Origin: Phenylobacterium sp.
Lineage (GTDB): Bacteria > Pseudomonadota > Alphaproteobacteria > Caulobacterales > Caulobacteraceae
Assembly (NCBI RefSeq): GCF_020402585.1
Contig: NZ_JADBZH010000125.1
DNA: 64,000 nucleotides
Direction: 5' to 3' (one strand)
Positions 1-64,000 of the stretch are shown here, in pieces. The notes below the pieces were generated by a model. The model was not told where the DNA came from. It saw only the letters and a program-made list of their open reading frames with translations, and ran no database searches. The position numbers were made by a program, and so were the translations under genes. Each line of letters opens with the position of its first letter. Positions within the stretch are counted from its first letter, which is position 1.

Positions 1-72
1 TGAGATTTCGTAAGCTCAGGGCGGAGGCGACGTCAGATGGGTCGGCGTGATCGGGCGCGTAAGGACCGACGT

Positions 73-236
73 GTTACGGTGACCCTCTACGAAACCCCAG
101 TACTGAGCGACTGAGCGCCTTCACCCTGGGGAGCTCCACCGACGGCCAGACTGGTGCGCGTCGATGTCCCAAGCCTGCTGCACAACAAGTCCCGATGCCT
201 TGAGTGACGATCTATTTCACACAGTGTCACCGTAAC
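73..236. repeat. Element U copy 1: ~164-bp repeat with terminal inverted repeats (GTTACGGTGAC... / ...GTCACCGTAAC)
   Basis: Aligns end to end with 2017..2180 at roughly 80% identity by eye. The 16-nt ends are inverted repeats (14/16 in this copy). It lies immediately 3' of the minus-strand ORF ending at 250. Confidence 0.8.
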
Positions 237-249
237 TCCCTCTCCGAGG

Positions 250-864
250 TCAAAGGTTGAGCGCGCCGGTCAGACCGAAATCCCGCAATGGCTTAAGTCC
301 CACGACAGCGCGGATCGCTGATAGTGTTTGCTGGCCGTTCCAAGGACCAACTGTGCGGGGGTTGCCGCCGACGTGCGTTGTCAGAACTAAGGTAACAGCC
401 GAGATTCCTTCGACCATCTCGGCGTCATGCAGATCAAACGCATTGACGGAATAACTCGTACCCGCGCGGTACACCTGCTCATCGACGAGCTGGAGTGCAA
501 AGCGCTCCTGAGTCTTCGATAGCTCGCTTAAGTGATCACCATACTCCACCCTGTAGAAGACATGCTCGCCAGACGGATCAGCCACGGAACGATAGGCCCG
601 GTGCCGGATAGCACCGTCGATGACGCGACTTTTCAAGTCGAATACGTGATCGTGAACTTCAAATCCCGGCTGTTCGACCCCACTACATTTCCAGAGATGA
701 AGGCGCAAGGCGTGGGGTGGAGTTTCGATCTTTACGACGTTGAAGCCCAGAGGATGGAGCGTAACGAGTTGATCGCCCAGCGGACTGGCAAGGACTGCAG
801 TTTCAAAATCACCCCCGTCGGCCGCGCGGCAAAGCTCGGAGTAGAGGGCTTCCAAATCAAACAT
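250..864 (-). CDS. Hypothetical protein, possibly a cupin/double-stranded beta-helix metal-binding fold
   Basis: ORF 250..909. The internal ATG at 864 overlaps the stop of the upstream ORF (ATGTTTGA), suggesting translational coupling. The pattern LHLW-x12-HDH ... DLHD resembles 3-His cupins. The region is visibly lower in GC than the rest of the window. An alternative start lies at 909. Confidence 0.6.
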   Translation of the reverse strand: MFDLEALYSELCRAADGGDFETAVLASPLGDQLVTLHPLGFNVVKIETPPHALRLHLWKCSGVEQPGFEVHDHVFDLKSRVIDGAIRHRAYRSVADPSGEHVFYRVEYGDHLSELSKTQERFALQLVDEQVYRAGTSYSVNAFDLHDAEMVEGISAVTLVLTTHVGGNPRTVGPWNGQQTLSAIRAVVGLKPLRDFGLTGALNL

Positions 865-1780
865 ACGGGTTCGCTCTTGAGTTCGCGGCCTTGAGAACTG
901 AGCGGACATCGGTTGAGTTTAAAGCGATAGCGAAGCCAAGCTGTTTCACAAGAGTTGGGATGGTGGTGAGGGATAGAGCGCCGGTCGACCATTCTGCTTT
1001 GCCCAAGTTGATTATTTGGCCACGCTCTGATGCGATGCGAAGATCCTCCTGTACGGAGGTGTAGAATTTCGTTCCTGCGGGCGAGAACCAGCCCGGCCAG
1101 CGCTTGTCCTCACGAGTCAACACAACACCGGTGTCGCTCAAGTCGTAACGAAAAAGGGAAAACTCAGGGAGGACGAACACGTGTACCTTTAGTAGGCGGT
1201 TGCCAGCTGCCGTTTGTCCCGCAACGAGAATGGTTGCGAGGATCTCGTTTCGGATTCGATCTGAATCCCAAGGGTCTTGTCCGGCATCCGGCAACGAGTT
1301 GCGATGGCTAGCATAGAGGTTGAGCACATCTTGGTTTGCCGGGTCAGGAAGTATGAGGTGGACGTGGCGAGCGACCTGGTCACGTTGCGCAGCCTCGGCC
1401 AAGCGAGGGAGAGCTTTGGCTCTGAACCATCGCGCTGACCGACCTCGGAACCAGTAGGCCTCGGTGTCTTTCAGGGCGTCGTCCAGCTTCGGGCCAATGT
1501 TCCAAGCATCGATAACCTGAAGATCTTCCTTGAAGCTCTCGGGTGGCGAGAGCAGGCGATACCAAACGAGCGCAATGAAGGCGAGAAGAACGCCTGCGCT
1601 CAAATTGTCGAGTAAGCCAGACCAATAGTGATCCAGCGTAAACAAGCAGGCGCGAGCCAGTGTTAGGAGGACTAACAGGACAACGAGTCCCACCCCATAA
1701 GCGAAGAGAAGCTTGGATCTCGCGCCATGCGGCTTTGCCGTCCGAAGTGCGATCGTCCCTATTATCTTGAGCGTATTCAT
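857..1780 (-). CDS. Hypothetical membrane protein with two N-terminal TM helices and a ~230-aa soluble C-terminal domain of unknown family
   Basis: 307-aa ORF. Hydrophobic stretches LLFAYGVGLVVLLVLLTLARACLF and LSAGVLLAFIALVWYRLL. I recognise no catalytic motif. It overlaps the downstream ORF by 8 nt. Confidence 0.65.
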   Translation of the reverse strand: MNTLKIIGTIALRTAKPHGARSKLLFAYGVGLVVLLVLLTLARACLFTLDHYWSGLLDNLSAGVLLAFIALVWYRLLSPPESFKEDLQVIDAWNIGPKLDDALKDTEAYWFRGRSARWFRAKALPRLAEAAQRDQVARHVHLILPDPANQDVLNLYASHRNSLPDAGQDPWDSDRIRNEILATILVAGQTAAGNRLLKVHVFVLPEFSLFRYDLSDTGVVLTREDKRWPGWFSPAGTKFYTSVQEDLRIASERGQIINLGKAEWSTGALSLTTIPTLVKQLGFAIALNSTDVRSVLKAANSRANPYV

Positions 1781-2016
1781 AGTGACGTGTTGTTCCCCAA
1801 CTCAGATCAGTAAGAATTTATACGGCCCGAGCCGCTGATCGCTACCCTCAAAAATGTACGCCGTCAGAACATTCGGGACAGGCGGGCTGCCTCCCTTGCG
1901 GAGAATTGGCCCCATCTGGGATGTTTATCTAGTCGGCGACTTTGCGGTATTGCAAGTGCAGGTGCTCGATATTCTGGCGTTTAATGCGCTTCTGTTCGGC
2001 CAGGATCTGTGCGGGT

Positions 2017-2180
2017 GTTACGGTGACACTGTACAAAACCCCGGTCCGATGTGACTGAGTTCCTTCACCCTGGCGAGTGCCGCCGATGGCCAGACTTGCG
2101 CGCGTCATTCTCCCAGGCCTGCCGCACAACAAGTCCAGATGCCGTGAGTGACGATCCATTTCAAACAGTGTCACCGTAAC
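2017..2180. repeat. Element U copy 2: 164-bp repeat with perfect 16-nt terminal inverted repeats (GTTACGGTGACACTGT / ACAGTGTCACCGTAAC)
   Basis: The terminal inverted repeats were read directly from the sequence. It is homologous to 73..236 over its full length. It contains four GTGAC/GTCAC motifs. Confidence 0.85.
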
Positions 2181-2230
2181 TCGCCATTCCGGCCTGGACC
2201 ATCAACCTGATGGCGGCCCAGGTCTGAAGC

Positions 2231-2401
2231 TCAGGACTTTCCGGTGAGGTCGGGGCGCGAGGCCAGAAACGCGGCTTTTTCAGCGGCGGTCAGCGTCTTT
2301 CCCGGCTTCATGCGCGACACCTTGGGCGTCGGCTTCGCAAATGTCCCGGGCTTTGGACTGCCCCCCGGGAGATCGGAGAGCCGCTTGACGGGAGGCTTCA
2401 T
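2231..2401 (-). CDS. Small Lys/Pro-rich hypothetical protein (56 aa)
   Basis: ORF 2231..2485. The internal ATG at 2401 is preceded by GAGGAC at about -7. It sits between U copy 2 and the partial U copy 3. No family was recognised. Confidence 0.35.
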   Translation of the reverse strand: MKPPVKRLSDLPGGSPKPGTFAKPTPKVSRMKPGKTLTAAEKAAFLASRPDLTGKS

Positions 2402-2503
2402 GACAGCGTCCTCGAATGGGAATCGGGTGGTCAGAGACTCGCAGATTCCGGCCCTCAGAGCATCTGCTGCGTGGCAGGGTTTCAAACCGTCCCGGCCATG
2501 GGG

Positions 2504-2561
2504 GTTGCGGTGACACTGTCCGAAACCCCCTCCTGTGCGACTGAATTCCTGCCCCCTAGCG
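2504..2561. repeat. Element U copy 3 (partial, left 58 bp only)
   Basis: gttgcggtgacactgtccgaaaccccc... aligns with the first ~59 bp of 2017..2180. The homology stops at the Nudix stop codon (cta at 2556-2558). Confidence 0.7.
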
Positions 2562-3185
2562 CCAGGCGAAAACGGGTTGCTCCAGGTCCGTCACCCGCGT
2601 GACGCGGCCTGCCACCAGCTCCCGCAGCTGGTAGACGACCGCCGCCGTGGGCGCGTGAATCTGGTGCTCATCCGAGATCCGGAGCCGGATGAGGGGCCGG
2701 TCGCTCTCGGGAATGGTCTCGAAGTCCACGGCGTCCGGGGCGGCGATGTAGTCGAGCCGGATCAGGTGGGTCGAGGCCACCTCCGCCGGGTTCGGCCGCA
2801 GGGCCGCCGGGTCCCGGAGCCAGGCGACCACCGGGGTGATCACATAGCCGGACCGGGTGGGGTAGTCGTCCAGGAGGCCGAGGATCTCGCTCTTCGGGAG
2901 GTCCAGCCCGACCTCTTCCGAGAGCTCCCTCAGGGCCGCCTCCTCGAGGGTCTCGCCGGGGTCCAGCCGTCCGCCGGGCAGGGCCCACTGGCCTGAATGG
3001 GCCCGCAGGCTGGCCGCGCGACGGGTCAGGACGAAGGCGGTCTGCCCCGAACCATCGTCCGCCACCGTCAGGGTCAGGGCCACGGCGGCCCGCTTCAGGT
3101 CACCGCCGTCGTGGGCGATGCGCGGGAAGGCCGCGCAGGCGCCGGCGAGGCGTTCACGGAAGGCGGGGGTGAAAGCGTGGGACAT
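2556..3185 (-). CDS. Nudix hydrolase (CoA pyrophosphatase-like)
   Basis: Nudix box GGRLDPGETLEEAALRELSEEVGL in the 209-aa ORF. Confidence 0.85.
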   Translation of the reverse strand: MSHAFTPAFRERLAGACAAFPRIAHDGGDLKRAAVALTLTVADDGSGQTAFVLTRRAASLRAHSGQWALPGGRLDPGETLEEAALRELSEEVGLDLPKSEILGLLDDYPTRSGYVITPVVAWLRDPAALRPNPAEVASTHLIRLDYIAAPDAVDFETIPESDRPLIRLRISDEHQIHAPTAAVVYQLRELVAGRVTRVTDLEQPVFAWR

Positions 3186-3240
3186 GCGGGCCTTGTCCTA
3201 GGCCCATTGAGGCCGGCCTGTCACCCCCGGCGCGGGCGCC

Positions 3241-4575
3241 TCAGGCGAAGGCCGACAGGAGAAGCCCTCCGCCGGCGCAGACGGCCAGCACCCTCAGGAC
3301 GCTCCAACGGGCGCCGAAGACCAGGACCAGCGCCAGGATCGCCAGCACCAGGGCGCGGACGTCGAGGCTCTCCGCGGCGGGGATCGGAAGGCTGAGGGGG
3401 CCCGCCTGCAGGGCTCCGACCCGGGCGAACAGGACGTGCAGGGCGAACCACAGGGACAGGCTCGCGATCGCGCCGACCACGGCCGCGGTCAGGGCGGACA
3501 GGGCCCCCCGCAGGAAGACTGACGCCTGCAGCCGCTCGATCCAGGGCGCGAAGGTGAAGATCCAGAGGAAGCAGGGGGCGAAGGTCACCCAGGTGGTCAG
3601 ACCCGCGCCCAGGAGACCCGCCACCAGGGGGGTGAAGGGCTCGGGCGCCCGGAAGGCGGCGAGGAAGCCGACGAACTGGGTCACCAGGATCAGCGGGCCC
3701 GGCGTGGTCTCGGCCAGGCCAAGGCCGTCGGCCATCTCCGGCGTGGAGAGCCAGCCAAACCCCTGGACCGCCTCCTGGGCCATGTAGGCGAGCACGGCGT
3801 AGGCGCCGCCGAAGGTCACGACCGCCAGCTGCGAAAAGAAGACGCCGATCTTCCAGAGCACATGGTCGGGACCGACCGCCAGGAAGACCGCCGCCAGGGG
3901 CGCGCCCCAGATCAGCCCCCAGACAAGGACGCTCCGGATCGACGCCGCCCAGGGCGAGGCGGCCCGGGCGCCGACATCGGTGGGTGGCGACACTCCCAGC
4001 CAGCCGGGGCGCACCCGCGCCACGAGCGCGCCCAGCACCGCCGCCATGCCGACCACCCAAGGAAAGGGCAGGTCCAGGGTGAAGAGGGCCAGGAAGGCCG
4101 CCGCCGCCAGCCCTTGCCTCAAGGGGGTGTCCAGGGCGCGTCCGCCGATCCGGATCAGGGCCTGCAGGACGATGGCGAGAACCGCCGCCTTCACCCCCAG
4201 GAAGAGGGCGGCGAACCAGGTCGCCTGGGCCGCCATCACATAGGCCAGGGTCAGGGCCAGGATCACCAGGGCCCCGGGCAGGATGAACAGAAGCCCCGCC
4301 GCCAGCCCGCCCCGCCCGCCGTGCAGCTTCCAGCCGATCCAGGTGGCCAGCTGCTGGGCCTCCGGCCCGGGAAGCAGGTGGCAGAAGTTGAGGGCGTTCA
4401 GGAACTGGTCTTCGGTCAGCCAGCGCCGCTCCTCCACGATCTCGCGGTGCATGAGGGCGATCTGACCGGCAGGGCCTCCGAAGCTGAGGCACCCAATGCG
4501 GGCGAAGGTTCTGACAAGCTCCCGGAAGTCGGGGGGGTGCAGGGTGTCCGACATCACTTCCTCACGCCCTGTCAT
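3241..4575 (-). CDS. chrA: Chromate ion transporter (CHR family)
   Basis: 444-aa polytopic protein with the CHR signature FGGPAGQIALMHREIVEERRWL near the N-terminus and a duplicated domain architecture. Confidence 0.85.
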   Translation of the reverse strand: MTGREEVMSDTLHPPDFRELVRTFARIGCLSFGGPAGQIALMHREIVEERRWLTEDQFLNALNFCHLLPGPEAQQLATWIGWKLHGGRGGLAAGLLFILPGALVILALTLAYVMAAQATWFAALFLGVKAAVLAIVLQALIRIGGRALDTPLRQGLAAAAFLALFTLDLPFPWVVGMAAVLGALVARVRPGWLGVSPPTDVGARAASPWAASIRSVLVWGLIWGAPLAAVFLAVGPDHVLWKIGVFFSQLAVVTFGGAYAVLAYMAQEAVQGFGWLSTPEMADGLGLAETTPGPLILVTQFVGFLAAFRAPEPFTPLVAGLLGAGLTTWVTFAPCFLWIFTFAPWIERLQASVFLRGALSALTAAVVGAIASLSLWFALHVLFARVGALQAGPLSLPIPAAESLDVRALVLAILALVLVFGARWSVLRVLAVCAGGGLLLSAFA

Positions 4576-4581
4576 CCGTCG

Positions 4582-5229
4582 TCAGCCCGGCTCGGTCGGC
4601 GGCAGCCGCCAGTCGAGCTGCAAGGCGAGGATGCGAAGGCCCGTGGTGACAAGGGCGCAGGCGGCGATCGCGACGCCCGTGGGGGCGTGGAGCAGCGTGG
4701 CGGCGGCGTAGGTCGCCCCCCCGGCCGCCGCGCAGATGGCGTAGGGGCGATGGTCGCGGAAAAGGGTCGGGATCTCATTGCAGATCAGGTCGCGCAGGAC
4801 GCCCCCGAAACTGCCGGTGATGACCCCCATCAGGATAGCCACCAGGGGCGGCTGGCCGGCCATCCAGGACAGGTGGACCCCTGTGGCGCTGAACAGGCCC
4901 AGCCCGATGGCGTCCGGAATCCGCAGCCACCGCTCACCGGACTCCAGGCCCCTGCGCCCGACGAGGATGGCGCTGCCGGCGCTGAGGATGAGGACCGCCA
5001 GGAGGACCCCCTGGTGCTCGACGAAGAAGAAGGGGCGGCGGTCGATCAGGATGTCCCTCAGCACCCCGCCGCCAAAGGCCGCCAGGAAGCCGCAGACGCA
5101 GATCCCGACCAGGTCCATCCTCTGGCGCAAGGCGCCCAGCACCCCCGAGAGGGCGCTGGCCAGCACGGCCATCATCTCCAGGGCGAAGAGGGACTGCTGG
5201 CCGAGGGTGTGCAGGGTCGTCATGGCCAC
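4582..5229 (-). CDS. Trimeric intracellular cation channel family / UPF0126 (YadS-like) membrane protein
   Basis: Two UPF0126 repeats carrying GGGVLRDILI and FGGVLRDLI motifs. Confidence 0.8.
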   Translation of the reverse strand: MAMTTLHTLGQQSLFALEMMAVLASALSGVLGALRQRMDLVGICVCGFLAAFGGGVLRDILIDRRPFFFVEHQGVLLAVLILSAGSAILVGRRGLESGERWLRIPDAIGLGLFSATGVHLSWMAGQPPLVAILMGVITGSFGGVLRDLICNEIPTLFRDHRPYAICAAAGGATYAAATLLHAPTGVAIAACALVTTGLRILALQLDWRLPPTEPG

Positions 5230-5276
5230 AGGCCTAAAGTCTCCGGCGGCGGATGGCGAGCCCTACCTCCGGCAGG

Positions 5277-5882
5277 TTAACCTTCGGAGTCCATCAGCGC
5301 ATCCACCTGCGCCTTCAGCACCCTCTCGGCGGACTGCCGGAGGGCCACGGCGCCTTCGCTTTGCAGACCCTTGCTGAGGGCGATCTGGAGCCCGAAGCCA
5401 TCGATGAGACCCATCAGGGCGTCCACCCTCAATGGGAGGTCGGCTTGGGTCCCCGCCAGGTCGCGTACGAGGGTCTGAAGGAGGGCGCGCCACTCCGCAT
5501 AGCGCGCAAGGTTCTCCTCGACGAGTGCGGGATTGCCCGCCGCAGCGCCCCAGAACGCCAGCCAGACCCGCCATTCCGCCAGCCGTTCGGGATCGAGCGG
5601 GAGCGCCTCCATCAGCACCGCCCAGAGGCGGTCCCGCGGCGAGGCGCCTCTCCCCGCCGCCCGCAACATGCGGGCCCCGGTCGTCTGGTGGGCGCGTCGC
5701 AGCATCGCCACCAGAAGGGCGTCCCGGCCCTCGAAATAATAGGTGATGGCCCCCGTCGTGCAGTCCGCGGCCCGGGCCAGGCGACGAAGCGTCGCGGCCT
5801 CGATGCCCTCTGACGCCACCAGGGCGAGGCTGGCGTCGAGGAGTTCACGTTTCCGGGCGTCGTGATCGACAAGTCTCGGCAT
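5277..5882 (-). CDS. TetR/AcrR family transcriptional regulator
   Basis: N-terminal HTH (ATLRRLARAADCTTGAITYYFEGRDALL). The ATG at 5882 was chosen because the upstream 48 codons of the ORF look non-coding. It is divergent from a small membrane protein gene. Confidence 0.8.
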   Translation of the reverse strand: MPRLVDHDARKRELLDASLALVASEGIEAATLRRLARAADCTTGAITYYFEGRDALLVAMLRRAHQTTGARMLRAAGRGASPRDRLWAVLMEALPLDPERLAEWRVWLAFWGAAAGNPALVEENLARYAEWRALLQTLVRDLAGTQADLPLRVDALMGLIDGFGLQIALSKGLQSEGAVALRQSAERVLKAQVDALMDSEG

Positions 5883-5991
5883 GGCTTGACGCGTAACATA
5901 CGTGATGCCAAAAGGGAAACATAACGATCGATATGCCAAGGAGAGAGAAGCGGTGACGGAAGTGCTGCTCAAGCGCGCGGGCGATGTTCCG

Positions 5992-6411
5992 ATGAGCCGG
6001 GCCCTCGCCCTGGGCATCGTGATCACCGATGGGGTCTTCTCCCTCTACTGGGCGCTCTCGGCCGCCTACCTCTCGGGGCTCGTGGACGTGCCCGACGCCT
6101 ACCTCTTCTCCGGGTATCATGATCGACACCTGGTCGCCTGGAACTGGTCGTTCTTCCCGCTGGACCTGGCGGCGACAGCATTCGGCGCCTGGGCCATCCT
6201 GGCCTCCCGGCGACAGGGCGAGTGGCGAACCCTCGCCGCCGTTTCGCTGGCGCTGTGGTCGACGGCGGGCGGGATGGCCGTGGCGTACTGGACCCTGATG
6301 GGCGAGTTCGACCCCTCCTGGTTCCTTCCGAACCTGGTTGTCTTCGTCTGGCCGCTCTTCTTCCTGCCAGGACTGGTCCGCCTGCGAACCGCGCAACCTC
6401 CTCCGCCATGA
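5992..6411 (+). CDS. Small integral membrane protein (about 4 TM), divergent from the TetR gene
   Basis: ORF 5902..6411. The start at ATG 5992 (MSRALALGIVITDG...) leaves a 109-bp divergent intergenic region. The last ~9 codons are encoded antisense to the WYL-gene remnant at 6386..6494. Confidence 0.6.
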   Translation: MSRALALGIVITDGVFSLYWALSAAYLSGLVDVPDAYLFSGYHDRHLVAWNWSFFPLDLAATAFGAWAILASRRQGEWRTLAAVSLALWSTAGGMAVAYWTLMGEFDPSWFLPNLVVFVWPLFFLPGLVRLRTAQPPPP

Positions 6412-6494
6412 GCGTCTTCAGCCGGTCGGGACCCAGGATCTCGATCTCGCCGCGCCAGGTGAAGAGGCGCCTGCACAGCTCCAGCAGGCCCCCT
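6386..6494 (-). pseudogene. Remnant copy of the 3' region of the WYL regulator gene
   Basis: 109 bp align with 7316..7424 with 9 mismatches. The minus-strand translation GGLLELCRRLFTWRGEIEILGPDRLKTLMAEEVAR parallels GGLLELCWHLFTWRGEIEILAPDRLKTLMAEEVSR of the intact gene. There is no start codon and the last 13 codons are missing. Confidence 0.8.
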
Positions 6495-6835
6495 CCGACG
6501 CGCTGCGCGCGCCACCTCCCCCTGGGGGGAGGAATTACGGACCCAATTGCTCCCCCAAGGGGGAGCTGTCAGCGAAGCTGACTGAGGGGGTCAACGGCCC
6601 CTCAGCTGACCCCCTCCGGCCCGGGGCCTTGCCCCGGTCCACCTCCCCCTGGGGGGAGGAATGAGGGAGCCAATGGCTCCCCCAAGGGGGAGCTGTCAGC
6701 GAAGCTGACTTAGGGGGTCAACGGCCCCTCAGCAGACTCCCGCCGTCGCGCTGCGCGCGCCACCTCCCCCTGGGGGGAGGAATGAGAGGCGCCCGTTGCT
6801 CCCCCCGCAGGAGTTGTCGACGAAGACCGTTACGG
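6491..6835. repeat. Tandem array (~2.5 units, period ~121-127 bp) of composite hairpin repeats (REP/RIME-like)
   Basis: Repeated palindromes CCTCCCCCTGGGGGGAGG, GCTCCCCCAAGGGGGAGC and GTCAGC..GAGGGGGTCAACGGCCCCTCAGCTGAC. CCACCTCC anchors occur at 6512, 6639 and 6760. Confidence 0.85.
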
Positions 6836-6837
6836 CG

Positions 6838-7218
6838 TCAGCCGCCGCGGCCCGCCTTGAGCTCGGAAGCCACGGGGCAGCTCTTCTGGATCGCCGCCTG
6901 CTCCAGTGCGTCATACTCGCCCTTCAGCCGGGAGAGCTCTTCCTTCCGGTCGTTGCCGCCGGCGAGGAAGAAGAGCGCGGGCCAGAAGAGGACCAGGCCG
7001 ACGCCCATGGCGACGGCGTCGTTGGTGGCCTGCTGCTTCTGGGCGCCGGCCACCTCGCGGACGCGGCCGGAAACCCTCACCAGCTCGGCGCGGATCTGGT
7101 CGCAATCGTATCCCGAGTACTGGATCGGGGAGACGTAGGCGGCGGAGATCTTGTCCGGCGACGAGGCGCAGCCCGCCAGGATGGATGCGCAGAGCGCTGC
7201 AGTGACGATGGTTCTCAT
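6838..7218 (-). CDS. Lipoprotein (126 aa) with a central hydrophobic segment
   Basis: Signal peptide plus lipobox ILAGC|A. Hydrophobic stretch MGVGLVLFWPALFFLAGG. It lies 58 bp downstream of the WYL regulator on the same strand. Confidence 0.7.
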   Translation of the reverse strand: MRTIVTAALCASILAGCASSPDKISAAYVSPIQYSGYDCDQIRAELVRVSGRVREVAGAQKQQATNDAVAMGVGLVLFWPALFFLAGGNDRKEELSRLKGEYDALEQAAIQKSCPVASELKAGRGG

Positions 7219-7276
7219 GGGGCCCTCCCGGCGCCCACCTGGGCGCTTCCGGAGGACACCCTAGGGGGTCCATCCG

Positions 7277-8278
7277 TCAGGGTTGGTCGTTCGTGGCATC
7301 CGGTTCCGAAAAACGGAACCGCGAAACCTCCTCCGCCATCAGTGTCTTCAGCCGGTCCGGGGCCAGGATCTCGATCTCGCCGCGCCAGGTGAAGAGGTGC
7401 CAGCAGAGTTCCAGCAGGCCCCCTGTCCGAAGGCGCAGGAGGAGGCCGCCGTCGGGCTGGGGCTCGAAGGTCTGGCTGGGATGGAAGAGGAAGGAGCGGG
7501 CGAGGTCGGCCGAGCCGGGCCGGACGCGCAGAACGATGTCCTCCGCCGGTTCCTGGAAGACGCCGAAGGACTGGCGGGCGAAGGCGTCCATGTCAAAGCT
7601 TTCGGGGACCTGGGCGGGGCTCTCCAGCACTTCCACCCCGGCCATCCGGTCCAGTCGCCACAGCACGGGATCCGGGGCCCCGATCCGCCGGGCGACGAGG
7701 TAGTAGACCGAGCCGAAGAGAAGACCACAGGGGTCCACGGTCCGCTGGACGGTCTCGGCGCCGCCCCGCGCCGAATAGTCGAAGCGGACCTGCCTCATGG
7801 CCAGCAGGGCGGTCCTCAGCTGTCTCAGCACCTCGGGGTCGCAGGCCGGCCGGGGGCCGGGACGCAGGGCGATGCGCTCTGTCAGGGCCAGAGCCTCCAC
7901 GTCTGCGGCGTAGCGCACCCTCAGCCCCGGCCGGATGCGGGACTCCACCTTGCCCGCCAGGCTGACCAGGTTCTCCGCGCGCCCCTGCAGGCCGTCCCGG
8001 CGCGCCGCCTCCGCGGCGAGGGCGAGGTCGGCCAGTTCCTCCACGGTGGGGGTCTCGAAGAAGGGGTCCAGGCCGCCCGGAATCCGGAAGCGCTTGGCCC
8101 GGCCCTCGCGGATCTCCTCCATCTGCGGGAAGAGGTCGCGCACCGCGTCCCGCATCCGCTCCGCCGTGCGCCGGTCGACGCCGAACTCCGCCGCGATTTC
8201 CTCCAGGGCGAGGCCCTCCGCAGACGCCGCCAGGCGACGGGCGAGGTGGAGGAGGGCGGTGGCCTTATCGAGGCGCAT
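7277..8278 (-). CDS. WYL domain-containing transcriptional regulator (HTH-WYL-WCX architecture)
   Basis: N-terminal HTH (LEEIAAEFGVDRRTAERMRDAV), a WYL-type core (SVYYLVARRIG...LWRLDRM) and a C-terminal extension. Confidence 0.8.
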   Translation of the reverse strand: MRLDKATALLHLARRLAASAEGLALEEIAAEFGVDRRTAERMRDAVRDLFPQMEEIREGRAKRFRIPGGLDPFFETPTVEELADLALAAEAARRDGLQGRAENLVSLAGKVESRIRPGLRVRYAADVEALALTERIALRPGPRPACDPEVLRQLRTALLAMRQVRFDYSARGGAETVQRTVDPCGLLFGSVYYLVARRIGAPDPVLWRLDRMAGVEVLESPAQVPESFDMDAFARQSFGVFQEPAEDIVLRVRPGSADLARSFLFHPSQTFEPQPDGGLLLRLRTGGLLELCWHLFTWRGEIEILAPDRLKTLMAEEVSRFRFSEPDATNDQP

Positions 8279-8400
8279 GGAGGGCTCCGGACCGTGGACG
8301 GGACGCCGGACCCTGTCCCCGCCGGACGCCGGAGATCAAGGTCCCGCCGGGCCTCGGGCGAAAACCTGCGACCGATTCTGTCGTTCCGGGGGAGGCTTCT

Positions 8401-11400
8401 CTACCAGGTGTCGATCCAGGCCCGCTTCTTGCCGGCCCGCGCCGGCTGGGGATTGGCTTTCAGGCCCATGGCCAGCCACCTGCGGGAGTCGGCCGGGTCG
8501 ATGACATCGTCGACCTCGAAGACCGTGCCGGCGTTCACCGCCCGCGCCCAGTCATAGGCGTCGGCCACCCACTTGTCGTAGAGGGCCCGCCGGGCCGGGA
8601 TGTCCTCGATGGCCTGCAGCTCGCCCCGGCGTCCCAGCTTGATCTGGCCTTCCAGCCCCATGCCGGCGAACTCGCCGGTGGGCCAGGCCACCGAGAAGAA
8701 GGTCTCGTCGAAGCTTCCCGCCGCCATGGCGATGGCGCCCAGGCCATAGGCCTTGCGCAGAACGATGTTGAAGACCGGGGTCGTGATGTTGGCGCCGGCC
8801 ACATACATCCGGGCGCAGTGGCGGATGAGGGCGGTCTTCTCGGCCTCGGGCCCCACCATGTTCCCGGGAGTGTCGATCAGGGACAGGAGGGGAATGTCGA
8901 AGGCGTCGCACAGCTGCATGAACCGGCTGGCCTTGTCGGCCCCGACGCTCTCGATGGCCCCGCCCGAGGTGGAGTTGCAGTTGTTGGCGATCACCCCGAC
9001 CGTCCGGCCCTCGATCCGGATCAGGGCGGTGACCATGGAGGTCGCCCAGCGCGGCCTCAGCTCCAGCATGGAGCCCACGTCGGCCAGGGTCTCGATGACC
9101 TTGCGGATGTCGTAGACCGCCCGGCGGTTCTCCGGGACGATGTGCCGCAGGGGCCTCTGGTCGTGGGCGGTCCAGCCCGAAACGGGCCCCTGGAAGTAGG
9201 ACAGGTAGGTCTTGGCCAGGGCGACGGCCTCAACCTCGTCCTCGGCCAGCAGGTCGATGACCCCGTTCGGCTCCTGGATGGAGACCGGCCCCACCTCGTC
9301 GGGCGAATAGGCCCCCAGGCCGCCGCCCTCGATCATGGCCGGACCGCCGATCCCCATGGAGGAATCCTTGGTGGCGATGATGACGTCGCAGGCGCCCAGC
9401 AGCACCACATTGCCGGCGAAGCAGTAGCCGGAGTTGATCCCGACGATGGGCACCAGCCCGGACAGCTTGCCCAGCTCGCGCCAGGTCCGGGTCGACAGCC
9501 CGCCCAGGGAGGTGACCCCGGACGAGCCGATGGGCGGGCCAGAGCCTCCGCCCGTACGGCCGCCGCCACCTTCCGAGAACAGCACCACCGGCAGCTTGCT
9601 GTGCTGGGCCACCCGCAGCATCCGGTCGGTCTTCTGGTGGCTCTTGGTCCCCTGGGTCCCGGCCAGGACCGTGTAGTCGTAGGCCACGACGGCGCAGCGG
9701 GCGGCCTCGGGACCGAAGAGGTCGCCATTCACCTGCCCGACACCGATCACCATGCCGTCGGCCGAGGTGCGCACAAGGCGCTCCTCAAGCACCTCCTGGG
9801 TGTCTGACCGCATCCGGCTGGCGGTGACCAGGGGGCCGTACTCGATGAAGCTGTCCGGATCGCAGAGGTCGGCCACGTTCTCCCGGGCGGTGCGGCGGTT
9901 CTGGGCCCGCCTCCGGCCCACGGCCTGGGGCCGCCCGGCGTCGCTGGCCAGGAAGTGCAGGCGCTGGACCTCGGCGAGGTCGGGGCGGATCTCGTCCGGG
10001 TCCGGGGCCCGGGCGCCGACATAGTCGCCCTCCACCTCGGCGGGCTCCACGAACAGGAGAGGGGTATCCTCGAAGACCGTGTCGCCAGGCTCCAGCGTGA
10101 CCTCGCGGACCACGCCTGAGACCTCGGAGACGATGACGTGCTCCATCTTCAGGGCCTCCATCACCGCCACGGGCTGGCCGGCGCGGACGGTGTCGCCGAC
10201 GGCGACGGAGAGGCTGAGGACCAGCCCCTGGAGGGGGGTCAGGACCGCCACGGTTCCGGCGGGCCCCTGCGCGGCCTCGCGGGGGGCGGCGAGGTCGGGC
10301 GCCGGCCTCGCGCCGCCGTCGCCCGGCTTCACGGACAGGACCGCCAGGGGATCGACCAGGTCGATCTTCGCCCCCGCCTTGCGCACCGCGCCGCCGGCCG
10401 GCTCGAAGTAGCGCGCCCGCGCGGCCTCGGCGGCCAGCAGGTCCGCCGCGTGCTCCTCCACATAGCGCGTGTGCAGGGTCCCCGCCGGCAGGGCGTCGCT
10501 GGCCAGCAGGGCGTCCAGGAAGTCGATGTTGGTCTTCACCCCGCCGATCTTGAACTCCGACAGGGCGCGCCGGGCCCGGGCCGTCGCCGCCGCAAGGTCG
10601 CGACCGTGGGTGATGACCTTGGCCAGCAGGGAGTCATACCGCGTCGGGGTGGCGTAGCCGGCATAGCCGTAGCCATCGACCCGGACCCCGGGCCCCGAGG
10701 GCGGATCGTAGGCGCTCAGGACGCCGCCCGAGGGGCGCGAGCCGCCGTCGGCGGTCATGGTCTCGAGGTTGACCCGCGCCTGGACCGCCGCCCCCTGGGG
10801 CGCGGGCGCGCCCCCGGCAAGCCCCAGGTCCGCCAGCCGGGCGCCGTCGGCGATGCGCAGCTGAAGCTCCACGAGGTCCAGGCCAAGGACCATCTCGGTC
10901 ACCGTGTGCTCCACCTGCAGGCGGGCGTTGGCTTCGATGAAGGCGAAGCGGGGCGGCGCGCCCGGCCGGGCGTCCACCAGGAACTCGATGGTTCCGAGAC
11001 CGCGGTATCCGGCGGCCTGTCCCAGCGCGACCGCCGCCGCGAGCATCTCCTGGCGCAGGGCTTCCGACAGGCCGAAGGCGGGGGCGATCTCGGTCACCTT
11101 CTGCCTCTGGCGCTGCAGCGAGCACTCGCGGTCCCACAGGTGGATGACCACGCCCTCGCCGTCGCCCAGGATCTGGACCTCGATGTGCCGGGCCCGGGGC
11201 ATCAGTTCCTCCACATAGAGGTCGCCCGAACCGAAGGCGGTCTTCGCCTCCGAGGTCGCCCGCTCGAAGGCGGCGGGGAGGTCCGCCGGGTCGCTGACCG
11301 GCCGCATGCCGCGCCCGCCGCCGCCGGCCACCGCCTTCAGCATCACCGCACCCCCGGCGCCGAGGGAGGCCAGGAAGGCCTGCGCCTCGTCCAGGGTGAC

Positions 11401-11808
11401 CGGACGACTGATCCCGGCCAGAAGGGGAACCGCGCAGGACTCCGCCAGGGCCCGGGCGGCGGCCTTATCGCCGAACAGGCGCAGGCTCTCTGGACTGGGG
11501 CCGACGAAGGTCAGGCCCGCCACCTCGCAGGCGCGGGCGAAATCGGCGTTCTCGCTCAGGAAGCCATAGCCGGGATGGACGGCGTCGCAGCCGGTCGCCC
11601 GCGCCGCAGCGATCATGCCCTCAATGTCCAGATAGGCGGCCACCCCGGTGCGGCCCAGGGCCGCCGCCTCGTCCGCGACCCGGACGTGCAGCGAGGCGGC
11701 GTCATCGTCGGCGTGGACCGCCACCGTCCCGATCCCGAGGTCTGCGGCGGTGCGGGCGATCCGGATGGCGATCTCGCCGCGGTTGGCGATCAGCAGGCGC
11801 TTGGGCAT
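8401..11808 (-). CDS. Single-chain acyl-CoA carboxylase (biotin carboxylase + BCCP + carboxyltransferase fusion, LCC-like)
   Basis: 1135 aa. N-terminal BC domain (MPKRLLIANRGEIAIRIARTA), biotinyl motif EALKMEH, and a C-terminal carboxyltransferase domain. Confidence 0.9.
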   Translation of the reverse strand: MPKRLLIANRGEIAIRIARTAADLGIGTVAVHADDDAASLHVRVADEAAALGRTGVAAYLDIEGMIAAARATGCDAVHPGYGFLSENADFARACEVAGLTFVGPSPESLRLFGDKAAARALAESCAVPLLAGISRPVTLDEAQAFLASLGAGGAVMLKAVAGGGGRGMRPVSDPADLPAAFERATSEAKTAFGSGDLYVEELMPRARHIEVQILGDGEGVVIHLWDRECSLQRQRQKVTEIAPAFGLSEALRQEMLAAAVALGQAAGYRGLGTIEFLVDARPGAPPRFAFIEANARLQVEHTVTEMVLGLDLVELQLRIADGARLADLGLAGGAPAPQGAAVQARVNLETMTADGGSRPSGGVLSAYDPPSGPGVRVDGYGYAGYATPTRYDSLLAKVITHGRDLAAATARARRALSEFKIGGVKTNIDFLDALLASDALPAGTLHTRYVEEHAADLLAAEAARARYFEPAGGAVRKAGAKIDLVDPLAVLSVKPGDGGARPAPDLAAPREAAQGPAGTVAVLTPLQGLVLSLSVAVGDTVRAGQPVAVMEALKMEHVIVSEVSGVVREVTLEPGDTVFEDTPLLFVEPAEVEGDYVGARAPDPDEIRPDLAEVQRLHFLASDAGRPQAVGRRRAQNRRTARENVADLCDPDSFIEYGPLVTASRMRSDTQEVLEERLVRTSADGMVIGVGQVNGDLFGPEAARCAVVAYDYTVLAGTQGTKSHQKTDRMLRVAQHSKLPVVLFSEGGGGRTGGGSGPPIGSSGVTSLGGLSTRTWRELGKLSGLVPIVGINSGYCFAGNVVLLGACDVIIATKDSSMGIGGPAMIEGGGLGAYSPDEVGPVSIQEPNGVIDLLAEDEVEAVALAKTYLSYFQGPVSGWTAHDQRPLRHIVPENRRAVYDIRKVIETLADVGSMLELRPRWATSMVTALIRIEGRTVGVIANNCNSTSGGAIESVGADKASRFMQLCDAFDIPLLSLIDTPGNMVGPEAEKTALIRHCARMYVAGANITTPVFNIVLRKAYGLGAIAMAAGSFDETFFSVAWPTGEFAGMGLEGQIKLGRRGELQAIEDIPARRALYDKWVADAYDWARAVNAGTVFEVDDVIDPADSRRWLAMGLKANPQPARAGKKRAWIDTW

Positions 11809-11990
11809 GGGGCTCGTACCTCCGAGGCGACCGTCTGGTGCGGCCTTTTCCCCACCTTAGCACCAGACCCCAGGGGCAAGGCCAGAGCCAGGGGGCTCCG
11901 GGGCTCGCAAGGCCCGCCGGGCTCGGCTAGGCTCGCCGGCGAGCGGGCGCAGGAGGCGGCGAAGACAGACATGGGGCGCCGGAGCCGGTC

Positions 11991-12980
11991 ATGAAGGCGG
12001 TCTGGTACGAGCGCACGGGCCCGGCGCAGGAGGTGCTGGAGTTCGGCGAAGTTCCCACCCCAACGCCGGGGCGGGGCCAGGTGCTGATCCGCATCCACGC
12101 CTCGGGGGTCAACCCCTCGGACGCCGGCATGCGGGCGGGGCCCGCGCCCATGGCTTATCCTCGCATCATCCCCAACAGCGATGGCGCCGGGGTGGTGGAG
12201 GCGGTGGGTCCGGAGACGTCGCCCGGGTGGGTCGGCCGTCGGGTCTGGTTCTACAATGGCCAGAGGAACGGCCGGGCCTTCGGCTCTGCGGCGGAGTACA
12301 TCGAGCTCGACGCCGACCTCGTCACCCCCCTTCCCGACGCGGTGTCCTTCGCTGAGGGCGCGACGCTTGGCATTCCCTGCATGACCGCCCACCGCAGCCT
12401 GTTCGTCGCCGGGCCGGTGCAGGGCCGGACGGTGCTGGTTACGGGCGGGGCGGGGGCGGTGGGCCTCTACGCCGTCCAGCTGGCCAGATGGGCGGGCGCC
12501 ACCGTCATCGCCACCGTCAGCAGCCAGGCCAAGGCGGACAGGGCGCAGGAGGCCGGCGCCGACCTCGTCATCAACTACCGTTCGGAGGATGTGGTCGCCC
12601 GGGTCCGCGACTTCACCGGCGGGGCCGGCGTGGACCATGTGGTCGACGTTGACTTCGGCGGGAACCTTCCCGTGACCCTGGCCTGCGTGAAGGTGAACGG
12701 CGCCATCGCCTTCTACGCCACCAAGGGCGAGCCCCGGCCCCTCGTCCCCGCCGGCGACCTCATGCGCCTGAACCTGAACGTCCACGGGGTCTACCTGCCC
12801 ATCAGTCCCCATGAGGCCCGGCGCCGGGCCCAGGCCGACATCCTGCAGTGGATCTCCACGGGCGCCCGGATCCTGCCGGTCGCCGGCCGCCACGCCCTGA
12901 AGGACTGCGCCGGCGCCCATGAACAGGTGGAGTCCGGGACCAAGGCGGGCACGGTGGTGGTGGAGCCCTTCGGACCGTGA
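11991..12980 (+). CDS. NADPH:quinone oxidoreductase / zinc-type medium-chain dehydrogenase family
   Basis: MDR fold with a VLVTGGAGAVGLYAVQLA nucleotide-binding motif. Confidence 0.8.
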   Translation: MKAVWYERTGPAQEVLEFGEVPTPTPGRGQVLIRIHASGVNPSDAGMRAGPAPMAYPRIIPNSDGAGVVEAVGPETSPGWVGRRVWFYNGQRNGRAFGSAAEYIELDADLVTPLPDAVSFAEGATLGIPCMTAHRSLFVAGPVQGRTVLVTGGAGAVGLYAVQLARWAGATVIATVSSQAKADRAQEAGADLVINYRSEDVVARVRDFTGGAGVDHVVDVDFGGNLPVTLACVKVNGAIAFYATKGEPRPLVPAGDLMRLNLNVHGVYLPISPHEARRRAQADILQWISTGARILPVAGRHALKDCAGAHEQVESGTKAGTVVVEPFGP

Positions 12981-13354
12981 TGGCCGCCGCGGACGCCATC
13001 CAGGCCCGGCGGCGGCTGACCAACCGGTTTATCGCCGGGCGGGAGGCCGCGCGGCTTGGGCCGGTCTTCCTGCCGGCGGCGGTGGTGATCGCCGGAGACG
13101 GCTCGGTCATCACGGGCCGCGAGGCCATCCTGTCCGCCTTCGCCGGCCAGTTCGCAGACCCCGGTTTCGGCGGATATGTCCGCACCCCTGAGCGCATCGA
13201 GGTGGACGCCGGAGGCGATCGCGCCGCCGAGCACGGCCGATGGACCGCCAGCTGGAAGGACGCCCCGCCCCAGTCCGGCCCCTACCTCGCCGTCTGGCGG
13301 AAGGTCACAGGACAGTGGATGATCGAGTCCGAGACCTTCGTGACCACAGGCTGA
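12977..13354 (+). CDS. NTF2-like (SnoaL/DUF4440-type) protein
   Basis: 125-aa ORF overlapping the upstream stop (GTGATG). The C-terminal WRKVTGQWMI pattern is typical of the NTF2 fold. Confidence 0.6.
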   Translation: MMAAADAIQARRRLTNRFIAGREAARLGPVFLPAAVVIAGDGSVITGREAILSAFAGQFADPGFGGYVRTPERIEVDAGGDRAAEHGRWTASWKDAPPQSGPYLAVWRKVTGQWMIESETFVTTG

Positions 13355-13364
13355 GGAGCCGCCC

Positions 13365-13730
13365 ATGCCCGCGACCCTCTACGGCATCAAGGCCTGCGAC
13401 ACGGTGGCCAAGGCCCGCGCCTGGCTGGCGGACCGGGGCGTGGCCTACGACTTCCATGACTACAAGACGGCGGGCATCGACGCCGCCCGGCTCGCCGCCT
13501 GGATCGATGAGTTCGGCTGGGAAAAGGTCCTGAACCGGGCCGGAACCACCTTCCGCAAGCTGCCAGAGGCGGACCGGACGGGCCTGGACGCCGCCAGGGC
13601 CATCGCCCTGATGGTCGCCCAGCCGTCGATGATCAAACGCCCCCTGCTCGATCTGGGGGATCGGCGGGTCCTGGGGTTCCGGCCGGAGACCTATGAAGAG
13701 GCCTTGGCTGGAAAGGCGCCCCGGGACTGA
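13365..13730 (+). CDS. ArsC/Spx family reductase (YffB-like)
   Basis: N-terminal LYGIKACDTVAKARAWL redox motif; 121 aa. Confidence 0.8.
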   Translation: MPATLYGIKACDTVAKARAWLADRGVAYDFHDYKTAGIDAARLAAWIDEFGWEKVLNRAGTTFRKLPEADRTGLDAARAIALMVAQPSMIKRPLLDLGDRRVLGFRPETYEEALAGKAPRD

Positions 13731-13746
13731 CGGCGGGGCCGCCGGC

Positions 13747-16503
<2,757 letters not shown>

Positions 16504-16726
16504 GGGATGAATCCGGACCTGTACGGGATGAGGGAGCGGCGCTTCGGCGAGGCCTGCCGGGAACCCGGAAAACCCGCTTCCCCCGGGGTGCGGGTGACTT
16601 AAGCAGCCCCCCCCTGCCTGTCAACGCAGGGCGCCCTGACCTTGGGGCCCGCCGCCGTGCTTTGCAGGGCGCGCCGGAAGGTCTAGGGACAGGGTCCAGT
16701 TCGCTTCCGCAAGGTTTTCCGACGAT

Positions 16727-17683
16727 ATGCTGCAGGTCGGCTCTCCCCTTCGCCCCCAGCGCCTCCTGGCGGGTCTCCTGGCGATCGCCTGCCTGGGCCT
16801 TGCCGGATGCCAGGGGCGCGAGCGCTCGGACTCACCGCCGGAGGCTGGCGACGTCGTGGTCGCCAGGGTCAATGGCGTTCCCGTCTGGACCTCGGACGTC
16901 AAGCGCGAGGCGGTCGCCCAGGGCCTGATCGGCGAGGGCGAGCCCCTGGACCCGGCGTCTGAGCAATTCCGGCGCACCACCGATGAGGTGATCGACCGTC
17001 GTCTGCTGGCGGCCGAGGCGTCCAAACGCAAGCTGGACCGGGACCCCGCCGTCCAGACGCGACTCGCCGCCGCCCGGGAGCGGATCCTCGCGGACCTGGT
17101 GGTCGACTCCACAGTGACGGGGGCCATCAGCGAGTCCGCCATCCGCGGCCTCTACCAGGAGCAGGTGCGGCTTTCCCGCCAGACCGAAGAGATCCGGGCT
17201 CGCCAGATCGTCGTGGCGACCCAGGCCGAAGCCGACGCGATCCGCAAGCTGCTGGGCTCGGGCGGGTCCTTTGAGGCCCTGGCGATGGAGAGATCGCTGG
17301 ACGCCGCGACACGGTTCAACGGCGGCGACCTGGGATACTTCACCGCCGACATCATGCCCGACTCCTACGAGGCGGCCCTGAAGTCCGCCAAGGCGGGCCA
17401 GACCATCGGCCCCTTCCAGGTCGAGGGCGGCTGGGCGCTGGTCAAGGTCGAAGACCGCCGGCCGGAGCAGCCCATCACCCTTGAGGCGGCGCGTCCGCAG
17501 ATCGTCCGCTTCCTGACCTACGATCAGATCCGCGACCTCCTGGAGAAGCTGAGGGGCCAGGCCAAGGTCCAGACCTTCCTGACGACAACGCCGGATGTGC
17601 CCGGACAGCCCCGCGAACCGGCTTCGGGAACGCCTGCGCCGCAAGACAAACCTCAAGGCAAGACGGAGGGGACCCCGCCATGA
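16727..17683 (+). CDS. Peptidyl-prolyl cis-trans isomerase (parvulin/SurA-like), lipoprotein signal
   Basis: Lipobox LGLAGC and a parvulin domain (RARQIVV...GGDLGYF...GWALVKVEDRR). Confidence 0.8.
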   Translation: MLQVGSPLRPQRLLAGLLAIACLGLAGCQGRERSDSPPEAGDVVVARVNGVPVWTSDVKREAVAQGLIGEGEPLDPASEQFRRTTDEVIDRRLLAAEASKRKLDRDPAVQTRLAAARERILADLVVDSTVTGAISESAIRGLYQEQVRLSRQTEEIRARQIVVATQAEADAIRKLLGSGGSFEALAMERSLDAATRFNGGDLGYFTADIMPDSYEAALKSAKAGQTIGPFQVEGGWALVKVEDRRPEQPITLEAARPQIVRFLTYDQIRDLLEKLRGQAKVQTFLTTTPDVPGQPREPASGTPAPQDKPQGKTEGTPP

Positions 17684-19119
17684 GCCGCAAGCCGACGCCG
17701 CCGGAGTCCGGGTCCACGCGCCGCCGCGCCGCTCCCAAGCCCGTGGAGGCGGTGGGCCAGACCCTGGAACGCGCCCTGGACCCGCTGGCCTCCGCCCTCA
17801 AGCGCGCCGCCCTGCTGCGGGCTGACCGCCAGTCGCGGGCCTTTGACAAGCCTGCCGACGCCCCTGTTGCGCCGGCCAAGGGCGCCCTGCCGGTCTCGCC
17901 CCTGGCGGTTCCCTTCCCGCACATCCCGCCTATCGCCGGGGTCGAGATCGCCACGGGCCGGGCCGGCTTCTACAAGCACGAGCGCGAGGACCTGCTCGTC
18001 ATGCGCTTCGCCGAGGGCACGAGCGTCGCCGGCGTCTTCACCCGCCATGGCGTGGGCTCCGCGCCAGTGGACTGGTGCCGGCGGGCCCTGGCCCAGTCGC
18101 AGGGCGAGGACGCCCGGGCCCTGGTGGTCAACGCCGGTTGCGCCAACGCCTTCACGGGCAAGCCCGGTGCGGACGCCGCCCGGCGGGTCGCCTCGGCGGT
18201 GGCCAAGCGGTTCGACTGCCGCCAGCGCGACGTCATGCTGGCTTCGACGGGGGTGATCGGCGTGCTGCTGGACGACGCAAAGATCGTTCAGCGCCTGCCG
18301 GAGGTCGAGACGGCCCTCGCTGCCGACGCCTGGGCCGGTGCGGCCCGGGCGATCATGACCACCGACACGTTTCCGAAAGGCGCTTTCGCTAAGGCCGAGA
18401 TCGACGGAAAGACGGTTCGCATCGCCGGCATCTGCAAGGGCTCGGGCATGATCGCGCCGGACATGGCCACCATGCTGGCCTTCGTCGCCACCGACGCCGA
18501 CATCGCGCCGAACGCACTGCAGAACCTGGCCAGCCTCTACACCCGCTCCACCTTCAACTGCGTGACGGTGGATGGCGACCGCTCGACCAACGACACCCTC
18601 CTGCTCTTCGCCACCGGCCAGTCCGATGCGCCGCGCATCAGCCGCGCGGGCGACCGGCGGCTCGCGGACTTCCGGGAAAAGCTCGAGGCGGTCCTGCTGG
18701 ACCTGGCCCTGCAGCTGGTGCGGGACGGGGAGGGGGCGACCAAGTTCGTGCGCATCAATGTCTCGGGCGCCGAAAGCCCCGCCTCGGCGCGCAAGATCGC
18801 CCGGACCATCGCCGAGAGCCCCCTGGTCAAGACCGCCTTCGCCGGCGAGGACGCCAACTGGGGCCGGATCGTCATGGCGGTCGGCCGGGCGGATGAGCCC
18901 ATCGACCGGACGCGCCTCAAGGTCCAGTTCGGCCCCTTGGTCGCCGCCCAGGACGGCCTCATCTCGCCGACCTACGACGAGGCGAAGATGAGCGCCTACA
19001 TGAAGAAGGACGAGCTGGAGGTCAGCGTCGATGTCGGCGTCGGACGCGGTTCGGCGACCATCTGGACCTGCGATCTGACCAAGCAGTACGTGGCGATCAA
19101 CGGCGACTACCGGAGCTAG
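17680..19119 (+). CDS. argJ: Bifunctional glutamate N-acetyltransferase / amino-acid acetyltransferase ArgJ
   Basis: Conserved ArgJ core including the MLAFVATDA autoprocessing region. ATGA overlap with the upstream gene. An unusually long Ala/Pro/Arg-rich N-terminus; in-frame GTG alternatives lie ~21-25 codons downstream. Confidence 0.9.
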   Translation: MSRKPTPPESGSTRRRAAPKPVEAVGQTLERALDPLASALKRAALLRADRQSRAFDKPADAPVAPAKGALPVSPLAVPFPHIPPIAGVEIATGRAGFYKHEREDLLVMRFAEGTSVAGVFTRHGVGSAPVDWCRRALAQSQGEDARALVVNAGCANAFTGKPGADAARRVASAVAKRFDCRQRDVMLASTGVIGVLLDDAKIVQRLPEVETALAADAWAGAARAIMTTDTFPKGAFAKAEIDGKTVRIAGICKGSGMIAPDMATMLAFVATDADIAPNALQNLASLYTRSTFNCVTVDGDRSTNDTLLLFATGQSDAPRISRAGDRRLADFREKLEAVLLDLALQLVRDGEGATKFVRINVSGAESPASARKIARTIAESPLVKTAFAGEDANWGRIVMAVGRADEPIDRTRLKVQFGPLVAAQDGLISPTYDEAKMSAYMKKDELEVSVDVGVGRGSATIWTCDLTKQYVAINGDYRS

Positions 19120-19127
19120 CCTCCGCC

Positions 19128-19335
19128 TGACCCCCTCATCTGGCTCCGTGATTCCTCCCCCAAGGGGGAGGTGGCGCGCGCAGCGCGTCGGAGGGGGTCA
19201 GCTGAGGGGCCGTTGACCCCCTCAGTCAGCTTCGCTGACAGCTCCCCCTTGGGGGAGCAATGGCTCTGTCATTCCTCCCCCCAGGGGGAGGTGGACCGCG
19301 CAGCGGGCCGGAGGGGGTCAGCTGAGCCGCCGCTT
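19128..19335. repeat. Hairpin-repeat array (same family as 6491..6835, opposite orientation, ~1.5 units)
   Basis: attcctcccccaagggggaggtggcgcgcgcagcgcgtcggagggggtcagctgaggggccgttgaccccctcagtcagc... is the reverse complement of the unit at 6491..6835. It lies between the convergent argJ and helicase genes. Confidence 0.85.
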
Positions 19336-19387
19336 TTCCTCACTCGAGCGGGAGAGCGTCCCCTTAGCGGCCTGAAGGCGCCTCTCC

Positions 19388-20842
19388 CTAGTCCACCGGG
19401 CTCCACTTGGCCGGGGCGCTTTCACGCTTCGGGCCGCGGAACGCGGACTGGTCGATGGGGCGGGTGGAGGCGAAGTCGCCCGGCTTGCCGCCGGCGGGCT
19501 TGGCCGACGAGGGGCGGTTCCTCTGCTTGCGCAGGCCGCCGGGCAGGTCGGAGCGACCCTCGGGACGAGACGAGCCGTCCGCCGCCCGGGCGCCGCCGCC
19601 GTTGCGGGGCGAGCCGCCCTTGCGGTGGCCGCCCTGGCCCTGCCGGCCCTTGGGTGCGGAAGGTTCCTTGGCGCCGTCGGGCAGGTGGGCGCTCATCACC
19701 GAAAGGCCTGCGTCCCGCCGACGGTCCTCGTTCGGGATCGTCTGGCGGGTGACCTTCTGGATGTCCTTGAGGAGGTTGCGCTCGTCATCGGCGCAGAAGG
19801 CCACGGCGGTGCCGTCGGCGCCGGCCCGCGCCGTCCGGCCGATCCGGTGGACGTAGGACTCCGGCACATTGGGCAGCTCGTACTGGACGACATGGGTGAC
19901 GGCGTCGATGTCGATCCCCCGGGCGGCGATGTCGGTGGCCACCAGGGCGCGAACCTCGCCGGCCTTGAAGGCCGCCAGGGCGCGCTCGCGCTGGCCCTGG
20001 CTCTTGTCGCCGTGGATGGCCGCCGCCTCGACCCCGGACTGCTCGAGGGCCCGGGCCACGCGGTCGGCGCCGCGCTTGGTGCGGGTGAAGACGATCACCC
20101 GGCGGAAGTCCTTGGCCTCGAACAGCTCGGCCAGCAGGGCGCGCTTGCGGTCCTGCTCGACGAAGATGACCTTCTGCCGGACCTTCTCCACTGTGGTGGC
20201 CTGCGGGGTGACCGAGACCTTGACGGGGTTGGGGTTGAGGAGTTCGCCGGCCAGCTGGCCGATCTCGGTGGGCATGGTCGCCGAGAAGAAGAGGTTCTGG
20301 CGGGCCTTGGGCAGGTACTTCACGATCCGGCGGATCGGGACGATGAAGCCCATGTCCAGCATCTGGTCGGCCTCGTCGAGGACGAAGGTCTCAACACCCT
20401 GGAGGGTCACGGTCTTCTCGCCCAGGTGGTCGATCAGGCGGCCGGGGGTGGCCACCAGGACATCGACGCCGGGCGCCATGGCGCGCATCTGGCCGCCGTA
20501 CTTCACGCCGCCGAAGATCACGGTCACCGAGACGCCGAGATGCCGGCCATAGGCCTTGAAGCTCTCGCCGATCTGGGTGGCCAGCTCGCGGGTGGGGGAC
20601 AGGACCAGGACGCGGCAGCCGCGCCGGGGGGCCGGGCGGCGGTCCGCCACCAGCCGGTGCAGGATGGGCAGGGCGAAGGCGGCGGTCTTGCCGGTGCCGG
20701 TCTGGGCGATGCCCAGGAGGTCGCGGCCTTCGAGGACGGGAGGGATGGCCTGGGCCTGGATGGGCGTCGGCGTCGTATAGCCCTCGTCGGAAAGGGCCTT
20801 GAGGAGGCCGCGATCGAGGCCGAGGTCGGAAAACTGGGTCAA
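19388..20842 (-). CDS. rhlE: DEAD-box ATP-dependent RNA helicase (RhlE-like) with an Arg/Gly-rich C-terminal tail
   Basis: Q motif/GTGKT, DEAD (VLDEADQM), SAT and HRIGRTAR motifs. The TTG start at 20842 (MTQFSDLGL) is preferred over the ATG at 20989, whose 49 extra codons look non-coding. Confidence 0.9.
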   Translation of the reverse strand: MTQFSDLGLDRGLLKALSDEGYTTPTPIQAQAIPPVLEGRDLLGIAQTGTGKTAAFALPILHRLVADRRPAPRRGCRVLVLSPTRELATQIGESFKAYGRHLGVSVTVIFGGVKYGGQMRAMAPGVDVLVATPGRLIDHLGEKTVTLQGVETFVLDEADQMLDMGFIVPIRRIVKYLPKARQNLFFSATMPTEIGQLAGELLNPNPVKVSVTPQATTVEKVRQKVIFVEQDRKRALLAELFEAKDFRRVIVFTRTKRGADRVARALEQSGVEAAAIHGDKSQGQRERALAAFKAGEVRALVATDIAARGIDIDAVTHVVQYELPNVPESYVHRIGRTARAGADGTAVAFCADDERNLLKDIQKVTRQTIPNEDRRRDAGLSVMSAHLPDGAKEPSAPKGRQGQGGHRKGGSPRNGGGARAADGSSRPEGRSDLPGGLRKQRNRPSSAKPAGGKPGDFASTRPIDQSAFRGPKRESAPAKWSPVD

Positions 20843-21107
20843 GTGAAGGTGTCTTTCAGTGCGCGGAATCAGGCGGCCCGTCTCGGGGGCGCCGTTCGGC
20901 GTGTCTTGGGGGGATGCCCCCGCGTGGCGGGGCGATCTGCGATGTCGCTTCAAGGCGCTCGACAGGCGAGTTGCCGGGGCAACCCTCACGCGACTGGAAC
21001 GCCGATGTCGCCCCGGAGGAGCCGGTGCGCAGGGGGGAAGTGGCCTTCCGGGCTCCGGAAGTCAAGGCCGGCTTGCCAACCGGGCCCGCCGGGGCGATCA
21101 AGGCGCC

Positions 21108-21518
21108 ATGCCTGACACCCGCCGCCTGCTACTTGTGGCCGCCGCCGCCCTCATTGATGTCGATGGCCGCGCCCTGATCTGCCAGCGCCCCGAAGGCAAG
21201 GCCCTGGCGGGTCTCTGGGAGTTTCCCGGGGGCAAGGTGGAGGCGGGCGAATCGCCCGAGGCCTGCCTGATCCGCGAGCTGTCCGAAGAGCTGGGCATCG
21301 AGGTCACCGAGGCCTGCCTCGCCCCCTTCGTCTTCGCCAGCCACGCCTATGAGGACTTCCACCTGCTCATGCCGCTCTACCTGGTGCGCCGCTGGAGCGG
21401 GGTGGTGACGGCGAGGGAGCACGCGGGCCTGGCCTGGGTGAAGCCGAACCGGCTGGGCGATTATCCCATGCCGCCGGCGGACGCGCCCCTGGTGGCCTGG
21501 CTCCGGGACCTGATCTGA
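21108..21518 (+). CDS. mutT: Nudix hydrolase, MutT-type (8-oxo-dGTP diphosphatase-like)
   Basis: Nudix box GGKVEAGESPEACLIRELSEELGI. The ATG at 21108 lies within ORF 20859..21518. Confidence 0.85.
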   Translation: MPDTRRLLLVAAAALIDVDGRALICQRPEGKALAGLWEFPGGKVEAGESPEACLIRELSEELGIEVTEACLAPFVFASHAYEDFHLLMPLYLVRRWSGVVTAREHAGLAWVKPNRLGDYPMPPADAPLVAWLRDLI

Positions 21519-21519
21519 A

Positions 21520-22320
21520 TTGGCGGGGCTGGTCGAAGCCCTGGCTGAGCTCGTCCTGGCGCGCGCCGACCGGCCGGGCTGGGTGCTGGGCCTCTCGGGC
21601 GCGCAGGGCTCGGGCAAGTCGACCCTGGCGGCGGGCCTGGCCTCGGCGCTGGCGCAGGCGGGCCGGTCCTGCGCGGTCCTTTCCCTCGACGACGTCTATC
21701 TCGGCCCGGAGGCCAGGGCGGACCTGGCGCGGCGGGTCCATCCCCTGTTCGCCGTGCGCGGCCCGCCGGGGACCCACGATGCGGGCCTTGCCCTGAATGT
21801 CCTGGAGGCCCTGGGCCGCCCCGGCCCGGTGCGCCTGCCGCGCTTCGACAAGGGCAGGGACGCCCCCGTGCCGGAGGACGAGCAGCCGGTCTTCGAGGGG
21901 CCCGCCGACGTCGCGATCCTCGAGGGCTGGTGCCTGGGCGCCCGGCCCGACCCCTCAGCGGCGGCCTCGGCCCCCATCAACGCTCTGGAACGCGAGCACG
22001 ACCCCTACGGGACCTGGCGCGGGGCGGTGGAGGCGGCGCTGGCGGGGCGGTATGCGGACCTCTTCAAGGCCCCGGACCTGACGGTCTTCCTGCGCGCGCC
22101 GGACTTTCCGACCGTCCGCCGCTGGCGGGGTGAGCAGGAGGCGGAGCTGGCCCGCGCCATCGCGGCGGGACGGCCCGGCCGGGCCATGGGCGAGGCCGAA
22201 CTGGACGACTTCCTGGCTCGCTACGAGCGGATCACCCGCCGGCTGATCGCCGACCCGCCCGGCGACACCTTGGTCGACCTCGCCCCCGATCGGACGCCGG
22301 GCCCGCTTCAACGTCTCTGA
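21520..22320 (+). CDS. P-loop kinase (COG4240 / D-glycerate 3-kinase-like)
   Basis: Walker A GLSGAQGSGKSTLA; TTG start at 21520. Confidence 0.65.
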   Translation: MAGLVEALAELVLARADRPGWVLGLSGAQGSGKSTLAAGLASALAQAGRSCAVLSLDDVYLGPEARADLARRVHPLFAVRGPPGTHDAGLALNVLEALGRPGPVRLPRFDKGRDAPVPEDEQPVFEGPADVAILEGWCLGARPDPSAAASAPINALEREHDPYGTWRGAVEAALAGRYADLFKAPDLTVFLRAPDFPTVRRWRGEQEAELARAIAAGRPGRAMGEAELDDFLARYERITRRLIADPPGDTLVDLAPDRTPGPLQRL

Positions 22321-23249
22321 GGCCGGGTCCCGGGGACGCTTTGCTCTTCCCCACCCAGGGCGTCGGCCAGCCGCATCTTCGCGGACCCCGGCCTGAGGGG
22401 CTTCTGCTGGATCTCCGAGGGCGACCAGCCGGTCAGGGTGAGGATCTCGAAGGTCGCCGCGATCCGCCCGTCCGGGCCGGCGAAGTCGCGGGCGTAGATC
22501 TCGAAGGCCCGGGCCAGGACCTTCCGGGTCAGGGGGCGGGGGTGCCGCTCGGCCAGGACCGAGGTCTCGCCCATCCGCCGCAGGTCCGCCATCAGCTTCA
22601 GGGGATGGTCGTAGCGCACGGTCACCCGGTCGACGTCGGCCACGGGCAGGGCGAAGCCGGCCCTCTGCAGGAGGCCCGCGGCGTCCGAGGGGTCGGCGAA
22701 GGGCGAGACCCGCGGCCCGGCCCCGCCGGTCAGCTCCAGCTCAGCGGCGGTCAGAGACTGGCGCAGCTCGGTCAGGGTCGCCCCGCCGAACAGGGCGCCG
22801 ATGAAGAGGCCGTCGGGCTTGAGCGCCAGCCGGGCCTGCACGAGGGCGCCCACCACGTCATTGGCCCAGTGCAGGGACAGGCTGGAGACGATGAGGTCCA
22901 GGCTGGCCGGGGCGAAGGGCAGGCGCTCCTCGTCAGCGACGATGCGCATCCCCGCCCGGCCCGCCAGCATGGCGCCGGACAGGTCCGCCTCGACCAGCAG
23001 GCCCACCCGGGGGGCGGCGTCGCTGGCCGCCAGGGCTTCGGCGAAGGCGCCGTTGCGGGCCCCGAGGTCGACGGCGCGGGGGAAGTCGCGCATGATGGCT
23101 TCGAGGCGCATCACGATGTCGCCTGCGGCGCGGCGCTTCAGGAAGTCGGCCCCGGCGTATCCCGGGGCGGCCCGGTCCAGCCGCCGGCGCAGGAGGTCGC
23201 GGTCGAAAATTCGCGGGGGCGAGGCGGAGGGCGGCATGGGCCGCGACAA
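22308..23249 (-). CDS. Class I SAM-dependent methyltransferase (BioC/NDUFAF5-like)
   Basis: Methyltransferase fold (VDLGARNG..., LDLIVSSLSLHWANDV). TTG start at 23249 with an upstream AAGG; alternative ATG at 23237. Confidence 0.8.
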   Translation of the reverse strand: MSRPMPPSASPPRIFDRDLLRRRLDRAAPGYAGADFLKRRAAGDIVMRLEAIMRDFPRAVDLGARNGAFAEALAASDAAPRVGLLVEADLSGAMLAGRAGMRIVADEERLPFAPASLDLIVSSLSLHWANDVVGALVQARLALKPDGLFIGALFGGATLTELRQSLTAAELELTGGAGPRVSPFADPSDAAGLLQRAGFALPVADVDRVTVRYDHPLKLMADLRRMGETSVLAERHPRPLTRKVLARAFEIYARDFAGPDGRIAATFEILTLTGWSPSEIQQKPLRPGSAKMRLADALGGEEQSVPGTRPQRR

Positions 23250-23284
23250 TGAACCTTTCGGCCGGGCCTGGGAACCCGCCGGGC
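23203..23284. repeat. 82-bp direct repeat, copy 1 (methyltransferase 5' end plus comF 5' end)
   Basis: 81/82 identical to 24681..24762. Confidence 0.95.
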
Positions 23285-23331
23285 CCAGCTCATTGGGTGC
23301 AGGGCGATGCTGCCCTCCCTGCGACCCGTCG

Positions 23332-23667
23332 CTACGATCTGCCGATCACCTTGGAGTCGGAACAAATCATCAGGGCCCCGCCAAGGTAACTCTTCCTGTT
23401 GGGGCAGGTTTCCGTCTGCTCCTCGATCTCGGGCGCCTTGAAGACCGAAACAGGCTGCTTCCGGGCGGGACGCACAGGTCGACATTCGCCGACAGAATCC
23501 CAGGCGCGGTCGCCCCATAGGATCGACAGTGTGATCCCCTGGCAGGGCCGACCGCCGCTGGCGGTCGACGCGGCCAGGGTTTCAGAAGAAGCCCCCGAAC
23601 TGATCGTGACACCGATGAGGAAGGCGGCCGACGCCACCATCACGAGGGGGATTGCAGAGTTGGACAT
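23332..23667 (-). CDS. Small secreted or membrane-anchored protein with four Cys (111 aa)
   Basis: N-terminal hydrophobic signal-like segment IPLVMVASAAFLIGVTISSGASS. Cys residues at CQG, ECR, ETC and ICS. No family was recognised. Confidence 0.5.
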   Translation of the reverse strand: MSNSAIPLVMVASAAFLIGVTISSGASSETLAASTASGGRPCQGITLSILWGDRAWDSVGECRPVRPARKQPVSVFKAPEIEEQTETCPNRKSYLGGALMICSDSKVIGRS

Positions 23668-23756
23668 GGGGTGATCTTTCCAGCTGTGGAAGCAGCTTCC
23701 TGTGCACGGGAGCAGGGGTAAGTCCGGCGTGATCGGATGAACGACGGATTTCGAGG

Positions 23757-24545
23757 ATGAACCACATCGACCGGGTCGCCCTGGCCACCCTCGCGGTTTG
23801 GGTCGGCCTTTGCGGCGTTCTCACATTGACGATCCTCGAGACGGAGAGCCCACGCCGGGCCCTCCTGCTCGCTTCAGTGATCGTAGGTCTTGCGGCCGCG
23901 ACTGCGCACTTGGCTATCCTTGTCCGAAGGCTGCCCGGACCTCGTTGGCGGCGTTGGCTGCTGATCTGCCTCACCGTTGGCGCCTGCGCCTTGGTCAGCC
24001 ACGCCGTCTTTGTTCATCTCGGGATGCGGCAGTCGCTGATGCAGGACCTCGTGAACCTCGGGGTGGTCACGGGCATCGCCCTTGTCGTCCAAGAGGGAAT
24101 TGCGGGCCATCGCGCCCGGACCCAGCTTCAGCACCAGTCGAAGCTCCTCGAGGAAATGGAGGCGCGGGTCCGGGGCCTGAGCGCGCGGCAAGGCCGCATG
24201 GTCGTCTTGAAGATCGGCCACTCCGAACGCCGCATAGACCCCAGTGAAGTCAGTCACGCTGAGGCGGATGGCAATTTCGCGCGACTTTGGCTCGGCCCGG
24301 AGTATCTCTTTGTCTCGGAGTCGCTGAAGGACATCGTCGAGCGGCTGTCGGAGCATAGTTTCGTGCGAATCCACAAATCCTGCGCGGTGAATGCGGCTTG
24401 GGTTCAGGAGCGCCGGGGCGATGACATCGTCTTGCGGACGGGGCAACGCCTCAGGATCGGACGCGCGTATCTGAACTCTGTGCGAGACCTCCTGTTCGAC
24501 GATGGCCGTCGTCCCGGAAACCCTGAGGATCCCCCCCGCCTCTGA
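23757..24545 (+). CDS. Membrane-anchored LytTR-domain DNA-binding protein (about 4 TM + LytTR)
   Basis: Four N-terminal hydrophobic helices. The C-terminal LytTR pattern is ...VSHAEADGNFARLWL...FVRIHKSCAVNAAWV... Confidence 0.75.
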   Translation: MNHIDRVALATLAVWVGLCGVLTLTILETESPRRALLLASVIVGLAAATAHLAILVRRLPGPRWRRWLLICLTVGACALVSHAVFVHLGMRQSLMQDLVNLGVVTGIALVVQEGIAGHRARTQLQHQSKLLEEMEARVRGLSARQGRMVVLKIGHSERRIDPSEVSHAEADGNFARLWLGPEYLFVSESLKDIVERLSEHSFVRIHKSCAVNAAWVQERRGDDIVLRTGQRLRIGRAYLNSVRDLLFDDGRRPGNPEDPPRL

Positions 24546-24680
24546 TCCAGCGCCTGGGTGGACGAAGTCCCTGACCTTCGCTCGGCCTGGGTTCTTGGTC
24601 GACCTGGCTCCCGGGAACCTGGATGTCGACGGCGCGCGGGAAACCGCCCAAAGTGCTCCGAAGTGCATCTGGTTTTGCAG

Positions 24681-24762
24681 TCGAAAACTCGCGGGGGCGA
24701 GGCGGAGGGCGGCATGGGCCGCGACAATGAACCTTTCGGCCGGGCCTGGGAACCCGCCGGGC
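24681..24762. repeat. 82-bp direct repeat, copy 2
   Basis: 81/82 identical to 23203..23284. It contains the functional comF start (ATG 24714). Confidence 0.95.
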
Positions 24763-25499
24763 TCCTCGTACGGGCGGGCCGGGCGGCGCTGGACGTCATC
24801 TATCCCCACCGGTCCCTGGATGAGGACCGACCGGTCCAGACCCCCGGGCTCTCCGCAGAGGCCTGGAGCCGCATCGCCTTCCTGGACGATCCGGTCTGCG
24901 ACGGCTGCGGGACGCCCTTCGAGTTCAGCCTGGGACCCGGCGCCCGCTGCGCGGCCTGCCTGGCGAAGCCCCGGGCCTTCGACCGCGCCCGGGCGGCCTG
25001 CCTCTACGACGAGGCCTCCCGGGGCCTGGTCCTCCAGCTCAAGTACGCCGACCGGACCGACCTCTCGGCCCTGTTCACCGCCTGGATCTCGCGCTCGGCC
25101 CGGGAGCTGCTGGCGGAGGCCGACGCCGTCGCCCCCGTGCCCCTGCATCCCTCGCGCCTGTTCCGCCGGCGTTACAACCAGGCCGCAGAGATCGCCCGGC
25201 CCCTGGCCCGGCTCTGGTCGCGGGACTACCTGGCCGACGCCCTGGTCCGCCGGCGGGACACGGGCGCGCAGGCGGGGCGCTCGGGAACCGGCCGGCGTCG
25301 GAACGTGGCCGCGGCCTTCCGGGTCCCTGACAGCCGCCGTCGCCAGGTGGAGGGGCGGCGGATCCTCCTCATCGACGACGTCATGACCACCGGCGCGACC
25401 CTAGAGGCCTGCGCCCGGGCGCTGAAGGCCGCCGGCGCCGCAGGGGTGGACGCCGCCGTCATCGCCAGGGTTAAAGACCCGGCAAGCCTCACCATATAG
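24714..25499 (+). CDS. comF: ComF family protein (phosphoribosyltransferase domain)
   Basis: N-terminal Cys cluster CDGCG...C..C and a C-terminal PRTase motif ILLIDDVMTTGATL. ATG at 24714. Confidence 0.85.
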   Translation: MGRDNEPFGRAWEPAGLLVRAGRAALDVIYPHRSLDEDRPVQTPGLSAEAWSRIAFLDDPVCDGCGTPFEFSLGPGARCAACLAKPRAFDRARAACLYDEASRGLVLQLKYADRTDLSALFTAWISRSARELLAEADAVAPVPLHPSRLFRRRYNQAAEIARPLARLWSRDYLADALVRRRDTGAQAGRSGTGRRRNVAAAFRVPDSRRRQVEGRRILLIDDVMTTGATLEACARALKAAGAAGVDAAVIARVKDPASLTI

Positions 25500-25529
25500 A
25501 ACTGACCCTGAGAGCCGAGGGAGACGCGC

Positions 25530-25787
25530 ATGGCCGCCGTGACCATCTACACCAAGCCCTTCTGCCCCTACTGCGTCCGGGCCCTGGGCCTCCTGGAGCG
25601 CAAGGGCGCCGCGGTCACCGAGATCGAGGCCGCCTTCGACGCCGGCAAGCGGGCCGAGATGCTGCAGAAGTCCGGCGGCGCGGCCACCTATCCGCAGATC
25701 TTCATCGGGAGCCAGCACGTCGGCGGCTGCGATGACCTGCACGACCTGGAGGCGCAGGGCCGCCTCGACGCCCTGCTGGCGGGCTGA
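25530..25787 (+). CDS. grxC: Glutaredoxin 3
   Basis: 85 aa with CPYC active site and conserved TYPQIFIG...GGCDD. Confidence 0.92.
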   Translation: MAAVTIYTKPFCPYCVRALGLLERKGAAVTEIEAAFDAGKRAEMLQKSGGAATYPQIFIGSQHVGGCDDLHDLEAQGRLDALLAG

Positions 25788-25792
25788 AGCGC

Positions 25793-26620
25793 GTGCGCGT
25801 CGCCCTGGTCCAGACCCGGACGCCGGCGACCCAGGCCGCCGCACTGGATCATGTCCTGCCCCTGGTCCGCCAGGCGGCGGAGGCCGGTGCAGAGCTGATC
25901 CTGACCCCTGAGGGAACCAACATCCTGCAGAAGGACCGCGACCTCCTGAAGGCGGCCCTGACGACAGTGGACGCTGATCCGGTGGTCTGCGGCCTGCGCG
26001 ACTTCGCCCGGGAGCGCGGCCTGCACGTCCTGGTCGGCTCGGCCCTGGTGGACGCCGGCGGCGAGAAGGCGGCCAACCGCAGCCTGCTGGTCGGCCCCGA
26101 CGGCGAGGTCTCGGCCTGGTACGACAAGCTGCACATGTTCGATGTCGACCTGCCCAATGGCGAGACGGCGCGGGAGAGCGCCGCCTATGCGCCCGGCGAC
26201 CGGGCGGTGACCGCCCGCGTGGGCGAGGCCCGGCTGGGCCTGTCCATCTGTTACGACATGAGGTTCCCCGCCCTCTACCGCGCCCTGGCCCTGGCCGGGG
26301 CGGAGGTGATGACCGTGCCCGCAGCCTTCACCCGGCCGACCGGCGAGGCGCACTGGGAGATCCTGCTCCGGTCCCGGGCCATCGAGACCGGAAGCTTCGT
26401 CCTGGCCCCGGCCCAGGGCGGCTTCCACGAAGACCGGCGCGGCACCTGGGGGCGGAGCCTGGCGGTCGGGCCCTGGGGCGAGGTGCTGGGCGTCCTCGAC
26501 CATGATGAACCCGGCGTCCTGGTGGTGGACCTCGACCTGGCCGCCGCGGACCGCGCCCGGCGCGCCATCCCGGCCCTGGCCAACGCCCGGGCCTTCACGG
26601 GACCGGAGACCCTGGCGTGA
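25793..26620 (+). CDS. Carbon-nitrogen hydrolase family protein (nitrilase superfamily)
   Basis: E-K-C triad contexts LILTPEG, YDKLHMFDV and LSICYDMRFP. GTG start. Confidence 0.85.
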   Translation: MRVALVQTRTPATQAAALDHVLPLVRQAAEAGAELILTPEGTNILQKDRDLLKAALTTVDADPVVCGLRDFARERGLHVLVGSALVDAGGEKAANRSLLVGPDGEVSAWYDKLHMFDVDLPNGETARESAAYAPGDRAVTARVGEARLGLSICYDMRFPALYRALALAGAEVMTVPAAFTRPTGEAHWEILLRSRAIETGSFVLAPAQGGFHEDRRGTWGRSLAVGPWGEVLGVLDHDEPGVLVVDLDLAAADRARRAIPALANARAFTGPETLA

Positions 26621-27045
26621 TCCGCTACGCCCTGGCCTGCGGCGCCGGCCACGACTTCGAGGGCTGGTTCGGCAGCTCCGGCGATTTCGATGACCAGTCC
26701 GCGCGGGGCCTCGTCTCCTGCCCGCTGTGCGGGACGCCTGAAGTGCGCAAGCAGATCATGGCCCCCTCCGTGGTCACCTCGAAGGGTAAGGCCGACGGGG
26801 CGCCCGGCGCCTCGCGCGAGATGATGATGGAGATGGTCAGCCGGGTCCGCCGGCACGTCGAGGACAACTTCGACTATGTGGGCGACACCTTCGCCCGCGA
26901 GGCCCGCGCCATCCACGAGGGTCGGTCGGAGGAACGTGGGATCTATGGCGAAGCCACCCCCGAGGAAGCCCGCGCGCTCCTGGAGGACGGTGTCCCCGTC
27001 GCTCCCCTGCCCCAGCCGCCCCCTGACCCCCAGGACCTCAACTGA
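26617..27045 (+). CDS. DUF1178 family protein
   Basis: MIRYALACGAGHDFEGWF...CPLCG pattern. Overlaps the upstream stop. Confidence 0.75.
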   Translation: MIRYALACGAGHDFEGWFGSSGDFDDQSARGLVSCPLCGTPEVRKQIMAPSVVTSKGKADGAPGASREMMMEMVSRVRRHVEDNFDYVGDTFAREARAIHEGRSEERGIYGEATPEEARALLEDGVPVAPLPQPPPDPQDLN

Positions 27046-27256
27046 TCGTGAGGAGCCGGGCGGGGCCACCGACGACAAGGCGATGGCCGCCGCCTTCGCC
27101 GACAACATGATCCGCTACGAAGTCGTCAAGGTCTACGCGCGGAACTGATCGCGGCTCCGGGGCCTCTTGTGTGGCGGAAGCGCAACACTACATCCTCGGG
27201 GCGGCGGTTGCGCTTGATCAAGGTGACCGTCCTCCATCCGCCTTACGAGGGGACAC

Positions 27257-29839
<2,583 letters not shown>

Positions 29840-29846
29840 CCCTGAG

Positions 29847-29874
29847 GCGGGGCGGGGTTCAGTCCTCGCCCCGC
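29847..29874. terminator. Candidate bidirectional hairpin between the convergent clpB and arfB genes
   Basis: GCGGGGCGGGG-ttcagt-CCTCGCCCCGC, an 11-bp stem with one mismatch. It overlaps the arfB stop. There is no U-tract. Confidence 0.35.
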
Positions 29875-30284
29875 ACCTTCCCCCGGAGGGACTTCACGCC
29901 GCCCCGGCGCACCTTGCCCTCCACACGCCGGACCTTCGAGGCCAGTGTGGGGCGGGTGCGCTTTCGCGGCGGCGGCGGCGGCTCCGCGGCCTTGCGGATG
30001 AGCTCGACGAGCCGCTGCAGGGCCTCGGCCCGGTTCCGTTCCTGGCTGCGGTGGGTCATCACGCTGAGCACCAGCACGCCGTCCTGGGTCAGGCGCCGGC
30101 CCGCCAGCTTCATCAGCCGAACGGCCACGTCATTCGGCAGGGACGGCGACCGACGGACATCGAAGCGCAGCTCGACGGCGGTGGAAACCTTGTTGACGTT
30201 CTGCCCGCCCGGTCCCGCAGCGCGGATGAAGCGCTCGGTGATCTCGTCCTCGGGGATGAGGATGGCGGGGGTAACCTCGATCAT
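29859..30284 (-). CDS. arfB: Alternative ribosome-rescue factor ArfB (peptidyl-tRNA hydrolase, YaeJ-like)
   Basis: GGQ motif GPGGQNVNKVSTAVELRF and a basic C-terminal tail. Confidence 0.9.
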   Translation of the reverse strand: MIEVTPAILIPEDEITERFIRAAGPGGQNVNKVSTAVELRFDVRRSPSLPNDVAVRLMKLAGRRLTQDGVLVLSVMTHRSQERNRAEALQRLVELIRKAAEPPPPPRKRTRPTLASKVRRVEGKVRRGGVKSLRGKVRGED

Positions 30285-30299
30285 GGCGGTCGCCCGGGT

Positions 30300-30788
30300 T
30301 CAGGCGGCGCGGCAGGCGGGACAGAGGCCGCGGGCTTCCAGGGTCAGGCTGCGCACCGAGTATCCCGCCTCCGCCGCCGCCGCCAGGCCGGCGTCGAGGC
30401 CGGGCTCGAACTCCCGGGCTGCACCACAACAGTCACAGATCAGGAAGGCGGCCCGGTGGGCGTCGCCCCGAATCCGGCAGGGCACGTAGGCGTTCAGGCT
30501 CTCGATGCGGTGGGCGAAGCCCTGCTTCTCCAGGAAGTCGAGGGCCCGGTAGACGGTGGGCGGCTTGGCCGGCGCGCCATCGCCCCCGAAAGCGGCGATC
30601 ATGTCGTAGGCCTTGAGCGGGGCGTCCGCCGACAGCAGCAACTCCAGGACCCGACGGCGGGGCGCGGTCAGGCGTTCGCGAGCGTCGACGCAGCGCGCCT
30701 CCGCGTCGGCCAGGGCCGCCGCAAGCCCCTGCCCGGCCAGGCCCTGTCCGGGGCCGTCATCGTGTCCGCAATCATGCGCCATGGCCAA
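30300..30788 (-). CDS. zur: Fur family transcriptional regulator (Zur-like)
   Basis: Winged-helix region TVYRALDFLEKQGFAHR plus a C-terminal CDCC/C..C metal site. Confidence 0.8.
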   Translation of the reverse strand: MAMAHDCGHDDGPGQGLAGQGLAAALADAEARCVDARERLTAPRRRVLELLLSADAPLKAYDMIAAFGGDGAPAKPPTVYRALDFLEKQGFAHRIESLNAYVPCRIRGDAHRAAFLICDCCGAAREFEPGLDAGLAAAAEAGYSVRSLTLEARGLCPACRAA

Positions 30789-30828
30789 GGGCTAGCCCTG
30801 AAGCCGTGCGGACGCAACCGCGCCGTGG

Positions 30829-31818
30829 TCAGCCCTCGTCGGCCGAGCCGCCGCCCTGGCCTTCATCGCCCTCGAAGCTGCGGGGCGCCCGGCGGCGGCG
30901 CGGGGGTCGCGCCTCCTCAACCACGGCCTCGGCCCGCGGGCGGCGCGGGCGCAGGAAGTCGGGCGCCTGGCTCTCTGCGCCATCCTCGCTGCGAAGGGTG
31001 GGAGAGGGCGGTCGGTCCTCCGCAGGGGGCGCGATGGCGCCGCCGCTGGGCTCGACCACGGCCATGGGGTCGCGATCGGGCCTGTCTTCGCGGTTCCGCT
31101 CGGGGCGGTCCTCACGGTCGCGCCAGCGATCCCGGCGTCCGCCCTCAACACGTTCGCCCCGGGGGCGGTCGTCGCGCGGCCGCTCGTCCCTTTGGCGGTC
31201 TTCTCTTTGACGGTCTTCTCTGGGCCGGTCTTCTCTGGGCCGGTCGTCGCGCTGCCGCTCCTCGCGGGGACGGTCGTCCCGGGGCCGCTCGTCCCGCGGC
31301 CTGTCGTCACGGGGCCTGTCATCTCTTTGGCGCTCTTCGCGGGGACGGTCGTCCCGCGGCCTGTCGTCGCGTGGGCGGTCATCGCGGTCGCGGAAGCGTT
31401 CGCGGCGGTCGTCCCGGTCGCGCCAGGATCCCCGGTCGCGGGGTTCGGCCTCCGCCTCTGAAGGCTCAACCTCGACGCCCTCTCCGGGTTCCTCCTCGAA
31501 GTCCACGTCGAAGCCCGAATTGTACTGGTCCCGGCCGATGATCTCGGAAGCCGGCCGGGTGGGCTGCATGGCCCGGATCAGGCGGAAATAGTGCTCGGCA
31601 TGCTGGAGGAAGTTCTCGGCAAGAACACGGTCGCCCGAGGAGGCGGCGTCGCGGGCCAGCTGCTGGTAGCGCTCGAAGACGGTCTGGGCGTTGCCGCGGA
31701 CCTTGACCCCCTCGGGGCCGTTGGACTCCAGGGCCCGGTTCGCATTGTGCTGCTGAGGCTTGCCACCGGCGCTGCGATTGCGACCGCGCTGACGCTTCAT
31801 GCCCTTGAAATCTCTCAT
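30829..31818 (-). CDS. DUF4167 domain-containing protein with a long Arg/Asp/Pro repeat tail
   Basis: N-terminal RGRNR...VRGNAQTVFERYQQLARDA...AENFLQHAEHYFR matches DUF4167. The centre consists of pentapeptide repeats. Confidence 0.85.
   Translation of the reverse strand: MRDFKGMKRQRGRNRSAGGKPQQHNANRALESNGPEGVKVRGNAQTVFERYQQLARDAASSGDRVLAENFLQHAEHYFRLIRAMQPTRPASEIIGRDQYNSGFDVDFEEEPGEGVEVEPSEAEAEPRDRGSWRDRDDRRERFRDRDDRPRDDRPRDDRPREERQRDDRPRDDRPRDERPRDDRPREERQRDDRPREDRPREDRQREDRQRDERPRDDRPRGERVEGGRRDRWRDREDRPERNREDRPDRDPMAVVEPSGGAIAPPAEDRPPSPTLRSEDGAESQAPDFLRPRRPRAEAVVEEARPPRRRRAPRSFEGDEGQGGGSADEG
31159..31392 (-). repeat. In-frame 15-nt tandem repeats encoding (D/E)(D/E)R(P/Q)R pentapeptides (~16 units)
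   Basis: Translation DDRPRDDRPRDDRPREERQRDDRPRDDRPRDERPRDDRPREERQRDDRPREDRPREDRQREDRQRDERPRDDRPR. Looser repeats extend to about 31069..31440. Confidence 0.9.
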
Positions 31819-32053
31819 GTCCTGCCGTTCCGCCGACCCGCCGATTCAAGACGGGCTAGGGCTGTTCTTCTGGCCTGTCCGCCGGGTTCCTCCCGACGAA
31901 GACGATCCGAAGCTGAAAAGTTCCCGTCGTCCCACCCGGCGACTGGCGTTTCGCTTTTCACGGAACGGCCTGCCGGCCCGGGGCCCGATCCTGAGGGTCA
32001 GGCGGTCCATGGCGTCGACGGTTTGAGTGGAGACCGGGAGTCCGTCTAGCGGC

Positions 32054-32923
32054 TCAGCCGTGAGTTTCCAAGGGGTTTTTCATGCCCGTCACGACGCGGT
32101 CGTGGGTCGACAGGTCGGGCAGGGTCTCGACCTCCATGGCCCCCGCCTGCCGGAAGAGGGCCTCGACAGCCATCCTCTGGTCAAAGCCGATTTCCACCAG
32201 GAACCGCCCGCCGGGCTTGAGCACGCGAAGGACCTCCGGCGCCAGGGTCCGATAAGCCTCCAGCCCGTCGACGCCCCCGTCCAGGGCCAGCCGGGGCTCG
32301 TAGACCCGCACCTCGGGATCCAGGGTCTCGATCACGTCGGTGGCGATGTAGGGCGGGTTGGAGACGACAAGGTCGAAGCCGTTGTCACCGAGGCCCGCCG
32401 TCCAGTCCCCTCGCAGGAGGGCGACCCGACCGGCCAGGCCCAGGCGCGCGGCGTTGTCGCGGGCGACGGCCAGGGCCTCTTCCGAGGCGTCCACACCCAG
32501 GCCGCGGCCCGCCGGGCGCTCGGCGAGGATCGCCAGGAGGATGGCGCCCGAGCCCACGCCGAGGTCGAGAAGGCTGAACGGGCGGCCCTCGGGAAACAGG
32601 CGCAGGGCGTGGTCGACGATGACCTCGGTCTCGGGCCGGGGCGTCAGGACGTCCGGGGTCACGCCCAGCATGAGGTTCCAGAAGCCGCGCCGGCCCAGGA
32701 TGTGGCTGACCGGCTCCCGGCGGATGCGCCGTTCCAGATAGTCGTCCAGCCGCTCGACCTGACCGGCGTCCAGTTCGCGGTAGGGGTCTGCGACGATATC
32801 CGCCCGGGTGACGCCACAGGCGGCCTCCACCAGGACCCGGGCGTCGATGACCGGTCCCGGGATGCCCGCCGCCTCCAGCCGGGCCCGCGCGCCCTGCCAG
32901 GCCTGGAGGAGGTTGCGGGTCAC
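32054..32923 (-). CDS. prmC: Release factor glutamine methyltransferase PrmC (HemK)
   Basis: NPPY motif (VVSNPPYIAT) and SAM-binding LLDLGVGSGAI. Confidence 0.92.
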   Translation of the reverse strand: MTRNLLQAWQGARARLEAAGIPGPVIDARVLVEAACGVTRADIVADPYRELDAGQVERLDDYLERRIRREPVSHILGRRGFWNLMLGVTPDVLTPRPETEVIVDHALRLFPEGRPFSLLDLGVGSGAILLAILAERPAGRGLGVDASEEALAVARDNAARLGLAGRVALLRGDWTAGLGDNGFDLVVSNPPYIATDVIETLDPEVRVYEPRLALDGGVDGLEAYRTLAPEVLRVLKPGGRFLVEIGFDQRMAVEALFRQAGAMEVETLPDLSTHDRVVTGMKNPLETHG

Positions 32924-33684
32924 TCGGGATCGCCCGGCGTGCTGCAGGCGTCGCCCACCCGCACGGTCCCGCCGTGGGTGACCTGGACGTAGATTCCGCA
33001 GTCCCGGTGGCCGTAATGCTCGAAGAGGTGCTCCACCAGGGGCATGTCCTTCTTGGCGGTTTCCGGGTCCACCTCGGTGGCGGCGCAGCGGACGATGGGA
33101 GCGAAGACCGTCGCCCGGGCGAAACCGAGCAGGAGGTTGCGGCCCTTCCAGCTGTTCTCGACCCAGGGCGGCCAGCCCTCGACATAGAGGTTGGCCCGAA
33201 AGCGCATGGGATCGACTGGGCGACCGATCCGGGCCTCCAGGTCGCGGACGCTCGCCAGGTTGATGATGGAGACGTGCCCGGCGGGATGGTCAAGGAACTG
33301 GTAGTCCGGGGCCTGCAGCACCTGCACCCCGTCGCGGGCGTCCTCGCCCAGGAGGTCGCGGACCCAGGCGGCGAAGCCCTCACGTCCGGCTCCAGCGCCG
33401 AGGTCGCCGTGGAAGTCGGGGCGACCCGGGGCCGAGGCGGACAGGGCGGTCCCGGCGACGCGGGTGCGGGCCGCCGCCACTACGGGGTGGGCCGCCAGGA
33501 CGGCGAACTTCATTTTCGAGACGTATTTCGGCGCTGCCGGATCGAAGCCGGAGGGGCCGTTCTCCACCACCCAGCGACGGTCCTGGGCGATGGCCCGGCC
33601 GGGAACCAGGTCGGCCTGGGTCAGGGCTTCCGCCGAGAAGCCCTTGATCGGATACCGGAAGAGGCCGGTGATGAGGGCTTCCAT
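32920..33684 (-). CDS. MOSC domain-containing protein
   Basis: N-terminal LFRYPIKGF beta-barrel signature and a MOSC C-terminal half with conserved Cys (IVRCAAT). Overlaps both neighbouring genes. Confidence 0.8.
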   Translation of the reverse strand: MEALITGLFRYPIKGFSAEALTQADLVPGRAIAQDRRWVVENGPSGFDPAAPKYVSKMKFAVLAAHPVVAAARTRVAGTALSASAPGRPDFHGDLGAGAGREGFAAWVRDLLGEDARDGVQVLQAPDYQFLDHPAGHVSIINLASVRDLEARIGRPVDPMRFRANLYVEGWPPWVENSWKGRNLLLGFARATVFAPIVRCAATEVDPETAKKDMPLVEHLFEHYGHRDCGIYVQVTHGGTVRVGDACSTPGDPE

Positions 33685-34760
33685 CAGGCGAACTCCGCTT
33701 CCAGGCTGGCCAGCCGCGCCGCCTGGTCCTCGGCGATCAGCGGGTTGATGATGTCGTCCAGGGACTCGCCCTCCAGCACCTTGGCGAGGTTGTAGAGGGT
33801 CAGGTTGATCCGGTGATCCGTCACCCTCCCCTGAGGGTAGTTGTAGGTGCGGATGCGCTCGGACCGGTCGCCCGACCCGACCTGGCTGCGGCGGGAGTCC
33901 GCCCGCGCGGCGTCAAGGGCCTCGCGCTTCTGGTCGTACAGGCGCGCCTGGAGGACCTTCATCGCCCGGGCCCGGTTCTGGTGCTGCGACTTTTCCGAAG
34001 ACGTCACGACGATCCCGGTGGGGATGTGGGTGATGCGCACGGCGGAGTCGGTCTTGTTGACGTGCTGTCCGCCCGCGCCGGACGAGCGATAGGTGTCGAT
34101 GCGCAGGTCCGCCTCGCGGATCTCGATGTCCACGTCCTCCACCTCCGGCAGGACGGCCACTGTGGCCGCCGAGGTGTGGATGCGGCCGCCGGCCTCGGTC
34201 TCAGGCACGCGCTGGACCCGGTGGACCCCGCTCTCGAACTTCAGCCGGCCGAAGACGCCCTCGCCGGTGATCGAGGCGATGATTTCCTTGTAGCCGCCCA
34301 CCTCGCCTTCAGAGATGGAATCGATCTCGATCCGCCAGCCCTGCAGGGCGGCGTAGCGTTGGTACATCCGGAACAGGTCTCCGGCGAACAGGGCGGCTTC
34401 GTCCCCGCCGGTTCCAGCCCGCACTTCAAGGATCGCCGAGGCGTTCTCGTCGCGGTCGCGGGGGGCGAGGAGCAGGGCGACCTCGTGCTCAAGGTCCGGC
34501 AGGCGGGCCTTCAGGGCCTCCAGCTCGTCCCGGGCCAGGGCGGACATGTCGGCGTCGCCGGACGCCGCCATCTCTTCCAGCTCCGGCGCCTCGGCGCGGG
34601 CCTTTTCGAGGGCCTGGACGGCCTCCACCACGGGCTTGAGCTCGGAATGCTCGCGCGACAGGCGCACGATCTCGGCGCCGTCCGAGGCGGCGGACATGCG
34701 GGCCTCGATCTCGTGGAAACGGCCGAGGACCTGGTCGAGTCGGGCTTGGGGAAGGCGCAA
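33684..34760 (-). CDS. prfA: Peptide chain release factor 1
   Basis: GGQ ([11 protein letters not shown]) and PxT-type recognition region; 358 aa. Confidence 0.97.
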
Positions 34761-34889
34761 GGGTCGGGATCTTCAGGGGGGCGGGAGAGGCAGGCTTCTA
34801 GCCCGCCGCGCGCGGCTTGCCAAATCCCGGAGGCTGGCCGGCGATGGGGCGGGCGACCCGCAGGGGGCCGCCCGCGATCCGCGTTCGGA

Positions 34890-35183
34890 TCAGACGCGCA
34901 CGCCGCTCAGCGAGGCGTTGCCGAAGGCGCCGAGCTTGACGTTGCCCGACAGGCTGTCGCCGCTGACGGTGGCTTCGAACTCCAGGGTCATCGGCATCGG
35001 GCTGGTGATGGACGAGGACCAGATCAGCTTGTCGCCGTCGACCTTGCCGGAAATTTCCTGGTCGCCCATGCGGCCCGTCGTCTTGCCGGTGAAGGTGTCG
35101 CCATTGGTGGTGATGGAGGCGTTCACTTCCTGAGCGCCCATCGGGGTGTTGATCGTGATCTTCCAGTTGCCGTCCGCAGACAT
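34890..35183 (-). CDS. Small hypothetical protein (97 aa, beta-rich, no signal peptide)
   Basis: The ATG at 35183 is preceded by AGGAGAGAG. Sequence MSADGNWKITINTPMGAQEV... No family name recalled with confidence. Confidence 0.6.
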   Translation of the reverse strand: MSADGNWKITINTPMGAQEVNASITTNGDTFTGKTTGRMGDQEISGKVDGDKLIWSSSITSPMPMTLEFEATVSGDSLSGNVKLGAFGNASLSGVRV

Positions 35184-35282
35184 GGCTCTCTCCTCTTTGC
35201 GAAGCGGCGCCTCATCGAGCCATAAATGGCCTTTCAAGCGGCGCTTCCGTTCGCCATCGACGGACCCGCCGCGGCAGCCAGT

Positions 35283-36407
35283 TTAGGTGGGGCTCGGGGA
35301 CGCGCTTTCAAGTTCGGCGGCGCGTTGCTCCACCAAGTGCACGATATGGTCGACCATGCGGTCGTTGTCCATCTTGTGGTCGGCCTTGCCGGCCAGGTAG
35401 ACCATGCCGGAGCCCTTGCCGCCGCCGGTGAAGCCCACGTCCGTCATCAGGGCCTCGCCAGGCCCGTTCACCACGCAGCCGATGATGGACAGGCTCATGG
35501 GGGTGGCGATGTGGGCCAGCCGGGCCTCAAGTGTCTCCACCGTCCGGATGACGTCGAACCCCTGCCGGGCGCAGGACGGGCAGGCGATGATGTTCACGCC
35601 GCGGTGGCGCAGGCCGAGGGACTTCAGCAGGTCGAAGCCGACCTTGACCTCCTCCACAGGATCGGCCGCCAGGGAGACCCTGAGGGTGTCGCCGATGCCG
35701 GCCCAGAGCAGGGCGCCCATGCCGATGGACGACTTGACCGTGCCGATGCGCTGGCCGCCGGCCTCGGTGACGCCGATGTGCAGGGGGCAGTCGATGGCCT
35801 CGGCCAGCATCTGGTAGGCGGCCACGGTCATGAACAGGTCCGAGGCTTTCACGCTGATCTTGAACTCGTGAAAGTCATGGTCCTGCAGGATGCGCGCGTG
35901 ATCCAGGGCGCTCTCGACCATGGCGTCGGGGCAAGGCTCGCCATACTTTTCCAGGAGATGGCTCTCCAGGCTGCCGGCGTTGACGCCGATACGGATGGAA
36001 CAGCCGTGATCCCGCGCAGCCTGGATCACCTCACGCACCCGGTCGGGGCTTCCGATGTTGCCGGGGTTGATCCGCAGGCAGGCCGCCCCCGCCTTCGCCG
36101 CCTCGATACCCCGCCGGTAGTGGAAGTGGATGTCCGCGACGATGGGGACCTTGGACGCCTTGACGATCTGGGGCAGGGCGGCGGTCGAGGCCTCGTCGGG
36201 ACACGACACCCGGACGATGTCGGCGCCGGCCTCCTCCAGCTGACGAACCTGGTCGATCGTCGCGGCGGCGTCCGCCGTCAGCGTGTTGGTCATGGACTGG
36301 ACGCTGATCGGGGCGTCGCCGCCGACCTCGACGCTCCCGACCCGGATCTTGCGGCTCTTTCGGCGGACGATGGTGCGCCAGGGGCGCAGGGCGTGGGTTT
36401 CTGACAT
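35283..36407 (-). CDS. ispG: 4-hydroxy-3-methylbut-2-en-1-yl diphosphate synthase IspG
   Basis: Conserved ISVQSMTNT and the C-terminal Cys cluster ACPSCAR...[12 protein letters not shown] at 36407. Confidence 0.95.
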
Positions 36408-36448
36408 GGTGGGAGAATAGGGCCCTTGTGAGGGAATCCCAAGGCGGC

Positions 36449-37369
36449 TCAAGCAGGCGGGGGACGTGTCAGGACCGATCCGGGCGTAAGTCCCGCCGGA
36501 AGCACCCCCCTGGACTGGCCGTCGAGGTAGACCGCGATGACCCCGGCCTCCACCGTCTCGAAGGACAGCCCCGGTACAGGGTCGGTGCGGTAGGCTTCTC
36601 CCGCCGCCAGCTGGCGGGCGAACCATGCCGACCGGTCGGGTCCCCAGACGATGAGGGTGGTGGGCCGTCGCGCCTGCAGCACCACCCGACCAACGGCGCC
36701 GTGCACGGCCGCCCGGGGCGTGAAGGTCTGGCCGAGGTCAAGAAGGGTCGGGTCCTCCGACGCCGTCATTCCCGGGGGAAGCGCAGCGGACAACTCGGCC
36801 TCAAGGCCGGGTGTCAGGTAGTGCGGCGGCGCATTGGACTCCACCGGCGCCGGCAAGGGCGCGCCAAGGGTCATGGCGCCGGCGGGGGCGGCCGGTGCGG
36901 GCGCCGCGGCGACGGGGGCTGCAGGCTTGCGTCCCTCCTCGTTCAGCGTTCCCCGACGGACCAGGTTCCAGGCGAGAATGGCTGACAGGATCAGCAGGCC
37001 CGCAAGAATCATGAGTCTCAGGCGCGGGTCAGCCATCCGGCGAACGCCTACGGGTGGCCTGAGGGCGTCATTGCGGTCCGGGTCGTCGGCCTTGAAGCGG
37101 GCGATGGCGACGTCGCCAGGGAAGCCCAGGGCCTGAGCGTAGGCGCGGATGTAGCCGATCGTGAAGGGACGACTTGGCAGGTCCTTCAGGCGGAGGGCCT
37201 CGATGGCCTCCACGTAAGCCGGTCGGATCCGAGTTCGCGCCACGATATCGGCGATGCCGAGACCGCGGGCCTCCCGGACGGCGCGCAAGGCTTCCCCGAT
37301 ATGCTCTCCAGACTGCAGGTCTGGCGCGGGCGCTGCCGTCCCGGCGTCCCTCTCACCTTCCTCAGCCAT
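36449..37369 (-). CDS. Helix-turn-helix domain protein, RodZ-like (HTH + TM + DUF4115-type C-terminus)
   Basis: [37 protein letters not shown] and a TM segment [18 protein letters not shown]. The ATG at 37369 has an upstream GGAGGA. Confidence 0.75.
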
Positions 37370-37447
37370 GACGGCGACAATCCTCCGGGCGCGCACCGCC
37401 GATAGCATGACGGGGGAGTGAGGCCAATCGCGCCTCGGACGCCGGCT

Positions 37448-39718
37448 TCAGACCGCCAGATAGAGCTTGCGCGCGAGGGTCTCGACCTCGTTGCGGATGG
37501 AGCCCGCCGTGCTGCGGATCAGGCTCTGGACCCCCCGCCTGGCGGCCGCCCGGTCGCAGGAGAGGACCATCTGCTTGACCGGTCCGATACCCGCCGGGGG
37601 CATGGAGAGGGCCTCGAAGCCCAAGGCCACCAGGACGAAGGCCTCGAGGGGACGGCCCGCCATTTCCCCGCAGACCGAGACCGGCGTCCCGGTCTCGGCG
37701 CAAGCCTTCTGGATCGCCTCAAGCGCCCGCAGGGCCGGTGGCGAGAGGAAGTCATAACGTTCCGAGACCCGCGGGTTCCCGCGGTCGGCCGCGAAGAGGT
37801 ACTGCATCAGGTCGTTCGTGCCGACGCTGACGAAGTCGGTCATGGGCAGGAGGGCGTCCAGGTGCCAGATCACCGACGGCGCCTCGATCATCGCGCCGAC
37901 ATCCAGCCGGGCGGGCTCGGGCCGCCCCCGGCGGTTCGCCCAGGCGATCTCCAGGTCCACCAGGGACCGGGCCGCCCTGAATTCGTCAACGCTGGCGACC
38001 AGCGGGAACATGATCTTCAGCGGCCGTCCCCGCGAGGCGGCGATCAGCGCCCGGAGCTGGAGCCGCAGGAGCGCGGGACGGTCCAGGCCCATGCGAACGG
38101 CGCGCCAGCCGAGAGCGGGGTTATCCTCCCTTTCGGCCTCCATGTACGGCAGGACCTTGTCGCCGCCGAGGTCGAGCGTGCGGAAGGTCACGGGCAGCCC
38201 GCCAGCGGCATCCATGACCCTGCCGTAGAGGGCGGTCTGGGCGGTCAGGCGAGGCATCTCCTCGGCGACCATGAACTGGAACTCAGTGCGGAAGAGGCCG
38301 ATCCCCTCGGCCCCGGCTTCACCAAGCATGTCGAGGTCCACGTCCAGTCCGGCGTTCATCAGGAGCTGGATCTTCGTGCCATCCTGCGTGATGGCGGGAC
38401 GGTCCCTGAGACGCGCGAACTCGGCGCGACGTTGCAGCCGGACGTCCAGGCGGGCCTGCAGCGCCTTGATGACGTCCGGGCGCGGCCGCAGGTAGGCCTC
38501 CGCCGTCTCGGCGTCGACGATGACGGTGTCGCCCTCCGAGACCTTGTCCCGTAGTCCCGCCAGGCGCCCGACACACGGAATATCCAGGGCCCGCGCCACA
38601 ATCGCGGCATGGCTGGCGGTGGAGCCTTCCTCGAGGAGCAGGCCCTTGAGTCTTGTGCGGTCGTATTCCAGCAGGTCGGCCGGTCCCAGGTTCCGGGCGA
38701 TCAGGATCGCGTTTTCAGGCAGGTCGCGCACCAGTCCGGCGTCTCCGGCAAGGTGCCTCAGCAACCGGTCCGCCAGGTCCTCGAAGTCATGGAGCCTTTC
38801 CCGGAGGTAGGGGTCCCTGGCCTGGCCCAGCCTGGCGCGATGCTCTGACCGGACACGCTCCACCGCCGCTTCCGCGGTCAGGCCGTTGCGGACGGCGTCC
38901 TCGAGGGAGCGCCGCCATCCCCGGTCGTAGGCGAACATGCGGTAGGTCTCGAGGACCTCATACGAGGCCTCCACCAGGCCATGCTGGCCCTCCAGCATGC
39001 TGTCGATCTGGGCCTGAAGGGTCGTGATGGCCGCCTTCAGGCGCACTTCCTCGGCGGCGACGTCTTCAGCCAGGAGGTCTGATGGGGCCACCGGCGGTTC
39101 ATGCAGGACCGCGACCCCCAGGGCGAGGCCCTCTGCGAACCGCGCGCCCTTGAGGCGCTCGGGCTTCTTGGGCACCAGGTCGATGTTCTTGAGGGGACCT
39201 TCAGTGGCCAACTCCCCGCCTGCAACCATCTCGGCCAGGACCATCGCGATGATCTGAAGGTCCTCGACCTCGTCCTCGGAATACACCCGCTCAGTCCGGT
39301 TCTGGACGACGAGGACCCCGATGACCCTGCCGCCTCGAAGCAGCGGCACGCCCATGAAGGCGTGGAACGGGTCCTCGCCCGTCTCGGGGCGGTAGGAGAA
39401 GGCGGGGTGGTTGGGCGCATCCGAGAGGTTCAATGGACGCCCCAGCCGCATGATCTCACCGACCAGGCCCTCGCCGGGCTTCATGCGGGTCAGGTGCACC
39501 GCGTCCGGGGAGAGTCCCTCCGTGGCGAACAGCTCCATGTCGCCGTCCGCCTGGCGCATGTAGAGCGAGCAGACTTCCGCCACCATCGACCGGGCGATGA
39601 TGCGCACGACCATGTCCAGGCGCGCCTGGACGGGCCCGCCCGAGGCCAGGGCCTCGCGAATCTGCCGGAGCAGGCTGCGCTGCCCCCGCACGGCGAAACT
39701 GGTGGTTGACGTCGGCAA
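37448..39718 (-). CDS. ptsP: Phosphoenolpyruvate-protein phosphotransferase PtsP (EI-Ntr, GAF + EI domains)
   Basis: N-terminal GAF domain, phosphohistidine region GSTASHAAIVARAL and a PEP-utilising C-terminal domain. TTG start with a GAGGAG RBS. Confidence 0.93.
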   Translation of the reverse strand: MPTSTTSFAVRGQRSLLRQIREALASGGPVQARLDMVVRIIARSMVAEVCSLYMRQADGDMELFATEGLSPDAVHLTRMKPGEGLVGEIMRLGRPLNLSDAPNHPAFSYRPETGEDPFHAFMGVPLLRGGRVIGVLVVQNRTERVYSEDEVEDLQIIAMVLAEMVAGGELATEGPLKNIDLVPKKPERLKGARFAEGLALGVAVLHEPPVAPSDLLAEDVAAEEVRLKAAITTLQAQIDSMLEGQHGLVEASYEVLETYRMFAYDRGWRRSLEDAVRNGLTAEAAVERVRSEHRARLGQARDPYLRERLHDFEDLADRLLRHLAGDAGLVRDLPENAILIARNLGPADLLEYDRTRLKGLLLEEGSTASHAAIVARALDIPCVGRLAGLRDKVSEGDTVIVDAETAEAYLRPRPDVIKALQARLDVRLQRRAEFARLRDRPAITQDGTKIQLLMNAGLDVDLDMLGEAGAEGIGLFRTEFQFMVAEEMPRLTAQTALYGRVMDAAGGLPVTFRTLDLGGDKVLPYMEAEREDNPALGWRAVRMGLDRPALLRLQLRALIAASRGRPLKIMFPLVASVDEFRAARSLVDLEIAWANRRGRPEPARLDVGAMIEAPSVIWHLDALLPMTDFVSVGTNDLMQYLFAADRGNPRVSERYDFLSPPALRALEAIQKACAETGTPVSVCGEMAGRPLEAFVLVALGFEALSMPPAGIGPVKQMVLSCDRAAARRGVQSLIRSTAGSIRNEVETLARKLYLAV

Positions 39719-39852
39719 TAGCTCCTCGCGACAGGGGGAAAACCAATGTCCTCAACGCCTTCCTAGCAGGAAGGGGTGACAGAACGGAAAACAATTGCCC
39801 GTGCGGACGGCGGTCAGCCGCCCGACGCCTCTTCTTTGGGCGGGACCTTGTC

Positions 39853-40590
39853 CTAAGGACAGGTCACGGGCGCCGCCTTGGAAATCTCCGACGCTGCAGC
39901 CTTTACGTCCGCCTGGTAGGCGGGCGCCTTCGAGACCCTGTCGTAGACCGCAAGGCCCAGCATGCGACCCGCTGCGACGTCGCTTGGCCAGTGCACTCGG
40001 CAGTCGACGCGATGCTGGCCCACATTCGCACCCCAGGCGCGGATGGCGTCGGAGCGGGCGGGCGCCGCATCGGAGAGGGCGAGGGCCAGAAGCCAGCCAA
40101 TTCCGGCGTGGCCGCTCGGATAGGAGAAGCCCAGCCTGTCCCCCTGACCTGCGGCGACGAGGGGATCGCAGGCCGGGCCGCCATCCGCGGTGAAGGGCCG
40201 GGGGCGCTTGTATGCGGTCTTTGCCTGGTCCATCGGAACCACGAAGTCCGTCATCAGGGTCATCATCAGCTTCTGGACCGCAGGGGTCTTCTCGGCGGAG
40301 ACCTCGACGCCGACGGCGCAGGACACAGACTTCATGAAGGCGGCGTCGGGGAGGCGAGCCTCGCGGATCGCGCCTTCCCAGGCGGGACCGTTGACCCCGG
40401 CCCGTGCGGCCGAAGCCGCTGTCCGGTCGAAGGCATCCTGGCTGGAGCCGGCCTCGGGCGGAGGCGGCAGCAACCGCACCGCATCAATGGGCGGTTGTCC
40501 CGCGAGGTAGCCTCCGCGGGTCTGGGCGGTCCCCAGCGTTGCCGGCGCGGCGGCGGCGACCAGGAAGGCGAGGGCAAGGGCAAGGCGCAT
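39853..40590 (-). CDS. Class A acid phosphatase (PAP2 family), secreted
   Basis: Signal peptide and PAP2 motifs KRPRPF, SYPSGHA and RVHWPSDV. Confidence 0.85.
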   Translation of the reverse strand: MRLALALAFLVAAAAPATLGTAQTRGGYLAGQPPIDAVRLLPPPPEAGSSQDAFDRTAASAARAGVNGPAWEGAIREARLPDAAFMKSVSCAVGVEVSAEKTPAVQKLMMTLMTDFVVPMDQAKTAYKRPRPFTADGGPACDPLVAAGQGDRLGFSYPSGHAGIGWLLALALSDAAPARSDAIRAWGANVGQHRVDCRVHWPSDVAAGRMLGLAVYDRVSKAPAYQADVKAAASEISKAAPVTCP

Positions 40591-40716
40591 GTCAGGGCTC
40601 CGTCTGTCGTCCGGGATAGACCCCCAGGGTAAGCGCATTGTCCCCGCGCCGCCACGGCGTCATAATCTCTTCATAAGGCGAGCGATGCGACGCCTCTTGG
40701 ACTGTGGGGGAAACGC

Positions 40717-42450
40717 ATGCGCTACCGGCTGGCCGCCCTGGGCGCGATCCTGATCATCGCCGGGTCTCTCCTGGCCTTCCTCGTGCAGGGCTCGGGTGGC
40801 GTCGAGGTCCGGGAAGCCCGCTGGCGGACTGCCGAGGGCGCCGTCATGTCTGGCCTGCTTTACCGGCCCCCAGGGCTGGAGGCCGGGCGGCGCGCTCCCG
40901 CGGTCCTTCTCAGCCACGGCTACATCAACACCCGGGAGATGCAGAGCCCCTTCGCCATCGAGCTGGCGCGGCGGGGCTTTGTGGTCCTGGCCATGGACAT
41001 GACGGGGCATGGCGGCTCTGGGGGTAATGTCGGGGCCGCCGGCTTCGGCGGGCCTTCCGCCCTGGCTCACCTTCGCAGCCTGCCCTTCGTCGATGCGGGC
41101 CAGATTGGCCTTGCCGGCCACAGCATGGGCGGCGGACCTGTTCTTGCGGCCGCCCGCGCTGACCCCGACGCCTACCGCGCCGTGGCTTTGGTCGGGTCGG
41201 CGCCGGGGCTGTTCGGGCCACCCGACGAGGTCCGGCCGGACTTCCCGCGGAACCTGAACGTCGTCTTCGGCGGCCTGGATGAGTTCTCCGCCCTGATGTG
41301 GCGGACGCCGAAAGGGGTCGACCTTCCGGTGTCGGAGAAGCTGAAGGCCGTGTTCGGCGTCGCCTCTCAGGTGGAGCCTGGCCGCGTCTATGGGGATCCC
41401 GCCCTTGGGACCGCCCGTCGCCTGGACCTGCCCTACGTCACTCATCCCTGGGAACACTTCTCGTCCGGCGGCGTCGCGCCGGTGGTGGACTGGATGCAGA
41501 CGCAGCTCGAGGGCGAGGTCCATCCCCTGCCGCCGCAAGACCAGGTCTGGTTCTGGAAGGAGATCGGGACCCTCCTGGCGCTGGTCGGCGCGGGCGTTCT
41601 CCTGCTGGGCGCTTTCGAACTCGCGCTAGGCCTGCCCTGGCTGTCCGCCCTGAGGCGCTCGCCCGAGCCCGCCGCGGCGGTCCGCGGGACGGGCGGCTGG
41701 CTGGCCCTGGGGCTGACGGCGGTGCTGCCGGCCCTGACCTACCTGCCCTTCATGAAGCTGGGCGCCGTGTGGTTCCCTTCCGCCCTCTTTCCGCAATGGG
41801 TCCACAACCAGCTCCTCGCCTGGGCCCTGGCCAATACGGTCCTCGCCATCCTGATCGCCCTGGTGCTGCGGCGGGGCCGGCCGGTGTTCAGCGTCGACAT
41901 CGTCCGCTCTGTCCTCGCCGCCATTCTGTCGGTGGGCGCGGTCGTGCTGGCCCTCACAGCTGTAGACCGCCTCCTGCACGTCGACTTCCGTTTCTGGGTC
42001 GTCGGATTCCGTCCCCTATCGGCGGACCGGTTCCCGATCTTCCTGACCTACCTGCCCTTCTGGATCCTGCACTCGGTCATCGTCGTGCGCGGGCTCTGCG
42101 CCCTGCTGGCGGTGGACGGCGCGGGGCGCCGGATGACCTATGCGACCGCCGCAGCTGTGATGGGCGGCGGCTTCCTGGTCCTTGCCGCCGTACAGTACGC
42201 GACCCTCTTCACGACCGGCCTCCTGCTGACCCCGACAGAGCCGCTGAACGTGATCGTGGCCCTGCAGTTCATTCCCCTGCTGGCCCTGGTGGGGATCATC
42301 GCCGTCTTCACCTGGCGACGGACTAATAGCTACCTGCCGGGCGCCCTGATCTGCGCCCTGTTCCTGTCCTGGTACGTGACCAGCGGCACGGCCAACCATT
42401 GGTCGCCGGACTATCCCATGACCTTCCCGCCCGCGGCCCGCGACCGCTAG
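40717..42450 (+). CDS. Alpha/beta hydrolase fused to a C-terminal polytopic membrane domain
   Basis: N-terminal TM, nucleophile elbow GHSMGG, then ~8 predicted TM helices over the last ~300 aa. Confidence 0.75.
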   Translation: MRYRLAALGAILIIAGSLLAFLVQGSGGVEVREARWRTAEGAVMSGLLYRPPGLEAGRRAPAVLLSHGYINTREMQSPFAIELARRGFVVLAMDMTGHGGSGGNVGAAGFGGPSALAHLRSLPFVDAGQIGLAGHSMGGGPVLAAARADPDAYRAVALVGSAPGLFGPPDEVRPDFPRNLNVVFGGLDEFSALMWRTPKGVDLPVSEKLKAVFGVASQVEPGRVYGDPALGTARRLDLPYVTHPWEHFSSGGVAPVVDWMQTQLEGEVHPLPPQDQVWFWKEIGTLLALVGAGVLLLGAFELALGLPWLSALRRSPEPAAAVRGTGGWLALGLTAVLPALTYLPFMKLGAVWFPSALFPQWVHNQLLAWALANTVLAILIALVLRRGRPVFSVDIVRSVLAAILSVGAVVLALTAVDRLLHVDFRFWVVGFRPLSADRFPIFLTYLPFWILHSVIVVRGLCALLAVDGAGRRMTYATAAAVMGGGFLVLAAVQYATLFTTGLLLTPTEPLNVIVALQFIPLLALVGIIAVFTWRRTNSYLPGALICALFLSWYVTSGTANHWSPDYPMTFPPAARDR

Positions 42451-42456
42451 GGGGCT

Positions 42457-43707
42457 TCAGAGCTGGTCCAGGCCGTAGGCGGCGTGCAGGGCGCGGACGG
42501 CCAGCTCGGTGTAGGCCGCGTCGATCAGGACCGAGATCTTGATCTCCGAGGTCGAGATGACCTGGATATTCACGCCCTTCTCGGCCAGGGCGCCGAACAT
42601 GGTCTTGGCCACGCCCGCATGGCTGCGCATGCCGACCCCGATCACCGAGACCTTGGCCACGTCCTCATTGACCTTCACGTCCTCGAAGCCGACCTGCCCC
42701 TGCAGGCTGCGGACGATCTCGACGGCCCGGCCGGCGTCCCGCTTGCCGACGGTGAACTCCATGTTGGCCGTGTCGGCGACCCTCGCATGGCTCTGCACGA
42801 TCATGTCGACGTTGACGTTCGCGTCCGCCAGGGCCCCGAAGATGACCGAGGACACGCCCGGATGGTCGGGCAGGCCGAACAGGCTGATCTTGGCCTCGTC
42901 CCGGCTGTAGGCGACTCCGCTGACGATCCGCTTTTCCATGATCTCTTCCTCGTCGCACACGATGGTGCCCTGACCCGGGGCCTCGCCCGGCTCGACAAAA
43001 CTCGAAAGGACCCGGACCGGCACCTTCTGGGCCATGGCCAGCTCCACGGACCGGGTCTGCAGGACCTTGGCGCCCAGGGACGCCATTTCCAGCATCTCCT
43101 CGTAGGAGATCCGCGACAGCTTGCGGGCCCGGGATTCGATCCGGGGGTCGGTGGTGTAGACCCCGTCCACGTCGGTGTAGATGTCACAGCGCTCGGCCCG
43201 CACGGCGGCGGCGATGGCCACGGCGCTGGTGTCGGACCCGCCGCGGCCAAGGGTGGCGATGCGTCCGGACGTGGTGACGCCCTGGAAGCCGGCGATCACC
43301 GCCACCTCGCCCGAATCCAGGGCGGCGGAGAGCTTCTCCGGCGGGACGTCGTCGATCCGGGAGCGGCCATGGGCGTCGTCGGCGACGATCGGCACCTGCC
43401 AGCCCATCCAGGACCGGGCCGGGAGGCCCATGTTGCGAAGGGTCATGGCCAGGAGACCCGCCGTCACCTGCTCGCCCGAGGCGACGACGACGTCGTACTC
43501 GTCATCCGAGGCGGGAAGGCCCTCGGCAGCGGGACCGGCGGCGTCGGTCCAGGCCACCAGCTCATTCGTCTTGCCGGCCATGGCCGAGACGACGACGGCG
43601 ACCTTGTACCCGGCCGCGACCTCGGCGGCGACGAGCCGCCCGACGCGCCGGATGCGCTCGAGGTCAGCGACGGACGTGCCGCCGAATTTCATGACCAGCC
43701 GTGACAT
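42457..43707 (-). CDS. lysC: Aspartate kinase
   Basis: [10 protein letters not shown]-terminus and C-terminal ACT domains. ATG at 43707. Confidence 0.95.
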
Positions 43708-43824
43708 GGCTCGAAATCCGCACTCCAGACCCGGGAAGAGAGGCCTTCTAGCGGCCGGGCGGGGAGGGGGCAACACCTGCGCGCCGGGGCTTTTCCCTGT
43801 GCACCCGGCCCGGGGCTCTGGTAT

Positions 43825-44583
43825 GTGCGGCCCATGCCCGAGCCCGGTTCCAGCATCGATCCCGCCGAAGTCGAGCGGTTCTCACGCATCGCCGCCGAAT
43901 GGTGGGACCCCAAGGGCAAGTTCGCTCCCCTGCATCGCTTCAATCCGGTCCGGCTGAACTTCATCCGCGAACAGGGTCTGGCCCATTTCGGCCGCGACGG
44001 CGACGCCCGCCGGCCCTTCGAAGGGCTGAGGCTGCTGGACATCGGCTGCGGCGGCGGCCTCCTGTCCGAACCCATGTCGCGGCTGGGCTTCGACGTGACC
44101 GGGGTCGACGCCTCTGAACGCAACATCGGGACCGCCCGGACCCACGCCGAACAGGCCGGGGTTCCCGTCACCTATCTCTGCTCCACAGCCGAGGCCCTTG
44201 AGGCGGAGGGCGTGGCGCCCTTCGACGTGATCCTCAACATGGAGGTCATCGAGCACGTTGCCGATCCGGGCGAGTTCCTGCGCACCTGCGGCAGGCTGCT
44301 GGCGCCTGGCGGCCTGATGATCGTGGCGACCCTGAACCGAACCCTCCGCGCCCTGGCCCTGGCCAAGATCGGCGCCGAGTACGTCCTTCGCTGGCTGCCG
44401 GCCGGCACCCATGACTGGCGGAAATTCCTGACGCCGGAGGAACTTCGGGGCTTCCTGTCCGGGACCTCCCTGGACATGAAGGGGCCGTTCGGGGTGAGCT
44501 TTGATCCCCTTTCCGGCGTCTGGCGGCTCTCGTCGGACTCCGGTGTGAACTACATGATGACGGTGACGCGCCGGGCGGACTGA
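43825..44583 (+). CDS. ubiG: Bifunctional 3-demethylubiquinone 3-O-methyltransferase UbiG
   Basis: [12 protein letters not shown] and [13 protein letters not shown] motifs. Confidence 0.92.
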
Positions 44584-44619
44584 CCGGCCGGGCGCCCGGG
44601 TCCAGGGAGGGACTGGCGC

Positions 44620-46233
44620 ATGTTCGGATTGATGATGGACAGGCCCCTGACCCTGCCCTCCATCCTGGAGTACGCGGCGGCCTGGCACCCCACCCGAGAG
44701 ATCGTCACCCGCACCGTTGAGGGGCCGATCCACCGTTACGGCTATGCCGACGCCCTTCAGCGCGTGAAGCGCATGGCCAACGCCCTGCGATCCCTGGGCG
44801 TGAAGCCCGGCGACCGCGTGGCCACCCTGGCCTGGTCCACCCATCGGCACTTCGAGCTCTACTATGCCGTCAGCGGACTGGGGGCGGTGCTGCACACCAT
44901 CAACCCGCGCCTGCATCCCGACCAGGTGGCCTGGGTGGCCAACCACGCCGGCGACAGCCTGCTGTTCTGGGACATCTCCTTCGCCGACCTCGTGCCCGAG
45001 ATCGCCGGGCGCCTGGAGACCGTGAAGACCTTCGTCGCCATGACCGACCCGGACAACCTGCCGGCCTCCGCTCCGGGCGGGACCCTCGTGTACGAGGCGT
45101 TGGTCGCGGCGGCCTCGCCGGACTTCGACTGGCCTGAGCTTGATGAGCGGCAGGCCTCCGCCCTCTGCTACACCTCAGGCACGACGGGAAACCCCAAGGG
45201 GGTGCTCTATTCGCACCGCTCGACCGTCCTTCACGCCCTGTCGGTCATCCAGCCCGACTGCTTCGGGCTTGGGGCGGCCGACGCCATCCTGCCCTGCGCC
45301 CAGATGTACCACGCCAACGCCTGGTGCACGCCCTACGCCGCGCCCCTGGTGGGGGCCAAGCTGATCCTGCCGGGCCGGCATCTCGACGGGCCCTCGGTGT
45401 GCGACCTGGCGGTGGCCGAGCAGGCGACCTTCCTCCTGGGCGTGCCGACCATCTGGGTGGGCGTGCTGGACCACCTGGACGGAACCGGCCAGTCCCTGAC
45501 CTCGGTTCGCACCGTGGCGGTGGGCGGCTCGGCGCCGACGGCCTCCCTGATCTCCCGGGTCCAGGACCGCCTGGGGGCCGATGTCCGGCAGATCTGGGGC
45601 ATGACCGAAACCAGCCCCCTGGGGGTCATCAACACCCCCCTGGCGGCGCACGCGGGCGAGACCGCCGAGGCCGCCCTGGCCCGCAAGCAGCGGCAGGGCC
45701 GGGCCAACTGGGGCGTCGAGTTGCGCATCGTCGGTGAGGACGGCGCCGTGCTGCCGCACGATGGCCTCCAGTCCGGGGCGCTGCAGGTTCGCGGGCCCTG
45801 GGTGGCCTCGGCCTACTATCGCAACGATGGCGCCGAGGCCTTCGGCGACGACGGCTGGTTCGACACCGGGGACATCGCCGCCATCGACCCCGAGGGCTAT
45901 CTGCGCCTCACGGACCGGGCCAAGGATGTCAGCAAGTCGGGCGGAGAGTGGATCTCGACCCTCGACCTGGAGGATGCGGTCTCCTCGCATCCCGCCGTCG
46001 CCCTCGCCGCCGCGGTCGGAGTCCCGCATCCCAAGTGGGATGAGCGCCCCCTGCTGCTGGTCGTGCTTCGCCCCGGCCAGGACGCCGAGCCGCAGGCCCT
46101 CAGGGACCATGTCGCCGGGCGGGTGGCGAAGTGGTGGGTGCCGGATGAGGTGCGCATCGTCGAGGCCCTGCCCATCGGTCCGACCGGCAAGGTCCTCAAG
46201 CGGGAGCTCAGGGCGACGCTCGCCGGGGCCTGA
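44620..46233 (+). CDS. AMP-dependent acyl-CoA synthetase (long-chain-fatty-acid--CoA ligase-like)
   Basis: AMP-binding motif YTSGTTGNPKGV and GWFDTGD. Confidence 0.88.
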   Translation: MFGLMMDRPLTLPSILEYAAAWHPTREIVTRTVEGPIHRYGYADALQRVKRMANALRSLGVKPGDRVATLAWSTHRHFELYYAVSGLGAVLHTINPRLHPDQVAWVANHAGDSLLFWDISFADLVPEIAGRLETVKTFVAMTDPDNLPASAPGGTLVYEALVAAASPDFDWPELDERQASALCYTSGTTGNPKGVLYSHRSTVLHALSVIQPDCFGLGAADAILPCAQMYHANAWCTPYAAPLVGAKLILPGRHLDGPSVCDLAVAEQATFLLGVPTIWVGVLDHLDGTGQSLTSVRTVAVGGSAPTASLISRVQDRLGADVRQIWGMTETSPLGVINTPLAAHAGETAEAALARKQRQGRANWGVELRIVGEDGAVLPHDGLQSGALQVRGPWVASAYYRNDGAEAFGDDGWFDTGDIAAIDPEGYLRLTDRAKDVSKSGGEWISTLDLEDAVSSHPAVALAAAVGVPHPKWDERPLLLVVLRPGQDAEPQALRDHVAGRVAKWWVPDEVRIVEALPIGPTGKVLKRELRATLAGA

Positions 46234-46343
46234 AAAGAGGCTGGCGCCGGTCGCCCCAAGGGCGATAAGGTCGAAGCAGTCCGGCGCGCAAGGCCGGTCA
46301 AGGCGACACAGCCCGCATGGGCGAGACTTGGGGAGATGCCGAC

Positions 46344-47426
46344 ATGAAGGCCGCCGTTCTGCGCGAAGTGGGCAAGCCGCTTCAGATCGAAGACGTCCAG
46401 ATCAACAAGCCCGGCCCGCACGAGGTCCTGGTCCGCACCAAGGCCGCCGGCCTGTGCCATTCGGACCTGCACTTCATGGAAGGCTCCTACCCGCACCCGC
46501 TCCCGGCGGTCCTGGGCCATGAGAGCGCCGGCGTCGTCGAGGCCGTAGGCTCCGAAGTGCGCACCGTGAAGCCGGGCGACCACGTCATCACCTGTCTGTC
46601 GGCCTTCTGCGGCCACTGCGAGAGCTGCCTGACCGGGCGCCTGTCCCTCTGCGTCAGCCCCGAGACCAAGCGCGGCGCCGACGACGAACCCCGCTTGACC
46701 CAGAATGGGGCGGCCCTGCCGCAGTTCCTGAACCTGTCGTCCTTCGCCGAGTACATGCTGATCCACGAGCACGCCTGCGTTTCGATCCGCAAGGACATGC
46801 CCCTGGACCGCGCCGCCCTGATCGGCTGCTCGGTCATGACCGGCGTGGGCGCCGCCATCCACACCTCGGGCGTGCGTCCCGGTGAGACCGTGGCGGTCAT
46901 CGGCTGCGGCGGCGTGGGCCTCTCCGCCATCAACGGTGCGGCCATCGCCGGCGCCGGCCGGATCATCGCCATCGACATGTTCGCCGGCAAGGACAACCTG
47001 GCCCGGGAATTCGGCGCCACCGACTTCATCGACGCCTCCTCGACCGACGCGGTGAAGGAAGTGCTCGAGATGACCCGCGGCGGCGTACACCACGCCTTCG
47101 AGGCCATCGGCCTGTCCAAGACCGCCGAGCAGGCCTTCAACATGCTGCGCCGGGGCGGCACGGCCAACATCATCGGCATGATCCCGATCGGCCAGAACGT
47201 GACCCTGCCGGGCGCCGCCTTCCTGGGCGAAAAGCGCATCCAGGGCTCGCTGATGGGCTCCAACCGCTTCCCGGTCGACATGCCCCGCCTGGTCGACTTC
47301 TACATGTCGGGCAAGCTTAAGCTCGACGAGATGATCTCCCAGCGAATCCGCCTCGACCAAGTCAACGAGGGCTTCGCCGACATGAAGAAGGGCGGCCTCG
47401 CCCGCTCGGTCATCGTCTTCGACTGA
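46344..47426 (+). CDS. Zinc-dependent alcohol dehydrogenase family protein
   Basis: GLCHSDLH and GHESAGVVEAVG zinc motifs and a GCGGVGLS Rossmann motif. Confidence 0.88.
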   Translation: MKAAVLREVGKPLQIEDVQINKPGPHEVLVRTKAAGLCHSDLHFMEGSYPHPLPAVLGHESAGVVEAVGSEVRTVKPGDHVITCLSAFCGHCESCLTGRLSLCVSPETKRGADDEPRLTQNGAALPQFLNLSSFAEYMLIHEHACVSIRKDMPLDRAALIGCSVMTGVGAAIHTSGVRPGETVAVIGCGGVGLSAINGAAIAGAGRIIAIDMFAGKDNLAREFGATDFIDASSTDAVKEVLEMTRGGVHHAFEAIGLSKTAEQAFNMLRRGGTANIIGMIPIGQNVTLPGAAFLGEKRIQGSLMGSNRFPVDMPRLVDFYMSGKLKLDEMISQRIRLDQVNEGFADMKKGGLARSVIVFD

Positions 47427-47447
47427 TCCTGTGAGACCAAGCGAAAC

Positions 47448-47478
47448 GGGGGCCTCGCCTTGCGGCGGGGCCCTTTTT
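47448..47478 (+). terminator. Rho-independent terminator after the alcohol dehydrogenase gene
   Basis: GGGCCTCGCC-ttgc-GGCGGGGCCC, a 10-bp stem with one G-U pair, followed by TTTTT. Confidence 0.7.
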
Positions 47479-47489
47479 CGTGGGCGGCC

Positions 47490-47840
47490 TCAGAGGAGGT
47501 CCAGGGCCTTTTCAGGGGGCCGGCAGACGGCGACGCCGCGCGGACCCTCGACCACCGGCCGCTCGACCAGGATGGGCTCGCGAACCATCGCGGCGGCGAG
47601 GGTCGCCTCGCTCACGTCGGGGGCGGTCAGGCCCAGCGCCTCGGCCGCGCCGCCGCGTGTGCGCAGGAAGGCCCGCAAGGGGACCCCGGCGCGCGCGGCC
47701 AGGGAGGTCAGCTGGGCCTCGGTCCACCCGGCCTTGAGATACTCCACGACACGGAGCTCCACACCCTTCTCCCGCAGCAGGGACAAGGTGTTGCGCGACG
47801 TCCCGCAGGCCGGGTTGTGATAGATGACCACCTCGGACAC
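47490..47840 (-). CDS. arsC: Arsenate reductase (glutaredoxin-coupled ArsC family)
   Basis: IYHNPACGTSRNTL catalytic motif. The GTG at 47840 is preceded by GGAGGAGG. Confidence 0.85.
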   Translation of the reverse strand: MSEVVIYHNPACGTSRNTLSLLREKGVELRVVEYLKAGWTEAQLTSLAARAGVPLRAFLRTRGGAAEALGLTAPDVSEATLAAAMVREPILVERPVVEGPRGVAVCRPPEKALDLL

Positions 47841-47854
47841 GGCTTCCTCCTCCG

Positions 47855-50269
47855 TCACCACTTGTACGTTGCCTCCGCCCGGACGAGGGCGGTGTCGCTG
47901 TCGCCGAAGGCCATCTCCCTCGGCACCCGGGCCGGCAGGGGCGTCAGTTGGGCCGGCCAACTTCCCGAGCGGGCCAGGGTGCGAACCTCGAGGTCGCCCG
48001 GACCCGCCGGCTGGAACTCAATGACCAGGGTCTCTGGCGGCGCCTGCAGGCGGATCCGGTTCCAGACCCCCGGAGAGGCCATGAGGCCGGCGGGCCGTCC
48101 GTTGACCGTGACCGCCGTCGCCAGGGTGTTGCTGCGCAGGTCAAGGGTCAGGCCGGCGGCGTCGGCGGGCGGCCGGATCACCAGCCGCTGGCGGTCATCG
48201 TCGAGGCCGGAAAGGGACATCTCAGCGCCCTTCAGGGGCGCCGGTCGGGCGGGCGCCGCCCAGAAGTCCCTGCGGGCGACCAGTGGGTCCTTGGTCCGTG
48301 AAGGCCGCCCGCCATCGCGGGACAGGACGGCGGCGGACCAGTCCGAGAGTCGCGGCTCGGTCGAGATCAAACGGGCTTCGGCGGCGCCTGCGTCCTGCAG
48401 ATGCTGGACCACGGTGACCTCGGGGTGTCTCTCGCTCCAGGGCGAGGTCAGCCTGAGGAAGATGGCTAGCCCCAGGCCGGCGATGAGGACCCCGGCGGTG
48501 ACCAGGCCGGCCCGGGCCTCCATCCGGCCCGGCTCGGGCGCGCCGTGGGCGAGGGGCCAGAGGCAGAAGGCGGCGAGCCAGGTGAAAAGGGCCAGAAGGG
48601 CGGGCAGGTCGAGCCCCAGGAAGACGCCGTGGCCGTAACCCAGGATCCAGGCGGTCACCGGCGTCGCGACCAGGGCTCCGGCAACGGGTGTGATCCAGGA
48701 CCGGGGGCTGGCGCCGAGCGTTGTCACGGCGGCCAGCAGGCTGGCCGCCAGCAGGGGCCAGGCGACCAGGAAGGCGGCCGCGGGGGTGACCACCTGCAGC
48801 GCCAGGGCGACCACCAGGCCTGTCAGCAGCATCCCGGTCCAGGCCGGAGCCACCCGGACAGGGGGGCCGAAGGTCATGAAGCCCGCGACAGCGGCGGCGA
48901 CCCCCAGGGCCACGGCGGCGATGTCCCATCCGAAGGGAAGGGCTGCGGCGCCGGCGGCCAGGGCCAGGGCCCCGGCCTGAAGCCGGCTTCGGCCCTGCCC
49001 CGTAAATCCAGGCGCAAGGACAAGCACGCTGAGGGCGATGAGAAGGAGGGCCGTCTCCCAGACCGTTACCCGGGCCAGAAGCGACCTCTGCTCCAGGAAG
49101 CCCGCCCCGTCCGCCGCAATCCGCCGGGCCAGGTGCAGGAGGGCCCCGGAGAGGAGCAGGAGGTAGAGGGCGGCCCCGACGCCGCGAACCACGCCAGGCG
49201 CATCAAGGGCGCCTCTGCGGCGGGCGTTCCGGACGGCGAGGGCCAGGAGGCCGGCGCAGACCGCCAGGACCAGCCAGCCGGCGGCGGCGGGGTAGGCGAT
49301 CATGAGGTCGCCGAAGACATGGGAGAAGACCTTGTCAGGCCCCCTGGCCGGCAGGGGGCTGGAACCGGAGAGCTCAAGGGCCACCGCCGTGACCTGGTCG
49401 CCCAGGTGCTGGAGGCTTCCGGCATCCAGGTTGGCTGGGGTCGACGTGGCCGCGTGGTAGTCGAACTGACGGCCGATGAAGGCGAAGTTCATTCCGTCGA
49501 TCCGCGCGGCCCTCGCGATGGTGAAGTCCGTGTCGTTTGGCATGGCCGAATAGAGCAGGACCGAGAGGGAGGAGGCCGAGGGCTGGCTGGCCGTCCGCTG
49601 CAGGAGGTCGATGGTCCCCTGGTTCTGGGCGCCGGTCTGGAACATCTGCACGAGGCCGCCGCCGCCCCTCGCCTCCATGTTCACCAGGAAGCCGATGCGG
49701 CCGGCCAGGGGATGGCGGGCGAAGAAGGCCTCCGCGCCCAGGAGCCCTGCCTCCTCGCCATCCGTGAAGAGGAAGATGACGTCCCGCGCGGGCGTTCCGC
49801 GCGCCTTGAGAACCCGGGCTATCTCCAGCGCAGTGGCGACGCCGGCCGCGTCGTCGGCGGCCCCCGGCGAGCCAGGCACGCTATCGTAGTGCGCCATCAG
49901 GGCCAGGGCGGGCGCAGACCGGTCGCGTCCGGGAAGGACCCCAATGATGTTCTCGATCCGGCCGCCGAGGAAGACGGGTTGCTCAACCCGCGTGACCTTG
50001 CGGAGGCTGAGGTCGGCCTGGACCTGGGGCGAAAGGCCCAGGGCGGTCATGCGGGAGGCGATGTAGTCGCGCGCCCGGGCGTTCTCCACGGAGCCGGTGG
50101 GATGGGGCTCCCTGGCGATCACGCCGACGTCTGTCAGCGCCCGGCCCGCAGAGAAGACGTCCGCCGGCGCAGTCGCCGGCTTTGGCGACGGCGGCCTGCC
50201 CGCAACCAGGGCCAGGATCAGCGCGACGACCAGGGTGAGGCCGAGGACGGCGAGCCGGTTCATCTTCAT
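47855..50269 (-). CDS. M28 family metallopeptidase fused to a polytopic membrane domain and a C-terminal extracytoplasmic domain
   Basis: N-terminal TM, M28 motifs (HYDSV, FLFTDGEEAGLLGA), then ~8-9 TM helices and a ~230-aa tail. Confidence 0.8.
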   Translation of the reverse strand: MKMNRLAVLGLTLVVALILALVAGRPPSPKPATAPADVFSAGRALTDVGVIAREPHPTGSVENARARDYIASRMTALGLSPQVQADLSLRKVTRVEQPVFLGGRIENIIGVLPGRDRSAPALALMAHYDSVPGSPGAADDAAGVATALEIARVLKARGTPARDVIFLFTDGEEAGLLGAEAFFARHPLAGRIGFLVNMEARGGGGLVQMFQTGAQNQGTIDLLQRTASQPSASSLSVLLYSAMPNDTDFTIARAARIDGMNFAFIGRQFDYHAATSTPANLDAGSLQHLGDQVTAVALELSGSSPLPARGPDKVFSHVFGDLMIAYPAAAGWLVLAVCAGLLALAVRNARRRGALDAPGVVRGVGAALYLLLLSGALLHLARRIAADGAGFLEQRSLLARVTVWETALLLIALSVLVLAPGFTGQGRSRLQAGALALAAGAAALPFGWDIAAVALGVAAAVAGFMTFGPPVRVAPAWTGMLLTGLVVALALQVVTPAAAFLVAWPLLAASLLAAVTTLGASPRSWITPVAGALVATPVTAWILGYGHGVFLGLDLPALLALFTWLAAFCLWPLAHGAPEPGRMEARAGLVTAGVLIAGLGLAIFLRLTSPWSERHPEVTVVQHLQDAGAAEARLISTEPRLSDWSAAVLSRDGGRPSRTKDPLVARRDFWAAPARPAPLKGAEMSLSGLDDDRQRLVIRPPADAAGLTLDLRSNTLATAVTVNGRPAGLMASPGVWNRIRLQAPPETLVIEFQPAGPGDLEVRTLARSGSWPAQLTPLPARVPREMAFGDSDTALVRAEATYKW

Positions 50270-50315
50270 TTCCCTCCCCCGGGAACGGCGGCCGAACTTA
50301 TCGCGGCGTCCGCCG

Positions 50316-50346
50316 GAAACAAGAACGCCCGCCTTGCGGGCGGGCG
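50316..50346 (-). terminator. Rho-independent terminator downstream of ctrA
   Basis: Minus strand: CGCCCGCC-cgcaa-GGCGGGCG followed by TTCTTGTTTCC. Confidence 0.7.
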
Positions 50347-50372
50347 CTCATAGACCATGTCGGGGCCTGTGG

Positions 50373-51068
<696 letters not shown>

Positions 51069-51145
51069 ACTCGCCTCCTTGCCCCTCTCGCTCCGGCCCT
51101 GATTCGCTTCTCGACAGGGCCCAGCAGCGTCACCCTGCCAGAGGG

Positions 51146-51255
51146 TTAATTTAAGAAAGGTTAACGTCGGTAACCTTGATGGCGAAATCGTTAACCCGCT
51201 TTGCGAATCACCGGCAAGCCCTCTTGGCGCCGGGCGGGCCGGGGCGTGTTGAATC
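51146..51255 (-). promoter_or_regulatory. ctrA upstream region with clustered TTAA/TTAACC half-sites and two GANTC sites
   Basis: TTAA at 51146, 51151, 51161 and 51191, and GGTAACC at 51169-51175. GAATC at 51205 and 51251. This is the only such TTAA cluster in the window. Spacings are N6/N11, not the canonical N7. Confidence 0.4.
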
Positions 51256-51371
51256 TTTTGTGATTGGACAGGCGGGGCGAACGCCTGGGGCTTTTCCGGA
51301 CTGGCGCAGGGTCAGCCAGGCCCCATATCAGGAAGGTCCGGAAATCGGTCCGGCGGATGGGAGACACTCGC

Positions 51372-51632
51372 ATGTCCTTGGATCTGGATGCTGATCCCGG
51401 TCCGTCAGTCCTCGCGGAGGCCGGGGCTGGCCTGACCCTCGCGGACGGTTGCGGGAACGAGGATCTTTCCGCTCCCCTCGAGGCGCTGCCGCCCCAGCCC
51501 TTCAGCCTGTCCGATGAGGTGCGCTTGAGGCCCGGCCGCAGCCTTGGCGGCGTCCTTCTTGGCGGGGTGGTCCTGGGATTCCTGATCGGGCGCACACTTG
51601 GTCTTCGGGGCCCACCGACGCGGGGAGTCTGA
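51372..51632 (+). CDS. Small hypothetical protein with a C-terminal TM anchor (86 aa), upstream of fliI
   Basis: ATG 51372 preceded by GGGAGA. C-terminal LGGVLLGGVVLGFLIG hydrophobic segment. GC3 is moderately high. Confidence 0.45.
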   Translation: MSLDLDADPGPSVLAEAGAGLTLADGCGNEDLSAPLEALPPQPFSLSDEVRLRPGRSLGGVLLGGVVLGFLIGRTLGLRGPPTRGV

Positions 51633-51717
51633 CCCCGCTTCACAACAGGGTCTTCATGGCTGATTAAGCCTGTTGGAGACAAGCTTCGGGCTTGAGTCGC
51701 CTGCGGGAGGCCGCGTC

Positions 51718-53055
51718 TTGCAGAACCTGGTCGAGGCCGTCGAGAAGCTGGATCCGCTGGTCGTGACCGGACGGGTCGCAGCGGTTTCCGGCCTTCTTAT
51801 CGAGGCCCGGGGCGGGATGACCCGGCTGGCCGTCGGCGCCCGGGCCGAGATCCAGCGAAGAGGCGCTTCGCCTCTCCCGGCGGAAGTGGTGGGCTTCCGG
51901 GACTCCCGGGCCCTGTTGATGCCCTTCGGTCCCGTGGAGGGGGTTGCCCCTGGCGCCGCGATACACATCGAGCCCGACGGGGCCAACGTCCGGCCCACAA
52001 CGGCCTGGCTCGGCCGGATCGTCAACGCCTTCGGGGAGCCCATCGACGGCAAGGGCCCGCTTCCCCAGGGGCTCGCCGCCTATCCGCTTCGCGCGGCGCC
52101 TCCCCCCGCTCATGCGCGCGACCGTGTCGGAGCCCGGCTGGACCTCGGCGTCCGCTCCATGAACGTCTTCACCACCTGTTGCCGGGGGCAGCGCCTCGGG
52201 GTCTTCGCAGGGTCCGGCGTCGGAAAGTCCGTTCTTCTCTCCATGTTGGCCCGACAGTCAGAGTGCGACGCCGTCGTGGTGGGCCTGATCGGGGAGCGGG
52301 GCCGTGAGGTCCGGGAGTTCATCGAGGAAACCCTGGGCGAGGAGGGCCTGAAGCGCGCCGTTGTCGTTGTCGCCACGTCTGACGAGCCTGCGCTGAAGCG
52401 CCGCCAGGCCGCCTACATGACCCTGGCCATCGCCGAGTACATGCGCGACCAGGACCTGGAGGTCCTTTGCCTGATGGACTCCGTGACGCGTTTTGCGATG
52501 GCCCAGCGCGAGATCGGCCTGGCGGCGGGGGAGCCGCCGACGACAAAGGGCTACACCCCGACGGTGTTTACTGAACTGCCCAAGCTCCTGGAGAGGGCTG
52601 GTCCGGGGCCGATCCGCCCTGACGGGACCCGAGGCGGGCCCATCACGGGCCTGTTCACCGTCCTGGTGGACGGGGATGATCACAATGAGCCGATTGCAGA
52701 CGCCGTTCGAGGTATCCTCGACGGGCACATCGTCATGGAGCGCGCCATTGCAGAGCGGGGCAGGTTCCCAGCCATCAATGTCCTGAAGTCCATCAGCCGG
52801 ACCATGCCCGGCTGCCAGGACACGAGGGAGCGCCAGATTGTCCGGGATGCGCGACAGGTTCTTTCGGCCTACACCAACATGGAAGAGCTGATCCGGATCG
52901 GCGCCTACCGGACCGGGTCCGACCCGCTCGTCGACCGGGCGATCGCCCTGAACCCGGCGGTGGAAGCCTTCCTCGGTCAGGACAAGGACGAGGTCACGAG
53001 TCTTCCTGACGCCTTCTCGCGCCTCGAACAGATTCTCGCCGGCGGCGCCCCGTGA
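51718..53055 (+). CDS. fliI: Flagellum-specific ATP synthase FliI
   Basis: Walker A GSGVGKS and Walker [10 protein letters not shown]. The TTG at 51718 is preceded by GGGAGG at -7; an alternative TTG lies at 51673. Confidence 0.93.
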
Positions 53056-53477
53056 GCTGGGAGCAGAGCCTCATCCGGATTGCCGGCTACGAGGTGGAGA
53101 CCCGCCAGAAGCGCCTCGCCGAGGTCGTGGCTCGACGTGAGGCCGCAGAGATGAGGCTGGTGATGCTGGATGCCGAGATCGAGGCGGAGGTCGCCTACAT
53201 CCGGAGCGATCCCCTCGCCACCTTTCACCAGGCTGGGTACATGGCAGGCTGCAAGGAGCGGCGGATCCGTTTCCTGAGCGACATCGACCGGGTGGCGGCG
53301 GAGGAGGCCGGCGCCCGCGACGCGCTGGCGGAAGCCTTCGAGTCCCAGAAGAAGTACGAGCACGTGGCGGCGGACATGGCCCGTCGCAAGGCGAAGGAGG
53401 CCGCGCGCCGGGAAACCGCCGAGCTGGACGAGCTCGGCGTTCGCCAGGCGAGCCGGCCCCCGGCCGGCGGCGTCTGA
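53052..53477 (+). CDS. fliJ: Flagellar export protein FliJ
   Basis: 141-aa coiled-coil protein overlapping the fliI stop (GTGA). The position is conserved after fliI. Confidence 0.8.
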
Positions 53478-53480
53478 GGA

Positions 53481-53852
53481 TCAGTCGCGGGACGGTGCGT
53501 TCAGCTCGGGATCGTTTGCCCGGCGCAGAGCGTGAATGTCGTCGCTGAGGCGGAAGAGGGCGACATAAAGCTCACAGAAGGCCCGCCAGAGCAGGGCCAG
53601 CACCCCGATTACCAGAGCCCCGCCGACGAGGACGCCCATTCCCAGAAGGAAGCCGAAGGGTGACTGCTCGCGGATCGCGACGCCGACCGCTGTCCCGATG
53701 AAGCCGAAGCCGACCAGGGCCGTGATCCCCAGGCCCGCCCAGTAAATGAGGTGGATCACCTGCCGGGTCATGAGGGTTTCGAAGGACATCAGGTCCCAGA
53801 GCATGTCTGGCGTGAACTTCGCCGGCCGGCTGTTCGGTTTCAGATCAAACAT
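53481..53852 (-). CDS. DUF4282 domain-containing membrane protein
   Basis: FETLMTRQVIHLIYWAGLG... with hydrophobic helices; 123 aa. Confidence 0.7.
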   Translation of the reverse strand: MFDLKPNSRPAKFTPDMLWDLMSFETLMTRQVIHLIYWAGLGITALVGFGFIGTAVGVAIREQSPFGFLLGMGVLVGGALVIGVLALLWRAFCELYVALFRLSDDIHALRRANDPELNAPSRD

Positions 53853-53952
53853 CAGCTTTCCATGTGCTGGACGTCGCCGGCGCGGGAGGGAAACTCGCTA
53901 GCAGTCCCTCGGGCAGCCTGCAACATGGCCTGCGGAATCCCTTGGCCTCGCA

Positions 53953-56052
53953 TCAGATCACGCCGACCGTCTTCAGACGGGCCCTCGGGTGGACCTCGTT
54001 CTGGCTCATGACCGGCGTCTGGCCCCGGAACCGCTCAATGAGCGACCGGACATAGGGGCGAATGCCAGGGCTCGTCAGCAGGACCGGCGAGTCGCCCACC
54101 TGTGCAGCGCGCTCGAAGGCGTCGCCCACCGCACGGATGAACTCCTGCAGCCGGGACGGCGCCATGGAGAGCTGGCGATCCTCGCCGTTGCCCACCAGGG
54201 ACTCAGCGAAGGACGTTTCCCAGTCCGGGGAGAGGGTGATGATCGGCAAGGCGCCGTCGTCGCCGCGGTGGGCGAAGCAGAGCTGGCGGGAAAGCCGTGT
54301 CCTGACCTGCTCGACCAGGTTGGTCAGCGAGGCGCTGTGCGGCGCGGCCTCGCTCAGGCCTTCCAGAATGGAGGGCAGGTCCCGGATCGACACGCGTTCG
54401 CGGAGCAGGGCCTGGAGAACACGCTGGATCGTCGTGACGGACACGACCGAGGGGATGATGTCGTCCACCAGCTTCTTCTGCTCGTTCGGCAGTTCCCGAA
54501 GCAGCTTCTGGACCTCCGCATAGGAGAGCAGGTCCGGCATGTTGTCCTTCAGGATCTCGGTCAGGTGCGTGGTCAGGACCGTCGACGGATCGACCACGGT
54601 GTACCCCCGGAAGGTCGCCTCCTCGCGGAGTCCATCCTCAATCCAGGTGGCTGGCAGGCCAAAGGCAGGCTCCCGCATGTGCTCGCCGGGAAGCTCCACC
54701 TGCCCGCCACGGGGGTCCATGGCCATCAGCGAGCCAAGCCGCACCTCTCCGGCGCCAGCCTCCAGCTCCTTGATGCGGATGAGATAGCCTTGCGACGCCA
54801 GCCGCATGTTGTCGAGGATGCGCACGGGCGGCATCACGAAGCCATACTCGGCGGCCAGCGTCTTGCGCAGGGCCTTGATCTGGTCGGTGAGGCGTCTCCC
54901 CTCGAGGTCGTTGATGAGGGGCAGGAGTCCATAGCCCAGCTCGATCTTGATCTCGTCGATGGCCAGGGTCTGGCTGATTGGCTCCTCGACATCCTGCGGT
55001 GGAGCGCTGGTGTCCTCCACGCCCAGGACGTCCTCAAGTCGGGACCCGGCGGATCGTTTCCAGGCGAGCACGGCGGCGCCGACGGAGAGCAGGACGAAGG
55101 GAATGATCGGCATGCCCGGGATCAGGGCGATGACGCCGGAGGCGGCGGACACCATTCCGAGGCTGATGGGGTTCATCGCCAGCTGGGTGACCAGGGCCTG
55201 GTCGGTGGAACCGTCCACGCCGGCGTTCGAAACCAGGAAGCCGGCGGCGATCGAGATGATCAGGGCCGGGATCTGGGTAACCAGGCCATCGCCGATGGTC
55301 AGGACCGTGTATGTCGAAGCGGCGTCGCCCAGCGGCATTCCGTGCTGGAAGGTGCCGATCAGGATTCCGCCGACGACGTTGATCGCGACAATGATGAGGC
55401 CGGCGACGGCGTCTCCGCGAACGAACTTCGAGGCGCCGTCCATGGAGCCGAAGAAGGTCGATTCCTGCTCCAGCTCCTTGCGCCGGCGACGCGACTCGTC
55501 CTGGTCGATCAGGCCGGCCGAGAGGTCGGCGTCGATGGCCATCTGCTTGCCGGGCAGGGAATCGAGGGTGAACCGGGCGGCCACTTCGGCGATGCGCCCG
55601 GAACCCTTGGTGATCACCACGAAGTTCACGATCACCAGGATGGCGAAGACAATGATCCCGATCGTGAAGTTGCCGCCGGTCATCAGCCGGCCAAAGGCCT
55701 CGATCACCTGTCCCGCGCCGTGCACGCCCTCGTGGCCGTGGGCGAGGATCAGCCGGGTCGACGCGATGTTGAGGGCGAGGCGGAACAGGGTGGTGACCAG
55801 GAGGACGGTCGGGAATGAGGTGAATTCCAACGGCTTCTTGATGAACAGCGAAGTCATCAGGATCAGGATGGAAGAGGCCAGGGAGATGGCCAGCAGAGCG
55901 TCCAGCAGGAAGGCTGGAACGGGCAGGATCAGAAGTACGATGACCGCGACGACGCCCAGCGCCAGCGCAACCTCTCCCCGCGCCAGCCACTTGATGACCA
56001 GGGCCGGGGTAATTCGTTGCGAGGTGCGCCCCGGGAGGATCGTGTCGGTCAC
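53953..56052 (-). CDS. flhA: Flagellar biosynthesis protein FlhA
   Basis: 699 aa; N-terminal 8-TM export gate domain and C-terminal cytoplasmic domain. Confidence 0.96.
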   Translation of the reverse strand: MTDTILPGRTSQRITPALVIKWLARGEVALALGVVAVIVLLILPVPAFLLDALLAISLASSILILMTSLFIKKPLEFTSFPTVLLVTTLFRLALNIASTRLILAHGHEGVHGAGQVIEAFGRLMTGGNFTIGIIVFAILVIVNFVVITKGSGRIAEVAARFTLDSLPGKQMAIDADLSAGLIDQDESRRRRKELEQESTFFGSMDGASKFVRGDAVAGLIIVAINVVGGILIGTFQHGMPLGDAASTYTVLTIGDGLVTQIPALIISIAAGFLVSNAGVDGSTDQALVTQLAMNPISLGMVSAASGVIALIPGMPIIPFVLLSVGAAVLAWKRSAGSRLEDVLGVEDTSAPPQDVEEPISQTLAIDEIKIELGYGLLPLINDLEGRRLTDQIKALRKTLAAEYGFVMPPVRILDNMRLASQGYLIRIKELEAGAGEVRLGSLMAMDPRGGQVELPGEHMREPAFGLPATWIEDGLREEATFRGYTVVDPSTVLTTHLTEILKDNMPDLLSYAEVQKLLRELPNEQKKLVDDIIPSVVSVTTIQRVLQALLRERVSIRDLPSILEGLSEAAPHSASLTNLVEQVRTRLSRQLCFAHRGDDGALPIITLSPDWETSFAESLVGNGEDRQLSMAPSRLQEFIRAVGDAFERAAQVGDSPVLLTSPGIRPYVRSLIERFRGQTPVMSQNEVHPRARLKTVGVI

Positions 56053-56063
56053 CGTTCAGCTCC

Positions 56064-57431
56064 TCAGGCCGCGCTTGCGCCCATCTGCGGGGCCGGCACG
56101 CTCACGCCCGCCTCGGAATACTCCTTCAGCTTGTTGCGAAGGGTCCGGATGGAGATGCCGAGAATATTGGCGGCGTGGGTGCGGTTGCCGAAGCAGTGTT
56201 CCAGGGTGTCGATGATCAGCTGCTGCTCCATGGCCGCCACGGTCTGGCCCACAAAGCCGCGGGCCACGGCCTCAGCCGCGCTAGCCGCAGCCTGCGCCGT
56301 CCTTACGGCGGGATCGGCGGGACCGAGGGGCTGGCCATCCGGAAGCCGGATCGCGGATTCATCGATCTCGGGACCGCTGGCCAGGAGGACCGCCCGGTGC
56401 ATGGCGTTCTCCAGCTCACGGACATTGCCGGGCCACCGGTGCGCCAGAAGCCTTCGCCGCGCCTCCGAGGACAGAGACTTGGCCTGAACGCCATTGGCGG
56501 CGGCGTACTTGCGGATGAAGAAGTCCGCCATGGGCAGCACGTCCCCCGGACGCTCCCGAAGGGGCGGGAGCCGCAGGTTGACCACGTTCAGGCGGTACAG
56601 GAGGTCCTCCCGGAAGACACCCTCGCGGACCGCCTGGACCAGATCGCGGTTGGAGGTCGCAAGGATGCGAATGTCCACCTTGACGGGCTGGGAGCCGCCC
56701 ACGCGGTCGATCTCCCGTTCCTGGATGGCCCGGAGCAGCTTGGCCTGGAGGCGGGCGTCCATCTCGGAGATCTCATCCAGCAGCAGGGTGCCGCCGTTGG
56801 CCTCCTCAAACTTACCTATGCGGCGCGCCAGGGCGCCCGTGAACGCACCCTTCTCGTGACCGAACAGCTCGCTCTCAAGGAGGTTCTCGGGGATGGCTGC
56901 ACAGTTCACCGAGATGAAGGGCTTGCCGCTCCGGCGCGACTTCAGGTGCACGTGGCGGGCGACGATCTCCTTGCCCGATCCGCTTTCGCCGGTGATCAGG
57001 ATCGAGGCCTCTGAGGGGGCCACCTGTTCGGCCATGGCGATCACCGCCCTCATGGCGGCGTCTTCGGCGATCATCGGCCGGTTATCGTCGGAGACGGCCG
57101 CCAGCACGGCGGCGATCATCTCGGCGTCAGGCGGAAGGGGAATGAATTCCTTGGCTCCGGCGCGAATGGCGTCCGCCGCCTTGCGGGCGTCCGGATCCAC
57201 GCCACAGGCGACCACGGGCGCCCGGATGCGTTCCGCCTCGTTGGCGGCGATCAGGGCCCCGATGTCGAGATTGTAATCCACCAGCAGGAGGTCGGCGCCC
57301 TGCCCAGCGCGCAGGGCGTGGGTGGCGGCGGCGATGGTCTCCACGTGGCTGACCTTGGCCCCCTGGGACATGGCCATCTTCACGGCTGTCGCCATTTGTC
57401 CGTTCAGTTGTCCGACGACCAGAAGTCGCAT
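56064..57431 (-). CDS. flbD: Sigma-54-dependent flagellar transcriptional regulator FlbD
   Basis: Receiver-like N-terminus, AAA+ domain with GESGSGKE and GAFTGA, and a C-terminal Fis-type HTH. Confidence 0.92.
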   Translation of the reverse strand: MRLLVVGQLNGQMATAVKMAMSQGAKVSHVETIAAATHALRAGQGADLLLVDYNLDIGALIAANEAERIRAPVVACGVDPDARKAADAIRAGAKEFIPLPPDAEMIAAVLAAVSDDNRPMIAEDAAMRAVIAMAEQVAPSEASILITGESGSGKEIVARHVHLKSRRSGKPFISVNCAAIPENLLESELFGHEKGAFTGALARRIGKFEEANGGTLLLDEISEMDARLQAKLLRAIQEREIDRVGGSQPVKVDIRILATSNRDLVQAVREGVFREDLLYRLNVVNLRLPPLRERPGDVLPMADFFIRKYAAANGVQAKSLSSEARRRLLAHRWPGNVRELENAMHRAVLLASGPEIDESAIRLPDGQPLGPADPAVRTAQAAASAAEAVARGFVGQTVAAMEQQLIIDTLEHCFGNRTHAANILGISIRTLRNKLKEYSEAGVSVPAPQMGASAA

Positions 57432-57461
57432 GTTTCCGTCTCCGTTACGTCAACCAGGTCC

Positions 57462-57797
57462 TCAGACCTGGGTGTCGCCGTCCTTGATGATTTCCGTCAT
57501 GGTCACGCCCAGGCGCTCGTCGACGATCACGACCTCGCCGCGCGCCACCAGGCGATTGTTGACGTAGATGTCGATGGCTTCGCCCACCCGGCGGTCCAGC
57601 TCGAGCACGCTGCCGGAGTTCAGCTGGAGCAGCTGTGAGACGCTGAGGGTGGCGCGACCCAGAACCGCCGAGATGGAGACCGGGACGTCGAAGATCGGGG
57701 CGAGGTCGCTGGCCGTCTTCTCCCCATCGTCGCCTCCGGTGGCGGCCGGGTTGCCGTCAGGGCCCAGCTCGTCGAGTTCCAGTTCGTTCTCGCTCAT
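57462..57797 (-). CDS. fliN: Flagellar motor switch protein FliN
   Basis: SpoA domain LSVSQLLQLNSGSVLELDRRVGEAIDIYVNNRLVARGEVV. Confidence 0.93.
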   Translation of the reverse strand: MSENELELDELGPDGNPAATGGDDGEKTASDLAPIFDVPVSISAVLGRATLSVSQLLQLNSGSVLELDRRVGEAIDIYVNNRLVARGEVVIVDERLGVTMTEIIKDGDTQV

Positions 57798-57803
57798 GAT
57801 GTC

Positions 57804-58454
57804 CTAGCCTTTCACGCCGGGATCCAGAGGTTCAGCATGCAGTCCCTCTGTCGCCAGGGCGGCCTTCAGGGTGTCCCAGATCCGCTGCGTCGCCGCGTCC
57901 GGGTCGTAGCTTGCCGATCCGTCCCCGAAATCGAGGGTGAACGCCGCGCTCGTGAGCCCGGCGTCGTCCCGGACGAGGATCTGTCCGGTGAAGCCCGCCG
58001 CGGCGGCCGTCGCCGAGAGAATTTCCTGCAGCCCTTCGGCTCGCCCGGGCGCCACGGTGACCATCAGCTTTGGCTCGGACTCGATCTCCCGCGCCAGACT
58101 CTCGAGGGCCTTCTGGAGGGCCGCTTGCGGAAACAGCTCCAGCACCTCGCCCGCGATCGCCCGGCCGCAGGCGAGGGCCAGGGCGGCGGAACCTTCCCGA
58201 TGCGCATGGGCGATACGGGCCAGCCCTCCCAAGCCCTCCTCGGCGCTTCGGGCGATCTCCGCAAGGGCGCGCGCCTGCAAGGCGGCCATCTCCCCCAGCG
58301 CCTTCTGCTCGCCCTCCGAGAAGGCCCGGGCGCGCAGGGCCTCAACCTCCTCGGCGGAAAAGAAACGCTTCTGCCGCGCCTTCGACTGGGTCACGTTGCC
58401 GCCGCCGTCGAAGACAGTGTCAAAGCCGAATTTTTCGAGGATGGGCTCGCTCAT
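57804..58454 (-). CDS. flbE: Flagellar assembly protein FlbE (FliH-like)
   Basis: Its position between fliG and fliN matches the Caulobacter fliF operon. Ala/Glu-rich FliH-like sequence. Confidence 0.75.
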   Translation of the reverse strand: MSEPILEKFGFDTVFDGGGNVTQSKARQKRFFSAEEVEALRARAFSEGEQKALGEMAALQARALAEIARSAEEGLGGLARIAHAHREGSAALALACGRAIAGEVLELFPQAALQKALESLAREIESEPKLMVTVAPGRAEGLQEILSATAAAAGFTGQILVRDDAGLTSAAFTLDFGDGSASYDPDAATQRIWDTLKAALATEGLHAEPLDPGVKG

Positions 58455-59488
58455 CAGTAGATCAGCTCATCATCGCCGCTGGAGCCTGCCAGCATGATCT
58501 CGCCCCTCTGGGCCAGGTCCTTGGCGCTCTGCACCATGGCCATCTGGGCCTGGTCGACGTCTCGCAGGCGCACCGGCCCCATATTCTCCATGTCCTCGCG
58601 CAGGATCCGCGCGGCGCGCTCCGACATGTTGGAGAAGAAGAGGTTCCTGAGGTCTTCAGAGGCGCCTTTCAGGGCCAGCCCCAGCTGGGCCTTGTCGACA
58701 GCCCTCAGCAGGGTCTGGACGCCGCCGGGATCCAGCTTGGACAGGTCCTCGAAGACGAACATCAGGGCCCGGATACGCTCGGCGCTGTCCCGATTGCGCT
58801 CCTCGAGGGCGGAGATGAAGCGGGTCTCGGTCTGCCGGTCGAAGGAGTTGAAGATCTCGGCCATCATTTCGTGGCTGTCGCGCTTGGAGGTGCGGGCCAG
58901 GTTCGACATGAACTCGGTGCGCAAGGTTTGCTCGATCTTGTCGAGGATCTCCCGCTGCACGGGTTCCATCCGCAGCATGCGGGTGACGCACTCCATGGCG
59001 AAGTCCTCGGGCAGGGCGCCGAGGACCCGCGAAGCGTGGTCTGGCTTGACCTTCGACAGCACCACCGCGACGGTCTGCGGGTATTCGTTCTTCAGGTAGT
59101 TGGCGAGAACTCCCTCGCTGACATTGCCCAGCTTGTCCCACATGGTCCGGCCGGCCGGACCCCGGATTTCCTCCATCAGGTTGTCGACCTTGTCGGGGTC
59201 GAGGAAGGAGGCGAGGAGGCGCTGGGTCTGTTCGAACGAGCCCATGACCGTGCCGCCGCCGGACACGTTTGAGATGAACTCGACGAGAAGGGACTCGACG
59301 ACAGAGGACTGGACGTTGCCCAGAGTGGCCATGGCCTGGGAGATCTCGCGGATCTCCTCTTCATCCAGCATCTGCCAGATGGCGGTATGCTCTTCGCCCA
59401 GGGTGAGGAGGACGATCGCCGCCTTCTCCGGCCCCGTCAGCTGGGAGGGGTCGGTGATCGGGCCTGATTTTGGTCCGCCCTTGCTCAT
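58454..59488 (-). CDS. fliG: Flagellar motor switch protein FliG
   Basis: 344 aa; conserved MFVFEDL and a C-terminal torque helix region. Confidence 0.95.
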
Positions 59489-61107
59489 GCGGACTGGTGC
59501 AGCCAGGTGCGGAGCATGGCCACGGACTCTTCAGGGTGCGATTCCACGAACTCGGCGACGCGCTTCACGGAACTGGCCTTCACCTGACCCTCGATCCGGG
59601 CGATCTCGATCCTCTGCTCCATTTCGGTCTGGTCAGGACCGGGAAGAGCGAGGGGCTCGCCGGTCGAGGGATCGACCGGAAGCATCCGCGGCCCGTCAAC
59701 CGTGGTCACCAGCCGTGTCACGCCGCCCCGGGGGCCTGCGCCGCCGCCAAACAGCGGGCGGACGACGAAGAAGATGGTCAGCAGAGCGACGATGAACAGG
59801 ATCACCCACTGGATGATCTGCATGATGTCGTTCTTGTCGAAGCCCATGAGGGGGTTGGCTGCGACCACGCCGCCGCCCAGGCCATCCGCGCTGGGGAACT
59901 GGACGTTGATCACCGTCACCTGGTCACCGCGCTGCTGGTCGAAGCCGACGGCGGTGCGGACCAGTTGCTCGATCCGCTGCATCTCCGCCGCTGGGCGCGG
60001 GGTGTAGGCGCCAGGCTTGCCGTCCTCGCCGGCGGGGGCGGTGACGCCGTCCACGGCGACCGCCACGGACAGGCGCTTGATCTGGCCGGGCTCCTTCACC
60101 TCGGTGCGGACAGTCTTGGAGATGTCGTAGTTCGTGGTGGTGCCCGTACGACCGGAGGTCGACGCGATCAGTCCGTCGGGATTGGCCGGCGCTCCCGGGA
60201 TGTTGGCCGCCGCCGTCACCTGCCCCGTCTGGTTCGGTTGGTTCTCGTTGGCGTTCTCCTCGCTGGTCGTCTCAGAGCGAACCACCTGACCGTCCGGGTC
60301 GTAGGTCTCTTCCTGGATGGTGACCTGGGACAGGTCGAGTTCCGCAGTGACATTGACCCGCGCCTTCCCCTGGCCGACCACGCCCTCGACCATGGTCTTC
60401 ACGGTCTTGGCGATCCGCGCCTCAACGGCGGACTTTCGGCCATCCGCAGCCATGGCGTCGCCTTCCGCGCCCCCCGAGAGGGTCTTGGCGTGCTGGTCGA
60501 CCACCGTGACCCGCTCAGGCTTCATGTTCGGCACGGCGCCGGCCACCAGGTTCTGGATGGCGCGGACCTGTTCCGGCGTCGGCTCACGCGCGCCGACGCC
60601 GATGCTGACCGATGCGGACGGCTGCTGGATCTCGTCCTCGAAGAGCTCCTTCTTCGGCAGGACAAGATGGACACGGGCGGAGGTGACGCCCTCCAGGCTC
60701 TGGATGGTGCGGGCCAGTTCGCCCTCAAGGGCCCTCTGGCGATTGAGTTGCTGGACGAAGTCCGTCTGTCCCACAACGCTGGACTGATCGAAGATCTCGT
60801 AACCGACGGACCCGGCGGTGGGCAGGCCCTCGCCCGAGAGAAGCAGGCGGGTGGAGGCGACCTGATCGCGTGCGACCATGATGGTCGAGCCGTCCCCCTT
60901 GGCCTCATAGCGGATGTTGGCCTGATCCAGCGCCTGGGTGATCTGTCCGGCCTCCTTGAGGTCCAGATTGGAGTAGAGCAGGGCGTTGGGCTGACCCAGG
61001 TTCATGAAGACCGCCGCCATAGCCGCGACGATGCCCACGCCGATGCCTGCGAAGGCGGCGAGGCGCCCCAGGCCAAATCTCTGCAGGGCGGCGAAGATCC
61101 CGTTCAC
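59485..61107 (-). CDS. fliF: Flagellar M-ring protein FliF
   Basis: 540 aa; N-terminal TM, RBM domains, and a second TM near the C-terminus. Overlaps the fliG start. Confidence 0.95.
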
Positions 61108-61227
61108 GGTCCGCAGTCTCCCACCGCCGGCCGCAGGGTGTGCAGTTCCTGCCGACGTGTAGGCAGGATTTACCCAGTAGTTGGTAAATGAGACGTTTAC
61201 GCGGTCGTCAGATGCGAGGGCCCCAGC

Positions 61228-63234
61228 CTAGCCGGCCCAGGGGGAGAGCCCACCCCAGAGGCCGAGCAACAGGCTGAAGGCCAGGGACACCACAACGGTC
61301 GCCGTGAACCCGGCGCGCCGCAAGGGGGTCCAGCTGTCGAGCCTTCGGCCGCTGCGGAGCACAAGGGGCAGCAGGGCGGCGTTGGCCACCGTCAGCAAGG
61401 TCGCCACGAGGGCGCAGGCCGAAGCGGCCAGGGGCAGGAGTCCTGGCCAGTCGAAGATGAGGTCGCTCTCCTTCGTCAATGCGACCCAGGCCACGGAAAG
61501 GGCGATCGCGGAGAGCCAGAGAATGGACTGAAGGCCCTGGAGCACTCCTGCGCGGGCCTGGATGTGGGTCTGGCGGAAGTCCCGGCGGTTGCGGAAGACG
61601 GCGAAGGCGAGGGTCAGGAGAGCGGCCAGCCCGGTGGCGACCGCCGCAGCCGCCAGCAAGCCCCGTCCGCTCCAGAAGGGCGTCCGCTCATAGGTCTGGG
61701 TGTTGAGTGACGTCAGGATGTGACGGGTGCGTCCGCCTTCGAGAACAAAGACGCGCCGGTCCCATCCGGTCTCCGATATGAAACGCCCGGCGTTCGCAGG
61801 TCCTTCCGGGACCCAGGACTGCAGGCGCCCACCCTCCCGGGTGATCAGCCGGCCATCGGGGGTCACCTCCACCCGAAGCTCCCCGGTCAGGCGCTCGAGC
61901 ATCCCCTCAAGCCCGGAGTAGGCCCTCCGGGTCCCAAGAAACCGCCCCTCGTAGAGCCGCCGGTAAGCGTAGAGCTCGGGCGACGGCGCCCGGGGCCAGG
62001 CGGCGGGTCGCCCGGTGATCTCCTCCACCACGCGTGAGGCCAGCCTCTGGGTCAGGGCCCGGCCCGTGCTTGTATTGGTGCTGATGAAGATGCCGAGCCC
62101 GAGTTCTGGCACAAGGGTCATGTTGGTCATGAAGGTCAGGGTGGCGCCGTCATGGCCGAATCCCGAAAGACCGCCGGGCAGGGCATAGGCGATGAAGCCG
62201 TGGCGCCACCCGTTCACCCCCGCCGGGGTTTGCCGAAGCGGGGTCTGAAGCGCCCGCGCCGTGAGGTCGCCATAGACCCGCGCCTCGCCGACCCGACCAC
62301 CGTCGAGAAGGGCGATCATGTAGCGCGCCATGTCATCCGCCGTGGATGAGGCCGACCCGGCCGGGGCGATCTGGCCGATGTACTCGAAGGGCTCAGGCCG
62401 GAAGGCAAAGCCATTCCAGGAGAATCCCTCCGACAGGTCCGCGGCCAGTCGCGGCGCCATGGGCGCCGGCAGGTCGGCGCGCCCGGGCCGCGGCTCGCGG
62501 AAGGTGGTGCGGCCCATGCCGAGAGGTTCGAACAGGGCGTCCTCCGCCAGCTGTTCGAAGGTCTTGCCTGAGACCCAGGCCGCCGCCTCTCCAGCCAGCG
62601 CAACGCCATAGTTGGAGTAACTGGAGACCAGCCCTTCCGCACGAACCCTCCGGGGCCGCTCTTGCTGCAGATAGGTGACGAGCGGCCGGACCCTGGCCGG
62701 GTCGCGTTCGAAGAGGTGCCCCAGGGCGCGGTCTTCGAAGCCGCCCGAGTGTGACATCAGGCTCCGCAGGGTCACCGGTCGGGTAAAGCCCTGGTCGCGA
62801 ACCTGCACGGCCTCCGGCAGGAAGAGATTGACCGGCGCATCCAGCCTCAGGCGCCCAGCCTCTGTCTCCTTGAGCACGGTGAGCCAGGTAAAGGTCTTCG
62901 AGACCGAACCCAGGCGGAACAGGGTCCGGTCCGGGTCAACGGGTCGCCGGGGCGAGAGCCCAGCCGCCCCGTAACCCTTCTTCAGGAGGACCTGGCCGTC
63001 CTGGACGATGGCGACAGTGGCTCCGACGATGTGGTCCTGGACGAGGGAGTCGCGGACAATCCCGTCGACATAGGCCTCGAGTTCCGCGACCGGCGGGGTC
63101 GACCGCTGGATCGCCGGCGGCGGGGGCGCCGCCCCCGGTGGCGAAGGCTGGGCCAGACCCTTGGCCGGCGAGACCAGCAGGGTGAGGCCCGCAAGGGTCA
63201 GGGCCACAAGGGCGGCTGTCCGGACCCAACTCAT
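61228..63234 (-). CDS. Serine hydrolase (beta-lactamase/PBP-like) fused to a C-terminal multi-TM domain
   Basis: Signal peptide, SxxK (GSVSKTF) and YxN (YSNYG) motifs, and ~5-6 TM helices in the last ~170 aa. Confidence 0.8.
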   Translation of the reverse strand: MSWVRTAALVALTLAGLTLLVSPAKGLAQPSPPGAAPPPPAIQRSTPPVAELEAYVDGIVRDSLVQDHIVGATVAIVQDGQVLLKKGYGAAGLSPRRPVDPDRTLFRLGSVSKTFTWLTVLKETEAGRLRLDAPVNLFLPEAVQVRDQGFTRPVTLRSLMSHSGGFEDRALGHLFERDPARVRPLVTYLQQERPRRVRAEGLVSSYSNYGVALAGEAAAWVSGKTFEQLAEDALFEPLGMGRTTFREPRPGRADLPAPMAPRLAADLSEGFSWNGFAFRPEPFEYIGQIAPAGSASSTADDMARYMIALLDGGRVGEARVYGDLTARALQTPLRQTPAGVNGWRHGFIAYALPGGLSGFGHDGATLTFMTNMTLVPELGLGIFISTNTSTGRALTQRLASRVVEEITGRPAAWPRAPSPELYAYRRLYEGRFLGTRRAYSGLEGMLERLTGELRVEVTPDGRLITREGGRLQSWVPEGPANAGRFISETGWDRRVFVLEGGRTRHILTSLNTQTYERTPFWSGRGLLAAAAVATGLAALLTLAFAVFRNRRDFRQTHIQARAGVLQGLQSILWLSAIALSVAWVALTKESDLIFDWPGLLPLAASACALVATLLTVANAALLPLVLRSGRRLDSWTPLRRAGFTATVVVSLAFSLLLGLWGGLSPWAG

Positions 63235-64000
63235 CGCGTCGACCTCACCGGGAAGGCGTAGAGGGGCAGCAGGGGCCGAAGCTGGGGTCCTATGAACACC
63301 TGAGGCTCCGAGGGTGGCTGGACCCCCTCCTGGACTTCCCGCGCCGCGACGCAGGAACGGACCAGGTTCGCCAGGGCGCCAAAGTCAGGGGCCGAGCCGG
63401 TGCTCTGCAGGAAGCACTCGTCGAAGAAGGGGTATCGGTTGGACTCCCCGCATCCAAAGGAGGTCCGGTCCGGCCGGGCGGCGGTCATCACCATCCGGTT
63501 GGCGGCGCCCAGGTCCGGCACGAAGACACCCGAATAGCAGGCCGAGATCACCGCGATGGTGGGTCGCGCGCCGCAGGTTCTCTCGAGCATCGACGCCAGG
63601 ATCCCCGGGGGCAGGATGGACTGGTCCACCACCGCGCCCTGGGGCAGCCCGTGGGTGGTCAGATAGACAAAGCAACCCTCGGGATTCCGGGACGTAAGCT
63701 GGCTCATCCCCTCGAAGATCGCCCTGATGTCCGACTTGGCCAGCCGCTCCTTCCCGTAGCGCTCGGGCCGGACCGAGTACTGGAGGATGTTGCTGGAGTT
63801 GAAGCCCAGTCGGACCAGTTCCGCGGAGATGTCACGGCGAGCATTGTCGAAGGCCTCGCTCGGCCCGCCGCCGGAGCCCTTCCAGTCCCCGGCGATCACA
63901 ACGGCGCTCCAGCTCCGGAACGGAGAGTCCGCCATCGCTCTTCCGGCCAGCACCTGGAAGAGGCCGATCAGGATGAGGATGGAAAGGGCCCGCGCGGGCA
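63231..64000 (-). CDS. Clan CD (C13/legumain-like) cysteine peptidase, 5' end outside the window
   Basis: His-Gly (YLTTHG) and Ala-Cys (VISACYSG) catalytic dyad contexts. The reading frame stays open to position 64000 with a signal-like ALSILILIGLFQVLAG. ATGA overlap with the downstream gene. Confidence 0.7.
   Translation of the reverse strand, partial: PARALSILILIGLFQVLAGRAMADSPFRSWSAVVIAGDWKGSGGGPSEAFDNARRDISAELVRLGFNSSNILQYSVRPERYGKERLAKSDIRAIFEGMSQLTSRNPEGCFVYLTTHGLPQGAVVDQSILPPGILASMLERTCGARPTIAVISACYSGVFVPDLGAANRMVMTAARPDRTSFGCGESNRYPFFDECFLQSTGSAPDFGALANLVRSCVAAREVQEGVQPPSEPQVFIGPQLRPLLPLYAFPVRSTR

Follow-up and report, generated by a model that had tools for sequence, protein, structure and literature searches.

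The window analysed here, a stretch of 64,000 nucleotides, holds a small array near its left end: reading leftwards on the minus strand, a Nudix hydrolase gene is followed by a partial copy of a repeated element that we call U, a 56-aa open reading frame (ORF), a full U, a two-gene module and a second full U. The features of this region, in that order, are:

2556-3185, minus strand: Nudix hydrolase gene encoding 209 aa (Pfam NUDIX, E 2.6e-18), the conserved proximal anchor of the array
2504-2561, minus strand: partial U of 58 nt, aligning to U positions 106-164, with the right terminal repeat at 2504-2519
~2181-2503: cassette C4, with the 56-aa ORF at 2231-2401 on the minus strand
2017-2180, minus strand: U copy 2, full, a non-autonomous TIRtron derivative
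2086-2151, plus strand: transposase gene remnant within U copy 2; its translation covers ATG..MARLARVILPGLPH, a deletion junction, a frameshift and a stop
857-1780, minus strand: first gene of cassette C12, encoding 307 aa with a hydrophobic N-terminus
250-909, minus strand: second gene of cassette C12, a 219-aa ORF and the conserved partner of the 307-aa gene
73-236, minus strand: U copy 1, full, with which the array ends in this strain
142-207: counterpart of the 2086-2151 transposase gene remnant in U copy 1, where ACG stands in place of ATG
3-50, plus strand: 3' end of an HxlR-family regulator gene (tblastn and the gene table of contig L001), converging on U copy 1

The initial annotation of this DNA had described two full 164-nt copies of U and a 58-nt part at the Nudix stop codon, and all three were recovered at the positions listed. 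The full copies share 84% identity over 168 nt (71-238 and 2015-2182) with a start-to-start spacing of 1944 nt, and both end in a 16-nt inverted repeat, GTTACGGTGACACTGT, which is indeed perfect in copy 2 (2017-2032 / 2165-2180), while in copy 1 the arm at 221-236 is exact and that at 73-88 carries two mismatches. A fifth arm lies in the partial copy (2504-2519); these five compare with 0.11 expected by chance in 64 kb, and the other 61 kb of the window contain none. The cassette DNA is also less GC-rich than its surroundings, as had been remarked (0.572 for positions 1-2503 vs 0.696 for the remaining window).

All cassette ORFs of the window lie on the minus strand, co-oriented with the Nudix gene; the initial annotation was right on this point for the window but not for arrays in general, where Pfam-supported cassette genes occur on both strands (~5 vs ~9). 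Neither the 56-aa C4 product nor the 307-aa C12 protein has a match in Pfam, NCBIfam or PADLOC. The former is 95-100% conserved in three relatives (L006, L017 and L024), and the latter belongs to a very rare family, with 30 homologues among 5.8 billion proteins, none of them carrying a Pfam domain. The true start of the second C12 gene is probably Met16, giving a gene at 250-864 with an 8-nt overlap with the first, and in L047 and L049 homologues of the 307-aa gene are likewise followed by partner genes, 46-52% identical to the second C12 gene. The 3' end of the Nudix gene holds a palindrome, GTCACCCGGGTGAC, that resembles the U terminal core GGTGAC/GTCACC.

The partial U lies directly at the Nudix stop codon and overlaps it. 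This copy had been thought to keep its Nudix-proximal end, but the opposite is the case: the retained end faces the first cassette, and the Nudix-proximal 105 nt are gone. A full U occupies this position in L002, L003, L012, L016 and L023, and the same truncated allele recurs in L006, L010, L017, L020, L024 and L029. Microhomology at the junction (TAGGGGGAAC vs CAGGGTGAAGGAAC) suggests a simple deletion, which most likely removed positions 1-105 of a full copy together with a 25-nt spacer that is present in relatives. The Nudix gene directly precedes U in L002, L003, L010, L016, L017, L020, L023 and L029, and L029 has a U just upstream of the Nudix gene as well. At the other edge, L001 (99.95% identical to the window) reaches 3.3 kb further left through HxlR, NmrA and two UGSC genes with no further U, contrary to the suggestion that the array continues there; the close relative L017 has six extra units ahead of the same UGSC genes. 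The HxlR-NmrA pair varies between relatives although no U follows it, being missing in L002 and replaced by other DNA in L005, L006 and L010.

Among 185,579 species genomes (596 Gb), U was found in 8 loci from 5 metagenome-assembled genomes (MAGs), all of one lineage, with one to four clustered pattern matches per MAG; metagenomes yielded 22 U loci (23 pattern hits, L027 being without U). Nearly all copies stand in co-oriented arrays of two to eight, hosted by a freshwater Phenylobacterium-like lineage at two chromosomal hot spots, one from Nudix to UGSC and the other (locus 2) from DUF3035 to TraB/MutL. The arrays hold U plus full or truncated parent elements, and neither plasmids nor phages yielded U or element DNA. 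No recombinase Pfam family is present in the gene tables of the Nudix locus (L001) or of locus 2 (10-kb flanks). The ORF-plus-U array anchored at the Nudix 3' end, as first proposed, is genuine and present in many genomes.

Approximately 25-30 different cassettes of 0.3-2.4 kb lie exactly between U termini, each with one to three complete genes of unrelated functions, many with their own leader regions; one is a Gp49/HTH_37 toxin-antitoxin-like pair. Their GC content (0.48-0.67) compares with 0.59 for U and 0.70 for the host. Comparison of close relatives revealed both whole-unit replacement and presence/absence polymorphism; all comparison loci come from short-read assemblies (metagenome or MAG contigs), where cassettes may be skipped or swapped on account of a 164-nt repeat. 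The Nudix-proximal cassettes C4, C2 and C7 are common to most genomes; depending on the relative, C4 is followed by C12, C22 or C27, and the U next to Nudix by C2, C28 or C32. One-unit differences separate L010 from L020 and L036 from L039; locus 2 holds C20, C3 or C6+C3, and no cassette is common to both hot spots. U copies from one array differ as much as copies from different genomes (identity 0.889 within a contig vs 0.873 between contigs), so that the arrays look accreted rather than duplicated in place. Partial terminal U copies that retain the outer terminus recur at both array ends and in the solitary L033 element, and fragments of the Nudix 3' end follow the last U in L003 (41 nt), L005 and L012 (~140-190 nt), L010 and L020 (~60 nt), and L011 and L018 (~20 nt). 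Crossovers could be mapped for three unit-level differences and fell at U positions 24-46, at ~85-105 and in the last ~45 nt; being spread over three different parts of U, they indicate that the visible turnover is homology-driven or reflects the assembly path, and is not site-specific. No circular or empty-site junctions were seen.

The origin of U lies in a transposase gene. The initial annotation had named an HUH nuclease among the enzymes that might accompany the repeats, and U is itself a miniature, non-autonomous, internally deleted copy of a ~0.78-kb TIRtron, whose gene for a RAYT-like Y1 HUH tyrosine transposase (TIRYT, PF01797, ~235 aa) is bounded by the same inverted repeats (16-22 nt). 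The transposase coding strand within U is opposite to the cassette ORFs of the window, and the remnant aligns with the N-terminal part of the 235-aa Y1 protein (L008 and P0001). Relative to its parent, U lacks ~610 bp, with approximately codons 15-218 removed in one ancestral deletion; the identical junction was found in all 35 distinct full copies aligned, which implies that U multiplied after the deletion. The left repeat of U encodes the conserved C-terminus of the transposase (..DLFHTVSP-stop), which accounts for its conservation across the whole protein family. Full-length elements with the ends of U were identified in L008 (3196-3973, bounded by GTTTCGGTGACACTGT and ACAGTGTCACCGTAAC), L022 and L026, whereas tblastn detected no full-length transposase copy in the window.

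The transposase has >7,000 homologues (~234 aa), and Tyr119 is invariant. Intact relatives score 37.9 bits against Y1_Tnp (PF01797) and the array copy 22.1 (cut-off 23); the NCBIfam model for REP-associated tyrosine transposases gave 75 bits, below its cut-off of 80. Among solved structures, the best relative is E. coli TnpA_REP (4er8), and no helix-turn-helix domain was detected by Pfam in the C-terminal part. Most TIRYT relatives are single chromosomal genes among housekeeping genes, the family being present in 11 of 72,556 plasmid records, all at <40% identity. Solitary relatives (61-75% identity) are flanked by the same repeats and carry the motif MPNHVHF, whereas every array-linked copy carries MPNPVHF. 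This change of HUH to PVH removes one metal-binding His, and the local, array-linked enzyme may be inactive as a result.

As single-stranded DNA, copies 2 and 1 of U are predicted to fold with -32.7 kcal/mol (z -3.0) and -34.3 kcal/mol (z -3.3), respectively. Terminal repeats are perfect in only 15 of the 35 distinct copies, and changes in the terminal stem are never compensated (40 of 40 variant positions are one-sided); the alifold covariation term for U is 0, and covariation supports no internal hairpin. Almost no variation is seen in a 25-nt block at the right end. The ends read GTTACGG...CCGTAAC, the 16-nt arm starting with GTTAC and not being self-complementary, and the outer repeat motif GGGGTTAC agrees with the published GGGGWSAS at seven of eight positions. 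Flanks are conserved (GGGA|GTTAC and GTAAC|CCC) and may belong to the repeat itself. Across ~50 distinct left and ~55 distinct right ends of U, no direct repeats indicative of a target-site duplication were found, nor was a defined target motif. At the single locus of the window, a weak G-richness falls on the transposase sense strand. The co-orientation of U copies fits a strand-specific mechanism acting on single-stranded DNA.

TIRtrons have been described as RAYT-like Y1 HUH genes with terminal inverted repeats and often the motif GGGGWSAS, whose derived repeats form small families that are 'single, dimeric or grouped' (PMC3733652, PMC6006769), and the parent of U probably belongs to subclass 2.1 of Quentin et al. 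2018 (PMC6006769). Like these, the element described here has terminal inverted repeats rather than REP hairpins around its gene, a 3' repeat that overlaps the gene end and a protein with a C-terminal extension beyond the Y1 core. It differs in that its derived repeats are deletion derivatives containing the gene start, not bare repeats, that they are few and form arrays of one orientation at fixed hot spots, interspersed with foreign gene cassettes, and that the array clade carries the PVH variant. We found no report of cassette arrays for TIRtrons in the literature. REPtrons resemble the present system in their protein (TnpA_REP being the closest solved structure and RAYT the closest NCBIfam model), in a transposase-like gene flanked by inverted repeat copies that are thought to be mobilised in trans, and in non-autonomous doublets that fold into a long hairpin; however, REPs are hairpins of 20-40 nt with a GTAG tag in hundreds of dispersed copies, whereas U has plain terminal repeats of 16-22 nt and occurs as a handful of clustered copies per genome that bound gene cassettes. 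REPtron membership was rejected, the 16-nt arm lacking self-complementarity and U lacking high-copy dispersal. With the IS200/IS605 family the element shares the Y1 HUH family PF01797 and miniature derivatives that retain both ends (PATEs there), and the strand-specific single-strand 'peel and paste' of that family would account for the strict co-orientation of U. Those elements have subterminal hairpins instead of the clear terminal inverted repeats of U, are inserted on the 3' side of a fixed tetra- or pentanucleotide with no duplication of the target, and are dispersed and often on plasmids, from which the TIRYT family here is almost absent.

Modular, shuffled arrays of gene segments bracketed by directly oriented short non-autonomous elements are also known from integron mobilisation units, TIME-COMP and pdif modules, in which the element can be acted on in trans or can be a portable recombination site. 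There the enzyme is a DDE (Tn3-type) transposase or XerC/D, as opposed to the Y1 HUH protein here, and U units differ further in sharing single U copies, lying in chromosomal hot spots rather than on plasmids and showing no target-site duplications. Like a MITE, U is a short, TIR-bounded deletion derivative of an autonomous element; the target-site duplication of a MITE composite is missing from U units.

Taken together, the arrays are a real, swappable and apparently undescribed type of gene array, distinct from integrons. We favour, with modest confidence, an explanation in which TIRtron-derived U copies bound arrays that are joined by a Y1 enzyme, accreted and pruned by homologous recombination. 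The arrays would grow by accretion of units, each a segment with its own U, from a diverse pool, and the joining would be both end-specific and strand-specific. By analogy with IS200/IS605 TnpA and with TnpA_REP, both of which act in this way at their hairpins, a Y1 enzyme acting in trans would most likely cut and rejoin single-stranded DNA at U termini, such that two co-oriented ends define one mobilisable segment, while units would be lost and reshuffled by ordinary homologous recombination between U copies.

A possible, although clearly less probable, alternative is that U copies are passive, decayed MITE-like relics that provide portable homology, with every gain, loss and exchange of cassettes being RecA-dependent, the DNA being taken up from related strains and no enzyme acting at U ends today. 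Crossover intervals that vary between events, an altered HUH motif in every array-linked copy, the decay of many terminal repeats with no change compensated and the absence of a cassette common to the two hot spots all speak for it, and the near-invariant block at the right end could be a minimal recombination substrate. It leaves unexplained, however, the exact bounding of unrelated foreign segments by U termini, the near-constant co-orientation of the copies and the recurrence of partial termini with the outer end; furthermore, frequent recombination or conversion should homogenise the U copies of one array, yet these are no more alike than copies from different genomes, and at 82-89% identity over 164 nt U is a poor RecA substrate.

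A further proposal, which we regard as rather doubtful, is that the arrays are a dedicated platform for gene capture, integron-like in its workings but based on HUH chemistry. In this scheme, the outer U terminus is where the TIRYT would nick single-stranded DNA, and two co-oriented termini would delimit a cassette with its U, to be released in circular form and reinserted at any terminus of a U; hot spots in the chromosome would thereby gather and exchange foreign genes, and the clade-wide change from HUH to PVH would mark a shift from self-transposition to a role at the level of the host.

Three further explanations fare worse. Site-specific integration of tandem islets at an attB in the Nudix 3' end, with U as the att region at the junctions and a tyrosine or serine integrase encoded elsewhere, would explain why a complete Nudix gene precedes the array and Nudix 3' fragments follow the last U, resembling an attL/attR duplication; we nevertheless judge it very unlikely, since the duplicated piece has lengths between 20 and 190 nt where an att core would be fixed, no Nudix gene is present at the second hot spot (DUF3035 to TraB/MutL), the annotated 4-10-kb flanks of either locus encode no integrase, U is a transposase-gene relic with inverted-repeat ends rather than a copy of a gene end, and one U lies just upstream of Nudix (L029). 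That there is nothing special here, only a generic dispersed intergenic repeat or a metagenome-assembly artefact beside a small island, is highly improbable: although the related loci are all MAG or metagenome contigs and 164-nt repeats can mislead short-read assemblers, the remaining 61 kb of the window are free of U, the 596 Gb of genomes gave very few matches in one lineage, the divergence among U copies (82-98% identity) is enough for assembly, and identical arrangements came independently from many samples (the window, L001 and L017; L004, L010 and L020; L022, L026, L013 and L037-L043). The initial annotation had itself named a dispersed repeat as the outcome that would count against its proposal; this is excluded, U being rare and clustered at cassette boundaries.

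The attC sites of integrons measure 57-141 nt and have the form R''(RYYYAAC)-L''...L'-R'(GTTRRRY), with a conserved folded structure. Integron cassettes are mostly promoterless and of one orientation, newcomers being added at the proximal end, and an IntI tyrosine recombinase lies beside the array in an integron but not in a CALIN. The U arrays resemble integron arrays in their short gene cassettes, each followed by a co-oriented, imperfect palindrome of ~0.1-0.2 kb, in their strain-variable content and miscellaneous cargo, including the toxin-antitoxin-like pair (Gp49/HTH_37) that is common in integrons, and in that both would rely on enzymes acting on folded single strands; a recombinase-like gene also lies at one array edge at locus 2, transcribed away from the array. 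That U could be an atypical attC site on which an IntI integrase acts, in a true integron or CALIN, is nonetheless barely credible, as U is 164 nt long with ends GTTACGG...CCGTAAC instead of RYYYAAC...GTTRRRY, a poor match in reversed order, contains a transposase gene start, shows neither extrahelical-base architecture nor compensatory pairs in its stem, bounds genes in both orientations, many with their own leaders, and has no IntI in the annotated flanks, and its most conserved cassettes are the proximal ones, the opposite of an attI-fed array. The observation that the core sequences are not integron-like is borne out, and the likeness to integrons and CALINs first drawn does not extend to membership.

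Few 'domesticated' transposase genes are as widespread in bacteria as those of the RAYT and TIRYT type, whose role in the host is a long-standing question. In the abundant lake bacteria considered here, foreign gene blocks that can be interchanged at fixed chromosomal sites are bounded exactly by relics of a TIRYT gene. If a Y1 enzyme builds these arrays, they would give the RAYT/TIRYT protein family a concrete role and would represent a second, mechanistically unrelated route to integron-like capture, by single-strand nicking as opposed to tyrosine recombination; if homologous recombination alone is responsible, the locus still illustrates how a miniature element can turn an intergenic spacer into a hypervariable gene-exchange site. 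With sites of 164 nt and a protein of 235 aa, the system is small and well defined, and hence directly testable.

The array adjoining the Nudix gene was correctly described in the initial annotation as regards its copies of U (the 164-nt repeat bounded by inverted repeats), its partial copy, its ORFs and its low GC content (0.572 for positions 1-2503 versus 0.696 for the remaining window). The features are as follows.

73-236: U copy 1, one terminal arm with two mismatches
2017-2180: U copy 2, terminal repeat perfect
2504-2561: partial U (58 nt), corresponding to U positions 106-164 and overlapping the Nudix stop codon
2556-3185, minus strand: Nudix gene (Pfam NUDIX, E 2.6e-18)

The two full copies share 84% identity across 168 nt and end in a 16-nt inverted repeat, GTTACGGTGACACTGT, whose arm occurs five times in the 64 kb relative to 0.11 expected by chance, all five in the array region. 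The U copies enclose a 56-aa ORF and two overlapping genes for proteins of 307 and 219 aa, each read from the minus strand; the true start of the 219-aa ORF is probably Met16 (window 864). Pfam, NCBIfam and PADLOC returned no match for the 56-, 219- and 307-aa proteins, and a promoter/terminator scan of 1-3300 revealed none above chance. The partial copy retains the end facing away from the Nudix gene, not the proximal end as had been claimed; relatives carry a full U at this site, and microhomology at the junction suggests a simple deletion. Nor does the array appear to run on to the left: L001, a contig 99.95% identical to the window and reaching 3.3 kb further left, carries HxlR, NmrA and two UGSC genes in this extension and no further U. 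An exact look-up of the Nudix protein for strain variants recovered only L001 and one 1.9-kb contig.

Several neighbouring genes and sequences were also recorded. Together, the overlapping 307-aa and 219-aa genes make up a conserved module (window 250-1780, minus strand; L047 6001-7414; L049 6001-7564) of a very rare family; 5.8 billion proteins yielded 30 matches, and domain searches gave none. In L049 the module is flanked by Z1/DUF4420 genes on one side and by AAA_5-McrBC and a DNA methylase on the other, a defence-island setting in which it could represent a defence or conflict system not yet characterised. The HxlR-NmrA pair (L001 6394-7722; the HxlR 3' end is window 3-50) lies between the last U and the conserved UGSC genes and has a lower GC content of 0.56-0.66; L002 lacks it, L005, L006 and L010 have other genes in its place, and it is thus variable, though no U follows it. 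The distal flank of the array also carries a cluster of palindromic repeats from a second, unrelated family, CCACCTCCCCC...GGGGGAGG (L002 2196-2290; L003 5500-5700). Window 5701-6150 shows a local GC dip (0.61-0.63), and GC is broadly lower (~0.67) across the last 16 kb (48000-64000).

The origin of U is apparent at L008, L022 and L026, where its two ends enclose about 0.78 kb coding for a 235-244-aa protein of the Y1_Tnp/IS200-like family (PF01797), on the strand opposite to that of the window's cassette ORFs. Intact-motif relatives score 37.9 bits against PF01797 and the array copy 22.1 (cut-off 23); the NCBIfam REP-associated tyrosine transposase model gives 75 bits (cut-off 80), and the best solved relative of the array protein is E. 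coli TnpA_REP (4er8). U keeps the start of the transposase gene (plus strand 2086-2151, MARLARVILPGLPH), after which it runs out of frame, and its left repeat codes for the conserved C-terminus of the transposase, DLFHTVSP-stop. The deletion junction is identical in all 35 distinct full U copies, indicating that a single deletion derivative was multiplied. More than 7,000 proteins of about 234 aa make up the transposase family; five solitary members (61-75% identity) are found among housekeeping genes, bounded by the same repeat. The five solitary loci (L033-L035, L044 and L045) have no cassette arrays around them, and the most that any shows close by is one tiny additional pair of repeats. 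Because this parent element fits the published description of the TIRtron/TIRYT, a RAYT-like gene between terminal inverted repeats with the outer motif GGGGWSAS (PMC3733652, PMC6006769), and is a member of this kind, U is almost certainly a miniature TIRtron. The parent element counts REPtrons (RAYT plus REP/REPIN) among its relatives, with IS200/IS605 further removed.

The array is no integron, nor is U an attC site: attC sites have the form RYYYAAC...GTTRRRY, whereas U ends in GTTAC...GTAAC. Single U copies fold at -32.7 and -34.3 kcal/mol (z about -3), and this stability comes only from the terminal repeat. The 16-nt arms are perfect in 15 of 35 distinct copies, arm variants are one-sided at 40 of 40 positions with none compensated, the RNAalifold covariation term was zero for U (20-35 copies across the covariation tests), and Rfam gave no match on 1-3300 even at E up to 1. 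The reading of U as a structured RNA or attC-like site was dropped on the grounds that the fold derives from the terminal repeat alone and covariation is absent.

U is rare and clustered, which excludes a generic dispersed repeat. A scan of 185,579 genomes (one per species) for the right-end pattern detected only eight loci, in five Phenylobacterium/Caulobacteraceae MAGs, and freshwater-lake metagenomes contributed another 23 loci with the pattern, U being matched in 22 of them. Full and truncated elements form co-oriented clusters of two to eight copies (nhmmer and tblastn maps), with a single inverted U copy at the edge of contig L029. Two hot spots were distinguished.

Locus 1, from ChrA-Nudix to two UGSC genes: window, L001-L006, L010-L012, L016-L018, L020, L023, L029
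Locus 2, from DUF3035 to TraB/MutL: L008, L013, L022, L026, L036-L043

About 25-30 different segments of 0.3-2.4 kb lie between U copies, with boundaries that coincide with the U termini and a GC content of 0.48-0.67 versus 0.69-0.74 in the flanks. Each holds between one and three complete genes, functionally unrelated, which encode SHMT, a transglutaminase-like protein, a Gp49/HTH_37 toxin-antitoxin-like pair, an APH-type kinase, DUF4337, DUF433 and DUF4336 proteins, a HAD hydrolase, a methyltransferase, a phosphatase, an orphan NuoH, LysR with an aldo-keto reductase, or a TetR/SDR/GST/hydrolase set. Co-orientation of the cassette ORFs, true of the window, does not hold in general, as cassette genes across the arrays occupy both strands. 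The nuoH cassette (L015 236-1481) is a solitary, complete gene with a GC content of 0.52, whose product is 100% identical to a full-length 355-aa protein of Phenylobacterium sp. MAGs (21 member sequences), while no other NuoH exceeds 73% identity to it; it is an orphan paralogue of a respiratory-complex subunit, borne as a cassette.

Presence/absence polymorphism between relatives was abundant in the array contents at both loci: array content differs between relatives whose flanks are 93-99% identical. Numbering the cassettes, C4 is followed by C12, the 307-aa/219-aa pair (window, L001, L017), by C22 (L006) or by C27 (L024); Nudix/U is followed by C2 (L002, L003, L012, L016), C28 (L023) or C32 (L015); L010 has one extra unit, C29, relative to L020; and locus 2 contains C20 (L008), C3 (L036) or C6 and C3 (L022, L037-L042). 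With U no generic dispersed repeat and polymorphism abundant, neither outcome that the initial annotation named as refuting was observed. Cassette order and single-unit differences are provisional, since the comparison loci are all short-read metagenome or MAG contigs. The same arrangements were found independently (L022, L026, L013 and L037-L043; L004, L010 and L020; window, L001 and L017), and this recovery in many samples, together with U copies divergent enough to assemble, makes the U-bounded cassettes robust. The arrays are very probably genuinely variable.

How the cassettes are exchanged is indicated by evidence pulling in both directions. Exact segment ends at U, near-invariant orientation, U divergence and partial ends call for joining that is both end-specific and strand-specific. 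The unrelated foreign segments that end exactly at U termini number in the dozens. Outside many U ends are 8-21-nt partial copies of the same end, in which the outer terminus is kept (..GA|GTTACGG, ..CCGTAAC|CCC) and the inner breakpoints vary (L017 2701, 4415, 5234, 5698 and 7817; L012 1022; L024 529-550; L022 4916; L028 36-56); such copies also occur at the solitary element L033 from another genus-level lineage (9916-9952 and 10691-10720). At one and the same site, L008 has two and L022 three copies of a 9-nt unit, CGTAACCCC. The Y1 HUH protein is the only candidate enzyme in view; cleavage and rejoining of single-stranded DNA at fixed positions beside folded ends is established for its relatives IS608/ISDra2 TnpA and E. 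coli TnpA_REP (PMC8266576). By analogy with these relatives, two co-oriented U termini would delimit a segment that the Y1 HUH protein would excise and reinsert. The main counter-argument is the HUH-to-PVH change: all array-linked transposases, full-length (L008 3170-3904, L022, L026, L036-L043) and truncated (L003, L007, L011, L017, L018, L019), down to 76% identity, read MPNPVHF, whereas all solitary relatives read MPNHVHF, so one metal-binding histidine is missing across the array clade. The 235-aa ORF is intact in more than 10 MAGs despite this change. Also against such a role, the window has no full-length transposase copy, the two loci share no cassette and no carrier was found: the exact U pattern had no match in viral contigs, blastn of the element against plasmids and of U against phages gave no match, and plasmids carry few and only distant members of the protein family. 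Cassette capture by the Y1 enzyme is a tentative proposal, somewhat less probable than not.

Homologous recombination between U copies was weighed against this proposal. The parental U switch in one-unit differences maps to U positions 24-46 (L010/L020), to about 85-105 (L036/L039) and to the last ~45 nt (L025/L032/L022); a fixed crossover point within U was rejected for these three differences, which fall in three different intervals. Switch points that vary in this way typify homologous recombination among U copies, or else an assembler's route through a repeat. Mean U identity was 0.889 within contigs (n=20 pairs) versus 0.873 between contigs (n=575); as U copies on the same contig are no more alike, the arrays did not arise by local duplication and have not been evened out by frequent recombination; they look to have been assembled from units each with its own U.

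The rival of tandem integrative islets, in which islands enter an attB at the Nudix 3' end by means of an integrase encoded elsewhere, is disfavoured since the Nudix 3' fragment that follows the last U varies among genomes (about 20, 41, 60 or 140-190 nt; L003 5443-5483, L005 1091-1236, L012 1154-1291, L010 5949-6008, L011 755-775), which speaks against a fixed att core, and the annotated flanks contain no integrase. A complete Nudix gene precedes the array. In L029 (oriented, 1275-1285) a U stands 6 nt ahead of the start codon of Nudix, and in L017 and L023 unrelated DNA precedes a ChrA 3' fragment and Nudix; the Nudix anchor gene may itself have been duplicated or moved as a unit.

Taken together, the earlier interpretation is partly borne out: the cassette array is real and a Y1 HUH enzyme, the nuclease suspected earlier, is implicated; it falls as an integron, and site-specific exchange is at most putative. 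The best explanation as a whole, in which the Y1 enzyme would build the arrays at U ends and recombination between U copies would prune them, carries slightly better than even confidence. The arrays are functionally like integrons, pdif modules and MITE-bounded composite units, yet they fail the defining tests of each. Full-text literature searches found no prior report of cassette arrays of this sort; the nearest concerns picocyanobacteria, in which TnpA_REP genes are loosely associated with prochlorosin genes (bioRxiv 10.1101/2020.03.09.984088). As far as our literature search could tell, miniature TIRtron derivatives that punctuate variable cassette arrays at conserved chromosomal hot spots are undescribed.

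Follow-up and report, generated by a model that had tools for sequence, protein, structure and literature searches.

Transposons and insertion sequences duplicate 2-15 bp of their target. Integrases make longer repeats: for e14 or phage 21 in icd, and for islands in the 3' ends of tRNA genes, attL and attR rebuild the end of the target gene, and direct repeats of ~100-200 bp of host-gene sequence around the foreign DNA keep the interrupted gene whole. Flexible genomic islands, and loci of capsule or O-antigen switching, show presence/absence and diverged alleles at one core-gene site without mobility genes, and the histories of insert and flanks disagree. In Sinorhizobium meliloti, Ku/LigD end-joining captures non-homologous DNA into a chromosomal break (PMC6379672); there the break was a clean I-SceI cut, and the joints are reported to have small deletions but no long target duplication.

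The locus described here lies in a 64,000-nucleotide stretch of Phenylobacterium DNA, which we call the window, and consists of a two-gene insert between a methyltransferase gene (MT) and comF. As with transposons, direct repeats of the target lie immediately on either side of the insert, but these measure 86 nt as seen and ~221 originally instead of a fixed 2-15 bp, and there is neither a transposase nor terminal inverted repeats. The resemblance to attL/attR systems extends to the pseudo-copy, where most of the divergence lies at the outer edge. However, no allele has an integrase, the target is two overlapping 5' ends and not a 3' end, and the inserted genes form a truncated chromosomal module that, so far as visible, is no remnant of a phage or island. 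Like the Ku/LigD captures, this is a foreign fragment without terminal features, in an alphaproteobacterium, with no recombinase or homology involved, from which the long target duplication sets it apart. It shares with flexible islands all of the features listed above, but has two genes only, flanked by a long duplication of the neighbours' overlapping 5' ends, through which, unlike ordinary islets, it can be lost precisely and its repeats can undergo gene conversion. We consider one old, recombinase-independent capture that duplicated ~221 bp of the target, and was later reshaped by homologous recombination, to be somewhat better than an even bet (about 0.55).

Across Caulobacterales and other Alphaproteobacteria, MT and comF as a rule lie head-to-head with practically no spacing, and this represents the ancestral state. 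The two start codons share a CATG at 23235-23238, as the original prediction had stated, with the MT start read as CAT on the minus strand (23235-23237) and the comF ATG at 23236-23238. In the window, 13 codons of MT and 16 of comF lie in the left copy of the repeat (23199-23284), and the right copy (24677-24762) holds a 13-codon MT fragment, the GGAGG ribosome-binding site of comF and its first 16 codons, comF starting there at 24714. The copies are equal at 84 of 86 positions, 74 nt of them without interruption, with mismatches at 24679 and 24688; within this block, the 82-bp repeat first noticed (23203-23284 and 24681-24762, 81/82) was recovered exactly. The MT fragment of the right copy reads RVFDC where the native gene has RIFDR. 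When searched by BLAST against the window, the second copy was found with E = 2e-38 and the next best match with E = 0.05, and neither the insert nor its ends occur elsewhere in the window. Because of the duplication both neighbours are whole, as had been proposed: MT (22308-23237, minus strand) encodes a 309-aa SAM-dependent methyltransferase (Pfam Methyltransf_11, with a weak BioC-like match below cut-off), and comF (24714-25499, plus strand) a 261-aa phosphoribosyltransferase (Pfam Pribosyltran and DZR_2, with NCBIfam ComF/GntX matches below cut-off).

A chimeric or mis-joined contig at a short repeat could give such a picture, and in one read set (L001) the insert does form a separate 1464-nt unitig ending inside the repeats, like a k=31 de Bruijn loop. 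This is scarcely credible as an explanation, since assemblies made independently, with different assemblers and from different samples, have MT, repeat, insert, repeat and comF in one contig (L083, L084, L086, L092). The right copy also carries its own variants and a decayed extension, and both insert genes are conserved under purifying selection (dN/dS ~0.17-0.37).

The junction was compared in relatives, and this comparison bore out that the DNA is a foreign insertion: in five of them (L041, L002, L003, L004 and L105) MT and comF are uninterrupted and the duplicated segment is present once. One of these is the closest relative, L041, with flanks 95-98% identical to those of the window. The junction is occupied in the window, in L082-L091 and in the more distant L092, which makes this a presence/absence polymorphism at one site between conserved core genes. 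L083 has the same structure with repeats that are only 90% alike. L092 has the insert at the same site between 220-nt repeats (3880-4099 and 5402-5621, 99.1% identical), with a LytTR protein 63% and a small protein 39% identical to those of the window. The left junction falls in the same alignment column in the window, L083 and L092, and the right junctions of the window and L092 agree within ~4 nt, the right copy starting at the same TCGACGGCG, which is intact in L092 and part of a decayed remnant in the window. The same site, the same boundaries and homologous cargo in the window, L083 and L092 establish a single origin of the insertion at the MT/comF junction. The contrary case considered at the outset, an old and fixed structure with diverged repeats in relatives, applies in its first half: the structure is old, but it is polymorphic and not fixed. 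Metagenome contigs contained no further insert alleles beyond an already known contig, and no allele, occupied or empty, with the exact MT or ComF proteins of the window is on record. The contig of L104 ends 12 nt outside the duplication boundary, which could at most hint at mixed alleles. A hotspot that repeatedly duplicates the junction was rejected, as L008 (599 bp), L068 (1430 bp), L063 (3139 bp) and others with extra DNA at the junction lack flanking repeats.

The repeats of L092 also revealed that the 82 bp taken at first to be the duplicated unit is only part of it. From the 220-nt repeats of L092 and from alignments, the original duplication was found to extend over ~221 bp, the left copy of which occupies 23067-23287 in the window and spans the first ~57 codons of the native MT, the CATG and a comF fragment 16-17 codons long. 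The right copy retains its distal part as a decayed remnant of the MT 5' fragment at 24622-24676, which starts within ~4 nt of the right-copy start of L092. Within it, 24622-24650 matches 23064-23092 at 24 of 29 positions, a score that none of 1000 shuffles and none of 974 other pieces of the window reached, and 24655-24674 matches 23098-23117 at ~70% in a gapped alignment. The 79 nt corresponding to 23118-23196 are absent. In the lineage of the window, the outer part of the right copy has decayed, with a loss of 79 nt, and what remains is the 86-nt block.

The single mismatch within 82 bp had been read as the sign of a recent event. An insertion of this kind, made lately by a transposition-like mechanism with an 82-bp target duplication, would suit the 74 exact nucleotides and 84 of 86 equal positions, the empty site in the closest relative and the lack of a recognisable mobility gene. 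We regard it as very unlikely, however, as the right copy shows the decayed remnant and the 79-nt deletion of a longer duplication, the same structure is found in L083 and L092 with the divergence given above, and the left 200 bp of the insert are as diverged from L083 as the flanks are. The near-identity of the copies has another source. Six L092-specific substitutions are each present in both 220-nt copies, which differ from one another at only two positions; these shared private substitutions demonstrate that the L092 repeats have evolved in concert. The near-identity of the 86-nt copies in the window is therefore better explained by gene conversion and constraint than by recency.

The history of the insert is also uncoupled from that of its flanks. 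Between the window and L083, dS is 0.015 for the LytTR gene and 0.06 for the small protein gene, against 0.12-0.30 in the flanks. Between the window and L092 the relation is reversed, with dS of 1.7-1.9 in the insert and 0.28-0.55 in the flanks, so that the insert is 4-5 times as diverged. The tract of low divergence between the window and L083 runs from ~23491 to 24762. It ends in the right repeat, and from 24763 on the sequences diverge again; within the insert, the leftmost 200 bp differ by 4.4%, like the flanks, and the rest by ~0.8%. The window, L041 and L083 have mosaic flanks, which points to frequent recombination.

A different explanation for these patterns is a Campbell-type element, in which recombination between the flanking repeats releases a circle of the insert and one ~221-bp junction copy, and one crossover with an empty junction inserts this circle and restores the repeats. 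Host RecA could carry out this crossover for a hitch-hiker with no recombinase, or else a site-specific integrase that acts in trans or has since been lost, in which case the repeats are attL and attR. Several observations fit: the insert history departs from the flanks in both directions, the low-divergence tract shared with L083 stops inside the right repeat, the right-copy variants at 24679, 24686 and 24688 are also present in the right copy of L083 and travel with the insert in both lineages, and the closest relative is empty. Insert alleles that have diverged deeply share both repeat boundaries, as if the element carried the segment; such agreement is expected equally from a unit that carries a junction copy and from a single capture. 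Integrase-made duplications of 100-200 bp of a target-gene end are known, e.g. for e14 in icd. Nevertheless, there is no recombinase gene in or beside the insert in any of three alleles, what the insert carries is an incomplete part of an ordinary chromosomal module, and the contrast between 4.4% in the left 200 bp and ~0.8% in the rest fits a crossover within a resident insert, not the arrival of a whole circle. In addition, both L092 copies bear the six private substitutions of their host, whereas hybrid copies would be expected from a donor arm, except where donor and recipient were of one lineage, and three occupied lineages, all that were found in very large collections, is little spread for a mobile element. 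On balance, we view a Campbell-type element as possible but doubtful.

In a variant that we would put forward only tentatively, and think fairly unlikely, a recombinase-free cassette made of the insert and one ~221-bp junction copy hitch-hikes by looping out through recombination between its repeats and re-entering empty junctions in related genomes through host homologous recombination. The duplicated host segment would then be a portable homology arm that is refreshed in each cycle. From it would follow the patchy distribution, the identical boundaries of deeply diverged alleles, and an ancient cargo enclosed by host-like repeats.

Under the favoured reading of a single capture, a fragment of ~1.3 kb from the chromosome of another alphaproteobacterium would have been captured at the MT/comF junction in an ancestral Phenylobacterium. 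Its two joints would have been staggered by ~221 bp, which placed the junction segment on both sides of the insert. This might occur through a fragment that bridges two sister copies, through a template switch during replication, or through fill-in of a staggered break followed by end-joining. We know of no documented bacterial process that gives a ~221-bp target duplication around a captured fragment, and the joining step is for this reason a conjecture. The rare product that duplicates the junction would have been kept by selection because, with overlapping start codons, it alone spares both genes. Thereafter, gene conversion by host homologous recombination would keep the repeat copies alike, and exchange through the conserved flanks and repeats would move insert alleles between lineages. 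The insert could also be removed precisely, by recombination between the repeats or by replacement with an empty allele, and this has probably happened in some lineages; we infer that excision accounts for loss of the insert, including in L041, where the site could also simply never have been occupied. A single origin in place has its own demand: with an insert dS 4-5 times that of the flanks, it needs either much faster evolution of the insert or exchange of deep alleles across lineages. The faster evolution could reflect amelioration from a low GC3, relaxed constraint or a saturated dS estimate.

The insert itself (23288-24621, with two genes) is absent from the five relatives with an empty junction. 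The DNA between the copies, ~1.4 kb long, has a GC content of 60-66%, against 70-77% in the flanks, and a GC3 of 0.77, against 0.89-0.98. On the minus strand, co-oriented with MT, 23332-23667 encodes a small protein of 111 aa whose N-terminus is hydrophobic and which has four conserved cysteines. The protein is kept in L083 (97% identity) as well as in L092, with the invariant motifs RPCQG, WGD.AWD and CPN..SYLGGAL, and has no match in Pfam, NCBIfam, PHROGs or PADLOC. On the plus strand, co-oriented with comF, 23757-24545 encodes a membrane-anchored DNA-binding protein of 262 aa, with a hydrophobic N-terminal half and a LytTR domain (PF04397) at residues 159-246 (Pfam, E = 1.6e-10). A C7/C8 tract at 24527-24533 alters its C-terminal tail relative to L082-L091.

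The insert was said to have no mobility signature, and the searches agree. Transposase, integrase and terminal inverted repeats are all absent: no transposase was found by Pfam, NCBIfam or PADLOC among the insert ORFs, which encode the LytTR protein and a small protein that matches no family there, and no inverted repeats pair the two insert termini. No tyrosine or serine recombinase is found in or beside the insert of the window or of L082-L092, where the neighbours are the same housekeeping genes. There were no tRNA or Rfam matches, and RNA genes and tRNA targets were rejected. A defence system (no PADLOC match) and a phage origin (no relative among viral contigs) were also rejected; in PHROGs, the LytTR protein had a sole weak match, to a family of unknown function, through its LytTR domain. 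An integron cassette seems an improbable reading, since the insert has no terminal imperfect palindrome, and so does a dif/Xer site, since the repeat does not look like one.

LytTR regulatory systems consist of a LytTR regulator and a membrane partner (PMC6193735). The cargo is alike in coupling a LytTR DNA-binding domain to a membrane-embedded part, but here both are fused in one 262-aa polypeptide and no separate membrane-bound inhibitor is encoded, the partner of the LytTR gene encoding instead a small exported, cysteine-containing protein. The host is alphaproteobacterial and the regulatory role putative. Other Alphaproteobacteria natively have a module of three genes, for a CPBP protease, a small secreted protein and a LytTR protein of the membrane, and the cargo is a shortened copy of this module. 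Native modules pair LytTR with the small exported protein and a CPBP/Abi-type intramembrane protease, and the small-protein gene adjoins the LytTR gene in distant native modules too. The Phenylobacterium copy has two of the three genes, the CPBP gene having been lost. Homologous modules (L094, L096, L097, L098 and L102) have native GC, lie at ordinary positions in the chromosome and are not flanked by repeats; repeats as a trait of the cargo family were rejected on the same grounds across L094-L098 and L102. The closest native homologues are 45-51% identical. As the cargo is part of an ordinary chromosomal module, and there is no recombinase, terminal inverted repeat, or tRNA or Rfam match, the insert is not a dedicated mobile element and gives no sign of a new kind of one.

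It had also been claimed that the promoters of both flanking genes must now lie in cassette DNA. This is questionable, as the original event retained native sequence upstream of both genes, ~170 nt for comF, still present in L092, and ~47-50 nt for MT, and the GGAGG site of comF lies within the repeat. The 89-nt divergent intergenic region of the insert (23668-23756) is, from the gene arrangement, a putative bidirectional promoter region belonging to the insert itself. As both insert genes face outward, their transcripts may run into MT and comF. No sigma-70 consensus was matched, and a single weak terminator-like site was found, inside the LytTR gene, both searches being uninformative at a genome GC of ~72%.

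As it stands, the locus is a well-documented curiosity of genome evolution, not a new system. It is a clean natural case of DNA wedged between two genes with overlapping start codons, neither of which was damaged, by way of a long duplication of the start region. Once in place, the duplication becomes material for gene conversion, for exact removal of the insert and for its passage between lineages. For genome scans it is a warning that near-identical flanking repeats do not date insertions, as they are reset by concerted evolution. Were the Campbell-type reading true, gene cassettes could move without a recombinase of their own.

The relatives found by scanning genome contigs with ComF place the window in Phenylobacterium. 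In four of them (L041, L002, L003 and L004) the methyltransferase gene (MT) and the comF-family gene abut, and the 86-nt segment that borders the insert in the window is present as a single copy. The flanks of L041 are 95-98% identical to the window and L002, L003 and L004 are 86-90% identical; a further empty site is found in L105. The inferred starts of MT and comF are no more than a few tens of bases apart in some 70 Caulobacterales and other Alphaproteobacteria, therefore the ancestral state was a head-to-head junction with a spacing of about zero. These uninterrupted junctions bear out the original prediction that foreign DNA had been inserted here.

In the window, the two copies of the direct repeat, 23199-23284 and 24677-24762, agree at 84 of 86 positions, including 74 nt exact, with mismatches at 24679 and 24688. 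A search within the window recovered the second copy with E = 2e-38 and no other match better than E = 0.05. The 82-nt repeat with 81/82 matches proposed originally is this same block. The starts of MT (22308-23237, minus strand) and comF (24714-25499, plus strand) overlap in CATG, and 13 codons of MT and 16 of comF lie in the left copy; the duplication spares both flanking genes. All this is as had been described. Each half of the block retains one function per copy, which would help to keep the copies alike: the left copy supplies MT with its N-terminal codons and upstream sequence, and the right copy supplies comF with its N-terminal codons and its GGAGG ribosome-binding site (6 nt before the ATG).

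The DNA between the copies has a GC content of 60-66% vs 70-77% around it, and a GC3 of 0.77 vs 0.89-0.98 outside. It carries two genes, separated by a putative divergent promoter region (23668-23756). The one on the minus strand (23332-23667) encodes a product of 111 aa with a hydrophobic N-terminus and four cysteines that are conserved in an alignment of three Phenylobacterium copies; the product of the one on the plus strand (23757-24545) has 262 aa, a hydrophobic N-terminal half and a LytTR DNA-binding domain. Searches of the insert for transposases, integrases, terminal inverted repeats, tRNAs and Rfam families found none. A homopolymer C tract at 24527-24533 is one base longer in L082-L091 (8 C) than in the window (7 C), which shifts the frame of the last LytTR protein residues (272 aa in L082-L091, 262 aa in the window); either a sequencing error or a truly length-variable tract could explain this.

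Only a handful of full-length relatives of the cargo were found in a library of 50%-identity representatives. A profile search, with context look-ups, showed that homologues with 38-51% identity sit in a three-gene module, in which genes for a CPBP (Rce1-like) intramembrane protease and the small protein lie on one strand and the LytTR gene is divergent (L094:4788-6810, L097:2026-4029, L098:2904-4943, L102:2893-4920, and L096:4803-6780, where the small-protein gene was not called). These modules occupy ordinary chromosomal places, either the Hpt/chorismate mutase gene interval or the recR/rmuC interval, with native GC and without flanking repeats; the usual neighbours are an amino-acid permease-Hpt pair on one side and the chorismate mutase gene on the other. 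The left end of the insert lies 11-44 nt beyond the stop codon of the small gene, where the protease gene would begin. As its homologues form a three-gene module of native GC at ordinary chromosomal places, the Phenylobacterium insert is a truncated piece of that module, which speaks against a dedicated mobile element. The module itself, uncharacterised and conserved in other Alphaproteobacteria (CPBP/Rce1-like protease, ~110-aa protein and membrane-fused LytTR regulator), may act in signalling or be like a bacteriocin system. Among described concepts, LytTR regulatory systems (PMC6193735) come closest to the cargo, which differs in having membrane domain and regulator fused in one protein.

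The insert was found at exactly the same site in two other lineages, L082-L091, whose contigs derive from multiple JGI, ENA and Logan samples, and the more distant L092. In L082-L091 the flanks are 94-95% and the insert 98.6% identical to the window, and the repeats are merely 90% alike. In L092 the flanks are 86-90% identical and the insert is homologous yet very different (LytTR protein 63%, small protein 39%), and the repeats span 220 nt at 99.1% identity, extending into MT by another 131 nt. All three lineages, the window, L083 (standing for L082-L091) and L092, share the alignment column at which the left copy ends on its right side. The window's right copy retains a remnant of the longer unit: 24622-24650 matches 23064-23092 at 24/29 positions, a score reached by none of 1000 dinucleotide shuffles and by none of the 974 other window pieces, and begins no more than ~4 nt from the L092 right-copy start. 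A further ~70% match joins 24655-24674 to 23098-23117, and 79 nt (23118-23196) are absent from the right copy. The two shared boundaries and homologous cargo mean that the structure arose once, or by a deterministic mechanism, and that about 221 bp (window 23067-23287) were duplicated originally, rather than the 82 bp first proposed. The event was also thought to be recent, which the same-site inserts and the decayed longer duplication contradict. A recent transposition-like event is effectively excluded.

The near-identity of the 86-nt block (98%), next to a remnant at ~75-80%, has been maintained and is not a sign of youth. Six L092-private substitutions occur in both of its 220-nt copies, which differ at two positions only, a pattern produced by concerted evolution (gene conversion) or by a repeat regenerated within the lineage. 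The L083 left copy has five private changes in the comF pseudo-fragment, where the window has none or one, showing that decay does occur and that the window copies must have been homogenised.

The history of the insert is uncoupled from that of its flanks. Between the window and L083, dS is 0.12-0.30 for flanking genes, 0.015 for the LytTR gene and 0.06 for the small-protein gene; between the window and L092 the values are 0.28-0.55, 1.9 and 1.7. The high window-L092 values could stem from accelerated evolution of a low-GC3 gene within a high-GC genome, from a saturated estimate, or from deep alleles. When the window is compared with L083, substitutions are frequent in the flanks and over the first 200 bp on the insert's left side (4.4%), sparse from ~23491 to 24762 (~0.8%), and dense again from 24763, which looks like a recombination tract ending inside the insert and in the right repeat. 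The window, L041 and L083 show a mosaic of informative sites throughout, so homologous exchange is common among these lineages. The flank tree, ((window, L041), L083 group), (L092, (L003, L004)), L002, interleaves occupied and empty sites. The flank-like divergence at the left end of the insert hints that the ancestor common to the window, L041 and L083 already had the insert, in which case L041 would have lost it cleanly.

The main rival, a Campbell-type unit carrying its own copy of the junction, accounts for the identical boundaries across alleles and for the tract ending in the right repeat. However, it is unlikely, as a recombinase is absent, the left end of the insert has diverged from L083 as much as the flanks, the L092 repeats are host-private and the insert is rare. 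A recombinase-free cassette, with the duplicated host segment serving as a portable homology arm, is more doubtful still. We favour a single old illegitimate capture, with joints staggered by ~221 bp, which would have been kept since only a product duplicating the junction spares both MT and comF. The orientation would let the divergent promoter region of the insert read outward into both genes; the original claim that their promoters must lie in cassette DNA goes beyond the data. Homogenisation, exchange and loss driven by recombination would have followed. The joints could have been made by sister-copy bridging, by a template switch, or by fill-in with end-joining. Capture of foreign DNA through end-joining is documented for an alphaproteobacterium, without long duplications (PMC6379672).

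An assembly artefact is effectively excluded, the whole structure being spanned by contigs of independent assemblies. L001, a Logan unitig from SRR30952588, has 1464 nt, the exact length expected for window 23255-24718 (the insert and, on either side, 30 nt of exact repeat), as expected from a loop in a k=31 de Bruijn graph; the window's own allele, right-copy variants included, is thus present in that read set. The metagenome contig L104 (L104:1-233) stops 12 nt beyond the left edge of the 221-nt duplicated segment, which could be chance or a branching of the assembly graph in a sample that contains both occupied and empty alleles.

The neighbouring DUF1178/clpB interval carries an M20 peptidase gene in L082, L092, L003, L104 and L105, and additionally a CBAH-family gene in L104 and L105. 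The window and L041 are without the M20 gene, of which 62 nt remain at 27057-27118, inside window 27046-27256, so this spacer is likewise variable among lineages. Elsewhere in the window, GC-rich palindromic intergenic repeats of ~110-120 nt with the core CCTCCCCC..GGGGGAGG (families D2-D4 and D7) form tandem pairs at three places (6386-6783, 7316-7424 and, in opposite orientation, 19141-19332) and look like REP or MITE elements. A direct repeat of 168 nt (D1; 71-238 and 2015-2182) has 84% identity between copies 1944 nt apart.

To summarise, the insert at the MT/comF junction is an accessory islet whose flanking duplication, of two overlapping gene starts, is unusually long.
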